Made by a program: the position numbers and the translations under genes. Shown piece after piece: positions 1-47,406 of a DNA stretch of 47,406 nucleotides. The stretch comes from a virus. Its lineage: Duplodnaviria > Caudoviricetes. The DNA is taken from positions 1 through 47,406 of the IMG/VR virus record IMGVR_UViG_3300024951_000014; one strand, given 5' to 3'. The notes below the pieces were generated by a model. That model was not told the origin of the DNA. It saw only the letters and a list, made by a program, of their open reading frames with translations, and did not search any database. Numbering within the stretch: position 1 is the first letter of the stretch; each line of letters starts with the position of its first letter.

Positions 1-1002
1 CTAATTGGAAAGCGTGCCTTGGATGATCCAAGAAATCAGCTCGTTTTCCATTACGTGAGAATCGTAGAAGAACTGCAGCCGAAGTATTGTGTTTTTGAGA
101 ATGTCAAAGGGCTGACTCTTGGAAAGCATTCGGAGTTTCTTAAAGAGCTCATTGCGGCTCTCGGTGACGCCGGTTATGACGTAGTGCTCCCGTATCAGGT
201 GCTCAATGCCGCGGATTACGGGGTACCGCAGGATCGAAAACGACTTTTTTTGATGGGCACAAAGCGCGGGCTCAAAGCTCCTCATTACCCAATGCCTCTC
301 GATCATCGAGTGACAGTAGAGGAAGCGATTGGGGATTTGCCGGATGCAAACACGTTTGCTGAATTGGTCGCAACTGACGCTGTCAGGGCGAAATGGACAA
401 CCAATTCATCATATGCACAACGTCTTCGTGACCAGCAGGATGATCCAAGCGATTTTGGCTATAAGCGTGCGTTCGACCAAGACCTGCTGAGTTCGAGCTT
501 GCGTACGGAGCACACAGCTCTGTCCCAGGAGCGCTTCATGGCTACAGAACATGGTAAGACCGAGTCTGTTAGTCGTTTCCGTAAGCTGCCCCCAGACGGC
601 CTATGTAACACGTTACGTGCCGGCACGGACAGCGCTAGGGGGGCTTTCACCTCTCCGAGACCGATCCACCCTTATCAGCCACGCGTTATAACCGTCAGGG
701 AAGCCGCCCGGCTGCACTCGTTTCCTGATTGGTTTCGTTTTCATGCGACTAAGTGGCATGGATTCCGTCAAATCGGCAACAGTGTTCCACCACTGCTAGG
801 TCGGGCAATAGCCTCGTCGATAGTAGAAGCTCTTGAAATTAAGCCGACAAAACCTCGCCGGATTCTTGATCAGGGATCAACCACGTTGCTCGGTTTGGAT
901 ATGGGGAACGCGGCACGCTATTTTGATGTGCCGCGTGACACCATCGCTCAGCGGACACGCAAAAATGTCGCATCCTCACTAATGGAAGAGACAGATGCCT
1001 GA
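1..1002 (+). CDS. DNA (cytosine-5) methyltransferase, 5'-truncated by window edge
   Basis: Frame open from base 1 (LIGKRALDDPRN, the segment that follows motif IV). Motifs VI FENVKG, VIII QDRKR, IX TVREAARLHSFP and X QIGNSVPP are present. Confidence 0.93.
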   Translation, partial: LIGKRALDDPRNQLVFHYVRIVEELQPKYCVFENVKGLTLGKHSEFLKELIAALGDAGYDVVLPYQVLNAADYGVPQDRKRLFLMGTKRGLKAPHYPMPLDHRVTVEEAIGDLPDANTFAELVATDAVRAKWTTNSSYAQRLRDQQDDPSDFGYKRAFDQDLLSSSLRTEHTALSQERFMATEHGKTESVSRFRKLPPDGLCNTLRAGTDSARGAFTSPRPIHPYQPRVITVREAARLHSFPDWFRFHATKWHGFRQIGNSVPPLLGRAIASSIVEALEIKPTKPRRILDQGSTTLLGLDMGNAARYFDVPRDTIAQRTRKNVASSLMEETDA

Positions 1003-1807
1003 GGGTAAAAAGGTTCGCCGGCCGAACCGTTACGAAGCAATTATTGCGAAGATCTTCGATAATAATTACAAAGAGGGGCTGAGCGAGTTTCAGTTTTCTC
1101 GCGCGGAAATTTCGGCGATTGCTGATGAGTTGAAGATCGTTTTGCCGAAGAATATCGGAGATATTATCTACGCTTTCCGCTATCGGTACGAGCTGCCAAA
1201 GTCAATTTTAGAGACCGCGGAAGAAGGAATGGAGTGGATAATTAAAGGCTCCGGTTCGGCTCTCTATAAATTTAAAAAGGTAAAGCTAAACCGTATACTT
1301 CCTCGCGAAGAACTGATCACTATCAAGGTGCCGGATGCGACGCCAGAGATAATCAGTGCTTACGCCTTGAGTGATGAGCAAGCTCTGCTCGCTAAGGTTC
1401 GATACAATCGTTTAATTGATATTTTTTTAGGTATTACTGCCTACTCCTTGCAAAATCATCTCCGTACTCATGTCAAAGCGATTGGTCAGATCGAAATTGA
1501 CGAGGTCTATGTCGGAATCGACAGGCATGGCCGGCAGTTTGTCGTGCCGGTGCAGGCGAAAGGAGGGAGTGATAAGCATGGTGTAGTGCAGACCGATCAA
1601 GACATTGCTTATTGTAAAGCCAAGTTTCCTGATCTTGTCTGTAGAGCAGTGTCGGTCCAATTTATGACTAATGGACGAATAGCGATGTTTGAACTTACTG
1701 TTCAGGATGATGAGGTTAAGGTGGTAGAGGAGAGGCACTACCAACTGGTAAGCGCCTCATCAATTACTGTCGATGATTTGCGAGCGTATTCTTCGCACGG
1801 TAACTAG
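995..1807 (+). CDS. Putative type II restriction endonuclease (PD-(D/E)XK fold)
   Basis: Overlaps the MTase stop. QIEIDEVY...VPVQAKGG resembles a PD-(D/E)XK catalytic motif. AT-richer than the phage core. Confidence 0.72.
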   Translation: MPEGKKVRRPNRYEAIIAKIFDNNYKEGLSEFQFSRAEISAIADELKIVLPKNIGDIIYAFRYRYELPKSILETAEEGMEWIIKGSGSALYKFKKVKLNRILPREELITIKVPDATPEIISAYALSDEQALLAKVRYNRLIDIFLGITAYSLQNHLRTHVKAIGQIEIDEVYVGIDRHGRQFVVPVQAKGGSDKHGVVQTDQDIAYCKAKFPDLVCRAVSVQFMTNGRIAMFELTVQDDEVKVVEERHYQLVSASSITVDDLRAYSSHGN

Positions 1808-1833
1808 TACGAAGAATTGTTCTAGCGAATGAT

Positions 1834-2901
1834 TTATTTCGTAGGGCGCACAATTTCACCTACACGGCGATATACCTTTCTGGTCATTTCCTGCGTGGAG
1901 TGGCCAAGCAACTGGCTGGCATGACCTATATCTTCGATCTCACTGGCAGCTTTCGGCCGAATATCTCGGAATTGGAATTTTCGGATTTTGGCTGCCAGTG
2001 CTTCATCACCCTCTGACGTAGCTTTCACAGCAGCATTTTCCCGTGTCTCGTCCCAACGATTCCTTAGCATCGCGTAGCTCATTCTCAAGCCTGCTTGGTT
2101 AGTTATCAGGTTTGAACTTCGAATGCCTGTGAAGGCTCTTCTATCAAGCAGGTCGTCCAAAAAGCGGCTCAGGTCGGTGGCGGTGATACCGTTGTGAAGT
2201 CGTATGCGGAGTCTTTTCTCCGTTTTGCCTTGGCCTACCATCAGAAATCCATCGTTCATGTCGGCGATCGATATTTTTAGTACGTCTGCTGGCCGCTGAC
2301 CTGTGAGATAGGCAAGGTCCATAGCATCCTTGAGGTCCTGTGGGGCCTGCGTATAGACGGCTTTCCAAACGATATCTCCTGCGTAGTAGTCTCTCGGCAT
2401 CTCTTTGTTTCGGCGAAGGCCAAAGCATGGATTCGCTTTGTCAGTCATGCCCCACTCACGGGCGAAGGTGAACATCGTGGATAAGAGCGCGATTTCGCGG
2501 TTTGCGCGAACTTTAGCTGTCCGTGCGTCACGGTACTGTGCAATTACCTGCGGCGTTATGGCATCAATCGGGGCAGACTCGAAAGCTTTCCTGAGTTGTC
2601 TCAGGCCTTTTGTGTAATCGTCCTGGGTGCCTGGTTTAAGTTTTGGGATGATCTTCGACTCGTAATCGTCAAACAGCCGGCCCATCAAGTGGACCGGTTT
2701 AGGAACTGCTTTGCGATCAAGCCGTGCCCATTCGAGCTTTGCTTCGTCGAGAACCCCGCCCAAGGGGATCTCGACGCGATTGCCGTCGGCGTCTCTGCCG
2801 TTGTAGTAGTAGCCCACCCAGATCTGGCCGTTTTTCCTTTTGCGAGTGCGACGGATCATCCTTGGTGGCAGGTCTCGGTTTGCTGGTTTCTTATGGCGCA
2901 T
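1834..2901 (-). CDS. int: Phage tyrosine integrase
   Basis: LTGQRPADV (catalytic R), FRDIRPK, LLGHS and VYRR (catalytic Y); 355 aa. Confidence 0.95.
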   Translation of the reverse strand: MRHKKPANRDLPPRMIRRTRKRKNGQIWVGYYYNGRDADGNRVEIPLGGVLDEAKLEWARLDRKAVPKPVHLMGRLFDDYESKIIPKLKPGTQDDYTKGLRQLRKAFESAPIDAITPQVIAQYRDARTAKVRANREIALLSTMFTFAREWGMTDKANPCFGLRRNKEMPRDYYAGDIVWKAVYTQAPQDLKDAMDLAYLTGQRPADVLKISIADMNDGFLMVGQGKTEKRLRIRLHNGITATDLSRFLDDLLDRRAFTGIRSSNLITNQAGLRMSYAMLRNRWDETRENAAVKATSEGDEALAAKIRKFQFRDIRPKAASEIEDIGHASQLLGHSTQEMTRKVYRRVGEIVRPTK

Positions 2902-2903
2902 TT

Positions 2904-3158
2904 TTAGCTCACACGGGAAAGGTCAAGGGACCAAGTTTCGGCGACAGCATTGGTTGCTGATGGGCGTACCCCGGCAAGTTTTAGGCGTGCGTAAACACGG
3001 CCCACGACGGGCCGTTGTGCGCCTGTGAGTACGTGTTCCCAAGCATTTTGAGTCAGCCACTGTCGTTGGAAAGACGGCGTCTTGTACCCGGTTATAGCTG
3101 CCAGCTCATCTTCTGTCAGCGTCTCACTTGGGAGTTGGAACGTGTTTGCTGTATTCAT
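2904..3158 (-). CDS. DUF4224-like excisionase / recombination directionality factor
   Basis: 84 aa directly upstream of int; LTEDELAAITGYK...Q..WL pattern. Confidence 0.8.
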   Translation of the reverse strand: MNTANTFQLPSETLTEDELAAITGYKTPSFQRQWLTQNAWEHVLTGAQRPVVGRVYARLKLAGVRPSATNAVAETWSLDLSRVS

Positions 3159-3919
3159 GCTGCCTCCTTGTCAGCTAGCGGAGAGCAATTCGAATGCTCC
3201 CGCAGCCACGACTGGAACCTGTCCGTTGCCGAGGGCCTTAAGTCGGTCCACCCGATAGGCCATCCCATCAACCACTCGACCCATTCCGGGTTCAGATGAC
3301 CACCATCCAATGCCATCACTGCGTGATCGAGCCGATCGTTTGATCGGTCTGCCCCCGATTTTCGAATTAGCGCGGCAGGGGAAGATCCTTTTGACATGCT
3401 CGCCACGGGCGTTGGCCACCGACTGGCGGGTGTCTTCTGCGATGAGCCAGATCCGGTTTCGCTGGTGAGGCGCTCCGAAGTCAGCCGCTCCGATAACACC
3501 CCATCGCGCGTCATACCCCATTTCGGTAAGGTCACTGAGCACGACGGCAAGTCCTCTTCCCACAAGCAATGGTGAGTTCTCCAGTTCGACGTAGCGCGGT
3601 CGTACTTCATCGGTAATTCGTGCCATCTGCCGCCACAGTCCGGAGCGGGCGCCTGCGATGCCCAAACCGTTGCCTGCGGCCGAGATGTCCTGGCAAGGAA
3701 ATCCTCCCGAAACCACGTCAACAAGGCCTCTCCATGGCCGTCCGTCAAAGCTGCACACGTCAGACCAAATCGGGAAAGGCGGGAGCAGTCCATCGGTTTG
3801 TCGTTGCGCCAGAATCTGTGCGGCGTAGGCATCACGCTCAACAGCGCAGACGGTGTGCCAGCCGAGGAGGTGGCCGCCGAGTATTCCGCCACCAGCGCCT
3901 GCGAAAAGAGCCAGCTCAT
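3155..3919 (-). CDS. Overlapping-frame beta polypeptide of the phage C5 MTase (TRD-like region plus motif IX)
   Basis: WPTP and LNPEWVEWLMGWPIGWT (motif IX-like). Its stop overlaps the xis start (ATGA) and its tail carries an AAGGAG RBS. Confidence 0.72.
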   Translation of the reverse strand: MSWLFSQALVAEYSAATSSAGTPSALLSVMPTPHRFWRNDKPMDCSRLSRFGLTCAALTDGHGEALLTWFREDFLARTSRPQATVWASQAPAPDCGGRWHELPMKYDRATSNWRTHHCLWEEDLPSCSVTLPKWGMTRDGVLSERLTSERLTSETGSGSSQKTPASRWPTPVASMSKGSSPAALIRKSGADRSNDRLDHAVMALDGGHLNPEWVEWLMGWPIGWTDLRPSATDRFQSWLREHSNCSPLADKEAA

Positions 3920-3923
3920 TCAC
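3171..3923 (-). CDS. Phage C5 DNA methyltransferase, alpha polypeptide (motifs I-VIII, X)
   Basis: LFAGAGG (I), GGFPCQD (IV), LENS (VI), HQRNR (VIII) and RLKALGNGQVP (X); motif IX is absent. Confidence 0.88.
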   Translation of the reverse strand: MNELALFAGAGGGILGGHLLGWHTVCAVERDAYAAQILAQRQTDGLLPPFPIWSDVCSFDGRPWRGLVDVVSGGFPCQDISAAGNGLGIAGARSGLWRQMARITDEVRPRYVELENSPLLVGRGLAVVLSDLTEMGYDARWGVIGAADFGAPHQRNRIWLIAEDTRQSVANARGEHVKRIFPCRANSKIGGRPIKRSARSRSDGIGWWSSEPGMGRVVDGMAYRVDRLKALGNGQVPVVAAGAFELLSAS

Positions 3924-4177
3924 GCGACCTCCAATGAAAGACGTTTATACCCCTGGACAAGCTGCGCGAGCGGGCAATTCTGAGCGATTAGCGTTGCATC
4001 AGGAGCGGCTGCCTCGCGCAGCTTTTCGTGGGGTATAAGTGCCTCGGCAGTGGAGGTGAGAGGGTCAATAATGCCTGCTGCTGCGCAGCAGAGGCTGTTT
4101 GTTTCTGGTGCGTCGACGCCAATGGCATTGCGGAGCAAAGCGGTCGATGTCTGGGTGGTGTTCTGTTCCATCTTCAT
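3920..4177 (-). CDS. Hypothetical phage early protein
   Basis: Overlapping start/stop junctions with neighbours in the early operon. Confidence 0.55.
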   Translation of the reverse strand: MKMEQNTTQTSTALLRNAIGVDAPETNSLCCAAAGIIDPLTSTAEALIPHEKLREAAAPDATLIAQNCPLAQLVQGYKRLSLEVA

Positions 4178-4275
4178 GCCGCTTTCCTCCGGTGTTCGAT
4201 AGCCAGTTGGTCCATCAGGCGCTGGTGAAGCGTTAGCCGTGTGTCGGTGGTGGTGGCGGTGGGGGGCTTGTTCAT
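4174..4275 (-). CDS. 33-aa micro-ORF (MNKPPTATTTDTRLTLHQRLMDQLAIEHRRKAA)
   Basis: Fills the gap exactly, with ATGA overlaps at both ends. Not in the ORF track. Confidence 0.5.
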   Translation of the reverse strand: MNKPPTATTTDTRLTLHQRLMDQLAIEHRRKAA

Positions 4276-4487
4276 GCGGCCTCCTTGATCAGTTCGGCGA
4301 GCAGCACAGTGTTGCGGGTGTTCTTGTGCAGCTTACGTAGGGCGTCCTGGCCGATCAGCGTGGTCAGCTGTCGATCGAACTCTTTGCGGAAGCGTGTCAC
4401 TTCGCGAAGCTCGGCTGAGGCCTTCGTGAGCTGTTGTTGCAGCTCTCCAGCCGCTTGGGGTGTGAGGCGTAGGAGGGCACGTTTCAT
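4272..4487 (-). CDS. Hypothetical phage protein (coiled coil)
   Basis: ATGA-coupled; ends in KEAA, supplying an RBS for the next gene. Confidence 0.65.
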   Translation of the reverse strand: MKRALLRLTPQAAGELQQQLTKASAELREVTRFRKEFDRQLTTLIGQDALRKLHKNTRNTVLLAELIKEAA

Positions 4488-4903
4488 GCTGCGGCCTCCT
4501 GCTCTACTGGCTCCAACAGGGCGGCCATGGCGAGTGCTTGTTCGCGGAGGGCGACGGATTCGCGTTCGAGTTTTTTGCCGGTGCGGAATGCGGCGAATGT
4601 TTCGGCGGCAATCCTGAGTTTTTCGGCGATGGCCAGCAAGGTTTGGCGTTGTTGTTCTCCCAGTTTCGAAGTGGCCAGTGCGCGCTCGTAGCGGGCGTAA
4701 AGCTGCTGGTGGTGTTCCCTTGCCTGGTCGATCGACAGCTCCAGGTTGCGGACGGTTTGCGTATGGTCGGATTGCTGGATGGCCATGCCTTCATCAATGC
4801 CCTCGAGGCGACCATCGATGAGGCCGCCGCGATAGCCGGCCCAATAGGTGAGGCCGACGAGCAAGATGAGGACGATCAGTGCGCAGATCTGGGTTGTAGT
4901 CAT
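4484..4903 (-). CDS. Membrane-anchored coiled-coil phage protein
   Basis: Start MTTTQICALIVLILLVGL after an AGGAG RBS; N-terminal TM helix. Confidence 0.7.
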   Translation of the reverse strand: MTTTQICALIVLILLVGLTYWAGYRGGLIDGRLEGIDEGMAIQQSDHTQTVRNLELSIDQAREHHQQLYARYERALATSKLGEQQRQTLLAIAEKLRIAAETFAAFRTGKKLERESVALREQALAMAALLEPVEQEAAA

Positions 4904-4953
4904 GTGGTGTGCTCCTGGTGATTTTGGTTGGCCGGTGGTGGCGGCCGTTTTGG

Positions 4954-5280
4954 TTACTGGTCTTGCGGAATTGAATCGGCCTGTTTCTTTGCTTGCTCTT
5001 CGTCTGCTGAATAGGCCCTGATGTCTATCCACGACGCCAAGTGGCGAATATGGACGTACTTGAAGGACTTTCGGCTGTCTTTAAGCGTGGTCACTGGCAG
5101 CGGGATGCGGCCGTTGTCCAGGTCGGACGCGAATGTCTGTTCGTTGAGATTGCGGAAGTACTGCAGGCGAAGTTTTTCTAGAGGGATGAGCACGTCGCCG
5201 AAGGTGCGGTAGAGCAGTTCAACGGTTACCGTTTCTGGTGCCGGCATTAGCCGGAGTGGGTTCTGATTGGCGTTGCTCAT
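4954..5280 (-). CDS. PrtN-family (pyocin activator-like) regulator
   Basis: LIPLEKLRLQYF...GRIPLPV...SRKS.KYVHIRHLASWID matches the PrtN family pattern. Confidence 0.8.
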   Translation of the reverse strand: MSNANQNPLRLMPAPETVTVELLYRTFGDVLIPLEKLRLQYFRNLNEQTFASDLDNGRIPLPVTTLKDSRKSFKYVHIRHLASWIDIRAYSADEEQAKKQADSIPQDQ

Positions 5281-5452
5281 GGGCTTGCGTGGCCTCCTTG
5301 CGTTTGAATCGTGATGGGTGATTCCAGGCGTTTAGGCAGTGGCGTTTGGTCAGCTCCCGCAGATGTTCGGGTACTTCGAGGAGCGCGGCGTTGCGCTCCT
5401 CGCGTGTACCCATGGCGATGATCTGGCGGGCGTATTCCCTAGGCCACGTCAC
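5219..5452 (-). CDS. Hypothetical phage protein
   Basis: 77 aa in the early operon (YARQIIAM.TREERNAAL.EVPEHLR). Confidence 0.6.
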   Translation of the reverse strand: MTWPREYARQIIAMGTREERNAALLEVPEHLRELTKRHCLNAWNHPSRFKRKEATQAHEQRQSEPTPANAGTRNGNR

Positions 5453-5723
5453 GGTTGTCTACCGGGATGCCTGGCAGCTCCAACCCCAGTTGCTCGGCCA
5501 GCCAACGAATGCCGGGGTGTTTGACCCGGGTTGATTGGCTGTACTGCATGCCGAGTTGTTCGTGATACCAGTGGCCGTCCTTGACCCTTAGGTAGTAGCG
5601 GTCACGGGTGGGGTAGGCCGGCAGGTTCCGTTCGTTTAGCAAGCCCTTTTCCCGCATCAGGGAGATGAGCTTGGGCCGTGTCAGGCCAAACTGACTTGCG
5701 GCCTGGGCGAGCGTGCGTTCCAT
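5439..5723 (-). CDS. Phage antirepressor KilAC-domain protein
   Basis: MERTLAQAA..FGLTRPKL...REKGLL...STRVKHPGIRWL; GAGGGG RBS upstream. Confidence 0.72.
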   Translation of the reverse strand: MERTLAQAASQFGLTRPKLISLMREKGLLNERNLPAYPTRDRYYLRVKDGHWYHEQLGMQYSQSTRVKHPGIRWLAEQLGLELPGIPVDNRDVA

Positions 5724-5733
5724 GGCATCCCCC

Positions 5734-6324
5734 TCACGCAGCGTGTGCGGCAGGTGTCGCCGCAGCAGCCAGGTGGTTGATGGACTCCACGACCTTGCCG
5801 TAGATCTCGACATCCGTGCCGCACACGGTGAAGCATTTCGTACGCGGGCTCTTCACTCCGATGCTCAGGATGGTGGTGACGCCAGGGCGGGTGTGGGTGC
5901 GGTGGATCGCGACGTGGAGTGGTAGTTCGAAACCCATGTCGAGGCTCAAGGTGCCGCCGGTGATGACCAGCTCGAACACGCGCTGCCTGTCCTGAAGATC
6001 AAACCGGCCGTATTCGCGCTTTGTGTGGGGCAGGTAAGACAGATCACCTGTGTTGCTCGGTTCGAACGGGCCGTTGGCGATTTCTTCGATGAAGTCGGCC
6101 AGCTTGAGGTGCATCTTCTTTTCGTTGTTCAAGGTCAGCGTGTGGCGTTCGCTGCCCAGTTCGACGACGAAGGTGCTTTCCTTTGTGCCATGTTCAACCT
6201 TGAGACGGAACGCTAGGCGTTCACGCTTGGGCATTGTCCGAAGGACGTGATTGAAAGTCTCGGTCAGGTTGACCTGAGCATTCAGCAACTGCAGGGTGCG
6301 GTTGTCGAGTTTGAATTTGCTCAT
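5734..6324 (-). CDS. Hypothetical phage protein
   Basis: 196-aa ORF in the early operon. Confidence 0.7.
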   Translation of the reverse strand: MSKFKLDNRTLQLLNAQVNLTETFNHVLRTMPKRERLAFRLKVEHGTKESTFVVELGSERHTLTLNNEKKMHLKLADFIEEIANGPFEPSNTGDLSYLPHTKREYGRFDLQDRQRVFELVITGGTLSLDMGFELPLHVAIHRTHTRPGVTTILSIGVKSPRTKCFTVCGTDVEIYGKVVESINHLAAAATPAAHAA

Positions 6325-6497
6325 GCTGCGTGCCCCCCACCATTCGGGTCGAATGGCGCGGGAGCGGTGCGGGCTTTCGGCTTCGGTTTGGTGGTGGCAA
6401 ACGGGCAGCCGTATTCGCGGGCAAGGCGGCGAATTTCGAAGATGCGGAAGGGGTCAGCAGCGGCTGGATGGACATGTAAGGTGGCTGTGGTGTGCAT
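6321..6497 (-). CDS. 58-aa first gene of the pL operon (MHTTATLHVHPAAADPFRIFEIRRLAREYGCPF...)
   Basis: GAGG RBS and ATGA overlap with the next gene. Not in the ORF track. Confidence 0.6.
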   Translation of the reverse strand: MHTTATLHVHPAAADPFRIFEIRRLAREYGCPFATTKPKPKARTAPAPFDPNGGGHAA

Positions 6498-6532
6498 GGT
6501 GTTGCCTCGCTCTGTGGTGGAGAGTGAGGCAA

Positions 6533-6582
6533 ATATTAACCATAAAGGTTAACTATGCAAGAAAAAATAACCTCCTGGGTGT
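6533..6582 (-). promoter_or_regulatory. pL/oL: sigma70-like promoter with CI operators
   Basis: TTGCAT(6560-6555)-16 nt-TAATAT(6538-6533). Operators TAACCATAAAGGTTA (6537-6551) and TAACCTCCTGGGTGT (6568-6582) match those between cI and cro. Confidence 0.7.
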
Positions 6583-7943
6583 TATGAGGCTGAGCTGTTC
6601 GTTGCCAGGTCTATCAGCAATTCACGTGACTGTCTGTCTATTCGTTTTTTAAATTCGTACTCAATTTCTTCGTCAGTTAGACCGGTTATATTTTTATTGA
6701 AGTAGTCCGTTAGTACGGCCTGCATCTGAGGAATGGTGTATTTATCAAAATTTGGTACATAGTTTGTAATGTGGCGGCGTCGATTAATTTCATAAAAAGC
6801 CCTAACAAAACTTTTTGGTGTTATTGGCGCTTTAAATCTCTTTACTAATCGGTCGACATATAAATCTAGTTGATGAAGCAGTTTTTCGTCATCGATTTCA
6901 GAAAAAAAGAACAGCCAACCTCGGCTCTTTTCTTGAAAGACACATCCCGTAATTCGCATGTTCAGGCGCCAAGTTAAAAAGTCTAGACTTTTTATTTTTG
7001 AATGTTTGTAGCCTGTAAATATCGAGGCAAGCGAGTCTTTTAATTTTTCAATGGAGCCAGAGCGGGCAGTGGTGATAGGGGTGTCAACTTTTTTAATTAT
7101 TTCGTTTCGGAATTCATAGCCTAAGTAGTCAAATTTTTCACCCAGCTTGCCCATGGAGGATTTATGAGGTGCCTCAATAGGGTCGTGGACTTGAAGTCCA
7201 ATGGATTTAAACTGATGAACGATTTCCTTCGCAATGTTTTCTTTATTGGTGTCGTTGCATAAAATTAGAATGTCATCGACGTAACGAAAGTATTGTGCGT
7301 CTGGTAGCGTGGAGAATTTTTTATCGATGTTTATTAGGTAGACTGCAGCTAGTACATTAGAGATGGCCAGCCCTTGTGGTACGCCTATGGTATTGGCAGT
7401 ATCAAATGAGCTGGATTTGCTAACGGTTGGTGTTGAAATAGCATTGATAATAAGATTAAGTATTATCGGAGAGCGAATTTTTGATCTCAGTCTTTTTAGA
7501 AGTTCTTCATGAAGAACCGTTGGGTAAAAATTACTTACATCTAATTTGATAAAGCTATCGTATTTTCCGGAGTCAACACAATTTTTTACAATGCGGACGG
7601 TATCTTGAGGAAGCTGAAACGAAATCGAAGACTGATATGTGTGCATTAAAACATCACAAAGAGCTCGCAGGCATATCCGATCACGAATTGTAGGGATCGA
7701 TATCTCACGGGGAGATTTTCCTCTGCCTTTGCTAACGAGTTTTAATTTGTACTTTGTAAACGCATATGTTCCGGCTTTCGCTTTTCTTGATGTAATGGCA
7801 ATTTGCTCTTTGAGCAGGCGCCAGAATTGTTTTTGGGTTAAGTTGTCAATGCCGGTGGCACGAGAAAGTACAATATGTTCGGCATAGATTTTTTTCAGGT
7901 TTTTAGTGCTGAAAGCTTTGTTGAAGTGAGCCTTGGCGCTCAT
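6582..7943 (-). CDS. Defence-associated reverse transcriptase (UG17/DRT10-like)
   Basis: SKGRGKSPREISIPTIRDR, KLDVSNFYPTV, GVPQGLAISNVLA, YFRYVDDILI and FDYLGYEF. No retron NAxxH/VTG motifs and no intron maturase/EN domain. Confidence 0.88.
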   Translation of the reverse strand: MSAKAHFNKAFSTKNLKKIYAEHIVLSRATGIDNLTQKQFWRLLKEQIAITSRKAKAGTYAFTKYKLKLVSKGRGKSPREISIPTIRDRICLRALCDVLMHTYQSSISFQLPQDTVRIVKNCVDSGKYDSFIKLDVSNFYPTVLHEELLKRLRSKIRSPIILNLIINAISTPTVSKSSSFDTANTIGVPQGLAISNVLAAVYLINIDKKFSTLPDAQYFRYVDDILILCNDTNKENIAKEIVHQFKSIGLQVHDPIEAPHKSSMGKLGEKFDYLGYEFRNEIIKKVDTPITTARSGSIEKLKDSLASIFTGYKHSKIKSLDFLTWRLNMRITGCVFQEKSRGWLFFFSEIDDEKLLHQLDLYVDRLVKRFKAPITPKSFVRAFYEINRRRHITNYVPNFDKYTIPQMQAVLTDYFNKNITGLTDEEIEYEFKKRIDRQSRELLIDLATNSSAS

Positions 7944-8515
7944 GTAGAGGTCCCTATTTCCATCGCAAAAAACATCCCGATTGGCAGTAAATACAAAATT
8001 GTCAAAGCGGTGCAGCGTTTAAGGTAGTAAAAAATAACCTTTAACCAAATAAAACAAGTCGGATGTTTGGTTAGACCGCGGCGATGATGTTTTGGCGAGG
8101 GGTGGGAAAGATACGTGTCGCAGAGAGTAATGCAGTAGTCAATATCTTCGTGGTTTTCGCAGCTTTTCAGAATCTCTTGATATCGTATGTTGATTTTTGA
8201 GATATCTGCATCCGCCGCCTTTGCTTGTGTATAAAGTTCTTGCAGGCTTTCATAGCATTCTTTTATCAGGTTGGCCCTTTCTTTGTAAGATAGTCCATTA
8301 ATGAACCCTGAAATACTTAAGATTAAGACTGAAAAGGCAACCCATGATACGTTCGCATAACTACTGGCTGTGGCTTTTAGGTAGTATACAGATACAGCTG
8401 CTGATAAAAATGAATACCAAATTAGAAGCAGTTGCGCTTGAAAGGCATTAGCGAGTAATCGTTTTTCTGCTTGAATTCTGGATTTGCGGGTCCACCAAAT
8501 GTTGTCTGCGAACAT
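7940..8515 (-). CDS. SLATT-domain transmembrane effector (SLATT_5-like)
   Basis: IWWTRKSRIQAEKRL start, two TM helices, YKERA..IKECY, ENH..IDY and a C-terminal TM. AAGGA RBS; ATGA overlap with the RT. Confidence 0.82.
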   Translation of the reverse strand: MFADNIWWTRKSRIQAEKRLLANAFQAQLLLIWYSFLSAAVSVYYLKATASSYANVSWVAFSVLILSISGFINGLSYKERANLIKECYESLQELYTQAKAADADISKINIRYQEILKSCENHEDIDYCITLCDTYLSHPSPKHHRRGLTKHPTCFIWLKVIFYYLKRCTALTILYLLPIGMFFAMEIGTST

Positions 8516-8535
8516 TTGTAAAAATTCCTTTTTTA

Positions 8536-8670
8536 TGGAAGGTGCGATGGGGTGCCGATTTTAGTTAAGAGTGTAACGCTCGTTTCCGAGCAAGCCCGAA
8601 AGCTAAGAGCCGAAGCCCTTCGTAATTAGTTGCACCCATTTCTGGATGGTCGAGTTACCAACACACCCCA
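8536..8670 (-). ncRNA. Putative RT-associated structured ncRNA
   Basis: Three adjacent hairpins (AAGGGC-UUCG-GCUCUU, AGCU-UUCG-GGCU, GCUCG-GAAA-CGAGC) enclosed by GGUGC/GCACC and an outer GGUGUGUUGG/CCAUCGCACC helix. Ends are approximate. Confidence 0.72.
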
Positions 8671-8744
8671 AAGCGCTTCTTTTTTACCTTGAACGGGGGT
8701 GAAATGCCAGTATTTTTTGAGAGGAATTTTCAATGCATTTGGAT

Positions 8745-9392
8745 TCAAAGGTCTGAAATTTTCCATCGTGCTCTCCCGCAGATCGTCCATTCTTCTGACA
8801 TTCGGATGATTCGTTCGGGCCAATCTGGATTAAGCGCGAACAGATACTGCTCTTCGCCTTCTTGTTTCAGCTGTTTGAGCGTTGCTGCTTGATCTCTGGT
8901 TCGTTTAGCTGCAACGAAATGGCCCGGCATTGCCTCAAGAGAAGGGTCGATCACGATCTTATCTCCCTCCATAAATTTCGGTTCCATGCTAATCCCTTCG
9001 ACCCGAAGAATAAATGCATGAGGACCGACGGGGCCTGGTGCATCTATCCATTCTTCAGCATCTCTTGGATCGAAAGTGCCATGAGCCTCGCACCAGGCAC
9101 CTGCTGCGATTGATCCTATAACTGGCAATTTACGCCCAGTGTGACTTAGCACTGTGGCGTTGTTGAATTCACCCAATCCGTAGGGCATATCGAGATAGCC
9201 GCTGTGAAGTCCCAAAGCTTTTTCTATCTCGCGGGCAATTTGATCGCCGATACCTTTTGTGGGGTTTTTACCGCCGAAAGCACTCACTTGAGCCGGTGCT
9301 TTGCCCAAAAGGTCAGCCAGGTCAGTCAGGCGAAGCTTTTTCTCAGCCAAGACTCTGCGGAAATTTTGAAGACGCGTATCTGAGATTTTCAT
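8745..9392 (-). CDS. cI: CI-like repressor (HTH plus S24 peptidase)
   Basis: N-terminal HTH, IAAG cleavage site, VEGISMEP (Ser) and ATLKQL (Lys). Confidence 0.93.
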   Translation of the reverse strand: MKISDTRLQNFRRVLAEKKLRLTDLADLLGKAPAQVSAFGGKNPTKGIGDQIAREIEKALGLHSGYLDMPYGLGEFNNATVLSHTGRKLPVIGSIAAGAWCEAHGTFDPRDAEEWIDAPGPVGPHAFILRVEGISMEPKFMEGDKIVIDPSLEAMPGHFVAAKRTRDQAATLKQLKQEGEEQYLFALNPDWPERIIRMSEEWTICGRARWKISDL

Positions 9393-9397
9393 CAGGT

Positions 9398-9470
9398 GAT
9401 TCTGGCTAAATTAACCTTCTAGGTGAATGTCCATGTAGGTATTGCAAAAAATAACCTATATGGTTAAATT
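9398..9470. promoter_or_regulatory. oR region: pR, possible leaderless pRM, CI operators
   Basis: pR TTGCAA(9442-9447)-17 nt-TAAATT(9465-9470). Operators TAACCTTCTAGGTGA (9412-9426) and TAACCTATATGGTTA (9452-9466). cI lacks an RBS and has CAGAAT 6 nt before its ATG. Confidence 0.68.
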
Positions 9471-9490
9471 TGGTGTCGGAGGTACACCAT

Positions 9491-9724
9491 ATGAAGGTAC
9501 GCGATTATATAAACCGTTTGGATTCTGGGGCACTCATGGCCTACGCCGAGCGTTGTGGCATTGCTGTGAGCTATCTGCGACTCCACGTCAAATATGCGAG
9601 TAAAGATCCTAGCGTGTCGTTGATCAAGTCATTGGCCCGAGAGAGCGAAGGTTGCGTTTCACTTGCAGAGGTACTTGAGCATTTTGGTATCACAGAAACA
9701 ATTCCCGCATCCAAAGCAGCATAG
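9491..9724 (+). CDS. cro: Cro-like repressor
   Basis: Small HTH protein divergent from cI; GGAGG RBS. Confidence 0.78.
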   Translation: MKVRDYINRLDSGALMAYAERCGIAVSYLRLHVKYASKDPSVSLIKSLARESEGCVSLAEVLEHFGITETIPASKAA

Positions 9725-9818
9725 CTAGAAAAAAGGCGACCAAAAGGCCGCCCAGTTTCTCCCGGCACGCACCACCACAGCGCTGTCGGGTCGCAGTAAA
9801 GGAAGGCGGGCACACCAC

Positions 9819-9911
9819 ATGCTAACCACCTCTCTTTACTGCGCTTTCCAAGGCACGGATGCCTTGGTGTTGCTGCCTTTTCCACCACAGATTGGGCAGC
9901 GGTTGCGCTAG
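9819..9911 (+). CDS. Possible 30-aa micro-ORF
   Basis: AAGGAAGG upstream of ATG; MLTTSLYCAFQGTDALVLLPFPPQIGQRLR. Confidence 0.3.
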   Translation: MLTTSLYCAFQGTDALVLLPFPPQIGQRLR

Positions 9912-10055
9912 GGGGGAGCAACGGATTGCTCGCCCCGGCACGGTGCCGGTTTTGGTCTTGCGGACCTCGCCGGCGTTTGGGCCCTTTCAAGCCACGCGGC
10001 AAATGTATCACCACTGCATGTCGCGCGGCACTGGCAACTTATAAGGATTAATGCC

Positions 10056-10574
10056 ATGAGCCGAATCGCTCTGAGTTCTGTTGAGCGGGCGCAGCGGGAA
10101 GTTCTGCCGCTCGATCTCGCGCTTTATCACGCTGCTCGGGACTATCCCGGTGGCGCCGCAGCAATCGCCGCCACCACCGGCAGAAACGCCACCACGCTGC
10201 AGCACAAACTCTCTCCCACACACCCCAGCCACACGGTGAACATTCAGGAGTTCGGCGAGATCCTGGAGTTGACCAAGGATCGCCGCATTCTGGATGCGGT
10301 GCATGCGCTGGTCGGTGATACGACTTGGCAGGAACTGGCCGAGGCGTACACCAATGACATGCCCGAGACGCTGACCACTGGCATTGCTGAGTATTTTCGG
10401 CAGGTGGCGGATCTGGCCGATACGTGGGCTAAAAGCATCGGCGATGGGGTGGTGTCCGACGAGGAGTTGGCCGCCATCCGCCTGCAGGTGTTTCGCGGGA
10501 TTCAGGGGTTGCTGGGGATGTTTAACCGCGCCACGTATGTCAACCAGACCACGCGGGGTGCAGACCGTGGCTGA
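10056..10574 (+). CDS. Phage regulatory CII-family protein
   Basis: YPGGAAAIA...TLQHKLSP..PSH and DGVVSDEE pattern of the 186/HP1-type CII family. Confidence 0.82.
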   Translation: MSRIALSSVERAQREVLPLDLALYHAARDYPGGAAAIAATTGRNATTLQHKLSPTHPSHTVNIQEFGEILELTKDRRILDAVHALVGDTTWQELAEAYTNDMPETLTTGIAEYFRQVADLADTWAKSIGDGVVSDEELAAIRLQVFRGIQGLLGMFNRATYVNQTTRGADRG

Positions 10575-10782
10575 CTGGGCGGATATGGCGGGGGAGATTC
10601 TGGAGCGTTCTGAGGAAGCTTTTGCCGCGCGCAAGCCTATGCAAGTAGCTGACTCGCGCAAGACCTGCATTGACTGTGAGGAGCCTATCTCTCCTGCGCG
10701 TCGGGCGGCTTCGCAAGGTTGCAAGCGTTGCACGGAGTGCGAAGAACTCAAGGCCAAGCAAGGGGGGCATTATGCTCGATGA
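10567..10782 (+). CDS. TraR/DksA C4 zinc-finger protein
   Basis: GTG start; ADWAD...CIDCEEPISPARR....GCKRCTEC. Confidence 0.85.
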   Translation: MADWADMAGEILERSEEAFAARKPMQVADSRKTCIDCEEPISPARRAASQGCKRCTECEELKAKQGGHYAR

Positions 10783-12988
10783 AGTCTTGGGTCAATTCGC
10801 AGACTATGGCCTTGAGCCTGAGCAGCCGTTGATCTTTGGCAAGCTCACCCGATGCAAGACTGCCCAGGACAAGGGCAAGGAAAAGAACGGCTGGTATGTC
10901 ATCCATGAGCATCGGACCGAGAAGAACGAGACGCTGATTTTCGGCAGCTTTGGTGATTGGCGTTCGGGTGAGACACAGAAGATCAAAGTCAAAGCCGGTC
11001 GGATGTCGCCAGAAGAGCGTGAGGTGATGCGTGCACGACAGGAGGAGGCCAAGCGCCGTGCTGCCGAGATCGCAGCGAATGCAGCGCGTCGTGCGGCGAA
11101 TCGGGCAGCGGGGTTGTTCGAACGCATGCCGGAGAAGGGGCGCAGCGACTATCTGGATCGAAAGCAGATTGTTGGTTTTGGCGTTCGATATGCACCGCGC
11201 TCAGGCGCGTTTTTGGTGCCTATGTGTAACGTGCGGGATCAGATCGTCGGGCTGCAGGTGGTGTTTCCGGCCAAGCAAGAAGACACCGGCCGGGACAAGT
11301 CCTACTGGCCTTACGGCATGTCGAAGGAGGGTGCTTTTCACCTGATCGGGCCGCACCCGGAGCCGGGTGAGCCGGTGCTGGTGTGTGAGGGTTACGCCAC
11401 TGGTGCCAGCCTGCATATGGCGACTTCGCTGACTGTGGCCATCGCTTTTGATGCGGGCAATTTGTTGGTGGTTTGCAAGGCCATGCGCGAGCGATTCCCC
11501 GGTTGCCCGCTGATTGTTTGCCGGGATGATGACTGGAAGACGAAACGCCCGAATGGTGAGCCCTGGAACCCGGGTGAAGAGAAGGCGAACAACGCCGCGT
11601 TGATTGTTGGCGGGCAGGTGGTCGCGCCGATCTTCTCGGGTGAGCGGGAAGACAAATGGACCGACTTTAATGACCTGCATATTGCCGAAGGTTTGGACGC
11701 AGTACGCCGCCAGGTGTTGGCGGTGGTCAAGCCACCGGCTGCAGGCGGTTGGAAGGATATGTTGGCCCGCAGCGAAAGCGGTGCCTTGATCGCGCATATG
11801 CAGAACGTTGAGCTGATCCTCGGGAATGATGAGCGTTGGGCTGGGGTGATTGGTTATAGCGTGTTCAGTTCGAAGATCATCAAGTTGCGCGCGGCACCTT
11901 ATGGCGGTGGTGCAGGTGACTGGGCTGACATCGATGATATGCGGGTGATGAAGTGGCTCGCGCAGCAGTACAACCTGCGGGTTAAGGCATCTCATGTGGT
12001 TGAGGCGGTCAGTGTGGTCGCGCATGACCACGCCTTTCACCCGGTGCGTGAATACCTGGAAAAGCTTGTGTGGGATCGTGTCCCTCGGTTGGATAGTTGG
12101 TTGACTGATGTACTCGGCGTTGAGGCCAGCGACTACTCGGCCAAGGTGGGCAAGCGTTGGCCGATCTCGGCGGTGGCTCGGGTGATGCGCCCGGGCTGCA
12201 AGGCCGACTCGGTGATGATCCTCGAAGGCGGGCAGGGTGAAGGTAAGTCTACAGCGATGGGGATTCTCGGCGGTGAGTGGTTTATGGATACACCGTTCGC
12301 CCTTGGTGATAAGGACAGCTTTCAGGCGATTCGCGGTAAGTGGATTGTCGAGCTGGGGGAGTTGGATAGCTTCAACAAGGCCGAGAGTACCAAGGCCAAG
12401 CAGTTCTTTTCGGCGTCCATCGATACCTACCGCGAGAGTTACGGCCGCAGAACGAATGACGTGCCACGCCAGTGTGTTTTCGTGGGTACTACCAACCAAG
12501 AGGAATACCTCAAGGACGCCACGGGCAACCGGCGTTATTGGCCGGTGTTCTGCAACAAGGTCGACCTCGATGCCTTGCGCGAGATACGTGACCAGCTATG
12601 GGCCGAGGCGGTGTTTTGCTATGAGGCCGGTGATATCTGGTGGGTGACCAAGGATGAGTCGCAGATGTTTGCCGAGGCGCAGGATGAGCGCTTTGTGGTG
12701 GACGAGTGGGAGGGGCCGATACTGCATTGGTTGGAGGAGTCACAGATTGGCGAAACTACGACTGGCAATGACATTCTGAGTCAGGCCTTGAAACTGGATT
12801 TCGGCCATTGGGGTAAGCCAGAGCAGATGCGCGTTGGGGCGATCATGCATCGGCTTGGCTGGCGTAAGAAGCGCCTGACGGCATTGCCGAAAAGCGGTGT
12901 GCGGCAATGGGCTTATCAGAAGCCGGCCACTTGGGGGCGTTGTTCTGCATTGCAGCAGGCACCGATTGAGGAGCCTTGCTTTGATTAA
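10772..12988 (+). CDS. Toprim primase - VapE-family helicase (replication protein)
   Basis: VCEGYATGAS, DAGNL, DDD and TDFNDL (Toprim); Walker A GGQGEGKST and DATGNRRYWP (VapE). Confidence 0.9.
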   Translation: MLDEVLGQFADYGLEPEQPLIFGKLTRCKTAQDKGKEKNGWYVIHEHRTEKNETLIFGSFGDWRSGETQKIKVKAGRMSPEEREVMRARQEEAKRRAAEIAANAARRAANRAAGLFERMPEKGRSDYLDRKQIVGFGVRYAPRSGAFLVPMCNVRDQIVGLQVVFPAKQEDTGRDKSYWPYGMSKEGAFHLIGPHPEPGEPVLVCEGYATGASLHMATSLTVAIAFDAGNLLVVCKAMRERFPGCPLIVCRDDDWKTKRPNGEPWNPGEEKANNAALIVGGQVVAPIFSGEREDKWTDFNDLHIAEGLDAVRRQVLAVVKPPAAGGWKDMLARSESGALIAHMQNVELILGNDERWAGVIGYSVFSSKIIKLRAAPYGGGAGDWADIDDMRVMKWLAQQYNLRVKASHVVEAVSVVAHDHAFHPVREYLEKLVWDRVPRLDSWLTDVLGVEASDYSAKVGKRWPISAVARVMRPGCKADSVMILEGGQGEGKSTAMGILGGEWFMDTPFALGDKDSFQAIRGKWIVELGELDSFNKAESTKAKQFFSASIDTYRESYGRRTNDVPRQCVFVGTTNQEEYLKDATGNRRYWPVFCNKVDLDALREIRDQLWAEAVFCYEAGDIWWVTKDESQMFAEAQDERFVVDEWEGPILHWLEESQIGETTTGNDILSQALKLDFGHWGKPEQMRVGAIMHRLGWRKKRLTALPKSGVRQWAYQKPATWGRCSALQQAPIEEPCFD

Positions 12989-13346
12989 GCGTATCGATGA
13001 GATGCTCAAGCTTTGGGCGCAGGATCTGCATTCGCCGGTGCCCGAAAGCTATGGCGGGGCAAGTGGCGGGAACATGATCGCGATGCTGATGGAGTGCAAG
13101 GGGGAGCTGATACGGGGGACTCGTGGTAGTCGGGTGTTGTTGGATGAGTCGGCGGATATTGAGTTGATCGTCAATAAGCACCTGGCACCTGAGTTGGCTT
13201 TGGTGGTGTGGGAGCACTACTGCAACCATGAAAGCTTTCTGTCGCAGAAGATGTTGCACTGTGGGTGTAGCGCGCCGACCTACTACCGTTGGTTGCATGA
13301 TGCCCATGTGAACATCGAAGGCTTGCTGATGGGGAAGGCTGCATGA
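12981..13346 (+). CDS. Putative Q-like late antiterminator/regulator
   Basis: TTG start overlapping the primase stop. C-terminal HTH-like CGCSAPTYYRWLHDAH; lies upstream of the late operon. Confidence 0.55.
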   Translation: MIKRIDEMLKLWAQDLHSPVPESYGGASGGNMIAMLMECKGELIRGTRGSRVLLDESADIELIVNKHLAPELALVVWEHYCNHESFLSQKMLHCGCSAPTYYRWLHDAHVNIEGLLMGKAA

Positions 13347-13370
13347 CCTTTGGTATCAATCCGTCCGTCA

Positions 13371-13649
13371 CTGTCCTACCGTCCGGCCTCGTCCTACTGT
13401 CATCTACAGCAGTAGGACAGGCGCAGGCCGCGTTGTTGCTGGGCTGTCCTACTGTCCAACCTTCACCCGCGTCATGCACACATATGCGTAGCGGGCACGT
13501 ATTCGCGCCTATGGCGCGTACGCGTGCTTTTAGCTTTCTCTCTATACACGAGAGAAAAGTAAAAAAGGTAGGACAGTAGGGCAGCGCCGCGAATTTAGGG
13601 GGCTCCAACTGTCCTACTTCGATTCTGAATGGTGGGACAGGTAGGACAG
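13371..13649. repeat. Mirror-symmetric array of ten CTGTCCTAC-type repeats (putative replication origin)
   Basis: Forward copies at 13371, 13391 (partial), 13444, 13452 and 13609; reverse copies at 13412, 13568, 13576, 13632 and 13641. Confidence 0.7.
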
Positions 13650-13819
13650 CGCCAGAGGCGCTGAAGGCCGAAAAAAAGATATTCACCGACATTGCCTAGA
13701 CGTAGCCCAGACATTCACCGGGTGGCATTAAAGTGGGGTTGCTGCCATGAGAATCCACCTGTAAAAAGTAGTCATCTTCGATAGGTGCGACCGCAGAGAG
13801 CGGCAGGCACCACACCACC

Positions 13820-13844
13820 AAACCCGGCCATTGCGCCGGGTTTT
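13820..13844 (+). terminator. Intrinsic terminator ahead of the late operon
   Basis: AAACCCGGC-cattgc-GCCGGGTTTT. Confidence 0.55.
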
Positions 13845-13863
13845 CGCGTTTATGGGGTAGGCG

Positions 13864-14208
13864 ATGACGAATGAGCAGCAGGCGTTGGTAGATATGCCGG
13901 TTTGGATGGTGATTGTCTTGTCGCTGGTCGGCGGCGTGTCCGGTGAGATGTGGCGAGCTGACAAGGCAGGGGTGCGGGGTTGGCCGCTGGTGAGGCGATT
14001 GGCGCTGCGGTCCGGTGCCTGCGTTGCTTGCGGGTTGTCGACGATGATGCTGCTGCATGCCGCCGGGGTTTCGATTGTTGCAGCAGGGGGCATCGGATGT
14101 TTGACGGCCATGGCCGGCGCCGATGTAGCCATCGGGTTGTACGAACGCTGGGCGGCAAAGCGGTTGGGCCTCTCCGATCTGCCACCGAACGGTGGCGGGG
14201 AGGCCTGA
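13864..14208 (+). CDS. Holin (pyocin/Pseudomonas phage type)
   Basis: Three hydrophobic helices; GGVSGEMWRADK signature. Confidence 0.85.
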   Translation: MTNEQQALVDMPVWMVIVLSLVGGVSGEMWRADKAGVRGWPLVRRLALRSGACVACGLSTMMLLHAAGVSIVAAGGIGCLTAMAGADVAIGLYERWAAKRLGLSDLPPNGGGEA

Positions 14209-14216
14209 AATCGCCG

Positions 14217-14345
14217 GGGACCCTGGGGTTATCCGGTGGGTACGGGGTCGGAAACCCGCGGGAAAGCGTTAGCGGCAGGGTTGCCAGCTTACTGAAATTC
14301 AATCCATTGAAATTGAAAGGTTTTCATTGAAAAGCCGTTGAAAAA
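14217..14345 (+). promoter_or_regulatory. Lambda-like cos site (predicted 12-nt cohesive end GGGTCGGAAACC at 14245-14256)
   Basis: TACG-GGGTCGGAAACC-CGCGGG parallels lambda TACG-GGGCGGCGACCT-CGCGGG. A cosQ-like GGGACCC lies upstream and TGAAA repeats lie downstream, before terS. Confidence 0.68.
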
Positions 14346-14354
14346 GGAGGGCTC

Positions 14355-14957
14355 ATGACAGAACCAACCTACCTGTCAAAGAGCGCTTTCGCGGCTCGCA
14401 TCGGCAGGTCTCCCAGTTACATCACCTGGTTGAAAGACAACAACCGCTTGGTGCTTTCATCGGATGGCAAGAAAGTCGATGTCCTTGCGACCGAGGCATT
14501 GATCGCCGACACCGCTGACCCGAGCAAGGCCGCCGTTGTGGCTCGTCACCACCAAGACCGGCTTCAGCGTGATGTTTACAGCCAACTGACTCCAAGGGCT
14601 GAGCCGACTTCAACGGCTGCGCCGCCGCACGCGTTAACACCTGCGGGGCAGCAACCCGATTTCCACAAGTCCCGAGCACTGCGTGAGCAGAGTCTTGCGG
14701 AGCTGAGCGTGATTGAACTACGCACAAAGCAGGGCTTGCTTGTCGAGCGTGAGGCCGTTGAAGTTAGCGCATACAACGCAGGCCGCCTGTTGCGTGATCA
14801 GTTGCTACGGCTGTCGTCCCAGCTTTCATCTGAGTTCGCGGCTATGACGGATCCCTGGGAAATCGAACGACACCTGACGGCAGAGTTGCGTCGAACGCTC
14901 GAGGACGCCGAGCGACTATCTGCGGCAGACCTCGATCAAGCAATTTCAGTGAGCTAA
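14355..14957 (+). CDS. Terminase small subunit (Nu1-like)
   Basis: N-terminal wHTH (LSKSAFAARIGRSPSYIT); directly before the large subunit. Confidence 0.85.
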   Translation: MTEPTYLSKSAFAARIGRSPSYITWLKDNNRLVLSSDGKKVDVLATEALIADTADPSKAAVVARHHQDRLQRDVYSQLTPRAEPTSTAAPPHALTPAGQQPDFHKSRALREQSLAELSVIELRTKQGLLVEREAVEVSAYNAGRLLRDQLLRLSSQLSSEFAAMTDPWEIERHLTAELRRTLEDAERLSAADLDQAISVS

Positions 14958-14961
14958 CGCT

Positions 14962-16989
14962 ATGTCAGAAGAGTTTCCTGATGGTGCAGAGGTGTACCGC
15001 GAATCGTATTTTCGTGGCCTTAGACCCGACCCCGATCTTTGGGTCGACGAGTGGGCAGACGAGTTCATGCGCATTCCAAAAGATACGGGAGCGCCAGAGC
15101 CCGGTAAGTATCGGACTGCGCGCACACCCTACGCCCGTGAGCCCATGCGTTGTTTGTCTCCTGCTCACCCGTGTCGTCGTGTGGTCACGATGGTGGCCTC
15201 ACAGCTTATGAAAACCCAGATCGCCTTGAACTGGATTGGTGCCTTGATCCATATGGCTCCTTCCAACATCCTGGCTTTGCTGCCCAATTTGACCTTGTCC
15301 AAACGGGTTTCCGGACGGATCAAAAAGACTATCAAGGCAACACCCGTACTGAGCGAGCGTGTTGCCGCTAACCGTTCTCGTGACACATCTAACACGATGG
15401 ACACCAAGGAGTTCGAGGGCGGCTCGCTGTACGTCAACACTGCTGGGTCGGCCGCCAACTTGTCCGAGCTATCCGCACGTTACATCTATGGTGACGAGGT
15501 AGATCGTTGGGAAAACGATGTAGGGCAAGAGGGCGATCCTGTTGCACTGGCTGAGACTCGAGCGACAAACTTTGGCCGCAACGCCAAGATTTATTTCTCA
15601 AGTTCCCCGACCATCAAGGGCGCGTCGCGGATCGCTGACCTCTTCGAGGCGAGTGACCAGCGCTATTACTATGTTCCCTGCCCGGCCTGCGGCTTTATGC
15701 AAGTGTTGGAGTGGGAGCGCCTGCTCTACGGTGAGGACTTCAAGAATGTGCATTACCAGTGCGCCGGGCCTGAATGTGACGTTCTGATTGAAGAGCATCA
15801 CAAGAGCAACATGCTCGCTCGTGGCGAATGGCGTGCACATGGCAAGGAAGGCGGCCAGACGGTCGGCTTCCATCTCAACGCGCTGTATTCGCCAATAGGT
15901 TGGCTGTCCTGGCAGTCGTTGGCGATGGAGTTCGAAGAAGCTAAGACATCACAGAAAGCCGGTGAAATGGGCTTGATGCAGGTGTTTTATAACACCCGGC
16001 TTGCCAAGGTTTGGGATAGCGCTCAAGAGCAAACCAAAGCCGAGGTCCTGCGTGATCGGTCAAGGCTAGAACTTTACGGTTTAGGTTCGATGCCGGCAGC
16101 GGTGCTGATGCTGACCGGAGCGGTCGATGTACAGGCTAATCGCTTGGAGTTAATGGTCATGGGCTTCGGTGTTGGTATGGAGCGCTGGGTTGTTGACTTC
16201 CAGGTGGTCTGGGGAGATCCCGCAAAGGAAAGTACATGGTTGGTGCTGGACGAAAAGCTCAAGGCTCGCTACCGACATCCGTGCGGTGTGGGTCTTGCAA
16301 TTCTCGCAACGGCGGTCGACTCCGGCGGTCATCATACTGATGAGGTGTATCAGTTCTGCCGCCTGCGACGTTGGCGCAACGTGTTTGCAGTTAAGGGTGC
16401 GAGCAAGCCCGGCAGGAATGTCATTGCACAGCGTCCGTCCATGATGGATGTGACCTGGAAAGGTCAGACCGAACGCAATGGCGTTGAGCTGTGGTTTGTA
16501 GGGACAGACACTGCGAAGGATTGGATCTATAACCGCTATTCATTTGAATCGGGACCTGGTGCGCTCCACTTTCCTAATGATCTGCCGGATGAGTTCTTTG
16601 ACCAGTGCGTAGCCGAGCATAAGGTTGCTCGCAAGGTTAGGGGGAAGGTGCGTACCGAGTGGGTGAAGGGGCATGGCGAACGCAACGAAGCCCTCGACCT
16701 GATGGTGTATAGCCTGGCCATGGCGCACTACTTGGGCATCAACCGGTATCAGGAGCATGACTGGGATCGGGTACGGCAGGCCCTGGCCCAGTCTGGCTTG
16801 TTTGACGACGCCTTGGGCATCAAGCCTGTACGGGGCGAGCGTGTCGAGGAAGACGAAATTGCTGTGCCTGTGGCCGTAAGACAGGCGCAGCCCGCACCAC
16901 CACCTGCTGCCCCGGTCGTGCAACCGCGACCTGCAGCATCACCACCTCAACGCCGCAGCTCCACCAGCGGTTACCTCAAGAGACGCTGA
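14962..16989 (+). CDS. Terminase large subunit (lambda GpA family)
   Basis: ASQLMKT, GDEVDRW, SSPTIKG, VPCPACG and RNEALD. Confidence 0.95.
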   Translation: MSEEFPDGAEVYRESYFRGLRPDPDLWVDEWADEFMRIPKDTGAPEPGKYRTARTPYAREPMRCLSPAHPCRRVVTMVASQLMKTQIALNWIGALIHMAPSNILALLPNLTLSKRVSGRIKKTIKATPVLSERVAANRSRDTSNTMDTKEFEGGSLYVNTAGSAANLSELSARYIYGDEVDRWENDVGQEGDPVALAETRATNFGRNAKIYFSSSPTIKGASRIADLFEASDQRYYYVPCPACGFMQVLEWERLLYGEDFKNVHYQCAGPECDVLIEEHHKSNMLARGEWRAHGKEGGQTVGFHLNALYSPIGWLSWQSLAMEFEEAKTSQKAGEMGLMQVFYNTRLAKVWDSAQEQTKAEVLRDRSRLELYGLGSMPAAVLMLTGAVDVQANRLELMVMGFGVGMERWVVDFQVVWGDPAKESTWLVLDEKLKARYRHPCGVGLAILATAVDSGGHHTDEVYQFCRLRRWRNVFAVKGASKPGRNVIAQRPSMMDVTWKGQTERNGVELWFVGTDTAKDWIYNRYSFESGPGALHFPNDLPDEFFDQCVAEHKVARKVRGKVRTEWVKGHGERNEALDLMVYSLAMAHYLGINRYQEHDWDRVRQALAQSGLFDDALGIKPVRGERVEEDEIAVPVAVRQAQPAPPPAAPVVQPRPAASPPQRRSSTSGYLKRR

Positions 16990-16990
16990 T

Positions 16991-17197
16991 ATGTCCTTTA
17001 CCCAAAAGCACCTCGACGCGGTTGAGGCGGCCATCGCTCGGGGTGAAAAAGTCGTGCGCTACACCGACCGCACCGTCGAATACCGCACAGTCGACGAGCT
17101 GCTCAAAGCACGCGAAGAAATACGCATGTCACTGATCAGTGCGGCCGGGCCACGCTCTCGGGTGGTTCGGTTGTACCACGGAGGCAAAGGACTCTAA
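16991..17197 (+). CDS. Head-tail joining protein (gpW-like)
   Basis: 68 aa between terL and portal; V.Y.DRTVEYRTVDEL. Confidence 0.85.
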   Translation: MSFTQKHLDAVEAAIARGEKVVRYTDRTVEYRTVDELLKAREEIRMSLISAAGPRSRVVRLYHGGKGL

Positions 17198-18678
17198 TGG
17201 CTCGCCACTTTCCGACGCTCACCCGTAACGGATTCGTGTTGCCGTCGAACATCAAGGCCAGTTACGAAGGCGCCGGGGAGGGCCGCCGCTCAACTGGCTG
17301 GGATGCTCCTGACAACGGGATCAACAGCATCAACACCCCGGCCTTGCGCAACTTGCGTTCACGGTCTCGGGCAGCGGTTCGCAACGACCCGTATGCCTAC
17401 AACGTGATCGACAAGCGCGTCAGCAACTTGATCGGCACCGGCATCACGCCAAGACCGAAAACCGACGACGAAGCCCTGCGCAAACTGCTGCAGGAACTCT
17501 GGGACGATTGGGTCGATGAATCGGACGCCGATGAGCGCACCGACTTCAACGGCCAGCAGGCGCTGGTTGCTCGCACAGTAGAAACCTCGGGCGAATGTTT
17601 TGTGCGGCTACGACCGCGTGGTCTGGACGAAGGCCTCGCGGTGCCGTTGCAGTTGCAGATTCTGGCGCCGGAATTTGTGCCACACGACAAGTTCGAAACC
17701 ACCAAAACCGGCAACTTTATCCGCGCCGGTATTGAGTTCACCCCGGACGGCAAACGGGTGGCGTACTGGATGTACCTGTCGCACCCGCGTGATGCGTCGT
17801 CGCTGAACGCCGGTTACAACCAACTGGTGCGAGTGCCGGCCGCGCAGGTGCTGCACATCTTCGAACCGGTCGAACCGGGACAACTGCGCGGCGTGCCGCG
17901 ATTGTCGCCGGTGCTCAAGCGCCTGCGCAGTCTCGACAACTACGACGACGCGGTGTTGTTCCGCCAAGAAGTAGCCAACCTGTTTGCAGGTTTCATCAGT
18001 CGACCAGCGCCGGACTCCGGGCAGACGCCCAGAGATCCCGTCACCGGCCAGCCACTGATTCCCGATCGTGACGGCTTTACCCCGATGGTCGCACTGGAGC
18101 CCGGCACCATGCAGGAGCTGGGGCCCGGTGAAGAGGTTGAGTTCTCCAAGCCGCCGGACGCGGGCAACAACTATCCGGACTTCATGCGGCAGCAGCTGAT
18201 GGCTGCAGCTGCGGGAACGGGTACGCCTTACGAGATCCTCACTGGCGACATGCGCGAGGTTAACGACCGGGCACTGCGGGTCGTGCTCAATGAGTTTCGC
18301 CGCCGCCTGGAGCAGCTGCAATTCGGCGTTTACGTGCATCAGCTTTGCCGCCCGGTGCGGGCCGCCTGGATGGACATGGCGGTGTTGTCCGGTGTTCTGG
18401 TGTTGGACGACTACGCCCTGCGGCGCCGGCATTACCTGCGTACCCGGTGGGTGCCACAAGGGTGGGCCTACATACAGCCGGTTCAAGACGTTCAGGCGCG
18501 GCGGATGGAAGTCCAAGCGGGCTTTGCTTCACGCAGTGAGATGGTCCTGCGCACCGGCTACGACGCGGAAACGGTCGACGCGGAAAACGCCGCTGACTTA
18601 GCTCGGGCCACCACCCTTGGCCTCAATTACACAACTCTCGAAGCCTTCGTCCCAGTCGACGACAAGGAGCAATCATGA
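17197..18678 (+). CDS. Portal protein, lambda family
   Basis: LRSRSRAAVRNDPYA, RGVP.L.P and W.YIQP.QD. Confidence 0.95.
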   Translation: MARHFPTLTRNGFVLPSNIKASYEGAGEGRRSTGWDAPDNGINSINTPALRNLRSRSRAAVRNDPYAYNVIDKRVSNLIGTGITPRPKTDDEALRKLLQELWDDWVDESDADERTDFNGQQALVARTVETSGECFVRLRPRGLDEGLAVPLQLQILAPEFVPHDKFETTKTGNFIRAGIEFTPDGKRVAYWMYLSHPRDASSLNAGYNQLVRVPAAQVLHIFEPVEPGQLRGVPRLSPVLKRLRSLDNYDDAVLFRQEVANLFAGFISRPAPDSGQTPRDPVTGQPLIPDRDGFTPMVALEPGTMQELGPGEEVEFSKPPDAGNNYPDFMRQQLMAAAAGTGTPYEILTGDMREVNDRALRVVLNEFRRRLEQLQFGVYVHQLCRPVRAAWMDMAVLSGVLVLDDYALRRRHYLRTRWVPQGWAYIQPVQDVQARRMEVQAGFASRSEMVLRTGYDAETVDAENAADLARATTLGLNYTTLEAFVPVDDKEQS

Positions 18679-19817
18679 GCAAGAAAGCGCGACCGCGCGT
18701 TTACAACCGGGCAGGGCAGCGCGTACCCGTGCAGGACGACACCTGGTACACGGTGCAAGCCAGTGGTGAAGCTACCGAGCGAGTGATCGAAGTCTTCGTC
18801 TACGGCGAGATCGGCGGCTGGGGCATCACCGCCAATCAGTTCGTGCAGGATCTGCGCGCCATGGATGACGGCGTCTCACCCGTGATCGCCGCGTTCAACA
18901 GTATCGGCGGTGACCTGTTCGACGGCTTGGCGATGCACAACGCACTGTCGCGTTTGGGCGAGCGTTGCACCGGGCGGGTGGATGCGTTGGCCGCCAGCGC
19001 GGCGAGCGTGGCGGTGTGTGGTGCGCACCGCGTGGTGATCGCCTCCAACGCCATGTTGATGATCCACAACCCATGGACGTATGCGGCGGGGGATGCCGAG
19101 GATTTTCGCAAGGTGGCCGATGTGCTCGACCAGACCATGGAGGCGATCATCGCGGCCTACAAGGCCAAGGCCCCTGACATTGATGAGGTCGAGTTGCGCC
19201 GCTTGGTCGCCGCTGAAACCTGGCTGACCGCCAATGAAGCGGTGGCGCTGGGCTTGGCGGATGAAGTCGGCGACGGGGTCAAGGTTAAGGCGTGTCTGGG
19301 GCAGGGCAGTGTGCTGCAGCGTTACCAGCACGCACCAGCCGAGTTGTTGGCTCAGCTCGACGAGCCACCTGAGACGGATTCCGACGTGGAGCTCGACACG
19401 CTGCCACCGGCTCCCACCGTGGTCGATTCAGCCAAGCTGGCCTTGATGATCACCCAGCGTTGCGCCGAAGCCGGTATCAACAATCTGGTCGAGCCGCTGC
19501 TCAGCTCTACCAAGCTTGAAAGTAAAGCAATCGTCCAGGCCGGCTTAACCCGCGCCAAAGCGGTGAATGACCTGTGTGTCGCTGCACGGTTGCCCGAGTT
19601 CAGCGTCGAGTACGTAGCTGCAGGCCTGGACGTTGCGGCGGTGCGGGCACGGCTGTTCGACAAGATCGTCAGCAGCGGCAAGGGCTTTGAAATCGACAAC
19701 AGCTTGCCGCTCGACGATGACCCCGCACCCAAAATTCAGGCTAAAAAAATCGATCAACCTTCAATCTGGTCGGCGCGCCAATCTGCGCACACCGGTAAAT
19801 CAGGAGCCAAAAGATGA
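18675..19817 (+). CDS. ClpP-like head maturation protease/scaffold
   Basis: NSIGGD, LAASAAS, MIHNP and ETWLTANEAV.LGLAD. Confidence 0.93.
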   Translation: MSKKARPRVYNRAGQRVPVQDDTWYTVQASGEATERVIEVFVYGEIGGWGITANQFVQDLRAMDDGVSPVIAAFNSIGGDLFDGLAMHNALSRLGERCTGRVDALAASAASVAVCGAHRVVIASNAMLMIHNPWTYAAGDAEDFRKVADVLDQTMEAIIAAYKAKAPDIDEVELRRLVAAETWLTANEAVALGLADEVGDGVKVKACLGQGSVLQRYQHAPAELLAQLDEPPETDSDVELDTLPPAPTVVDSAKLALMITQRCAEAGINNLVEPLLSSTKLESKAIVQAGLTRAKAVNDLCVAARLPEFSVEYVAAGLDVAAVRARLFDKIVSSGKGFEIDNSLPLDDDPAPKIQAKKIDQPSIWSARQSAHTGKSGAKR

Positions 19818-20158
19818 CCATTCAACGTGAGCCGATGCACGCAGGCGAATTCCTCCTGTCCGAAGCCGCCGGCACTATCTCCCGCGAAGCCATCAATGTC
19901 GCTGCCGGCCCAGCGCTGGAACCGGGGCAGGTCCTCGGTCTGGTCAGCCTGACCGGTGAGTTTGCCCCGTACAACCCGACCGCCGAAGACGGTAGCGAAA
20001 ACGCCGTGGCGATTCTCTACGGCCCGCTGGGCGAGTCGGATCTGGTCCGCCGTGGCCGTGCGGTGGTTCGCCTGGCGGAAGTCAGTGAGGCGCACCTGAC
20101 CGGCCTGGACCCCGCCGCAGAGAAAGCGCTGGCGAGTCACTTCCTGATCGTCCGCTAA
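19814..20158 (+). CDS. Head decoration protein (gpD-like)
   Basis: GQVLG...Y.P.A.DGSE.AVAIL; located before the major capsid gene. Confidence 0.85.
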   Translation: MTIQREPMHAGEFLLSEAAGTISREAINVAAGPALEPGQVLGLVSLTGEFAPYNPTAEDGSENAVAILYGPLGESDLVRRGRAVVRLAEVSEAHLTGLDPAAEKALASHFLIVR

Positions 20159-20179
20159 GACAACCACCCCTGATTACCG

Positions 20180-20202
20180 AACCCGCCGAATGCGGGTTTT
20201 TT
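20180..20202 (+). terminator. Intrinsic terminator-like hairpin
   Basis: AACCCGC-cgaat-GCGGGTTTTTT. Confidence 0.5.
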
Positions 20203-20221
20203 GCTTTCTGGAGATAGCTTC

Positions 20222-21217
20222 ATGGCTGACATTGAAATCTTTAACGATGACGCGTTCTCGGTCTCTTCGCTGACCGCCGCCATCAATGAACAGGAATACC
20301 TGCCGGGCCGCATCAGCAGCCTCGGTTTGTTCCAGGAAGAGGGCATCACCACCCTGACGGTACAAATCGAAAAGGATGGCGACACCTTGGCCCTGGTCCC
20401 AGCAGGTGAGCGCGGTACTTCTGGTCTGGTAGTCGCTGGTACTAAACGCAACATGATCCCGTTCAACACCGTACACCTGCCTCAACGCTTTGCTATCAAG
20501 GCAGATGAGATCCAAGGCATCCGCGCATTTGGTGCGCGTTCAGAGTTGCAAGCCGTACAGGACGTGGTTAACAAACGCCTGGCCAAAGCGCGGCGGCAGT
20601 TGGACGCAACGCACGAGTTCCAACGCATGGGAGCGCTCAATGGTCAGATCCTAGACGCAGACGGATCGACGGTGTTGCTGGATATCTACAAAACCTTCGG
20701 CGTGACGCGTAAGAAAATGTCTATGGGGCTTAACAGTCCAGACACCGAGGTTCGGGTAAAGGCCGGTGAAGCGTTGGACCTGCAGGAAGAGGCACTGGGA
20801 AGTATCACCAGCAGCGGTTCGCGGGCGCTGTGTGGCAAGAACTTCTGGAACAAGCTTGTTGTGCACAAGTCGATCAAAGACACCTTTGTGAACAGCCAGC
20901 AGGCCGCCGCTTTGCGCGGTGATGCCCGTGAAAGTTTCGAGTTCGGTGGCATTGTCTGGGAACGCTATCGCGGCAAGATTGCAGGCGTGACCTTCATCCA
21001 TGACGACAAGGCTCTGCTGATTCCAGAAGGCGTTCCGGACCTGTACATCTCGGTGTTCGCGCCGGCCGACTACATGGAAACGGTCAACACCGAAGGCGTG
21101 CCGTACTACAGCAAGATCGAACCGCTGCCCTTCAATAAGGGGATGGCCGGTGAAGCCCAGTCTAACCCGCTACACCTCTGCACCCGCCCGCTGGCGCAGA
21201 TCCTGCTGGAGCTCTGA
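20222..21217 (+). CDS. Major capsid protein (gpE family)
   Basis: FSVSSLTAAIN, THEFQRMGALNG and EAQSNPLHLCTRP; GGAG RBS. Confidence 0.93.
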   Translation: MADIEIFNDDAFSVSSLTAAINEQEYLPGRISSLGLFQEEGITTLTVQIEKDGDTLALVPAGERGTSGLVVAGTKRNMIPFNTVHLPQRFAIKADEIQGIRAFGARSELQAVQDVVNKRLAKARRQLDATHEFQRMGALNGQILDADGSTVLLDIYKTFGVTRKKMSMGLNSPDTEVRVKAGEALDLQEEALGSITSSGSRALCGKNFWNKLVVHKSIKDTFVNSQQAAALRGDARESFEFGGIVWERYRGKIAGVTFIHDDKALLIPEGVPDLYISVFAPADYMETVNTEGVPYYSKIEPLPFNKGMAGEAQSNPLHLCTRPLAQILLEL

Positions 21218-21219
21218 CC

Positions 21220-21540
21220 GTGAGCTTCCGCGATCTGATCGCCGAGGTCGACGCGGTGGTGTTCGAAACGCTGGGCGACACCGCGCGGATTGAAGGTCGT
21301 GATGAGCCGGTGCTGGGCATGTTCTCTGCGCCCTGGCTGCAGCCGAAGATCGGCAAGCTCAACACCGGTCTGCGCGAGCCTCGCTTTGAAATTCGCGTCA
21401 GCGACTCCCACGGGCTAGAGCAGGGCTTGCTGGTCACCGTCGATCTGCCGGAGCTGGATGGCGGTGGGGAGTACGACCTTCTGCAGCTGGAGCCGAGCGG
21501 TGACGGTCTGGTCGCCTTGATCCTGAGGATGCGCGCATGA
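21220..21540 (+). CDS. Head-tail joining protein
   Basis: Position after the capsid gene; 106 aa. Confidence 0.65.
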   Translation: MSFRDLIAEVDAVVFETLGDTARIEGRDEPVLGMFSAPWLQPKIGKLNTGLREPRFEIRVSDSHGLEQGLLVTVDLPELDGGGEYDLLQLEPSGDGLVALILRMRA

Positions 21541-22202
21541 GTGTCGGCAGCTACTTCAAATCGTCGGCCGGTGGCGGGATGCTCTCCATCCAGTCCTCGG
21601 CCGCCGACCTGCAGGCGTTCGAGGACTTTGCCAAGCTGGTGCCGAAAGCGGCCGCTGCGGCTCAGCGTCGGGCGATCAACAAGACGTTGGGGTGGCTGCG
21701 CACTCACATTGCCCGTGCGGTCAGCCGGCAGGAGCGCATTGCCGTTGCGGCGGTGCGTCAGCGTCTGCGTAGTTACCCAGTCTCCGGCGGGGCCACCATC
21801 GGCAAGCTGTGGTTCGGTCTCAATCCCATTGAGTCGAGCCGGATCGGGCGAGCACGACAATCCGGTAGCGGCGTATCGGTGGCCGGGCGTCGCTATCAGG
21901 GCGCTTTCCTCAAGCAGGTCTACGGCAATAAGCCCGACATCTGGATTCGCACCGCCAGTAAGCACTTCAATGCAGACGATTATCCCGACAGCACAATGTC
22001 GGGTGCTGGCGGGGCCAGTTCGGGGTGGGTCGCAGAAAACGGCAATCGCTTTCCGTTGGCCAAGGCCAAGGTGTCGCTGGAGCAGGCCCGGCCGCACTTC
22101 GACGCGTGGATCAAACGCGCCCATGCACGCTTGCTGGAAATCCTGCAGCAAGAATTCAACTTTGAACTGCAGAAGTACCTGAAGGGGACAGCGAATGTCT
22201 GA
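21537..22202 (+). CDS. Tail completion protein (gpZ-like)
   Basis: RRAINKTL; basic composition; position. Confidence 0.7.
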   Translation: MSVGSYFKSSAGGGMLSIQSSAADLQAFEDFAKLVPKAAAAAQRRAINKTLGWLRTHIARAVSRQERIAVAAVRQRLRSYPVSGGATIGKLWFGLNPIESSRIGRARQSGSGVSVAGRRYQGAFLKQVYGNKPDIWIRTASKHFNADDYPDSTMSGAGGASSGWVAENGNRFPLAKAKVSLEQARPHFDAWIKRAHARLLEILQQEFNFELQKYLKGTANV

Positions 22203-22707
22203 TGAGCCTTTTAGTCTTGACCAGCTCTACCGGGCGATTGAGCAGCATCTGGCGAGCAACTTGCCGGGCATCAAAGCGGTCACCGCCTGGCCGAACATCA
22301 AGGACCGCATTGCGTTGCCGGTGGTGTTTTTGGAAATGGCTGAGATCGAACCGGGCAAGGACCTCGGCACCGGCGAAACCACGCTGGTGTGTCGGTTCGA
22401 GGCGCGGATCATTGTTGATCCGATCAAGCCGCAGCATTGCCAACAAGCCGCGCACCTGGCGGCACAGTTGGCGGTGTTGCTGCGCATGCAAACCTGGGAC
22501 GTTGCAGTCGAGCCGGCCGAGTTCGTTCAGGCCATGCAGGATTGGACCAAGCCGGAACTGGATGGCTACACCGTCTGGCTGGTGGAATGGACCCATCAGC
22601 TGTACCTCGGAGTGGAGGAATGGCCGTGGTCGGACGATCCACCAGACGTACCGCCGGGTGGCGATCACCCCGTTGAGGTGGTGCAGGCACCGGATGACTC
22701 CTTGTGA
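22195..22707 (+). CDS. Putative tail terminator/neck protein
   Basis: Position; [13 protein letters not shown]. Confidence 0.6.
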
Positions 22708-23309
22708 GTTACGCCAGTGCCGAGCATGACCGCATGATCGCGGCCATGCTGATGCCGTGCGTGGTAGTCGGTGTGGATCTGGCGACACCTGCAGTGCGGG
22801 TGTCGAATGGCGAGTGGACCAGCGCCTGGGTGCGCTGGCACAGCCTGGCGGCCGGGAAGGCGCGACACTGGCGGGCGCCGAGTCTTGGCGAGCAGGGGGT
22901 GTTGTTCAACCCCAGCGGCCAGGCCGGCATGGGCACCTTTATTCCGGGGCTGTACGGGGATGCCGGCGCCCAGCCGGATAATCGCGACCATGTGGAAGTC
23001 TGGCGTTTTGACGATGGCGGCTCGCTGGTCTACGACTGGCAGGCCAACAGCTACACCATCACCTTGCCGAGCGGCACGGTCACCATCAAGGTCGGCAGCA
23101 CCGAGGTAGTCGTTACGGATAACGCCGTGACGGCCAAGGTCGGCGGCACCGAGGCGACGCTGACGCCTGATTCGGTGGCGATCAAATCCACGGCCATCAA
23201 GCTGACCGGCGCAGTGGTGATCGACGGGACGTTACACGCCACGAAGAACATCACCAGTGCTGCCTCGATCATCGATGCCACGGGTAACAGTAACCATCAC
23301 ACGCATTAA
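22704..23309 (+). CDS. Baseplate spike protein V (P2 gpV-like)
   Basis: [10 protein letters not shown], beta-repeats and C-terminal HHTH. Confidence 0.92.
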
Positions 23310-23324
23310 CCGATTGACCCATCC

Positions 23325-23347
23325 AGCCCGCCGCGCGCGGGCTTTTT
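23325..23347 (+). terminator. Intrinsic terminator-like hairpin
   Basis: AGCCCGC-cgcgc-GCGGGCTTTTT. Confidence 0.5.
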
Positions 23348-23363
23348 CATGCCAGGAGAAAAC

Positions 23364-23582
23364 ATGGCCAAGTCCAATGAATTGCCCGCCGATGAGCCGT
23401 TGCCGGTCACGGCTCTGCTGCTGACCTTTCGCGACAAAATCTACACCTCGCGCACCCTGGTCATCCCCAATAGCAATCGCACGCTGGCGGTCACCAAGGC
23501 CCGTGTCGAAGTGTCGGTGTCGGATGAACAGGCCGTTAGTTATCTGAAGGCCAATCCAGAGTTCGAACAGTTGATGGAGTGA
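23364..23582 (+). CDS. Hypothetical tail-region protein
   Basis: AGGAG RBS; 72 aa. Confidence 0.6.
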   Translation: MAKSNELPADEPLPVTALLLTFRDKIYTSRTLVIPNSNRTLAVTKARVEVSVSDEQAVSYLKANPEFEQLME

Positions 23583-23587
23583 CTTAG

Positions 23588-23914
23588 ATGATCGGAATGG
23601 ATCGCCACACCGGCCAACCCATCTCCGGCATTGAGCATTTACGTCAGTCCATGGCCGACATCCTCGGCACACCGCTCGGCAGCCGTCGGCACCGTCCAGA
23701 GTACGGCAGCAAGCTCCGCGCTTTCGTCGACTTGCCGATTAACGCGGGCTGGAAAAGTTCGGTGCAAGCGGAGGCGGCCAGGGCCTTGGGTCGCTGGGAG
23801 CCGCGTCTGAAGCTGGAGAGCGTGCGGGTGCTGGCGGTATTGGGTGGAAAAATCGATCTCAGCATTGCCGGCGAATACCTCGGCGACCGCTTTCTGTTGG
23901 AGGTGAGCGTATGA
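23588..23914 (+). CDS. Baseplate protein W (gp25 family)
   Basis: HLRQS..DILGTP.GSR..RPEYGS and WEPR. Confidence 0.93.
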   Translation: MIGMDRHTGQPISGIEHLRQSMADILGTPLGSRRHRPEYGSKLRAFVDLPINAGWKSSVQAEAARALGRWEPRLKLESVRVLAVLGGKIDLSIAGEYLGDRFLLEVSV

Positions 23915-24798
23915 GTGGCTTGGATTTGTCGGCGCTGCCGGCGCCGGACGTGCTGGAGCCGCTGGACTTTGAGGTCGTCTATCAAGAAGGGTTAGACACC
24001 TTTCGCGGGTACATGGGCGACAACTGGAGCGCGCCGCTGGAAAGCGATCCCGTGGTCAAACTGCTGGAGATTGGGGCTTACAACAAGGTCGGCAACCGCG
24101 CCCGGGTCAACGACGCGGGTAAGGCCCTGCTCTTGGCCCATGCCATCGGCAGCGATCTGGATCAGTTGGGGGCGAACGTCAACCTGCCTCGCCTGGTGAT
24201 TCAGGCCGAGGATCTGCTGGCGGTCCCGCCGGTACCCGAGGTCAAGGAACAAGACGATCCTTACCGTGAGCGTATCCAGTTGGCCTTTGAGGGCCTAACC
24301 ACAGCAGGGCCGCGTAACAGCTACATTTTTCACGCGCGCAACGCCTCGGGTCTGGTGATGGACGCCACGGCGGAAAGCCCGGAGCCATGCGAAGTTACGG
24401 TAACGGTGCTGAGTTCGGAAGGTGAAGGGGTGGCCAGTCCTGAGTTGTTGGCCGCCGTCGCGACGGGGCTAAATGATGAAAACGTCCGCCCGCTGGGTGA
24501 TCGGGTCACGGTGCAAAGCGCGGAGATTATTCATTACCGCATCGACGCCATCTTGCACATGAACAGCGCCGGCCCTGAGGTCGACGCCAGTCTGGCGGAA
24601 GCCACCAAGCGCTTGTCCGCCTGGATCAACCCGCGCAAGCGCTTGGGCGTGGAGGTGGCGCGTTCGGCTGTCGATGCTCAGGTTCACGTGGCCGGTGTCT
24701 CCAGGGTTGAGTTGCCCGATTGGGTGGACTTGGCCCCGACCAAGGCTCAGGCGGCGTATTGCACCGGCTACAGCGTGGTGCCGAAGGTGCCGGGATGA
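23911..24798 (+). CDS. Baseplate protein J
   Basis: DLSALPAP, ESDPVVKLL, TAGP..SY.FHA and VRPLGD. Confidence 0.93.
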   Translation: MSGLDLSALPAPDVLEPLDFEVVYQEGLDTFRGYMGDNWSAPLESDPVVKLLEIGAYNKVGNRARVNDAGKALLLAHAIGSDLDQLGANVNLPRLVIQAEDLLAVPPVPEVKEQDDPYRERIQLAFEGLTTAGPRNSYIFHARNASGLVMDATAESPEPCEVTVTVLSSEGEGVASPELLAAVATGLNDENVRPLGDRVTVQSAEIIHYRIDAILHMNSAGPEVDASLAEATKRLSAWINPRKRLGVEVARSAVDAQVHVAGVSRVELPDWVDLAPTKAQAAYCTGYSVVPKVPG

Positions 24799-25406
24799 AG
24801 AGCCTGCTGCCGAGCAATAGCACGCAACTGGAGCGCGCCCTAGAGGCATCGTTCTACGAGCGCACGATTATCCCGTTGCGCACGCTCTACAACGCGCAGA
24901 CCTGCCCAGTTCATTTGCTGCCGCATCTGGCGTGGGCGTGGTCGGTCGATCGCTGGGACCATCGATGGTCAGAGGCGGCCAAGCGCCGGGCAATTGCCGC
25001 GTCGTATTACATCCATGCCCATAAGGGCACGATCGGCGCGTTACGCCGCGTGGTCGAGCCCTTGGGCTACCTGATCGAGATCGTCGAGTGGTTCAACACG
25101 GTGCCCAAAGGCGTGCCGGGTACCTTTGCGCTCAAGGTCGGTGTGCTGGACACCGGGATCACCGAGGAAATGTATCGGGAGCTGGAGCGCCTGATCGACG
25201 ACGCCAAGCCCGTGAGCCGGCATCTGACCGGGCTCGACATCATGCTTGAAACCCGCTTGAACACCTGTGTCGGATTCGCGGTGTATGACGGCGATGAGAT
25301 CGATGTTTATCCCTGGAACAACCCAGATATCGATGTGGCCATTCAGGGCTACCACGGTGTCAGCGAATACACCCTAGATCAATTGGACGTGTACCCCCAT
25401 GGTTAA
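24795..25406 (+). CDS. Tail protein I (P2 gpI-like)
   Basis: LLPSNST.LE, LPHLAWAWSVD.W, HKGT.GA and AKPVSRH. Confidence 0.93.
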   Translation: MKSLLPSNSTQLERALEASFYERTIIPLRTLYNAQTCPVHLLPHLAWAWSVDRWDHRWSEAAKRRAIAASYYIHAHKGTIGALRRVVEPLGYLIEIVEWFNTVPKGVPGTFALKVGVLDTGITEEMYRELERLIDDAKPVSRHLTGLDIMLETRLNTCVGFAVYDGDEIDVYPWNNPDIDVAIQGYHGVSEYTLDQLDVYPHG

Positions 25407-27459
25407 TCAGAACTCTATTTTCGGCGGCATGCTCACGACCCAGGGGGCAGCCAAGAAAACCAACTGCGACGCCCTCGGTATCCCGTGGGAGCCGCGTTAC
25501 ATGTTGATCGGTGACGCGAATGGCACCGATCCGGTACCCAGTCCGGCGCAGACCAAGCTGGTCAATCAGGTCTATCGGGCACAGCTCAATCAGCTACGGG
25601 TGTCACCCACTGACGCCAATATCCTGATTGCCGAGTTGGTGCTGCCGCCCGACGTGGGTGGCTGGTGGATTCGCGAGCTGGCCCTGGAAGACAAGGACGG
25701 TGTGTTTTCTGCGGTGGCCAACGTGGCGCCCAGTTACAAGCCGTTGCTCGCCCAGGGATCGGGGCGCAATCAGGTGGTGCGGATGCACATCATCACCAGC
25801 GGCACCTCTAACATCGAGTTGAAGATTGACCCCAGCGTGGTGCTGGCCACACGGGAATACGTCGACACCTCCATTCTTGCTGCGTTGAACAGGCAGGATT
25901 TCAAGCACTCGGTGTTAGTGGCCACCACGGCCGCTATTGCATTGAATGGGCTACAGACCATTGACGGGGTGGCCGTCCCCGCTGGTGCGCGCGTGCTGGT
26001 GAAAAATCAGGTCGCCGGCAAGGACAACGGTATTTACACGGCAGCGGCCGGTGCCTGGTCCCGAGTGGCCGATGCCGATGAAAGTATCGAGGTGACGCCG
26101 GGCCTGTTTGTGCAGGTTGAGCGTGGCACGACACAGGCTGACAGCGTGTGTCAGTTGGTGACCGATGCGCCGATCACCCTGGGTGAAACGGCGTTGGTCT
26201 TTGAAGTGATCGCCGGGCCGAGCGGGGTGGTGCCGGGTTCCTACATGAAAATTACCGTCGACAAGCTTGGTCGGGTGGTTTCAGGCACCAACCCGACCAC
26301 GCTGGCGGGCTTCGGGATCGTCGATGCGGTCCGCAACAAGACCGATGGCACGGTAGACAGCACCACGGATTGGAACACGATCATCGCCGCCGGACGGCAT
26401 CCCAAGATCATGATGGGCGATACCCAGAACGGGCCAGGCGTTGTCGGTTCCGTCTTCTATGCGGAAGTGCTGTATCACTCCGCCTTGGCCTTCACCCAGT
26501 TGGCGTACCCGTATGCGACGGCTTGGGAGGGCGCGGGCTCGATCTATTTTCGCTCCCACTACAACGGGGCGTGGTATCCGTGGCGGACGATTCAGCACTC
26601 TGGGCACTACGCACTTAAGACTGAGGCCGAGGTGGGCACGGCGAGCAAACTCCTGATGAGTCCGCTGGCGGTGTACCAGGCGATTGCCAGCCATGCACCG
26701 CCGGGGTTTATCAGTGGCCTGTCGCTAGCGGTCAACGCGGTCACGCCGAATACGGATATTGATATTGAGGTGGGCAGGGCGCGGGATTCGACCGACACCG
26801 TCGATCTGATCCTGGCTGCCGGCTTGACCAAGCGCTTTCAGGCGGCGGGCGCTTGGTCTGCTGGCGCGGGCGGCAATGCGCTGTTCCCCGGTGCCAAGGT
26901 GGCGAACACCTTCTATCACTTCTTCCTGATCCGTAAGGACAGTGACGGCAGCGTCGACGTCGGGTTCGACACGTCGTTGATTGCGGCCAACCGCCCGGCC
27001 GGATACGGCAAGTTCGTCCGCCTGAAAGGCCGCGCGGTGAAGACCGATGGTTCGGGCAACATCATCCCTTTCATCAACACAGGAAACAGCACCGACTTCA
27101 AGACGATGCAGCGGGACCTGTACGTGCCCGGCGTTGCAACGAACAGCTATTCGCTGACAGTCAGCGTGCCGCCCGGCGTGCGAGTTCGATCCCGGTTCTA
27201 TGCGCGCATACAGGGGGAGTCGAGTGTCATTTACGTGCGTTCGCCGGAGGCAGCGGCGGTCACCTTGAGCAACACGTCGACAGACAGCTTCGTGGGCGGC
27301 ATCGGCATGAGCAACGACGCGACGTCGAATGAGAACGTGTCGGGCTACTGCGAAGCCCTGACAAACCAAAGCGGGCAGGTGGTAGTGCAGGTCTATATAT
27401 ACCCCGGATACTCCGGGGGGTACGCCTCGCTGCACACTCAAGGCTGGACGGAGGAATAA
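25399..27459 (+). CDS. Tail fibre protein (P2 gpH-like N-terminus)
   Basis: GGWWIRE, YKPLL.QGSGR and DPSVVLATREYVD; variable C-terminus. Confidence 0.92.
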   Translation: MVNQNSIFGGMLTTQGAAKKTNCDALGIPWEPRYMLIGDANGTDPVPSPAQTKLVNQVYRAQLNQLRVSPTDANILIAELVLPPDVGGWWIRELALEDKDGVFSAVANVAPSYKPLLAQGSGRNQVVRMHIITSGTSNIELKIDPSVVLATREYVDTSILAALNRQDFKHSVLVATTAAIALNGLQTIDGVAVPAGARVLVKNQVAGKDNGIYTAAAGAWSRVADADESIEVTPGLFVQVERGTTQADSVCQLVTDAPITLGETALVFEVIAGPSGVVPGSYMKITVDKLGRVVSGTNPTTLAGFGIVDAVRNKTDGTVDSTTDWNTIIAAGRHPKIMMGDTQNGPGVVGSVFYAEVLYHSALAFTQLAYPYATAWEGAGSIYFRSHYNGAWYPWRTIQHSGHYALKTEAEVGTASKLLMSPLAVYQAIASHAPPGFISGLSLAVNAVTPNTDIDIEVGRARDSTDTVDLILAAGLTKRFQAAGAWSAGAGGNALFPGAKVANTFYHFFLIRKDSDGSVDVGFDTSLIAANRPAGYGKFVRLKGRAVKTDGSGNIIPFINTGNSTDFKTMQRDLYVPGVATNSYSLTVSVPPGVRVRSRFYARIQGESSVIYVRSPEAAAVTLSNTSTDSFVGGIGMSNDATSNENVSGYCEALTNQSGQVVVQVYIYPGYSGGYASLHTQGWTEE

Positions 27460-27462
27460 GCT

Positions 27463-27822
27463 ATGCCATTTGTTCAACGCGACGAATCGGGCCGCATCTG
27501 CGGCCAGTTCGCGAATCTGCAAGACGGCTATGCCGAAGAGTTTCTGTCCGACGACGACCCGGAGTTGCAGGCCGGCGCAGCGGATCAGGGCGCGGTGGCT
27601 GAGCGGACCTGGCGCGACACTGCGCTGGCATCGCTGGTCTGGTTGCGTGATCGCCACCGCGATCAACTGGACATCGAGGTGGCCACCACGCTTTCCGGTG
27701 AGCAGTTCACGGAGCTGCTGGTGTACATGCAGGCGCTACGGGATTGGCCTCAGGCGCCGGATTTTCCCGACAGTCAGCACCGGCCGGTTGCGCCGGCCTG
27801 GATCGCCGAACAAACCGCATAA
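27463..27822 (+). CDS. Tail fibre assembly chaperone
   Basis: ER.WRD..L and Y.QALRDWPQ..DFP...RP.AP.W. Confidence 0.85.
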   Translation: MPFVQRDESGRICGQFANLQDGYAEEFLSDDDPELQAGAADQGAVAERTWRDTALASLVWLRDRHRDQLDIEVATTLSGEQFTELLVYMQALRDWPQAPDFPDSQHRPVAPAWIAEQTA

Positions 27823-27850
27823 ACGCCCCGCCCTGACGGGGCGTTTTCTT
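27821..27850 (+). terminator. Intrinsic terminator
   Basis: AAACGCCCCG-ccctga-CGGGGCGTTTTCTT. Confidence 0.6.
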
Positions 27851-27926
27851 TTCCGTTACGCGTAACACGAACATCCCTGACTGCCTCGCTTATGCGGGGC
27901 TTTTTCGTTTCTGGAGATTGAGCCTT

Positions 27927-29093
27927 ATGAGTTTCTTTCACGGCGTCACCACCACGTTGATCGACACTGGTGCGCGGACGATTTCGCTGCCGTCCTCGTC
28001 GATCATCGGCCTGTGCGACACCTTCACCCCGGGTTTGATCGGCGGCGGTACGGCCAAGGCGGGTGAGTTGGTATTGCTCACCTCTGAGGGCGAAGCCATT
28101 GCAGCATTCGGTGCTGGGTCGGCGATCGCCAAGGCGGCAGCTGCAATCTATGTCCGGGCCAAGGCGGTGATCGTTGCCATCGGCGTGCCCAAGCTGGAAG
28201 ACGCCGCGTTGCAAACGTCCGCCATCATCGGCGGTGTTCTCGCCAATGGTCAACGTACCGGTCTGCAAGCACTGCTGGACGGCAAGAGTAAACATAATGC
28301 CCAGCCGAAGCTGGTGATCGCGCCGAAGCATTCCGCCACGCAAGCGGTAGCGACAGCCATGGATGCGCTGGCCGGCAAGTTGCGTGCGATTGGCATCATC
28401 GACGGACCGAACACCACCGATGAAGCCGCCATGGCTTATGCCCTGGAGTTCGGCAGCAAGCGCCTGTACATGGTCGATCCCGGCGTGCAGTTCTGGGACA
28501 CGATCGTCAGCGCAACAGTCGATGCCCCGGCTTCGGCTTGGGTCGCGGGCTTGTTCGCCTGGACCGATGCGAACTACGGCTATTGGGCGTCGCCGTCGAA
28601 CAAGGAGTTTGTCGGCATCACTGGGACCACTCGCCCGATCGAATACCTGGACGGTGATGAGACCTGCCGGGCCAACCTGCTGAACAACGCGAACATTGCC
28701 ACGATCACCCGGGACGGTGGTTATCGCCTATGGGGCAACCGCACGTTGTCCAGCGATCCGAAATGGGCATTCGTCACCCGCGTGCGCACCTGCGACATCC
28801 TCATGGATGCGATTCAGGCGGGGCACAAATGGGCGGTCGATCGCTCGATCACCAAGACCTATGTGCAGGACGTCACCGAAGGCCTTCAAGCGTTCATGCG
28901 CGATCAGAAGAACGCCGGCGCGGTGATCAACTTCGAGGTCTACCCGGACAAGGAAAAGAACACGGCCAGCCAGATCGAGCAGGGCAAAATTTTTTGGCGC
29001 ATTCGCTTTACCGATGTGCCGCCAGCAGAAAACCCGAATTTCCTCATTGAAGTCACCAACGAATGGTTGACCGAAGTTCTTGAAACCGCCTAA
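27927..29093 (+). CDS. Contractile tail sheath (FI-like)
   Basis: MSFFHGV, WASPSN and GYRLWGNRT. Confidence 0.95.
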   Translation: MSFFHGVTTTLIDTGARTISLPSSSIIGLCDTFTPGLIGGGTAKAGELVLLTSEGEAIAAFGAGSAIAKAAAAIYVRAKAVIVAIGVPKLEDAALQTSAIIGGVLANGQRTGLQALLDGKSKHNAQPKLVIAPKHSATQAVATAMDALAGKLRAIGIIDGPNTTDEAAMAYALEFGSKRLYMVDPGVQFWDTIVSATVDAPASAWVAGLFAWTDANYGYWASPSNKEFVGITGTTRPIEYLDGDETCRANLLNNANIATITRDGGYRLWGNRTLSSDPKWAFVTRVRTCDILMDAIQAGHKWAVDRSITKTYVQDVTEGLQAFMRDQKNAGAVINFEVYPDKEKNTASQIEQGKIFWRIRFTDVPPAENPNFLIEVTNEWLTEVLETA

Positions 29094-29105
29094 GGGGGCC
29101 GCTCA

Positions 29106-29609
29106 ATGATTCCTCAAGTTCTCTCCGGCATGAATGCGTTCGTCGACGGTGTGAGTTTTTCCGGCGACGTGCCCACGTTGTCACTGCCCAAGCTGACCCA
29201 AAAGACCGATGACTATCAGGGCGGTGGTATGTCCGCCCCGGTTGAAATGGGTATGGGTATGGAAAAGCTCGAAGCGGCATTTACCACCAACGGCGTGCGT
29301 CGCGAGTCGTTGAAGTACTTCGGCCTGGCTGACCAGACCGCTTGCACCATCGTTTTTCGTGGCGCCTTCCGGGGGCTGAAAGGAGCGGTCACGCCGGTGG
29401 TAGTGACCCTGCGCGGTGGCATCAAAGAAGTCGACATGGGCGATTGGAAGTCGGGCGACAAGGCCGAAATCAAGCATGCGATCAAGGCCGTTTACTACAA
29501 GCTCGAAATCGACGGTCGCGTCATGTACGAGATCGATCCCATCAACATGATTCAGGTGATTGACGGTGTCGATCAGCTGGCTGCAGAACGCTCGGCCCTG
29601 GGCCTTTAA
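29106..29609 (+). CDS. Tail tube (FII-like)
   Basis: LPKLT.KT..Y.GGGM and YYKLEIDG...YEID. Confidence 0.93.
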   Translation: MIPQVLSGMNAFVDGVSFSGDVPTLSLPKLTQKTDDYQGGGMSAPVEMGMGMEKLEAAFTTNGVRRESLKYFGLADQTACTIVFRGAFRGLKGAVTPVVVTLRGGIKEVDMGDWKSGDKAEIKHAIKAVYYKLEIDGRVMYEIDPINMIQVIDGVDQLAAERSALGL

Positions 29610-29621
29610 GGACGCACGAAC

Positions 29622-29933
29622 ATGACACAAGTAAGCCTGAACAAGCCGCTGCCGAAGTGGCTGGAGCTCACCGACGACGGCGTTACCGTAACGCTCGCCT
29701 ATAAGAGCACCATCATGGGCGTGCAGGTCGACAAGTTGTCGATGCGCGCGCCCAGCGTGAAGGACATGGAGGCGGCCAAGGCGGCCGGCGGTGGTGAATA
29801 CGACAAGATGGAAAAGAACCTCTTTTGCAGCTTGCTCACGGCCACCGACGCGGATCTGGCCGGCCTGAAGATCAAGGACTACAACCGCTTGCAGGCCGGC
29901 TATTTTCGTCTGGTTGAAGAAGACGACCTGTAA
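29622..29933 (+). CDS. Tail assembly chaperone (gpE-like)
   Basis: MRAPSVKD and L...DY.RLQ; between the tube and tape measure genes. Confidence 0.88.
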   Translation: MTQVSLNKPLPKWLELTDDGVTVTLAYKSTIMGVQVDKLSMRAPSVKDMEAAKAAGGGEYDKMEKNLFCSLLTATDADLAGLKIKDYNRLQAGYFRLVEEDDL

Positions 29934-30045
29934 CGAAGCCACGTTGAAGACGCTGGCCCGACGCTTGGCCAAAGAGACCGGTTTCTCGGCGGCCGAGATC
30001 AAGGCCATGCCGTTTTCGGAAATGGTGTGGTGGCTCACGGATTGA
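29905..30045 (+). CDS. GpE'-like frameshift extension (...LARRLAKETGFSAAEIKAMPFSEMVWWLTD)
   Basis: Open +1 frame overlapping the gpE end; F....I..M...E..WW pattern; no ATG of its own at the 5' end. Confidence 0.65.
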   Translation, partial: FVWLKKTTCNEATLKTLARRLAKETGFSAAEIKAMPFSEMVWWLTD

Positions 30046-30081
30046 GCCGCCTTTGATTGACCCGACGTAAAGGGCACGCAC

Positions 30082-32679
30082 ATGTCGAACAAACTCGCGC
30101 TCGGCCTGGTGATTGGCGGGGCGGTCAGCTCTACCGTGGGTTCGGCGTTTAAGGATGTCTCCGGTCGCATCAAGCGCCTTGAGGCCGAGGGCCAAAAAGC
30201 CCGGGTACTGGAAAAGACCATTGGCGACACCATCCGTCTGCGCGATGAATGGCGTAAGGCGCACATGGCTGGCGACAAGGGCGCTTCCGCCTTGTTGGGC
30301 AAGCTGGAAACCAACCTCAGCAGCCTGAAGAAACAGGGCGTCGCGGTTCGCGATCTGGCTAAGGCTTACAACAGCATGGGGCAGGCGGCGGCCAAGGCCG
30401 AGTTCAAGGCCAAGGGTCACCAGCAAATCGACGAGGGCAAGCAACAGCTTAAAAGCAGCATCGGTCAGGCGGCGGCCGCCACGGCGGCGATGGCCATTCC
30501 GACCAAGGTCAGCGCGGACTATGGCGCGATCATTCGTGACATTGCGATCAAGTCGAACATTGCCAACAAGTCCGAAGAAGCGCAGATGTCGAGGAAGATT
30601 ATCGACACGTCGCGTGACACCGGGATGGCGCGTAACCAGGTGGCCGAGGTGGTTAACGCGTTGGTGGGCGCCGGTATGGAGTTGGACAAAGCCATGCAGT
30701 ACGCCCCAACAGCGGCCAAGTTTGCCGTGGGCCAAGGCGCGGACGGCGGCGAAACGGCGCGCATGATCAACGCCCTGGGGCAGAACGCCAAGATTTCCGA
30801 TCCGGCGGTGATGCAGAAAGCGCTGGAGGCGATCGCCTATCAAGGCCAGGCAGGCAGCTTTGAAGCGGCTGACATGGCGCGCTGGTTCCCCGAACTGCTG
30901 GCCAACATGGGCAATATGAAGATCTACGGTATGGACGCCGTAACCCAACTGGGTTCGATGCTGCAGGTGCAGATGAAGACGGCCGGCGGCGCCGATGAGG
31001 CGGCCAACAACCTGAAGAACTGGATCGGAAAGATCGGCTCGGGAGATACGGTTGATGCCTATAAAAAGGCCGGGATCGACTATCAAGGTTCGATGAACAC
31101 CGGCCTGCAGAACGGAAAATCGACGCTGGAATCCAGCTTTGAACTGGCCCAAAAATACATCGCGGCGACGGATCCGAAGAAGGCTGCCGCCATGGCCAAA
31201 GCCACGGCGGAGATCAGCAAGGAGACCGATCCGGAAAAAGCCAAGGGCATGGTCGTCGCACTTGAGGAAGCTCTGCGAACCGGTGATTTGTTCTCGGACA
31301 TGCAGGTTAAGGCCGCCTTGACTGCCTACATGCAGAACAAGGATTTGTACACCAAGTTGAAATCGGAGTCGGCCAGTGCCACCGGGATCTTGGACAAGAA
31401 CCTGGAGGAGCGCCGGCAGTCGTCAGCGCAGAAGTGGTCGGAAATGGCTCAGTCTATGGACGACGCCATGCGCGCGATCGGCGATGCCTTCCGGCCTGTC
31501 ACGGACAGGGTGGCGGATGGGGTGCGCACGGCCTCCCAGGCGTTGGCCAAGCTCTCTGATGAATCGCCGCGGCTGGTGACGGGGATCGGTGCGGCGGTGG
31601 CCGCCGTGATCGCCTTTCAGTCGGCGATGAGCACCTTCAAGATCGCCAAGGGCCTGCTGAACATTGGCCGCGGCTCGATGATGGGCAATCCGAACATCCC
31701 GCAAAAAGTCATTGTGGTGGGCGGCGGGATGGGCAGCGGTGGCGGGCTGGATGCCGGCGACCTCGATGTTGATGGCAAGGAGAAGAAGGGCGGCAAAGGG
31801 GGCAAGGCGGGCAAAGGTGGGGGCGGCGGTGGCGGTAGCGGCGTCAAGGGCGTGATTAAAGGCGCGACGGTGTTCGCTGTGGCCGAAGCGGGCTACAAGG
31901 CCATCGACACCTATCAGAACGCCGAGACACAGGATGAGAAGGCCGAAGGCTACGGCGCCGCCGCCGGTGGGCTGGCCGGTACACTGGGCGGTGCGGCGGC
32001 GGGGGCAGCCCTTGGCACGCTGCTGTTTCCTGTGGTCGGGACCGCGATTGGTGGTCTGATCGGCGGGGTGCTCGGCAGCATGGGTGGCGACGCCCTGGGC
32101 GGTTACATCGGCAAGTCGCTGTTTGGTGGCGACGATGCGCTGAAGAGCATGCCGGCGGCCGGGCCGCTGATGATGGCCAACGCCGGGCAGAACATTGCGC
32201 CGGTGATGGGCGACATCGCCAAGTCGTTCGACACGGCGCCCAAAGCGTTTGAACCACCACCGGCGCCACCTGTGTCGTATGACCCGCGCGACCTCAACTC
32301 GAAAGACGCCATGCTGCTGCCGCACTTTGCCAACAAGGTGCGCTTTCCGGGCTCTGAGCTGCGTCGGCCCAAAGTCATTCGCTCCGGTCTGGAAGATCCT
32401 GCGCCGCAACCGGGGGACGCCGCGCGCGCCATGATGTTGCCGCCAGCCAGTGCCGACGCGGCGATGGCGGCGGGGCCGCTGGCCTTGGCGCCGAAGCCTG
32501 CCCCGACCACGGTCGAGACCAAAGTGGACATTCAGGCGCCGTTCAACCTGGTGGTCAATGGCGACGTGAAGGACGCGGCGACGCTCTACGGCCAGCTCAA
32601 GCCCTTGCTCGATCAGCACTATCGCGACATGGCCAAGCAAGCCAGCAGCACCAAGCTGTACGACGAACCGCACGTTTAA
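30082..32679 (+). CDS. Tail tape measure protein
   Basis: 865 aa, Ala/Gly-rich, helical; follows the chaperones. Confidence 0.92.
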   Translation: MSNKLALGLVIGGAVSSTVGSAFKDVSGRIKRLEAEGQKARVLEKTIGDTIRLRDEWRKAHMAGDKGASALLGKLETNLSSLKKQGVAVRDLAKAYNSMGQAAAKAEFKAKGHQQIDEGKQQLKSSIGQAAAATAAMAIPTKVSADYGAIIRDIAIKSNIANKSEEAQMSRKIIDTSRDTGMARNQVAEVVNALVGAGMELDKAMQYAPTAAKFAVGQGADGGETARMINALGQNAKISDPAVMQKALEAIAYQGQAGSFEAADMARWFPELLANMGNMKIYGMDAVTQLGSMLQVQMKTAGGADEAANNLKNWIGKIGSGDTVDAYKKAGIDYQGSMNTGLQNGKSTLESSFELAQKYIAATDPKKAAAMAKATAEISKETDPEKAKGMVVALEEALRTGDLFSDMQVKAALTAYMQNKDLYTKLKSESASATGILDKNLEERRQSSAQKWSEMAQSMDDAMRAIGDAFRPVTDRVADGVRTASQALAKLSDESPRLVTGIGAAVAAVIAFQSAMSTFKIAKGLLNIGRGSMMGNPNIPQKVIVVGGGMGSGGGLDAGDLDVDGKEKKGGKGGKAGKGGGGGGGSGVKGVIKGATVFAVAEAGYKAIDTYQNAETQDEKAEGYGAAAGGLAGTLGGAAAGAALGTLLFPVVGTAIGGLIGGVLGSMGGDALGGYIGKSLFGGDDALKSMPAAGPLMMANAGQNIAPVMGDIAKSFDTAPKAFEPPPAPPVSYDPRDLNSKDAMLLPHFANKVRFPGSELRRPKVIRSGLEDPAPQPGDAARAMMLPPASADAAMAAGPLALAPKPAPTTVETKVDIQAPFNLVVNGDVKDAATLYGQLKPLLDQHYRDMAKQASSTKLYDEPHV

Positions 32680-32691
32680 TCAGGGGGGCAT

Positions 32692-33552
32692 ATGTCTGAT
32701 CAGGAAACGACAGCAGTGCAGAAGTTACAGTCGGGGTTGAAATACCTCGCGTCGGCCGGCGAGACCGGTCGGCGCAGCTTGGACGGCATGCTGGGGCCAA
32801 TGAATGGCGCGATCGGGGAAATCACCGGGGCCGCGTCCGAGCTGGAGGATCTGCCCTTTGTCGGACCGGCGGTCGGGGCCAAGCTTCAGCGTGTGATGCG
32901 TGGGGTGCAGGCCGCTCAGGCCAAGGTCGGTCAAGTAGTGAGCATGTACAACAAAGCCAGTCGCGCGCTGTCGGGGATCGACGAGCGCCTGACCACGCTG
33001 AAGGCACAGGCAGCTCGGGCTGCCTCGGCGATAAGCAAGATCGCCGGCAAGGTCAGCCCGGCGCTGACCAACGTGCTGCCGTCGTGGGCGTTCGTCACGG
33101 ACGGCACGCCGGCGCCGGAGGCGGTGAAGCCGTTTCCGCACCTGTTGATCCTTCAGCCGCTCGACCCCAAGGCGCAGCCGTATTACTTCAACCTCGACAC
33201 CGCGGCTTTTGATTCACTGCGTCGCTCGACCGAATTCCGCTGGGCCTCTCAGGAGCGCCTGTCGCGTCGGCCGGCACAACAAGGCGTTGGCATGGGCGAC
33301 GAGAAAATCACGCTCAAGGGCCAGATTTTTCCGGGCTTCAAGGGCGGTTTGAAGCAGCTAGACACGCTGCGCACGATCGGCGGCCGACTTCAGCCGCTGA
33401 CGCTGACCACGGGCTATGGCGATGTGCTCGGCACCTGGTGCCTGAAGAGCGTCGACGAAGATCAAAGCGCGCTGATGCAAGGCGGAATACCGCGTAAACA
33501 AGAGTTCACCCTGGAGTTTGTGCGCTATGGCGACGACATGCAGAACGTCTGA
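32692..33552 (+). CDS. Tail protein U-like with N-terminal helical extension
   Basis: RW.SQERL.RRPA.Q..G.G...ITL.G and PRKQEFTLEF. Confidence 0.85.
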   Translation: MSDQETTAVQKLQSGLKYLASAGETGRRSLDGMLGPMNGAIGEITGAASELEDLPFVGPAVGAKLQRVMRGVQAAQAKVGQVVSMYNKASRALSGIDERLTTLKAQAARAASAISKIAGKVSPALTNVLPSWAFVTDGTPAPEAVKPFPHLLILQPLDPKAQPYYFNLDTAAFDSLRRSTEFRWASQERLSRRPAQQGVGMGDEKITLKGQIFPGFKGGLKQLDTLRTIGGRLQPLTLTTGYGDVLGTWCLKSVDEDQSALMQGGIPRKQEFTLEFVRYGDDMQNV

Positions 33553-33733
33553 CGGGGATTTGCTCGACACCATTTGCCATAACTTCTATGGCCACCTCAA
33601 CGGCAGCGTCGAGGCAGTGCTTGATGCCAATCAGGGGCTGGCCGAGGAAGAGCAGCCATTCCGCACCGGCTTGCTCATTGTGTTGCCGGATCTGCCGAGC
33701 CCGGTCATCGAGGCGGTCACGCTGTGGGACTGA
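33527..33733 (+). CDS. Tail protein X (LysM-like)
   Basis: GD.LD.IC...YG...VL.AN.GLA and LWD end. Confidence 0.9.
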   Translation: MATTCRTSDGDLLDTICHNFYGHLNGSVEAVLDANQGLAEEEQPFRTGLLIVLPDLPSPVIEAVTLWD

Positions 33734-33832
33734 CCCCGTCCGGAGTCGCCGCCGGCGCCGGTGCCTGATCGCGTTACGCGTAACGCCCATCCCCCCCAAA
33801 TCCGCCTGTGCGGGTTTTTTTGGACACATTCC

Positions 33833-34879
33833 ATGACTCCCATGTTTCGCGTCGTCGCTGATGGTGCCGACATTACCGGCTTGATAAATGATCGGTTGAT
33901 CCAGCTCAGAACCACGGACAAACCTGGCATGGACTCTGACGAGTTCGAGTTGCGCATTGATGACCGTGACGGACTGGTGACGCTACCCCGGAAAGGCGTT
34001 GGGATCGAGATTTACCTGGGCTATGTCGAGACAGGGCTGGCCCGTTTTGGGCGTTACGTGGTCGACGACGTCGAAGTCTCTGGCCCGCCGGACACGATCG
34101 TGATCAAGGGTAAGGCCAGCGACATGCGCGGCAGCGGCAAGACCATTCGCAGTGGAAGTTGGGAAGACGTGCCACTGTCGAAAATTGTGGGCGATATAGC
34201 CGCGCGTAACGGCTGGGAACCAGGGTGCCCGGTGGCGACGAAAGTCGCCCGGGCGGACCAGCTCAGCGAGTCCGATTTCAATTTCATCACGCGCCTGGCT
34301 AGGCAGTACGACTGCACGGCCAAGGTCGCGGACGGCAAGTTGCTGGTGATGCCGCGACAAGGTGGGCAGAGCGCGAGCGGCAAGACATTCGGCGCGATCA
34401 CCATCACGCGCAAAGACGTCAGCCGCTGGAAGTTCCGCCTGGGCGATCGCAACACGCACGGCAAGGTGGCCACCAAACACCAGGACAAAAAGGGCGGCAA
34501 GCTCTCGGTGGTATCCCTGGACAATGACGACGTGCCGGACGGCCTGCCCTCGGTGCACACCGATCGGCACATTCACCCGAACAAGACCGCCGCCGAGTCT
34601 GCGGCCAAGGCACGCTTGGCAGCCTTCAACCGCTCCAGCGCAGAAGTGCGGCTTGAAATGGACGGTCGCACGGATCTGTTTGCCGAGCGGCCGATCAATG
34701 CCCAGGGCTTCAAGGTTGGGCTCGATGGCGAGTATCTGGCGGATTCAGTGGAGCAGGTTTACACCCAAGCCGGGTGGTCAACCACGGTCGAATGCAACGG
34801 CGGCAACAAGGGCAAAGCCAAAGTCAAAGGCAATAAAAAGAAGGAGGTGAAGCCGGTCAAGGTTGTAAGTCTCGCATAG
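33833..34879 (+). CDS. Late control / baseplate hub protein D
   Basis: D..G..SDEF...IDDRDG and Q.SESD.NF.TRLA. Confidence 0.92.
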   Translation: MTPMFRVVADGADITGLINDRLIQLRTTDKPGMDSDEFELRIDDRDGLVTLPRKGVGIEIYLGYVETGLARFGRYVVDDVEVSGPPDTIVIKGKASDMRGSGKTIRSGSWEDVPLSKIVGDIAARNGWEPGCPVATKVARADQLSESDFNFITRLARQYDCTAKVADGKLLVMPRQGGQSASGKTFGAITITRKDVSRWKFRLGDRNTHGKVATKHQDKKGGKLSVVSLDNDDVPDGLPSVHTDRHIHPNKTAAESAAKARLAAFNRSSAEVRLEMDGRTDLFAERPINAQGFKVGLDGEYLADSVEQVYTQAGWSTTVECNGGNKGKAKVKGNKKKEVKPVKVVSLA

Positions 34880-34934
34880 CGCCGCAGCGCACCAATCATC
34901 CGCCGAGTGCGGTTTTTTTATGCCTGGAGTTTGT

Positions 34935-35498
34935 ATGTCCATCACTGAGCAACAGCTACAACGCATCATGCCCAACGCCCGCCGCCAAGCGGGCGTTTTT
35001 GTCTCTGTCCTCAATGCCGCCATGGTCCACCGGCAAATCGATACGCCCAAGCGTCAGGCCGCGTTCCTGGCCCAGCTCGGGCACGAATCCGGTCAACTGC
35101 AGTACGTCCGCGAGTTAGGCGGCGATCAGTACCTGAGCAAGTACGACACCGGCAATCTGGCGGTGAGGCTGGGCAACACCCCGGAAGCGGACGGTGATGG
35201 CCAGCGCTATCGCGGTCGCGGCCTGATCCAGATCACCGGCCGTAGCAACTATCGCCTATGCAGCCTGGCCCTGTTCGATGACGAGCGCTTGTTGCGCACT
35301 CCTGAGCTGCTCGAACTGCCGCAATGGGCCGCCGAATCCGCCGCCTGGTTCTGGGCGCAAAACGGCCTCAACGAACTGGCCGACCGTGGCCAGTTCAATA
35401 GCATCACCCGCCGGATCAACGGTGGACTGAATGGTTTGCAAGATCGGTTGCAGCTGTGGGAGCGGGCGAGGGCAGTGTTATGCGTCTCGTCGACCTGA
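34935..35498 (+). CDS. GH19 endolysin
   Basis: AAFLAQ.GHESG, YRGRGLIQITGR.NY and TRRINGG.NG..DR. Confidence 0.95.
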   Translation: MSITEQQLQRIMPNARRQAGVFVSVLNAAMVHRQIDTPKRQAAFLAQLGHESGQLQYVRELGGDQYLSKYDTGNLAVRLGNTPEADGDGQRYRGRGLIQITGRSNYRLCSLALFDDERLLRTPELLELPQWAAESAAWFWAQNGLNELADRGQFNSITRRINGGLNGLQDRLQLWERARAVLCVSST

Positions 35499-36019
35499 TC
35501 CCGGCTCCGTATCGGCTGCTCGCGGTGGGTGTGTTGTTGGCCGCGCTTGTCGGTGGCTCTGCCGCGATCACCTGGCAGGTTCAAGACTGGCGCTACGGCC
35601 AGCAACTGGAACAACAAGCCCGCCTGCAGGCGGAAACCCTCAACCAATTGGCCATAACCGCAGCGGCACAACAACGTGCCGAGCAAGACAAACGCCTGGC
35701 GCTCGAGCAGCGTCTTTCAGTCAGCGAACAAACCCATTACCGAGTCCTGAGCGATGCCCAACGTGATCAAGGTCGCCTGCGCGACCGCCTTGCCACTGCT
35801 GATGTGCGCCTGTCAGTCCTACTCGACGCCACCGAGTCAGCCAGCGGCTGCGCAGTGCCAGCCGCCACCGCAACCGGCAGCGTGGTTCATGGCCCCACAA
35901 GAGCCCAACTTGACCCAGCACATGCTCAACGAATTATCGGCATCACCGACGCCGGCGATCGAGGATTGATCGCCTTGGCGGCCTGCCAGGCCTATGCCAA
36001 AGAAGTCTCAACGAAGTGA
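35480..36019 (+). CDS. Rz-like i-spanin
   Basis: N-terminal TM, coiled coil and L.ACQAY end. Confidence 0.88.
   Translation: MRLVDLIPAPYRLLAVGVLLAALVGGSAAITWQVQDWRYGQQLEQQARLQAETLNQLAITAAAQQRAEQDKRLALEQRLSVSEQTHYRVLSDAQRDQGRLRDRLATADVRLSVLLDATESASGCAVPAATATGSVVHGPTRAQLDPAHAQRIIGITDAGDRGLIALAACQAYAKEVSTK
35754..35969 (+). CDS. Rz1-like o-spanin embedded in Rz
   Basis: Lipobox LLMCAC followed by Pro-rich PPPQPAAWFM; nested in an alternative frame. Confidence 0.8.
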   Translation: MPNVIKVACATALPLLMCACQSYSTPPSQPAAAQCQPPPQPAAWFMAPQEPNLTQHMLNELSASPTPAIED

Positions 36020-36136
36020 AAAAGAGCGACCGGAGTGGATGCGTCAACATCCATCCCGGCCGCCGTCCCTGCAGATTGTCCCTGCAAGTCCAGCCAAGGC
36101 TCTTGCTTCGTGCACAAAGCGCGGCGAGCCTAGCAC

Positions 36137-36152
36137 CTGTTTATCCATACAG
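36137..36152 (+). promoter_or_regulatory. LexA (SOS) box
   Basis: CTGTTTATCCATACAG = CTG-N10-CAG, 17 nt before the adenine MTase ATG. Confidence 0.65.
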
Positions 36153-36169
36153 TAAAGGTCTTGCTCTCA

Positions 36170-36964
36170 ATGTCCACACCCATCATCCCTTGGATGGGCG
36201 GCAAACGCCGCCTGGCCGATCGCCTCATCCCGCTTTTTCCACCACACGAATGCTACGTCGAAGTCTTTGCCGGCGGTGCCGCGCTGTACTTCATGCGTCC
36301 CCAGGCCGCGCCGGTTGAAGTCCTCAACGACATCAACGGCGACCTGGTCACGCTGTACCGCGTCGTGCAGAACCACCTCGAAGAGTTCGTGCGCCAGTTC
36401 AAATGGGCGTTGAGCTCGCGCCAGGTGTTCGAATGGCAGAAGATGACCCGCCCTGAAACCCTCACCGACATCCAGCGCGCCGCCCGATTCTTCTATTTGC
36501 AGCACCATGCCTTCGCCGGCAAGGTCACCGGACAAACGTTCGGTACCGCGACCACCGGCCCGGCCATCAACCTGCTGCGGATCGAGGAAAACCTCTCGGC
36601 CGCCTGGCAGCGTCTATCGGGTACTTACGTGGAAAACCTGCCCTGGCTTGAATGCGTCGAACGCTACGACCGTGCCCACACCTTCCACTACATGGACCCG
36701 CCTTATTGGCAAACCGCCGGCTATGGCGTGGACTTTCCGTTTGAGAACTACGAGCGGATGGCCGACTTCATGCGCCGATGCAAAGGCAAGGTGATGGTCA
36801 GCATCAACGATCACCCGGATATCCGGCGAGTGTTCGAGGGGTTCCACTTTGAAACCTTGGATATCCGTTACACCACCACTAATCAGCGGCAGGGAAAGGC
36901 CGAAGTCAGTGGTGAGCTGGTGATCATGAATTGGGAGCCGGCGGCGTTGGGCGGACTGTTCTGA
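36170..36964 (+). CDS. DNA adenine methyltransferase (D12/Dam-like class)
   Basis: W.GGKR, YVEVFAGG, LNDIN and MDPPY. Confidence 0.93.
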   Translation: MSTPIIPWMGGKRRLADRLIPLFPPHECYVEVFAGGAALYFMRPQAAPVEVLNDINGDLVTLYRVVQNHLEEFVRQFKWALSSRQVFEWQKMTRPETLTDIQRAARFFYLQHHAFAGKVTGQTFGTATTGPAINLLRIEENLSAAWQRLSGTYVENLPWLECVERYDRAHTFHYMDPPYWQTAGYGVDFPFENYERMADFMRRCKGKVMVSINDHPDIRRVFEGFHFETLDIRYTTTNQRQGKAEVSGELVIMNWEPAALGGLF

Positions 36965-37055
36965 TCACCAAAAAGGGAATCCTGGAGAGCCGAGCCTGTT
37001 AGTCCTCCAACACAATTTTTGGTGAACTGTCCCTGCGTCTGTAGAGAATTTGAGC

Positions 37056-37113
37056 GATTACTATTGGCCGATTCCTACCTTTCGCGACGGGCTGCATTCG
37101 GCCAAAAGCAGCC
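37056..37113. repeat. Double 24-bp inverted-arm site A (TGGCCG / CGGCCA cores)
   Basis: gattactat-TGGCCG-attcctacc, linker tttcgcgacg, ggctgcatt-CGGCCA-aaagcagcc. Confidence 0.7.
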
Positions 37114-37247
37114 ACTGATGGAGTAACGAAAAATGCGAGCTAAGCTTGCTTCTACTGTGTATTGGCAACAGCCTCAGCCCATCACAATGGCTGGCTCCCT
37201 CGGGCAAGCGACCCATAGCGCCAAGCAGAAGCATTCAAGGAGGCCGC

Positions 37248-37955
37248 ATGAAAGAACTCCCAATTCTATTCTGCGCTCCGTTAGTGCGTGCGATCCTGAG
37301 CGGTCAAAAAACTGTGATTCGTAGTGCGGTGAAGCACGATCCGGTGAACGTGATCGCGCTCATCGGTCGAGACGATAAGCCCAAGAATAAATTTGGACTG
37401 TGCCTCACGCACCACAACGTTATCAACAAGCACTACTCGTGTCCGTATGGGAAGCCGGGAGACCGACTATGGGTACGCGAGACCTGGGCGGATGTGAACA
37501 TGTATGGGGCGCCTGCTTTGGCTTATCGGGCCGATGGAGACATTCGCAATCTGATGGAGGAGAAAAGCTTCCTCAATGACAGCGGTGCGTTTAACTACGA
37601 TGACCCGCGATCCAAGCCGTACCAGTTCGGTTGCTGGGTCGATGACTTGATCTCTGGCGCGGAAGCCAGCTGGCGCCCACCCGCCCATATGCCACGCTGG
37701 GCCAGCCGAATTCTGTTGGAGATAACCGACGTTCACGTTGAGAAACTGCAAGATATTAGCGAAGAACAGGTGATCGCCGAAGGTATCGGCGTGTCAATTT
37801 GTCAGCCGCACCTGGAAACATCCCCAACCAGGCACCCAAGTAAGTTGACGGCAGTCCATGATTTTCCTGGACATTGGGACTCCATCAACGGCGCTGGTAC
37901 CTGGGATTCAAACCCATGGGTCTGGGTCGTCGAGTTCAAGCGGGTGGTGCCATGA
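37248..37955 (+). CDS. Phage-associated hypothetical protein (ASCH-like family)
   Basis: MKE.PILF...VRAIL.G.KT, CPYGKPGDRLWVRETW, HMPRWASRI.LEIT and NPWVWVVEF. Confidence 0.8.
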   Translation: MKELPILFCAPLVRAILSGQKTVIRSAVKHDPVNVIALIGRDDKPKNKFGLCLTHHNVINKHYSCPYGKPGDRLWVRETWADVNMYGAPALAYRADGDIRNLMEEKSFLNDSGAFNYDDPRSKPYQFGCWVDDLISGAEASWRPPAHMPRWASRILLEITDVHVEKLQDISEEQVIAEGIGVSICQPHLETSPTRHPSKLTAVHDFPGHWDSINGAGTWDSNPWVWVVEFKRVVP

Positions 37956-38005
37956 TCGCCCTCGCTTGGCGCGCCTACGTATACTGCTACAAGGGGCCGC
38001 GATAA
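37952..38005 (+). CDS. 17-aa micro-ORF (MIALAWRAYVYCYKGPR)
   Basis: ATGA overlap with the preceding gene. Confidence 0.3.
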   Translation: MIALAWRAYVYCYKGPR

Positions 38006-38172
38006 ATAAAACCGCCCCATCGGCCACCGTGATGAGCCCGTGGGGCGGACATCTCAACAGTAGCTCACCCTGCCAACCACTTCAGGAGAGGAGCTGCAAG
38101 TAATGCAACTGGCGAGGTGAACGAACAAACCATAGCTCACTCGCACTCAACCTGCCTCAGCCAAAAATGAGT

Positions 38173-38230
38173 GACAGCTTTGGGTCGTTTTCTGCCTCTC
38201 GCGACGGGCAGGAAACGGCCAGAAGCGGTC
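38173..38230. repeat. Double 24-bp inverted-arm site B (GGGTCG / CGGCCA cores)
   Basis: gacagcttt-GGGTCG-ttttctgcc, linker tctcgcgacg, ggcaggaaa-CGGCCA-gaagcggtc. Confidence 0.75.
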
Positions 38231-38381
38231 AGTCGCGAAAGACACATCAAAATCACTGATTGCTAAGGCAATCTGGCACTTTTTGGAGTTAGGCTGGCTC
38301 TATATGTTGCATTCGTCGAGAAGCGCGCCCTAAAAAAGGCATTTTCATTACAATTCAATGACAAGCGTTTCGGGCCAGCAG

Positions 38382-38744
38382 ATGAAAGTCAGAGCTACAG
38401 TCATATGCGAGAGAGATAGGGAAATCTTGTTCGTTCGCAAACAGAGATCAAAATGGTCTTTGCCTGGTGGCAAGGTGGAAGCTGGCGAAGCTATCGCTGG
38501 AGCTGCCGCTCGAGAACTCCAAGAAGAAACCGGGTTAAATGTTGATCAGCTCCTGTACATTTTTGAGTTCGATGCAGGCAACACACGCCACCATGTTTTT
38601 GAGGCCTCTGTTCCAGATGCCGAAAACGCCGCACCTCAAAATGAAATCATCGAGTGCATTTGGCATTCGCTGAGTACGTTTTATGACCTAGACACAAGCG
38701 AAGCTACAAAATCAATTGTCAGATCATTTCTACGGCGCCTTTAG
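38382..38744 (+). CDS. NUDIX hydrolase
   Basis: GGKVEAGEAIAGAAARELQEETGL Nudix box. Confidence 0.92.
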   Translation: MKVRATVICERDREILFVRKQRSKWSLPGGKVEAGEAIAGAAARELQEETGLNVDQLLYIFEFDAGNTRHHVFEASVPDAENAAPQNEIIECIWHSLSTFYDLDTSEATKSIVRSFLRRL

Positions 38745-38780
38745 TCCCTCCCTGAATCATCCCGTCGCATCATTCCGAGT

Positions 38781-38838
38781 GACCGCAATGGGTCGGTTGC
38801 CGTCCTTCGCGACAGACAAAATTCGACCCAAAGCTGCC
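38781..38838. repeat. Double 24-bp inverted-arm site C (GGGTCG / CGACCC cores)
   Basis: gaccgcaat-GGGTCG-gttgccgtc, linker cttcgcgaca, gacaaaatt-CGACCC-aaagctgcc. Confidence 0.75.
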
Positions 38839-38893
38839 TTTGACGTCAGCGAGCCGGATTTCAACATTCCTGCCAAGGGAGAGTGTTAAGAGG

Positions 38894-39697
38894 CTATTGC
38901 GAAATAATGGGATCAAACCCAGAAGCCTTCAGCTTCTGTGCGGCGTTAGAGCCTTGCAGGAAGGCAATCAAGGCTTCTGCCGCCTGCGGTTGCGCAGCAT
39001 TATTTGCAACGGCCGCAGCGATCACATTCACCCTTTGAACGGCATCTGGCAGCGGCCCAACAATTTGAATGCCCGGCACAGCCATCAGCTCGCTCATTTG
39101 CTGTAATCCAACCTCTGCATCACCGCGCAGAAGGGCATGTCCAACCAGCTCTGGCGCTTCGACGACAACGCTCTTTGACTTCAATTGATCAGCGATGCCC
39201 AATTGCGGAAACATCGTCCCCGCAGCATAAACCCCGCTGACCCCACTTGAGTATGCCACTGACTTCGCTGCGAGCAGGGTGTGGCGTAGGTTGTCAATGT
39301 TTGTGATACCCGGCTTTGGGATGCCAGACTTGACTGCCAGCCCGATGCGAGAGGTGGCCAGATAAGAAGCGGTTTCCCTGCGCAAGTACCCCAACTTTAT
39401 TTGTTCATCAATCGACGTGCCAATCATGATGACCACGTCAGCGGTTTCCCCGTTTTTGATGCGTACGGGCACTGCATCGGAAGCCGTTCCAAACGATGCG
39501 CCCCAGACAAATTTCAAGCGATGCCCGGTTGTCTTTTCAAAATCGGGGGTCAGTTGCTCGAAAAAAGGCTTGAGTGCCGTTGTCGCCAGAAAATGGAGCT
39601 CGCTCGCCTTGGCGCAGTTTCCCAGTTGCAGTGCCCAAAAAACACCCAGTAATGTTGCGTACCTCAAAAGGAAGTTAATGCGCCGCATGTGATGCAT
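38894..39697 (-). CDS. Periplasmic substrate-binding protein (ModA-like fold)
   Basis: Signal peptide; FEKTTGH, GE.ADVVI, SVAYS.G.SG.Y and QQ.SEL..VPG. Start uncertain. Confidence 0.8.
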   Translation of the reverse strand: MHHMRRINFLLRYATLLGVFWALQLGNCAKASELHFLATTALKPFFEQLTPDFEKTTGHRLKFVWGASFGTASDAVPVRIKNGETADVVIMIGTSIDEQIKLGYLRRETASYLATSRIGLAVKSGIPKPGITNIDNLRHTLLAAKSVAYSSGVSGVYAAGTMFPQLGIADQLKSKSVVVEAPELVGHALLRGDAEVGLQQMSELMAVPGIQIVGPLPDAVQRVNVIAAAVANNAAQPQAAEALIAFLQGSNAAQKLKASGFDPIISQ

Positions 39698-39836
39698 CCC
39701 CACTGTACTGAGTGTTCCCTCAGTGATTCGATTAAAAAAGGCGACGAGTGCGTAAACAAACCATGTTCCCAATGAGTAGCCGGCCTTAACCCCGGCTATT
39801 GGACTTCATATTGCCCAACACCTGGGGCAAGCCAAC

Positions 39837-40607
39837 TCATATGGATTTCGATTGAAGGGTTTTGACCACTGCTTCACCGAGAGCCTTCGCTGACGCCGGG
39901 TTTTGACCCGTGACCAGACGGCCATCGATCACGACTCGATTTTCGAAGTTGGGTGCCTTTTCAAATTTCGCACCGGCATTCTTCAAGGCGCTTTCCAATA
40001 CAAACGGAACGATCTTGTCGTAACGGCGCGCAATCTCTTCTTCAGCGGTGAATGCGGTAAGACGACGACCTTTGATCAAGCTCTGGCCGTTGCTGAGTTT
40101 GACGTCGATCAGCCCGGCAGGACCATGACATACGGCACTGACAACACCGTTGCTTTCATAGATGGTGCGCACGATTTCATCAAGTTCAGGGTTGCGCACG
40201 AAGTCCCACATCGGGCCATGTCCACCGACAAGCAGGACAGCGGCGTATTTCGATGGTTCGACATCCGAAAGCTTGAGGGTGTTACCCAGTTTGTTCCGGT
40301 GTTCAGGATTGGTCCAAAACTTAAGGGTTGCTTGATCCCTAAGGTCAAAACCATCGAACGGAGCAAGACCGCCTTTTGGGCTTGCAATATCGTAATTGAG
40401 TCCGGCGTCGTCAAAGACCTCGACGGGATGCGTAAGCTCTGGCATCCAGAAACCACCGACAAGGTTCGGTGCCTTCTTGTCCAGGCTGGAAACCACAATC
40501 AGTATTTTTTCGCTGCCCTGTTTTTCCTGGGCGACAACAGGACTGGTAGCAACTGCAAGCGCGGCAATTGCGCCTGCAAGACCAGCAAAATACTTAGCAA
40601 TCGACAT
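39837..40607 (-). CDS. DJ-1/PfpI family (type 1 GATase-like) protein with signal peptide
   Basis: ELTHP, ASPKGG, GGHG.MWD, AVCHGP and TGQNPAS. Confidence 0.9.
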   Translation of the reverse strand: MSIAKYFAGLAGAIAALAVATSPVVAQEKQGSEKILIVVSSLDKKAPNLVGGFWMPELTHPVEVFDDAGLNYDIASPKGGLAPFDGFDLRDQATLKFWTNPEHRNKLGNTLKLSDVEPSKYAAVLLVGGHGPMWDFVRNPELDEIVRTIYESNGVVSAVCHGPAGLIDVKLSNGQSLIKGRRLTAFTAEEEIARRYDKIVPFVLESALKNAGAKFEKAPNFENRVVIDGRLVTGQNPASAKALGEAVVKTLQSKSI

Positions 40608-40794
40608 GTTCAGATCCTTCAGTTGTTGGCTGTCCAGATCACTTTATCCGCGAGCAGAGACGCAAAGTAGCCAACCAAACCCGAACAGACTGTTTAATAA
40701 ATTTACCTAATGGCTTTGGATTGGTAATTAAAATCTGCGTAGAGTGCGTATCAATAACCCGGCTACAAATGTGCCAAACGGATAAAGAGATGAG

Positions 40795-41697
40795 ATGAAC
40801 CACCCCGATAGCTTTGATGGATTATCAGAATTTCTAGCCATTTCCAGACGGCTGAGTATTCGTAAAGCTGCGCTTGACCTTGGTAAAACCCCAGGTTCAA
40901 TCACCCAGGCGTTGCAGAAACTGGAGCGTCGCCTGGGTGTACCGCTGTTCCATCGCACCACTCGAAAGATGGCGCTGACAGAAGCGGGGGAAAATTTACT
41001 GTTGAAAATCGAGCCCGCAGCACAAGCCATTGCAACGGGTCTCGAGGACGCTGCACAGTCGGCAAAGGCACCCTCGGGAACACTGAGGCTGATTGTGGAG
41101 CGCCTTGCGTTGCCGCACGTTATTGAGCCTCTACTTCCTGCATTTCGAGAGGCCTGGCCAAATTTGAACGTGGACATCACGGTCAGTAACCGTCATGACA
41201 ATTTCGTATCGGAAGGTTATGACGCAGGTATCCTGATCGGTTCCTACATTGAGCAAGACATGATCGCAGTCAGGCTTTCGAAACCGTTCCAATGGGCTGT
41301 CTTTGGAGCGCCAGCCTATTTCAAGGCTAACGGAAAGCCGCAAGTTACCAGCGACCTTGTGCACCACGAATGCATTCGATTCCGTCGCCCGGAAAAGGGC
41401 GACATCTATCGATGGGAGTTCATTGAAAATAACGAAAGTATGAGGATCGAGCCGAACGGCCCGATTACAGTCAATGATGGAGAGCTGATGCGCAGCCTTG
41501 CCGTACAAGGGGTTGGACTCATTTACTCTTCAACATTTCACACCTCCCGTGAACTCGCCAGCGGTACGCTTGAGCCGGCGCTACTTGACTGTTCTCCGGG
41601 TAATGATGGGCTCTTTCTTTATTTTTCAAGAGCAGCAAAAAACCAACCGAAATTACGTGCTTTTATTGAGATGTGCTCAAAGATATTAATAATTTAA
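40795..41697 (+). CDS. LysR-family transcriptional regulator
   Basis: HTH ...LERRLGV.LF.RTTR...LTEAG; divergent from the DJ-1/SBP genes. Confidence 0.93.
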   Translation: MNHPDSFDGLSEFLAISRRLSIRKAALDLGKTPGSITQALQKLERRLGVPLFHRTTRKMALTEAGENLLLKIEPAAQAIATGLEDAAQSAKAPSGTLRLIVERLALPHVIEPLLPAFREAWPNLNVDITVSNRHDNFVSEGYDAGILIGSYIEQDMIAVRLSKPFQWAVFGAPAYFKANGKPQVTSDLVHHECIRFRRPEKGDIYRWEFIENNESMRIEPNGPITVNDGELMRSLAVQGVGLIYSSTFHTSRELASGTLEPALLDCSPGNDGLFLYFSRAAKNQPKLRAFIEMCSKILII

Positions 41698-41929
41698 CTA
41701 ATAAGCACTCGATGCTAAACATATAAGGGGGCGCTGATTTTTTGCAATGCCTCCATGCCTTGAACTTTAAATGGTCGTGTTGTTCTTGCGTGCGCGCCTT
41801 ATTTAGATAGATCGCTGCAGAAAAAACGGTGATCGTTGCCTCTGTGAGCAGTTCAGACTCAGTCAAGACTGAAGTTAGCTCGACCAATTTTCTCCCCTGA
41901 CCTTCAATGCCCAGTAGGCTGCTTACGAT

Positions 41930-41953
41930 GACCGCTATTGGCCGATTGCTGTC
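41930..41953. repeat. Single 24-bp inverted-arm site D (TGGCCG core)
   Basis: gaccgctat-TGGCCG-attgctgtc. Confidence 0.7.
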
Positions 41954-42156
41954 GTATATAGCACGCCCAATGAGAATAAACGTTTAGGGCATATTTAGGG
42001 CAGGATCAGGGCCGCCACAGGCCGCAGGATGCCCGATACAGATTGATAAAAGCCCGTTTTTTGCGGTCTAGAGCGGACCAGAGGGAGTGCTGAAGGGGTT
42101 CGAGCCTCTATCCATGTGACTGTTTTCAAATAAAGGGCCTTGCGGCCCTTCTTTCC

Positions 42157-43812
42157 TTATCCAATACGGGGCATGCGTATCGATCCGCCATCACCCCCTG
42201 GCCGTTCTCTGCTAGGAGGATCCCGAGGAGGTGGGTCACGGTGAGGCGGCTCAGGACGATCCACCTCGGGCGCATTAGGCTCTGGTCGTCGGAAGGTATG
42301 AGGCTCTCTCGGCCCTCGCTCATGACGAGCGTCACGCGCAGCTTGCCGTCTTGCTTCATCTTCCCGACGGGCTATTTCCGCATCAAGTTGTTGAAGCTCA
42401 CGTTGTTTAGATAAGTAAGCGGCTGAGATTCTGTTAAATAAACTGGTTTTATTCGTCAGCTCTGTGGTCCTCGCTTGGAGATCTGCCTCCACCTTTGCTT
42501 TCTGTTCAATGATCCTTTCTTGATCGAAAATAGCATTTTCCTTAACCGCGCCTTGTGCTTGCTTCAATTCAGTAGCTTTTGCAAGGTACGCGCGCACCAT
42601 CGCGAGCCTACGTGCATAGAATGAGCGAGTAGGGGACGTGAGCGTGAAATGAACAGGATCATTAGGTACTCGCATTTCTATGCCCAAACGTGCCATCACA
42701 GAACGTAGCTTCCGATGTGAACTGGAATTCCAATTCCATCCTGTAGGTATCGTCATGTCAGTGGCTTGACCAAACATGTGTTCACTTCTGACGTATTTGC
42801 CAACAGGAGTTCCATCTTTTTTTGCTTTTGAATAAAGGTCCGATTGTCTCCAAGGTGTTCTTGCCCCGGATGTGACCGAGATTCCTTTGAATCCGGAAGC
42901 CTTTAGGTCAATAACGTCTTGTTTGAGTTTTTCGTTAGTGATCTTATCAGGCTCAGCAAAAAGAAGATTAATTTCATCTATCTTGTTTGCTAGTTCAGGG
43001 TCTAAATACTTGCCTCCGAGCATTTGGTCTGTTGCCCACGGTTTTCCAGATACGTCCATTGTTCCGTCTTTTATAACATCTAAAAAAGGGTCTTTTTTCT
43101 TGTCGTATGGTATTTTAGGATTGAACGGTGGAAGGTCTTTTTTAGAGTCCAGATCTAACCCGAGTAGCTTCATGCCAAGCTTTGATTTGCGTTGGTTAAT
43201 TACTGAGTCCGTAGCGGCGATAGCGTCTTCGGTTTCTTTGATTTTCTTGTCGTAATCAGCAATCAGGTTGTTAACTTTATCTATAAGTTTTGATGTGTCT
43301 GCTGATTGGATTGCAAGTTCTTTATTGGCTTGATCAAGCTGCTCATTTTCCAGCTCATTTGTTTCCCATGTTGTAATAAAGGTAAGCCAAGCCCCGAACC
43401 ATGTTTCATCAAATAATTGTTCTTCGTCGACGTTTGGTATTACACAAAAGGCAAATGGGTAGCCCATCGGTGTGAAAACTCTGTAATTTTCATCTTCTGA
43501 TGCGTGTTTAAGGTTCTTAGTGAATTCTTCACTCCAGTTGTTTTTTTGATACGAAAGCCAAGAAGGAGAAAATGACGTTCGGCCTTCTTCATCACGGAAA
43601 CACCAAAGATGGCCGGTGTATTTTGCTAACTGAAATTTTAAAGGTAATGCGTCCACCAGTTCGCCTGGCAGTTCAGAAGGTTCAATCAGTCCATTTTTGG
43701 ATTTCTGCTCATCCTCGTAATAATATGGGTATAGCTCAGAGAACTCGTACGAGGTGCATCCCGTCATGAGTAGGGAAGCTATAGCTACAGCTCCGTAGAC
43801 AGTTCTTGCCAT
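42157..43812 (-). CDS. Lipoprotein with coiled coils and an M15-type zinc peptidase domain
   Basis: Lipobox LMTGC; TSGART..RQ..LY, SEHMFGQATD (SxHxxGxAxD) and NDPVHF; Pro/Arg-rich tail. Confidence 0.78.
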   Translation of the reverse strand: MARTVYGAVAIASLLMTGCTSYEFSELYPYYYEDEQKSKNGLIEPSELPGELVDALPLKFQLAKYTGHLWCFRDEEGRTSFSPSWLSYQKNNWSEEFTKNLKHASEDENYRVFTPMGYPFAFCVIPNVDEEQLFDETWFGAWLTFITTWETNELENEQLDQANKELAIQSADTSKLIDKVNNLIADYDKKIKETEDAIAATDSVINQRKSKLGMKLLGLDLDSKKDLPPFNPKIPYDKKKDPFLDVIKDGTMDVSGKPWATDQMLGGKYLDPELANKIDEINLLFAEPDKITNEKLKQDVIDLKASGFKGISVTSGARTPWRQSDLYSKAKKDGTPVGKYVRSEHMFGQATDMTIPTGWNWNSSSHRKLRSVMARLGIEMRVPNDPVHFTLTSPTRSFYARRLAMVRAYLAKATELKQAQGAVKENAIFDQERIIEQKAKVEADLQARTTELTNKTSLFNRISAAYLSKQRELQQLDAEIARREDEARRQAARDARHERGPREPHTFRRPEPNAPEVDRPEPPHRDPPPRDPPSRERPGGDGGSIRMPRIG

Positions 43813-44046
43813 ATTGTTTTTTCCTTGGTTGGTTTAAATTTATTAAAGTTGATATCGGCGATTTTTTCTTAAAGCTGCTCATAGCTTTGCCGTGTCGTGT
43901 GCGTGTGGGTAGCTCAAGGTTTCTGTTCTTTAGGAGGTTGTAGCAACTGTAGTCTTTTTTTTGGTTTTCCAAGGCCGGATGAGTCTGGTTCTGTGCTTAC
44001 GTGCAACCAGTGGTTTATCAGATGGCCCGGTTTACGGGAGTAGACC

Positions 44047-44126
44047 AGGTGGTGGTGGTGGTGGTGGTGGTGGTGGTGGTGGTTGATCTTGTAGAGCAGG
44101 GAAGGGAGCAGGTCTGAATTGGGCAT
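44047..44126 (-). pseudogene. Truncated copy of the MPNSDLLPSLL gene ending in a CAC repeat
   Basis: The first 15 codons match 44619-44575, then the sequence runs into 11 His codons. Confidence 0.65.
44048..44083 (+). repeat. (GGT)12 microsatellite
   Basis: Perfect 36-nt trinucleotide run. Confidence 0.95.
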
Positions 44127-44339
44127 CGCGAATCCTCCGTGAAGAACTCAGCGTAGTAGTCGAACGTGGAGAGGGTCATTTACTGCCGCCCCTAAGCAAG
44201 GTGGGACTCCCCAAGACTACAAACAAAGCACCGGTAATGCCCGTGACAGGCATGTGCTACGGTCTGCTAAAAAATTGCTACAAAGTGAACAGTTGCAGCA
44301 GGGATAGCTAGGTGGGCCGGTACTTTAGTGGAGTACTAC

Positions 44340-44357
44340 GTCCAATCCATCATCGGC
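44340..44357 (-). other. Relic dusA-type att core
   Basis: Reverse complement GCCGATGATGGATTGGAC encodes (A)PMMDW(T), the conserved DusA N-terminal motif. TGCTA repeats lie nearby (44255-44281). Confidence 0.6.
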
Positions 44358-44377
44358 CTGCTTCTTCGGGTTGAAGC

Positions 44378-44401
44378 CGCTGCTTCGGGTCGTTAGCTGC
44401 T
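44378..44401. repeat. Single 24-bp inverted-arm site E (GGGTCG core, degenerate)
   Basis: cgctgcttc-GGGTCG-ttagctgct. Confidence 0.5.
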
Positions 44402-44409
44402 GACACTAT

Positions 44410-44619
44410 TCATTCTGGCGACATGAGAACGGCGAGAGTCAGCTTTATGAACTCCTCATTCTTGTCGATCGTATCCAGAGCCCCACGCACATTATCTGCC
44501 ACGTCGCCTGCTCCTCGTTGTTCAGCCCAGTTAGAGATTTCCATGATGGCGGCCTCAAGAGCGAGTTGGTTTTCATTGATCTTGAACAGCAGGGAAGGGA
44601 GTAGGTCTGAGTTCGGCAT
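44410..44619 (-). CDS. Small hypothetical protein (MPNSDLLPSLLFKINENQLALEAA...)
   Basis: 69 aa with a GGGGA RBS; lies beside the att duplication. Confidence 0.7.
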   Translation of the reverse strand: MPNSDLLPSLLFKINENQLALEAAIMEISNWAEQRGAGDVADNVRGALDTIDKNEEFIKLTLAVLMSPE

Positions 44620-44694
44620 CGTGATTTCCCCATGAAAAAATTTAGCGTAGCAGGTGGGAACAGTAGCGATGCACAGGGAGGAGCAGATTGAACA

Positions 44695-44727
44695 GCTAAA
44701 GCTAAGGCTAAGGCTAAGGCTAAGGCT
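44695..44727 (+). repeat. (GCTAAG)n hexamer repeat, about 5.5 units
   Basis: gctaaa-gctaag x4-gct. Confidence 0.9.
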
Positions 44728-44893
44728 CGGATGCATCCCACAACCTAGGGCAATGGAGCGGTAGAGCAGGGGAGCAATTCCGTTCCGCAACTCAAAACGG
44801 ACTCCTTGAAAGCTGTGGGATGCAGACCGTTAAAAATCAGTAGCTTGCGGAACGGTAAAACTGCTAACCTATTGAAATAGCTTGTTTTGTGGA

Positions 44894-44941
44894 TGGATTG
44901 CAAATCCACCTACGCCGGTTCGATTCCAACCTCGGCCTCCA
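44894..44941 (+). other. 3' fragment of tRNA-Cys(GCA), att duplication
   Basis: Anticodon arm TGGA-TTGCAAA-TCCA, T arm GGTTCGATTCC and a CCA end; no D arm or 5' acceptor strand. Confidence 0.85.
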
Positions 44942-44949
44942 CTTTAAAC

Positions 44950-44984
44950 AAGCTCCGTAGATCGATGATTTACGGAGCTTTTTT
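44950..44984 (+). terminator. Intrinsic terminator after the tRNA-Cys fragment
   Basis: AAGCTCCGTAGATC / GATTTACGGAGCTT followed by a T run. Confidence 0.75.
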
Positions 44985-45136
44985 ATTTGCGTCGTCCTGC
45001 AAGATTTAGTCTTGAAATGGGCGTTTGCAAACTTGCTTCACCGGGACGGGATGTATATATTTCGTCCTCTGCTGCACAGGCGTCAGAACTGACAGATCGT
45101 CATTTGTCAGCCATCAGACTGCCTGACCGCGCTACC

Positions 45137-45223
45137 GCCCGAATGGCGAAACTGGTAGACGCATGGGACTTAAAATCCCCCGCTCGTAAGGGCGTGCCGG
45201 TTCGATTCCGGCTTCGGGCACCA
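45137..45223 (+). tRNA. tRNA-Leu(TAA)
   Basis: 87 nt; acceptor GCCCGAA/TTCGGGC, anticodon loop CT-TAA-AA, long variable arm, TTCGA and CCA. Confidence 0.96.
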
Positions 45224-45231
45224 TGAATATC

Positions 45232-45267
45232 AAAGGCTTGCGTGAGATACCTCACGCAGGCCTTTTT
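45232..45267 (+). terminator. Intrinsic terminator after tRNA-Leu
   Basis: AAAGGCTTGCGTGAG-atac-CTCACGCAGGCCTTTTT. Confidence 0.8.
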
Positions 45268-45343
45268 CATTTCTACTCGGCTATTTTTCGAAGTGTTCTG
45301 CGAACGATCACTTTGCCGACTTCATCTTCTTGCGAGGCCCAGG

Positions 45344-45694
45344 ATGGCATGGAAGACACTTAAGTACCTGATGGTATCGGGCATCGTTCTGGCGAGTGCG
45401 GCCTACGCGTCAAGGTATGCGTACTTCAATTACTACATGGAGTACCAGGCTAAAAACCTTGTCAGGGATTATCTGAAAGACCCTCAATCCGCGGTGTTCA
45501 GGAACATTGACTCCAGGCACCAGGTATTTTGCGGCGAGGTGAACAGCCGAAACAGCTTCGGGGGAATGGTCGGTTTTTCAAGGTTCATCGCACTTCCTCG
45601 CGATAGCAGAGTTTTACTGGAGGAAGAGTTTGAAAGCCGAAACGCTGGGGAATTGTTTGAGCAGTCGTGGAGGCTGACCTGCGAACCGGCTTGA
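45344..45694 (+). CDS. Exported/membrane-anchored hypothetical protein
   Basis: N-terminal hydrophobic segment; LKDP.SA.FRN...CGEVNSRNSFGG..GF motif. Confidence 0.7.
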   Translation: MAWKTLKYLMVSGIVLASAAYASRYAYFNYYMEYQAKNLVRDYLKDPQSAVFRNIDSRHQVFCGEVNSRNSFGGMVGFSRFIALPRDSRVLLEEEFESRNAGELFEQSWRLTCEPA

Positions 45695-45779
45695 GTGGGA
45701 TTCTTACCGTAATTTATAAAATCAAGGGTTTGCGAGCGAAAGCTGATGCAAACCCTTGTTTGTTTCCGGTCGACTATTT

Positions 45780-45989
45780 TCACTTGCCGCTTTTGTCAGC
45801 AGGCTGATTCGCCTTGCGTCGATCAGCGCCGGAAGGGTTGCCGGTGTCAACGAGCCTTCTTTCTCGCAATATATTTTGCAATGCCTGACGAGCTGCCGGA
45901 TCAAGCTGATGTTCTCTTGCTTTGAGCTCCAGCAAGATCGGGCTGGACCAGCGGCAGTATTCTTCTTCCGCCTCACGGATCGTCGTCAT
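45780..45989 (-). CDS. Hypothetical protein
   Basis: Strong AAGGAGGAG RBS. Confidence 0.55.
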   Translation of the reverse strand: MTTIREAEEEYCRWSSPILLELKAREHQLDPAARQALQNILRERRLVDTGNPSGADRRKANQPADKSGK

Positions 45990-46252
45990 TTACTCCTCCT
46001 TGATCAGGCGCCTGCCCACATCGTCGGGGCAGAATCGATGCGATAGAAACCCTAGCTGAGGAAAACGCTTATCGCCAAAAATGAAATGGCATACAGCGCT
46101 ATGGAAGTTATCGTCGAATAATCTATTCGGCTGATCTCAACCCCAGACACCCGTAGCCACCGTGCGGCGAACAGCGTGAAATCGCCGAAACGAGAAATCA
46201 TGGGGCCGGCGGCCGGGCCGAGTGAATGTGCTTCAACCGCCGAACCTGTCAG

Positions 46253-46537
46253 TTAAACGAATGGTTGACCGCTAAAACCACGGGGCAACCGTTGCAGCCC
46301 GGCCATGGCGGTAAGTCGCTCGACCCATGCTGCGCGCCAGTCATTGGCGGCGTGAGTGGCTTTGGCTTTGCGTGCGGCGCGGCGTGCCGCGTTGCGTTGG
46401 TCTTTGCGTGCATCCTTGTATGCATCGGTGTTTCGGCAACTTCTGCATTTCACTCGGTTCAGTTCAGTGGTTGAGGTGAGCTTGCTGCCTTTGTGGCCGC
46501 AGGCCAGATGCCCGGCAACTTTGAAGTGAGTAACCAT
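46253..46537 (-). CDS. Hypothetical basic protein with H/C motif (HLACG, CRSC)
   Basis: AAGGAGG RBS; 94 aa. Confidence 0.65.
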   Translation of the reverse strand: MVTHFKVAGHLACGHKGSKLTSTTELNRVKCRSCRNTDAYKDARKDQRNAARRAARKAKATHAANDWRAAWVERLTAMAGLQRLPRGFSGQPFV

Positions 46538-46708
46538 CAGACGCCTCCTTCGTGACGTGTGACCGTTTGACCTCTCGCGAGTGATGACGTTCGTTGAGTG
46601 CAGGCGAGCAAAAAGAAGGCCCGCATGCGGGCGGGCCAAGGGATATTTCAAAAGGAGTAGGGCTACAGTAAGGCGTGAGTTGTGAAGGCTGTGTGAAATG
46701 ACCGGGCA

Positions 46709-46737
46709 AAAAAAATCCCGGTACAGGGCCGGGTTTG
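46709..46737 (-). terminator. Intrinsic terminator
   Basis: Minus-strand CCCGG hairpin followed by a T-rich tail. Confidence 0.5.
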
Positions 46738-46838
46738 GGATTCAGCGGCAGGTGATCAGGCAAGGACGCACCCGGTGACGATCATCGTCGCCGTTCATGC
46801 GTCCTGGCCGTGCGCTCGTGTCCGGAGTCCAGATCGAA

Positions 46839-47069
46839 TCATCTGAACCGCGGCAGCGGCGGCTCGACAGGTTTGAGCGAAGACAGCGTGTTACGAATCA
46901 GCGGCGTGTCCTTCTCGATGTCGTTCAGGCGATCACGAATCCTGAGGGCAGTCGGGTGCCCGCCTTGATGATCGACCCAGTCGGCGATTTCCTTGCACGC
47001 CGCGGCCAAGCGAACCTGGCGCGAGTCGAGCAGGGTGAGCAGGGTGGTGATGGACTCTTTTTCGGACAT
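46839..47069 (-). CDS. Small hypothetical protein
   Basis: GGAGG RBS; helical, 76 aa. Confidence 0.65.
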   Translation of the reverse strand: MSEKESITTLLTLLDSRQVRLAAACKEIADWVDHQGGHPTALRIRDRLNDIEKDTPLIRNTLSSLKPVEPPLPRFR

Positions 47070-47184
47070 GGCAAACACCTCCGTTCAAGAAACCTGGCAG
47101 TGGCAGCAAAAAGCCCGCTAGGAGCGAGCTTTCTGCCGATGGGTTCGCTGTTCCCTCAGCCATTTTTCAGTATAGACCCGGACT

Positions 47185-47406
47185 TCAGCCTTGTCGGGCC
47201 ACCACTTGCGATCGGGCATTGAGTTGATCGCACGCGCGTTGGGCTTTTTCTTCAAGATCGTAGCCGTCACCGATGTAGCCGTTAGTCCGGGTATCGGTGA
47301 TGCGATACCAAACGGCGGCTTCAGGTGGCTGATGTTGGTCTTCGCCGGCTCGGCGGCCATAAACGATGATCTTGTTGCAACGCTTAACAACGTAAATGTC
47401 GTCCAT
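47185..47406 (-). CDS. Hypothetical protein (start at window edge)
   Basis: 73-aa ORF. Confidence 0.55.
   Translation of the reverse strand: MDDIYVVKRCNKIIVYGRRAGEDQHQPPEAAVWYRITDTRTNGYIGDGYDLEEKAQRACDQLNARSQVVARQG

Follow-up and report, generated by a model that had tools for sequence, protein, structure and literature searches.

In published DRT10 work, the 5' boundary of the template is reported to be set by its distance from the preceding stem-loop of the RNA, and the cDNA to re-anneal by means of an A-B-A' pattern. Eco1 makes an 8-mer interrupted by GT tracts (PMC12632851), the priming geometry of Eco3DRT10 is described as strict, and the trigger of the E3659 system is an SSB-like phage protein (10.64898/2026.04.29.721553). 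RT activity, the RNA and SLATT are each reported as required for defence. The triggers given in these reports all come from E. coli phages, and the accounts of published homologues conflict as to whether cDNA goes up or down on infection. Defence genes have also been described right after cI, namely rexAB of lambda, BstA (PMC8585504) and RexABpp of the P. putida prophage P1 (PMC12894663), and the cI-N region of lambdoid phages is presented as a hotspot of mosaic diversity (PMC8585504, PMC12894663).

The window, i.e. the whole stretch of 47,406 bases analysed here, is a provirus that encodes an integrase, excisionases, cI, cII, a primase, a terminase, head, contractile tail and lysis genes. It carries a cassette that is very probably a DRT10 system (UG17, of a probable Eco1-like/UG17-A type) and that likely shields the lysogen from other phages through protein-primed tandem-repeat DNA, predicted to be made of TAAGAGTGT repeats broken by GT slips.

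The cassette and its reverse transcriptase

The cassette has the order ncRNA-SLATT-RT with every part on the minus strand, and the stop codon of the SLATT gene overlaps the start of the reverse transcriptase (RT) gene in an ATGA joint. Its two proteins are the following.

6582..7943, minus strand: UG17 reverse transcriptase, 453 aa (PADLOC RT_UG17), with YVDD at residues 221-224
7940..8515, minus strand: SLATT_5 membrane effector, 191 aa (Pfam and NCBIfam SLATT_5, hydrophobic windows)

The GC content is 0.40 across 6498-8744 vs 0.60 in the phage backbone (9401-38000). An AT-rich block with a leader, a SLATT transmembrane protein and an ATGA-coupled 453-aa YVDD RT, as described in a first-pass annotation of this DNA, is thus present in all its parts. 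SLATT_5 is recognized both by Pfam (96 bits vs a cut-off of 29.5) and by NCBIfam (150.5 vs 60), and the hydrophobic windows of the protein begin at residues 53-59 and 167-171. A motif scan found no terminator 3' of the RT gene. The right end of the record holds host genes, e.g. a LysR regulator.

The host would be a Pseudomonas, since P. aeruginosa, P. alloputida and P. soli are the species of the named RT relatives (80-82% identity) and Pseudomonas phages, at 70%, give the best cultured matches of cI. Among cultured phages, the RT has no match at E<=1e-30; Turba and Lodos, the phages that share the cI, differ in their left arm and lack such cargo. A blastn search of E. coli genomes gave no match, and 9 of 401 genomes of the genus of one related locus (L001) have a match at E<=1e-60, with at most 55% identity in all of them.

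The PADLOC profile RT_UG17 matches the RT at 537 bits (E 6e-162, profile positions 1-427 of 429 covered) vs 131 for the next model, Drt3a, 124 for the generic RT model and 51 (50.9) for Drt9; the same profile retrieves 1495 of the 7999 proteins scored at E<=1e-40. The assignment to DRT10/UG17 made in the first-pass annotation is therefore borne out by the PADLOC HMMs that it had proposed as a check. In NCBIfam, the RT falls short of the curated cut-offs of the models for group II intron (133 vs 300), Drt3a (113 vs 200), retrons (St85, 50 vs 235) and Drt2.

It is extremely improbable that the locus belongs to the DRT9, DRT3 or retron type or is what remains of a group II intron. These weak profile matches would speak for it, as would a PDB sequence search, whose 11 weak matches include no UG17 RT and are led by group II intron RTs (E 5e-12); however, the competing models score at least 400 bits below UG17 and under their curated cut-offs. 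DRT9 (UG28) was rejected on its 50.9 bits and on the RNA, where the longest U run is 3 and no poly-U template loop is found. DRT3 (UG3+UG8) was rejected because the whole record contains one RT match instead of two and because of the Drt3a score. The hallmark of a retron is its msr-msd layout; the retron was rejected on the St85 score. The group II intron was rejected on its NCBIfam score and because no Rfam family matches 6300-9600 at E<=1. The first-pass annotation, which had seen neither retron nor intron hallmarks and no obvious unpaired poly-U template, is supported on these points. In contrast, the statement that UG28/DRT9 is SLATT-linked has to be corrected, as this is reported only rarely (7 of 124; PMC9226505).

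Among the loci compared, the E3659 template motif occurs in L143, L144 and L148 and the Eco3 motif in L163 and L184, and the Eco1 motif in none of them. The RT is 55% identical to that of L143 (E3659 template) and 40% to that of L184 (Eco3 template). The latter was taken as a stand-in for Eco3, since its 456-aa RT has R371, K385, Y388, N197 and a terminal S456 at the published Eco3 numbers. Through L184, residues N196, R369, R381, Y384 and S450 of the RT align to N197, R371, K385, Y388 and S456, respectively. The residues essential in Eco3DRT10 are therefore kept, N197, R371 and Y388 being identical and K385 replaced by R. S450 aligns to the Eco3-type S456 and S451 to the Tyr of the E3659-type RT, and the tail extends 2-3 residues beyond the usual priming position. 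Of 117 full-length RTs (three shorter ones of 120 were dropped), 57 have Tyr as their last residue and 55 have Ser, and each of the 117 has S, T or Y among its five C-terminal residues. The ten closest RTs (73-88% identity) share the longer serine-rich tail; one of them ends in G.

In a 61-row tree with a retron outgroup on a very long branch, the RT lies inside a clade of nine supported at 100/100. A 31-row group unites it with the E3659-type RT at 91/94, which is short of the starred level, and the Eco3-type RTs form a separate 100/100 clade. Regarding the UG17-A/Eco1-like group, the SLATT-RT order and an Eco1-type RNA are present, and the RT may group with the E3659-type, at this 91/94 support.

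The ncRNA and its predicted template and product

Upstream of the SLATT gene, the leader contains an RNA that folds as a basal stem around five hairpins and two loops.

8549..8669, minus strand: DRT10 ncRNA core, Eco1-like six-stem form, 121 nt (fold, covariation, homology)
8669-8663/8555-8549, minus strand: SL1
8662-8649, minus strand: SL2
8648-8633, minus strand: SL3
8632-8621, minus strand: loop A (12 nt)
8620-8605, minus strand: SL4
8604-8593, minus strand: SL5
8591-8578, minus strand: SL6
8577-8556, minus strand: loop B (22 nt)
8681..8710, minus strand: predicted ncRNA promoter (CTGGCA-N18-TAAAAA), recurring at related loci; start predicted near 8674-8676

The pair probabilities of the stems are mostly 0.7-1.0. 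The 124-nt core 8547-8670 has a folding z of -3.4 (none of 200 shuffles as good), and the entire 241-nt leader a modest -2.0 (9 of 200). Loops A and B each contain AACUAA followed by an equal spacing to the next stem, so that the RNA is pseudo-symmetric. When 15 homologues are aligned with plain MAFFT, 88% of the cells pair and 20 of the 33 pairs show changes on both sides; none of 500 shuffles reaches the observed level and slid structures pair at 34-45%, controls that overstate significance, as the homologues are related and the window itself supplied the structure. A covariance model built from this alignment gave 28 matches in 70 sources, i.e. the window, the 14 other loci used for training and 13 loci held out from it (three of them near-copies of training rows), and all 27 matches at loci lie upstream of an RT on the same strand. 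No match was found in the other 42 sources, among them the Eco3-type L163 and L184. The RNA is identical at 107 of 121 positions to that of L112, which on visual comparison agrees with the row for P. monteilii BCN3 in Table S2 of Tang et al., where it is classed as Eco1-like (PMC12632851).

The promoter element recurs 11-12 nt before the RNA match in 4 of the 27 matched loci (L024, L111, L112 and L001), one of which, L112, gave no cI match. A strict consensus promoter scan gave one site vs 5.8 expected, none of them upstream of the ncRNA. The ncRNA is probably made from its own promoter. The first-pass annotation had taken the leader as a structured RNA, which stands for the core 8549-8669; about 8675-8744 would instead be a promoter region.

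The first-pass annotation had also called the product unknown, along with the trigger. For the product this does not hold, as it is predictable in principle from the template loop. Table S2 of Tang et al. has loops of the Eco1, Eco3 and E3659 types in which the template begins right after GUU (PMC12632851), and an A-B-A' pattern, AC-ACUCUUA-AC, directly follows the boundary stem-loop of the window.

8566..8574, minus strand: predicted template A-B (ACACUCUUA), predicted cDNA unit TAAGAGTGT; starts after SL6 and GUU
8572-8571, minus strand: predicted slip site adding GT, an internal AC inside the predicted template
8564..8565, minus strand: predicted A' re-annealing site (AC), its first base 10 nt from SL1, as in E3659-type and Eco1-type loops

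A 2-nt match between A and A' is weak alone, and the pattern therefore rests on its conserved position. A script applying the boundary rule reproduces both published products that are testable here, a consistency check rather than an independent test since the rule was read from the same systems: with L143 it yields AATAAGT, which is the published AGTAATA in rotated form, and with L184 exactly the published GAATCATTG. On the window, it returns two registers, a shift of 9 adding TAAGAGTGT and a shift of 2 adding GT. On L024 and L112, it returns AAGAGTGT and GAAGAGTGT with the same slip. Provided that the system is active, its product is rather likely to be the TAAGAGTGT 9-mer with GT slips. The clean 9-mer may be a minority product, as the A-A' match is only 2 nt and the GT register pairs better (four of six Watson-Crick pairs plus one wobble at shift 2 vs two of six at shift 9).

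The same DRT10 system could also have poly(dT-dG) or a GT-rich mixed DNA as its main product, if the cDNA end re-anneals two bases back rather than nine; this seems unlikely. The better pairing of the shift-2 register is alike in the window, L024 and L112, and Eco1, which has the same ACAC start, often makes poly-(dTdG) tracts (PMC12632851). However, Eco1 is still reported to show an 8-nt periodicity (PMC12632851), and the window, L024 and L112 all retain the AC and its 8-nt spacing to SL1 across differing B segments, which suggests that the far site is used.

A 7-mer repeat, TAAGAGT, arising from ACU-CUUA-ACU is more doubtful still. It has an A-A' match of 3 nt, the E3659 system uses ACU...ACU with a 7-nt period (10.64898/2026.04.29.721553), and the automatic scan of Tang et al. 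lists the row ACUCUUAACU for UG17_locus_93, which has the same loop (Table S3; PMC12632851). However, the RT would have to stop 2 nt before the SL6 boundary, whose geometry in Eco3 is rigid, and the 3-nt minimum of that scan makes 2-nt A elements such as that of Eco1 unlistable. The 7-mer is therefore ranked below the 9-mer with GT slips.

A 4-bp hairpin that covers the linker and A' (about 75-90% paired) is predicted for loop B of the free RNA. The cassette might be intact in sequence yet weak or silent in the prophage, for example if this hairpin or the C-terminal tail, 2-3 residues longer than in most homologues, impairs priming. This is improbable: the hairpin has just 4 bp, the same tail is found in all ten closest relatives (P0003-P0012), and synonymous codon differences from L024 predominate both in the RT (217 vs 73 non-synonymous) and in SLATT (77 vs 39).

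For the preferred 9-mer with GT slips, the mechanism can be drawn as follows from the homologues. One pseudo-symmetric RNA would be bound by two RT molecules, of which the one on loop B would use a C-terminal serine, S450 or S451, as its priming residue and copy 8574-8566 up to the SL6 boundary, which R369 would hold. The cDNA would then re-anneal at the AC 8565-8564 and the cycle would repeat, yielding kilobase ssDNA covalently tied to the RT, while loop A would yield short products only. Host exonuclease I would keep this DNA below a threshold, and a phage factor disturbing ssDNA handling would tip it over this threshold and lead to the activation of SLATT; cell death as the outcome is an assumption. 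No ORF in the window ends in an SSB-type acidic tail, as defined by a narrow pattern.

The cI-P_L slot and its cargo

The cassette occupies the gap from the cI stop codon to the operator of the predicted P_L, which is the position of rexAB in lambda.

8745..9392, minus strand: cI-type repressor with an S24 peptidase domain, bounding the slot on the left (Pfam Peptidase_S24; PHROG 4, transcriptional repressor)
6568..6582, no strand: operator-like palindrome in contact with the RT stop codon, bounding the slot on the right (motif)
6533..6560, minus strand: predicted P_L of the early-left operon (TTGCAT-N16-TAATAT), from sequence; overlaps an operator-like site at 6537-6551
9412..9466, no strand: two operator-like palindromes, 9412-9426 and 9452-9466, between cI and a divergent small gene (motif)

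The cI is 70.7% identical to the CI-like repressors of the Pseudomonas phages Turba and Lodos. The operator-like palindrome has four copies in the control region of the window (2 of 100 shuffles as good, a statistic that is not independent since the motif was read from the window itself). A scan with cI returned 93 relatives, of which the best 80 were kept; 69 of these could be anchored by conserved downstream gene(s), the other 11 having contig ends or another gene order. The strict form of the palindrome lies in the right flank of 61 of the 69. Inserts run from the first base behind the cI stop to the operator-like palindrome, and empty sites join both within 3-5 nt. The limits given in the first-pass annotation, 6582-8744, are thus nearly exact natural limits. 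Due to its position in this slot, the cassette is probably expressed in lysogeny.

Among these anchored relatives from the best 80 of 93, the slot is filled in 66 and empty in three, the counts covering loci without dereplication and including this same prophage (L028). The gap has a median length of 1531 nt and a median GC of 0.41 over all 69. The 66 filled slots carry 89 proteins in 47 clusters, corresponding to 33 types. Of these types, 18 have a PADLOC match at E<=1e-5 (one representative per cluster, hand tally), a raw rate in which the ATPase matches are unspecific. The matched cargo comprises PD-T7-3, AbiTii, PARIS-like pairs, a type VI retron RT, a methylase pair, NsnA/GmrSD, AbiC, several PDC candidates and DRT10 itself; another type corresponds to the DS-1 antiphage pair, with one gene above and one just under the cut-off. 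The slot holds DRT10 in the window and also in a relative whose RT is 84% identical (L024/L037, L111), and L112 carries a DRT10 cassette in a locus with no cI match.

Nine cargo types match nothing in PADLOC, Pfam or NCBIfam. An unannotated family of 316-367 aa occurs in 9 of the 66 filled slots. In the ESM Atlas, the commonest unnamed cargo protein matches only unnamed clusters at 0.94-0.98, nuclease-like leads being weak and under the bar. It is an evenly balanced proposition that this slot is an undescribed antiphage hotspot of a widespread group of Pseudomonas prophages, that several of the nine unmatched types, above all the 316-367 aa family, are new defence systems and that the DRT10 lineage is a natural Eco1-like serine-primed form with a GT-rich product. 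Literature searches brought up no description of the slot in this phage group, which is weak evidence of absence. The cassette has the same position after the repressor as rexAB, BstA and RexABpp, but the cargo is unrelated.

The hotspot is a better lead than the DRT10 copy itself, and such a precisely bounded slot can be mined for unnamed defence genes. The copy adds little surprise, as DRT10 is known in structural detail. Nevertheless, the three natural variants (window, L024 and L112) predict units of 9, 8 and 9 nt (TAAGAGTGT, AAGAGTGT and GAAGAGTGT), so that the template-boundary rule can be tested sharply in a new host lineage. A native single-copy DRT10 borne by a prophage would also be useful for finding triggers among Pseudomonas phages and lets one ask how the prophage avoids its own system.

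Comparison with described DRT10 systems

The cassette is an intact copy of the published DRT10 system, and its lineage is already in published tables. The first-pass annotation had presented it as a variant borne by a Pseudomonas prophage; Tables S1-S3 of Tang et al. already catalogue the lineage from P. monteilii BCN3 and Pseudomonas sp. NKUCC02_KPG. A search of the literature from 2025 for DRT10 and Pseudomonas gave a review only; supplements of preprints might name a tested Pseudomonas homologue.

E3659 DRT10, a UG17-A system (Sanchez-Nieto et al. 2026, 10.64898/2026.04.29.721553), shares with the window the ncRNA-SLATT-RT order, the overlapping stop and start codons and a six-stem RNA. Its template also starts after GUU and its A' also lies 10 nt from SL1. 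The likeness of the RTs goes through L143, which is tied to E3659 by its template motif, not by accession. The described E3659 unit is 7 nt with a 3-nt homology, whereas 9 nt with a 2-nt homology are predicted for the window, and the E3659-type tail ends in tyrosine, whereas that of the window ends in serines.

Eco3DRT10 (Tang et al. 2025; Ramirez et al. 2026; Chen et al. 2026, 10.64898/2026.10.08.757509, H120 system) has a serine at the priming position, as does the window. However, its RNA is described with five stems vs six in the window, and the RTs share the 40% identity measured on the L184 stand-in.

Eco1DRT10 (Tang et al. 2025, PMC12632851; Ramirez et al. 2026, 10.64898/2026.06.29.735271) resembles the window in its six stem-loops, its loops A and B, its ACAC template start, its 2-nt A/A', its cryptic GT slip site and the 8 nt between A' and SL1. 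It differs in the B segment (AATCGTGT vs the predicted TAAGAGTGT of the window) and is reported to prime on Y444, whereas the RT of the window has no tyrosine near its end.

Two entries close to the window are UG17_locus_64 (Pseudomonas monteilii BCN3) and UG17_locus_93 (Pseudomonas sp. NKUCC02_KPG), which, according to their rows in Tang et al., were catalogued by computation only. Both have 453-aa RTs of the lineage of the window and near-identical RNAs (PMC12632851), and UG17_locus_93 has the same template and the same A' as the window (PMC12632851).

The cargo slot beside cI and transfer of the DRT10 cassette

The interval next to the cI repressor gene is a variable low-GC cargo slot:
window 6583-8744 and relative loci L029-L105, cI stop to next conserved gene: cargo slot

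Among 69 anchored relatives (from the best 80 of 93), 66 filled slots hold 33 cargo types and three sites are empty. The cargo occurs on both strands relative to cI, and 18 of the 33 types have PADLOC matches, one representative per cluster having been scanned. The window's cargo, the DRT10 cassette, has a copy in another locus, L112:
L112:769-2909: DRT10 cassette, 77% DNA identity to that of the window

No cI match was found in L112, the flanks of this copy differ from those of the window, and its promoter-like element is kept. Judged by sequence comparison, this copy therefore shows that the cassette has been transferred as one unit. In the predicted fold of the window, a 4-bp hairpin could form in loop B of the ncRNA, over the linker and A' (8564-8577, minus strand), unlike loop B of L024 and L112, which is open in predicted folds.

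Junction with the early-left operon

At window 6568-6584 an operator-like site touches the RT stop codon, and a terminator search after the RT in the window found none; cassette transcripts could therefore read through into the early-left operon, unless halted by bound repressor or by the leader hairpin, which is kept in most relatives.
window 6498-6530, minus: early-left leader hairpin with CCACCAC loop
window 9770-9780, plus: further occurrence of CACCAC, in the gap 5' of cII

Methyltransferase genes of the window

19-1807, plus: C5 cytosine methyltransferase, then a 270-aa gene, beyond the integrase
3171-3923, minus: DNA methyltransferase inside the prophage
36161-36964, plus: DNA methyltransferase inside the prophage

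The 270-aa gene has no library match and likely forms a restriction-modification pair with the C5 cytosine methyltransferase.

Other cargo of the slot

L029:6677-7702 (also L053, L058, L069, L071, L075, L079, L083, L088): protein of 316-367 aa, the most frequent cargo
L066:6677-8768, L082:6694-8773: two genes, for a dCTP-deaminase-like and an FMN oxidoreductase-like protein
L064:6667-8059, L101:6653-8141: type VI retron-like RT and its small partner

The commonest cargo, oriented like cI, is a candidate new defence gene: a representative matched nothing in PADLOC, Pfam or NCBIfam, and the ESM Atlas returned only unnamed clusters and weak nuclease-like leads. From sequence, the retron-like RT and its partner are a putative second RT-based system of the cI slot, besides DRT10.

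Follow-up and report, generated by a model that had tools for sequence, protein, structure and literature searches.

Several systems are known in which short sites bound movable DNA. pdif modules, described from Acinetobacter plasmids, are shuffled at arm-6 bp-arm sites on which XerC/XerD act in trans, and integron attC sites carry the core boxes GTTRRRY and RYYYAAC; these boxes and the 11-bp XerC/XerD arm sequences were used in the tests below. In engineered RMCE, Cre/lox sites with heterospecific spacers are used. REP and REPIN palindromes, which belong to high-copy families in the case of REPs, end in a conserved GTAG or GGAG tag. In P2-like phages, inverted repeats reportedly flank the Z/fun hotspot (Nilsson, Karlsson and Haggard-Ljungquist 2004), in a paper whose title is said to propose site-specific recombination. 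That paper is cited in PMC6379469 and PMC9122126; the latter (Rousset et al. 2022) offers speculation on the mechanism at another P2 hotspot and asks for experiments.

The window analysed here is a stretch of 47,406 nucleotides from a virus of the Caudoviricetes (IMG/VR record IMGVR_UViG_3300024951_000014). The initial annotation had proposed eight 24-bp sites in it, each consisting of a 9-bp arm, a 6-bp core and an inverted 9-bp arm, and their coordinates, cores and orientations were all confirmed. The core TGGCCG is abbreviated below as T and GGGTCG as G.

ends at 36964: dam-type methylase gene
37056..37079, + strand: site 1, core TGGCCG, degenerate arms, profile score 11; left half of double site A
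37090..37113, - strand: site 2, core TGGCCG, profile score 34; right half of double site A
37248..37955, + strand: cargo 1, 235-aa phage-type protein, PHROG 874 (unknown function), with a weak ASCH/PUA-like lead
38173..38196, + strand: site 3, core GGGTCG, profile score 31; left half of double site B
38207..38230, - strand: site 4, core TGGCCG; right half of double site B and left edge of the NUDIX module
38358..38744, + strand: cargo 2, NUDIX hydrolase
38781..38804, + strand: site 5, core GGGTCG; right edge of the NUDIX module and left half of double site C
38815..38838, - strand: site 6, core GGGTCG; right half of double site C
38894..41697, both strands: cargo 3, solute-binding protein (-), DJ-1/PfpI (-) and LysR regulator (+), divergent
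41930..41953, + strand: site 7, single, core TGGCCG, profile score 33
42157..43812, - strand: 551-aa protein of unknown function, with weak M15 peptidase/endolysin leads
44378..44401, + strand: site 8, single, core GGGTCG, degenerate, profile score 19
44894..44943, + strand: tRNA-Cys gene fragment (3' part; anticodon GCA), probably the prophage's right attachment site

Six of the sites form three pairs with 10-bp linkers that carry TCGCGA in their centre (37080-37089 in double A), the spacing within pairs being 34 bp, and all eight lie outside the likely cargo genes, both as had been claimed. A spurious 88-aa ORF begins directly past 38838. The consensus given in the initial annotation matched eight times in 37000-44500 and nowhere in 1-36999 (shuffle mean 0.03, maximum 1 over 300 shuffles). 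Since this consensus was built on the same sites and the test was circular, it was redone with a profile for which 89 double sites, all from other genomes, had served as the training set. Over the whole window, this profile scored at least 8 at these eight positions only, and shuffled versions of the window gave a mean of 0.08 matches scoring at least 10. Two sites are degenerate (37056, score 11; 44378, score 19), and the remaining six score 26-34. An Rfam search of the window returned a tRNA-Leu alone and nothing matching the repeats. The statement that the sites are neither attC nor dif also held: GTTRRRY occurred at none of the eight on either strand within 12 bases, and the XerC/XerD arms gave scattered two-mismatch matches in 37000-44500, none of them at the sites. 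No integron integrase IntI was found in the array. The REP tag GTAG/GGAG was absent within 12 bases of six of the eight sites and had no fixed place in the other two.

Taking the tRNA-Cys 3' part as the right attachment site places the array inside the prophage end. In sequencing run X3, a match begins at 44894, behind letters that we take to be the 5' half of tRNA-Cys. The prophage also encodes an integrase of its own (1834-2901), a phage integrase of ordinary type with 355 aa. One contig of a sequencing run from which the window may derive covers 36000-44038 without a joint at the sites; because contigs drop rare variants, this is uninformative on site activity.

The labels NUDIX, SBP_bac_11, DJ-1/PfpI and LysR given to the cargo were upheld, while 'ASCH-like' stays a weak lead for cargo 1: a Pfam search of its protein gave no match, and the nearest Atlas cluster with a family was ASCH in 31% of its members (score 0.88, below the tool's bar). 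The best homologue of cargo 1 was 53% identical, and 0 of 80 distant viral homologues had sites within 1.5 kb. The NUDIX module, bounded by the cores of sites 4 and 5 (about 38216-38795), is also present in G035 and G296, two other genomes in which it ends at the right core and starts at or just inside the left site. This module thus occurs in three contexts with its edges at sites. Distant copies of cargo 3 (71-78%) were found in four genomes, with a T site directly past LysR in two and none in the other two within the fetched flank. Cargo 1 and cargo 3 are without close copies that would allow their edges to be compared. The fourth block, containing the 551-aa gene, is common to three other runs at about 99%, and the shared stretch stops at about 42091 and 44356, missing the site cores. 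The view of 41930-44401 as a cassette was therefore not sustained, and its membership is doubtful. Each block had been said to have one end of each type; this applies to three blocks here and does not generalise, outward-flanked cargo having unlike cores in 82 cases and like cores in 60.

A scan of Pseudomonas genomes, which the initial annotation had suggested, detected sites in 115 of the 121 sampled. Exact matches numbered 0-13 per genome and one-mismatch matches 21-60 (control 4-16), clustered in few regions. Such low and clustered copy numbers are not the behaviour of ordinary REP elements, which had been named as the counter-explanation to check. The site family is genus-wide and extends beyond this prophage; its hosts are Pseudomonas and some Betaproteobacteria, and members were found far from prophages too. 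In a search whose pattern did not fix the core, the 89 double sites gave 178 cores, of which 142 were GGGTCG or TGGCCG; the hybrid forms, GGGCCG and TGGTCG, appeared once each. Beyond doubles, many sites are single, triple or direct, and single-gene arrays resembling cassette arrays occur in Massilia, their paired sites being spaced by 34 or 78-79 bp. The tnfxB-tmexCD-toprJ efflux cluster is bracketed on plasmids by two sites of the family.

Among 232 cargo segments, 142 were outward-flanked, 76 direct and 14 inward. Core matching was evaluated on 450 de-duplicated neighbouring site pairs: direct pairs around cargo of 150-5000 bp had like cores in 62 cases and unlike cores in 14, whereas for direct pairs 34 bp apart the numbers were 8 and 52 (Fisher p = 4e-16). 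A like-core bias that is present around cargo but not at 34 bp suggests core-specific crossover, although decay of the second site of some doubles to a score under the threshold could account for part of the 62-to-14 excess. A gene polarity with the 5' end at T was considered and rejected (32 genes at a T core and 24 at a G core, p = 0.35; 15 mixed and 11 without an ORF).

Whether synteny breaks fall at the sites was evaluated on about 174 non-IS junctions between loci at least 90% identical, with random intergenic positions as the null. An earlier version (39 of 265 junctions at sites against 6.3 expected) was superseded because its null was uniform and IS junctions had been counted in. Sixteen junctions, corresponding to about 11 distinct ones, lay between 1 base inside a core and 11 bases beyond it; 4.2 were expected at random (maximum 11 in 300 trials). 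The idea that breaks coincide with the sites thus holds for some junctions and not for most, about 159 lying elsewhere. Edges were found at either core of a double, and two locus pairs share modules that are bounded by sites on both sides (L200/L203, 99%; L189/L192, 97%). The site family with its two cores, and the location of module edges at the cores, are directly established.

The initial annotation had envisaged an unknown recombinase, possibly acting in trans. A search of the window for the candidate recombinase gave no match, so that the likely enzyme would have to work in trans. The candidate was found elsewhere; its link to the sites is one of physical association. It is a tyrosine recombinase of about 205 aa consisting of the catalytic domain alone, in a unit of about 750 bp. 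R59, K87, H156, R159, H182 and Y191 are invariant across 35 enzyme sequences. The predicted fold is that of a YR catalytic domain (pLDDT 85.6; best matches XerH, XerA and Cre) and is without the usual core-binding domain. Sites were near the recombinase in 4 of 6 loci carrying its gene. A full-site scan of enzyme loci gave few matches (17 within 250 bp of 96 genes) since the inner arm differs there, and half-sites were scanned instead, on loci fetched by protein alone. A core plus arm lay within 110 bp downstream of the gene in 42 of 90 loci, compared with 5 of 90 on the wrong strand and 0-3 matches of 51-73 in eight control windows. Upstream, 38 of 95 loci had an arm plus core within 200 bp (controls 2-5 of 59-80), the windows on that side being mis-sliced for loci L244 and L324. 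The corresponding values in the Pseudomonas subset were 20 of 28 downstream and 18 of 25 upstream, and about half of all enzyme loci had no half-site detectable under the Pseudomonas profile. The arms facing the gene differ from those of ordinary doubles, with a GCGAC-type arm and a hairpin. Unlike cargo, the gene occupies an inward-facing slot. Enterobacterial-type copies are flanked by the cores TCGCTC and GTGCCA with similar arms, so that the cores around the enzyme change with taxon in step with those around cargo. It is directly established that half-sites bracket the recombinase gene, that its catalytic residues are intact and that the gene is absent here. As far as sequence can tell, the arm-core-arm form, the module edges at cores and the half-site-bracketed recombinase support the suggestion that the sites behave like those of a tyrosine recombinase.

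Based on these results, we consider it probable that the eight repeats are members of a widespread two-core site family that marks movable modules, and that they serve as crossover sites for the recombinase of about 205 aa in trans, like core recombining with like core on double-stranded DNA. Each 9-bp arm would be bound by a recombinase monomer, and strand exchange would take place across the 6-bp core; TGGCCG would therefore pair with TGGCCG only and GGGTCG with GGGTCG only. The array would then be a chain of core-separated segments, in which short inward-facing segments (the 28-bp arm-linker-arm spacer, the longer Massilia spacer or the recombinase unit of about 750 bp) alternate with outward-facing cargo. 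Crossover between direct like cores would excise or insert a circle of spacer plus cargo; the predicted sizes are 1117 bp with cargo 1 (T sites on the minus strand) and 608 bp with NUDIX (G sites on the plus strand). Two crossovers, one per core type, would replace a module, and inverted like cores would invert it. Modules would in this way be exchanged among phages, plasmids and chromosomes. The slot between dam and the right attachment site may have been filled with modules while the recombinase unit was present elsewhere in a host.

The sites might instead be true crossover sites of another enzyme, from the host or an island, with the small recombinase a mere module or acting on its own unit only; its gene could be a passenger between sites served by that enzyme. 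Sites are far commoner than the enzyme, which was found in 25 of the 121 Pseudomonas genomes against 115 with sites, and genome-level co-occurrence in this set was not significant (mean 5.4 sites with the enzyme and 4.6 without, p = 0.23). The deviating inner arms with their hairpin and the missing core-binding domain point the same way. Against this, the gene holds an inward-facing slot, unlike cargo, and its flanking cores shift with those of cargo from taxon to taxon. In addition, the arms are unlike dif, and an informal look at the N-termini of the 70 largest clusters, drawn from 1401 ORFs close to sites, brought out no other recombinase cluster. We regard this explanation as unlikely. That the 58-bp double is a folded single-strand substrate of the attC or REPIN kind, a hairpin rather than duplex DNA being recombined or transposed, seems quite improbable. 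The inner arms do co-vary across the linker (arm 2 against arm 3, z = 8.4; four positions with z 6-8), and a model with duplex DNA alone has no explanation for this. Double B folds well (z -3.8), and the Massilia arrays fit such a substrate. The folding of doubles A and C, on the other hand, did not surpass that of shuffled sequences (z -0.8 to -1.2), neither the linker ends nor the two cores co-vary, many sites are not doubles, and edges fall at either core. The GTTRRRY box is absent, and the enzyme scores 26 bits on the integron integrase model TIGR02249 (cut-off 265).

The repeats as scars or targets of IS1182-family transposition, or as REP-like dispersed repeats whose position at gene edges is a by-product, constitute a very improbable alternative. 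It would account for the finding that 53 of 54 distinct IS-end-like motifs directly follow a core 5-mer, and for annotated IS1182 transposases at such positions in two plasmids. The IS, however, splits a pre-existing core and thus uses the site rather than making it, and junction enrichment persists when IS-type junctions are excluded. Low, clustered copy numbers are unlike those of REP families, and IS targeting does not account for the link to a recombinase, the bias towards like cores, the 34-bp period or the presence of two mutually exclusive cores.

Crossover by the small recombinase stays our preferred reading, and we interpret the system as a form of cassette exchange with a candidate enzyme. 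We put about even weight on a wider proposal, namely that integrons and dif modules are joined here by a third natural system for gene cassettes, in which a roaming minimal-recombinase unit of about 750 bp serves 24-bp sites across the Proteobacteria through two taxon-specific core addresses as natural cassette exchange. If so, it would explain fast cargo swapping in genomic islands and at prophage hotspots such as the dam-attR slot and P2 Z/fun, and the first excision of blocks such as tnfxB-tmexCD-toprJ from Pseudomonas chromosomes. For the entry and exit of accessory and defence genes at prophage and island hotspots, sites are now named, recombining pairs predicted and a candidate enzyme proposed. 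The presence of sites in 115 of 121 genomes and around the clinically important efflux cluster on plasmids may help trace the origins of resistance and defence modules. For engineering, a recombinase of 205 aa that works with two orthogonal 24-bp sites would make a compact tool. The window is a good specimen of the array, and not the place where the enzyme is found. In the titles and abstract openings covered, the Pseudomonas sites and the enzyme family were not found described. The passages covered from PMC8138268 describe no 200-aa catalytic-only group, and its datasets may list the family; those from preprint 10.1101/2021.07.26.453812 note IS5/IS1182 beside tmexCD-toprJ and do not mention the present sites.

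As for the known systems, the proposed integron- or pdif-like character applied in its pdif-like geometry and modules, and likeness to integrons is weaker than claimed. The 6-bp central region between two arms is present, and modules lie between inversely oriented sites, as in the 142 of 232 outward-flanked cargo segments and the NUDIX module in three contexts. The present arms are, however, GC-rich, 9 bp and symmetric, whereas pdif arms are AT-rich XerC/XerD sequences; there are two fixed core types, and a mobile, site-bracketed small recombinase takes the place of host XerCD. Integrons, too, have a tyrosine recombinase, enzyme-less arrays (CALIN) and repeated sites that carry short accessory modules, but the present modules are also multi-gene and bidirectional, attC boxes are absent and crossover would occur at either core; genes without a fixed direction relative to core type make the array less integron-like. 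The enzyme resembles FimB/FimE in its size of about 200 aa, its catalytic domain alone and its short sites. It scores 19 and 26 bits on NCBIfam PRK09870 and PRK09871 (cut-offs 221 and 222), the models of FimB/FimE, which have 9-bp repeats. FimB/FimE flip one promoter switch, whereas the present sites bound many unrelated modules. Cre/lox RMCE is similar in having two spacer addresses, each of which here presumably recombines only with its like, but the present sites are natural, with shorter arms, a 6-bp core and a presumed mode of exchange. The fun(Z) gene of P2 (NC_001895) lies between two 9-6-9 sites whose arms are similar to those of Pseudomonas, one at about 15335 (core GTGCCA, the best-scoring position of a 5-kb stretch) and one at about 17430 (core TCGCTC, read by eye), the same two cores as around enterobacterial-type enzyme copies. 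The two loci thus share two unlike cores, the same arm geometry and a variable prophage cargo slot. P2 represents the enterobacterial form, whereas the present sites, in Pseudomonas and some Betaproteobacteria, have the cores TGGCCG and GGGTCG, 58-bp doubles and multi-module arrays.

The prophage carries a lambda-like gene set (integrase, terminase, portal, capsid, tail, lysis and D12-class adenine methylase). The features around the site array are listed below, with T and G denoting sites with TGGCCG and GGGTCG cores, respectively.

Ending at 36964: D12-class adenine methylase gene
37056 (+) and 37090 (-): T sites, double A
37248-37955: cargo 1 (PHROG 874)
38173 (+) and 38207 (-): G and T sites, double B
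38358-38744: cargo 2 (NUDIX)
38781 (+) and 38815 (-): G sites, double C
38894-41697: cargo 3 (SBP, DJ-1 and LysR)
41930 (+) and 44378 (+): T and G sites, at the ends of the fourth block
About 44894-44943: 3' fragment of a tRNA-Cys gene
45137: tRNA-Leu

The two tRNA features place the array in the final 8 kb of the prophage. Straight after the methylase stop, 80 related prophage loci were very diverse in sequence, indicating that this position is a variable cargo slot; loose site matches numbered 61 in 384 kb downstream of the methylase and 24 in 730 kb upstream, every one of the latter being weak. The eight sites proposed in the initial annotation, with their cores, orientations and three 10-bp linkers containing TCGCGA, were all borne out on the window sequence, and a profile trained on other genomes found exactly these eight sites in the window and nothing else. 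The cargo labels held as well, apart from ASCH, which is only a weak lead. Other features were observed in the window as follows.

19-1807 (+), left of the integrase: match to a C5 cytosine methylase and type II restriction enzyme
6582-8515 (-): reverse transcriptase (PADLOC RT_UG17, E 6e-162)
44410-44653 and 44074-44146, with a further copy near 46863-47070: ORF family of ~69 aa (PHROG 12397), in whole and truncated forms

The reverse transcriptase lies in a low-GC stretch with a SLATT membrane protein upstream, and the two form a candidate UG17-type anti-phage system in the left cargo slot. A high proportion of the searched Pseudomonas genomes also carried the PHROG 12397 family, frequently with a site directly beyond its stop.

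A search of the GTDB collection for the 58-bp double site, leaving the cores open, gave 89 matching stretches; 73 of the 80 listed titles were Pseudomonas, and the remainder included Massilia, an Oxalobacteraceae isolate and MAGs. Among the 178 cores, GGGTCG occurred 81 times and TGGCCG 61 times, while the two hybrid cores occurred once each. The single-site pattern was present in 115 of 121 Pseudomonas genomes (0-13 per genome; control, 0-2), a count that includes an unpublished genome (G104) on which alone no claim depends. With a stricter pattern, hits were obtained in 6 of 61 genomes sampled across the phylum (control, 0). Site matches were clustered in islands, and units of three and four sites with a 34-bp period exist. 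Massilia has dense arrays in which sites lie between individual genes, the members of a pair being 34 or 78-79 bp apart; the longer spacer of the 78-79-bp pairs in Massilia G005 (L185, L186, L189 and L190) looked conserved. These G005 arrays, in whose listed stretches the small recombinase described below was not seen, serve better than the window as a model array. The window holds a real array belonging to a genus-wide, two-address site family.

The arrangement of sites was evaluated using 450 de-duplicated neighbouring pairs. Of 176 doubles with the 34-bp spacing, 111 faced inward, and 142 of 232 cargo segments were flanked outward. The proposal that each cargo has one end of each core type proved to be a tendency only, since outward-flanked cargo had unlike cores in 82 cases and like cores in 60. 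Direct pairs around cargo had like rather than unlike cores (62 vs 14), whereas direct doubles had the reverse (8 vs 52; p = 4e-16). Since a single crossover by a tyrosine recombinase at a like core leaves like-core direct repeats, those around cargo may be the trace of such an event. Gene direction was free relative to core type.

Module copies were sought in a genome sample holding four unpublished genomes, none of which served as a locus. Homology to the NUDIX module spanned the left double and ended at the right core in G035, and began directly past the left core position and ended directly past the right core in G296; the copy in G336 had its left edge in common with the window. In G181 and G229, only the gene was common with the window, and the fetched flank held no sites. 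In a set of 233 loci, 174 non-IS junctions were scored and 16 of them ended at or just past a core, compared with 4.2 expected under an intergenic null (maximum 11 in 300); these 16 are about 11 distinct junctions after reciprocal rows are collapsed, the null not being collapsed likewise. The edge enrichment at cores is real but modest, and most island breakpoints fall elsewhere. The expectation that synteny breaks at the sites agreed with the NUDIX edges but not with the fourth block, which was common to three other runs at about 99% and whose shared stretch ended off the cores, at about 42091 and 44356. Cargo 1 had only distant homologues with no site near any, which would fit a single capture of an ordinary phage gene, and copies of cargo 3 were 71-78% identical, with a T site directly beyond LysR in two of four. 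What the window contributes is a clean array of several modules, the statistics on core matching and, for one module, direct evidence on its edges. Separately, homology ended repeatedly at the motif CCAATCCATCATC (window, about 44340-44356; L082:8870, L088 and L001), which bears no relation to the 9-6-9 sites and may mark a further type of junction hotspot.

The co-occurring recombinase that had been postulated now has a candidate: clustering of 1401 ORFs near sites revealed a ~205-aa tyrosine recombinase in six loci of other genomes, and in four of these it has close, inward-facing sites, occupying the slot taken by the linker in a double. When enzyme loci were fetched by protein alone, a half-site followed the stop in 42 of 90 (controls, 0-3) and preceded the start in 38 of 95 (controls, 2-5); for Pseudomonas enzyme genes the values were 20 of 28 downstream and 18 of 25 upstream. 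Among 23 enzyme genes with both half-sites, the most frequent arrangement was a G half-site upstream and a T half-site downstream (9). All six catalytic residues were kept in 35 enzyme sequences, and the predicted fold is a catalytic domain without a core-binding domain. It belongs to a large family (7999 of 7999 scored candidates), with 375 plasmid records from a wide range of Proteobacteria. The family carries no annotation beyond integrase or tyrosine-type recombinase, and the enzyme passed no cut-off of the NCBIfam models. It is a strong candidate for the recombinase of this site family.

These results suggest that the ~205-aa enzyme, acting in trans, probably recombines the sites as double strands in a core-specific manner; we infer the steps leading from site-enzyme association to catalysis. 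In the window, crossover between direct like cores would yield circles of 1117 bp (T sites at 37090 and 38207) and 608 bp (G sites at 38173 and 38781). The enzyme was not found in the window, was present in 25 of 121 Pseudomonas genomes and did not predict site number per genome. It appears unlikely that another enzyme acts on the sites. Recombination of a folded single strand seems more doubtful still: the inner arms of the 89 double sites co-vary as complements (positions 16-19 vs 40-43, z 6-8), but a good fold was obtained for just one of the three window doubles. This co-variation, which the linker ends did not show, may come from lineage, template switching or a hairpin. Of 54 distinct IS1182-type ends, 53 directly adjoined a core (e.g. 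L095, L105, L107, L094, L199, L398 and L400), and thus the cores serve as transposon targets too; at least two types of IS end insert preferentially at these sites. That the sites themselves are an IS by-product is very improbable, and core-specific recombination by the ~205-aa enzyme is preferred.

Double B had weak BLAST matches in 190 plasmid records, two of which, carrying tmexCD, were examined.

L399:10008-16776: K. pneumoniae plasmid NZ_CP075257.1
L400:10008 and 16747-18380: P. aeruginosa plasmid pBM413

Two outward-facing T-core sites, scoring 28 and 19, bracket the tnfxB-tmexCD-toprJ tigecycline efflux cluster, and in pBM413 the second site is interrupted by an IS1182 element.

No family matching the repeats was found in Rfam, and a search of largely open-access literature gave no account of the sites in Pseudomonas, of their two-core grammar or of the enzyme. 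The sites failed the defining site tests of REP elements, the ordinary alternative named in the initial annotation. Its integron- or pdif-like reading stood in part: the system works like pdif modules and, as an array, resembles integrons, but the sites failed the defining site tests of both. Sites of the 9-6-9 form with similar arms lie on both sides of fun(Z) in phage P2; their cores, GTGCCA and TCGCTC, also border the enzyme gene in its enterobacterial-type copies. Nilsson et al. 2004 therefore probably described these enterobacterial sites. The site system is probably a variant form of cassette exchange.
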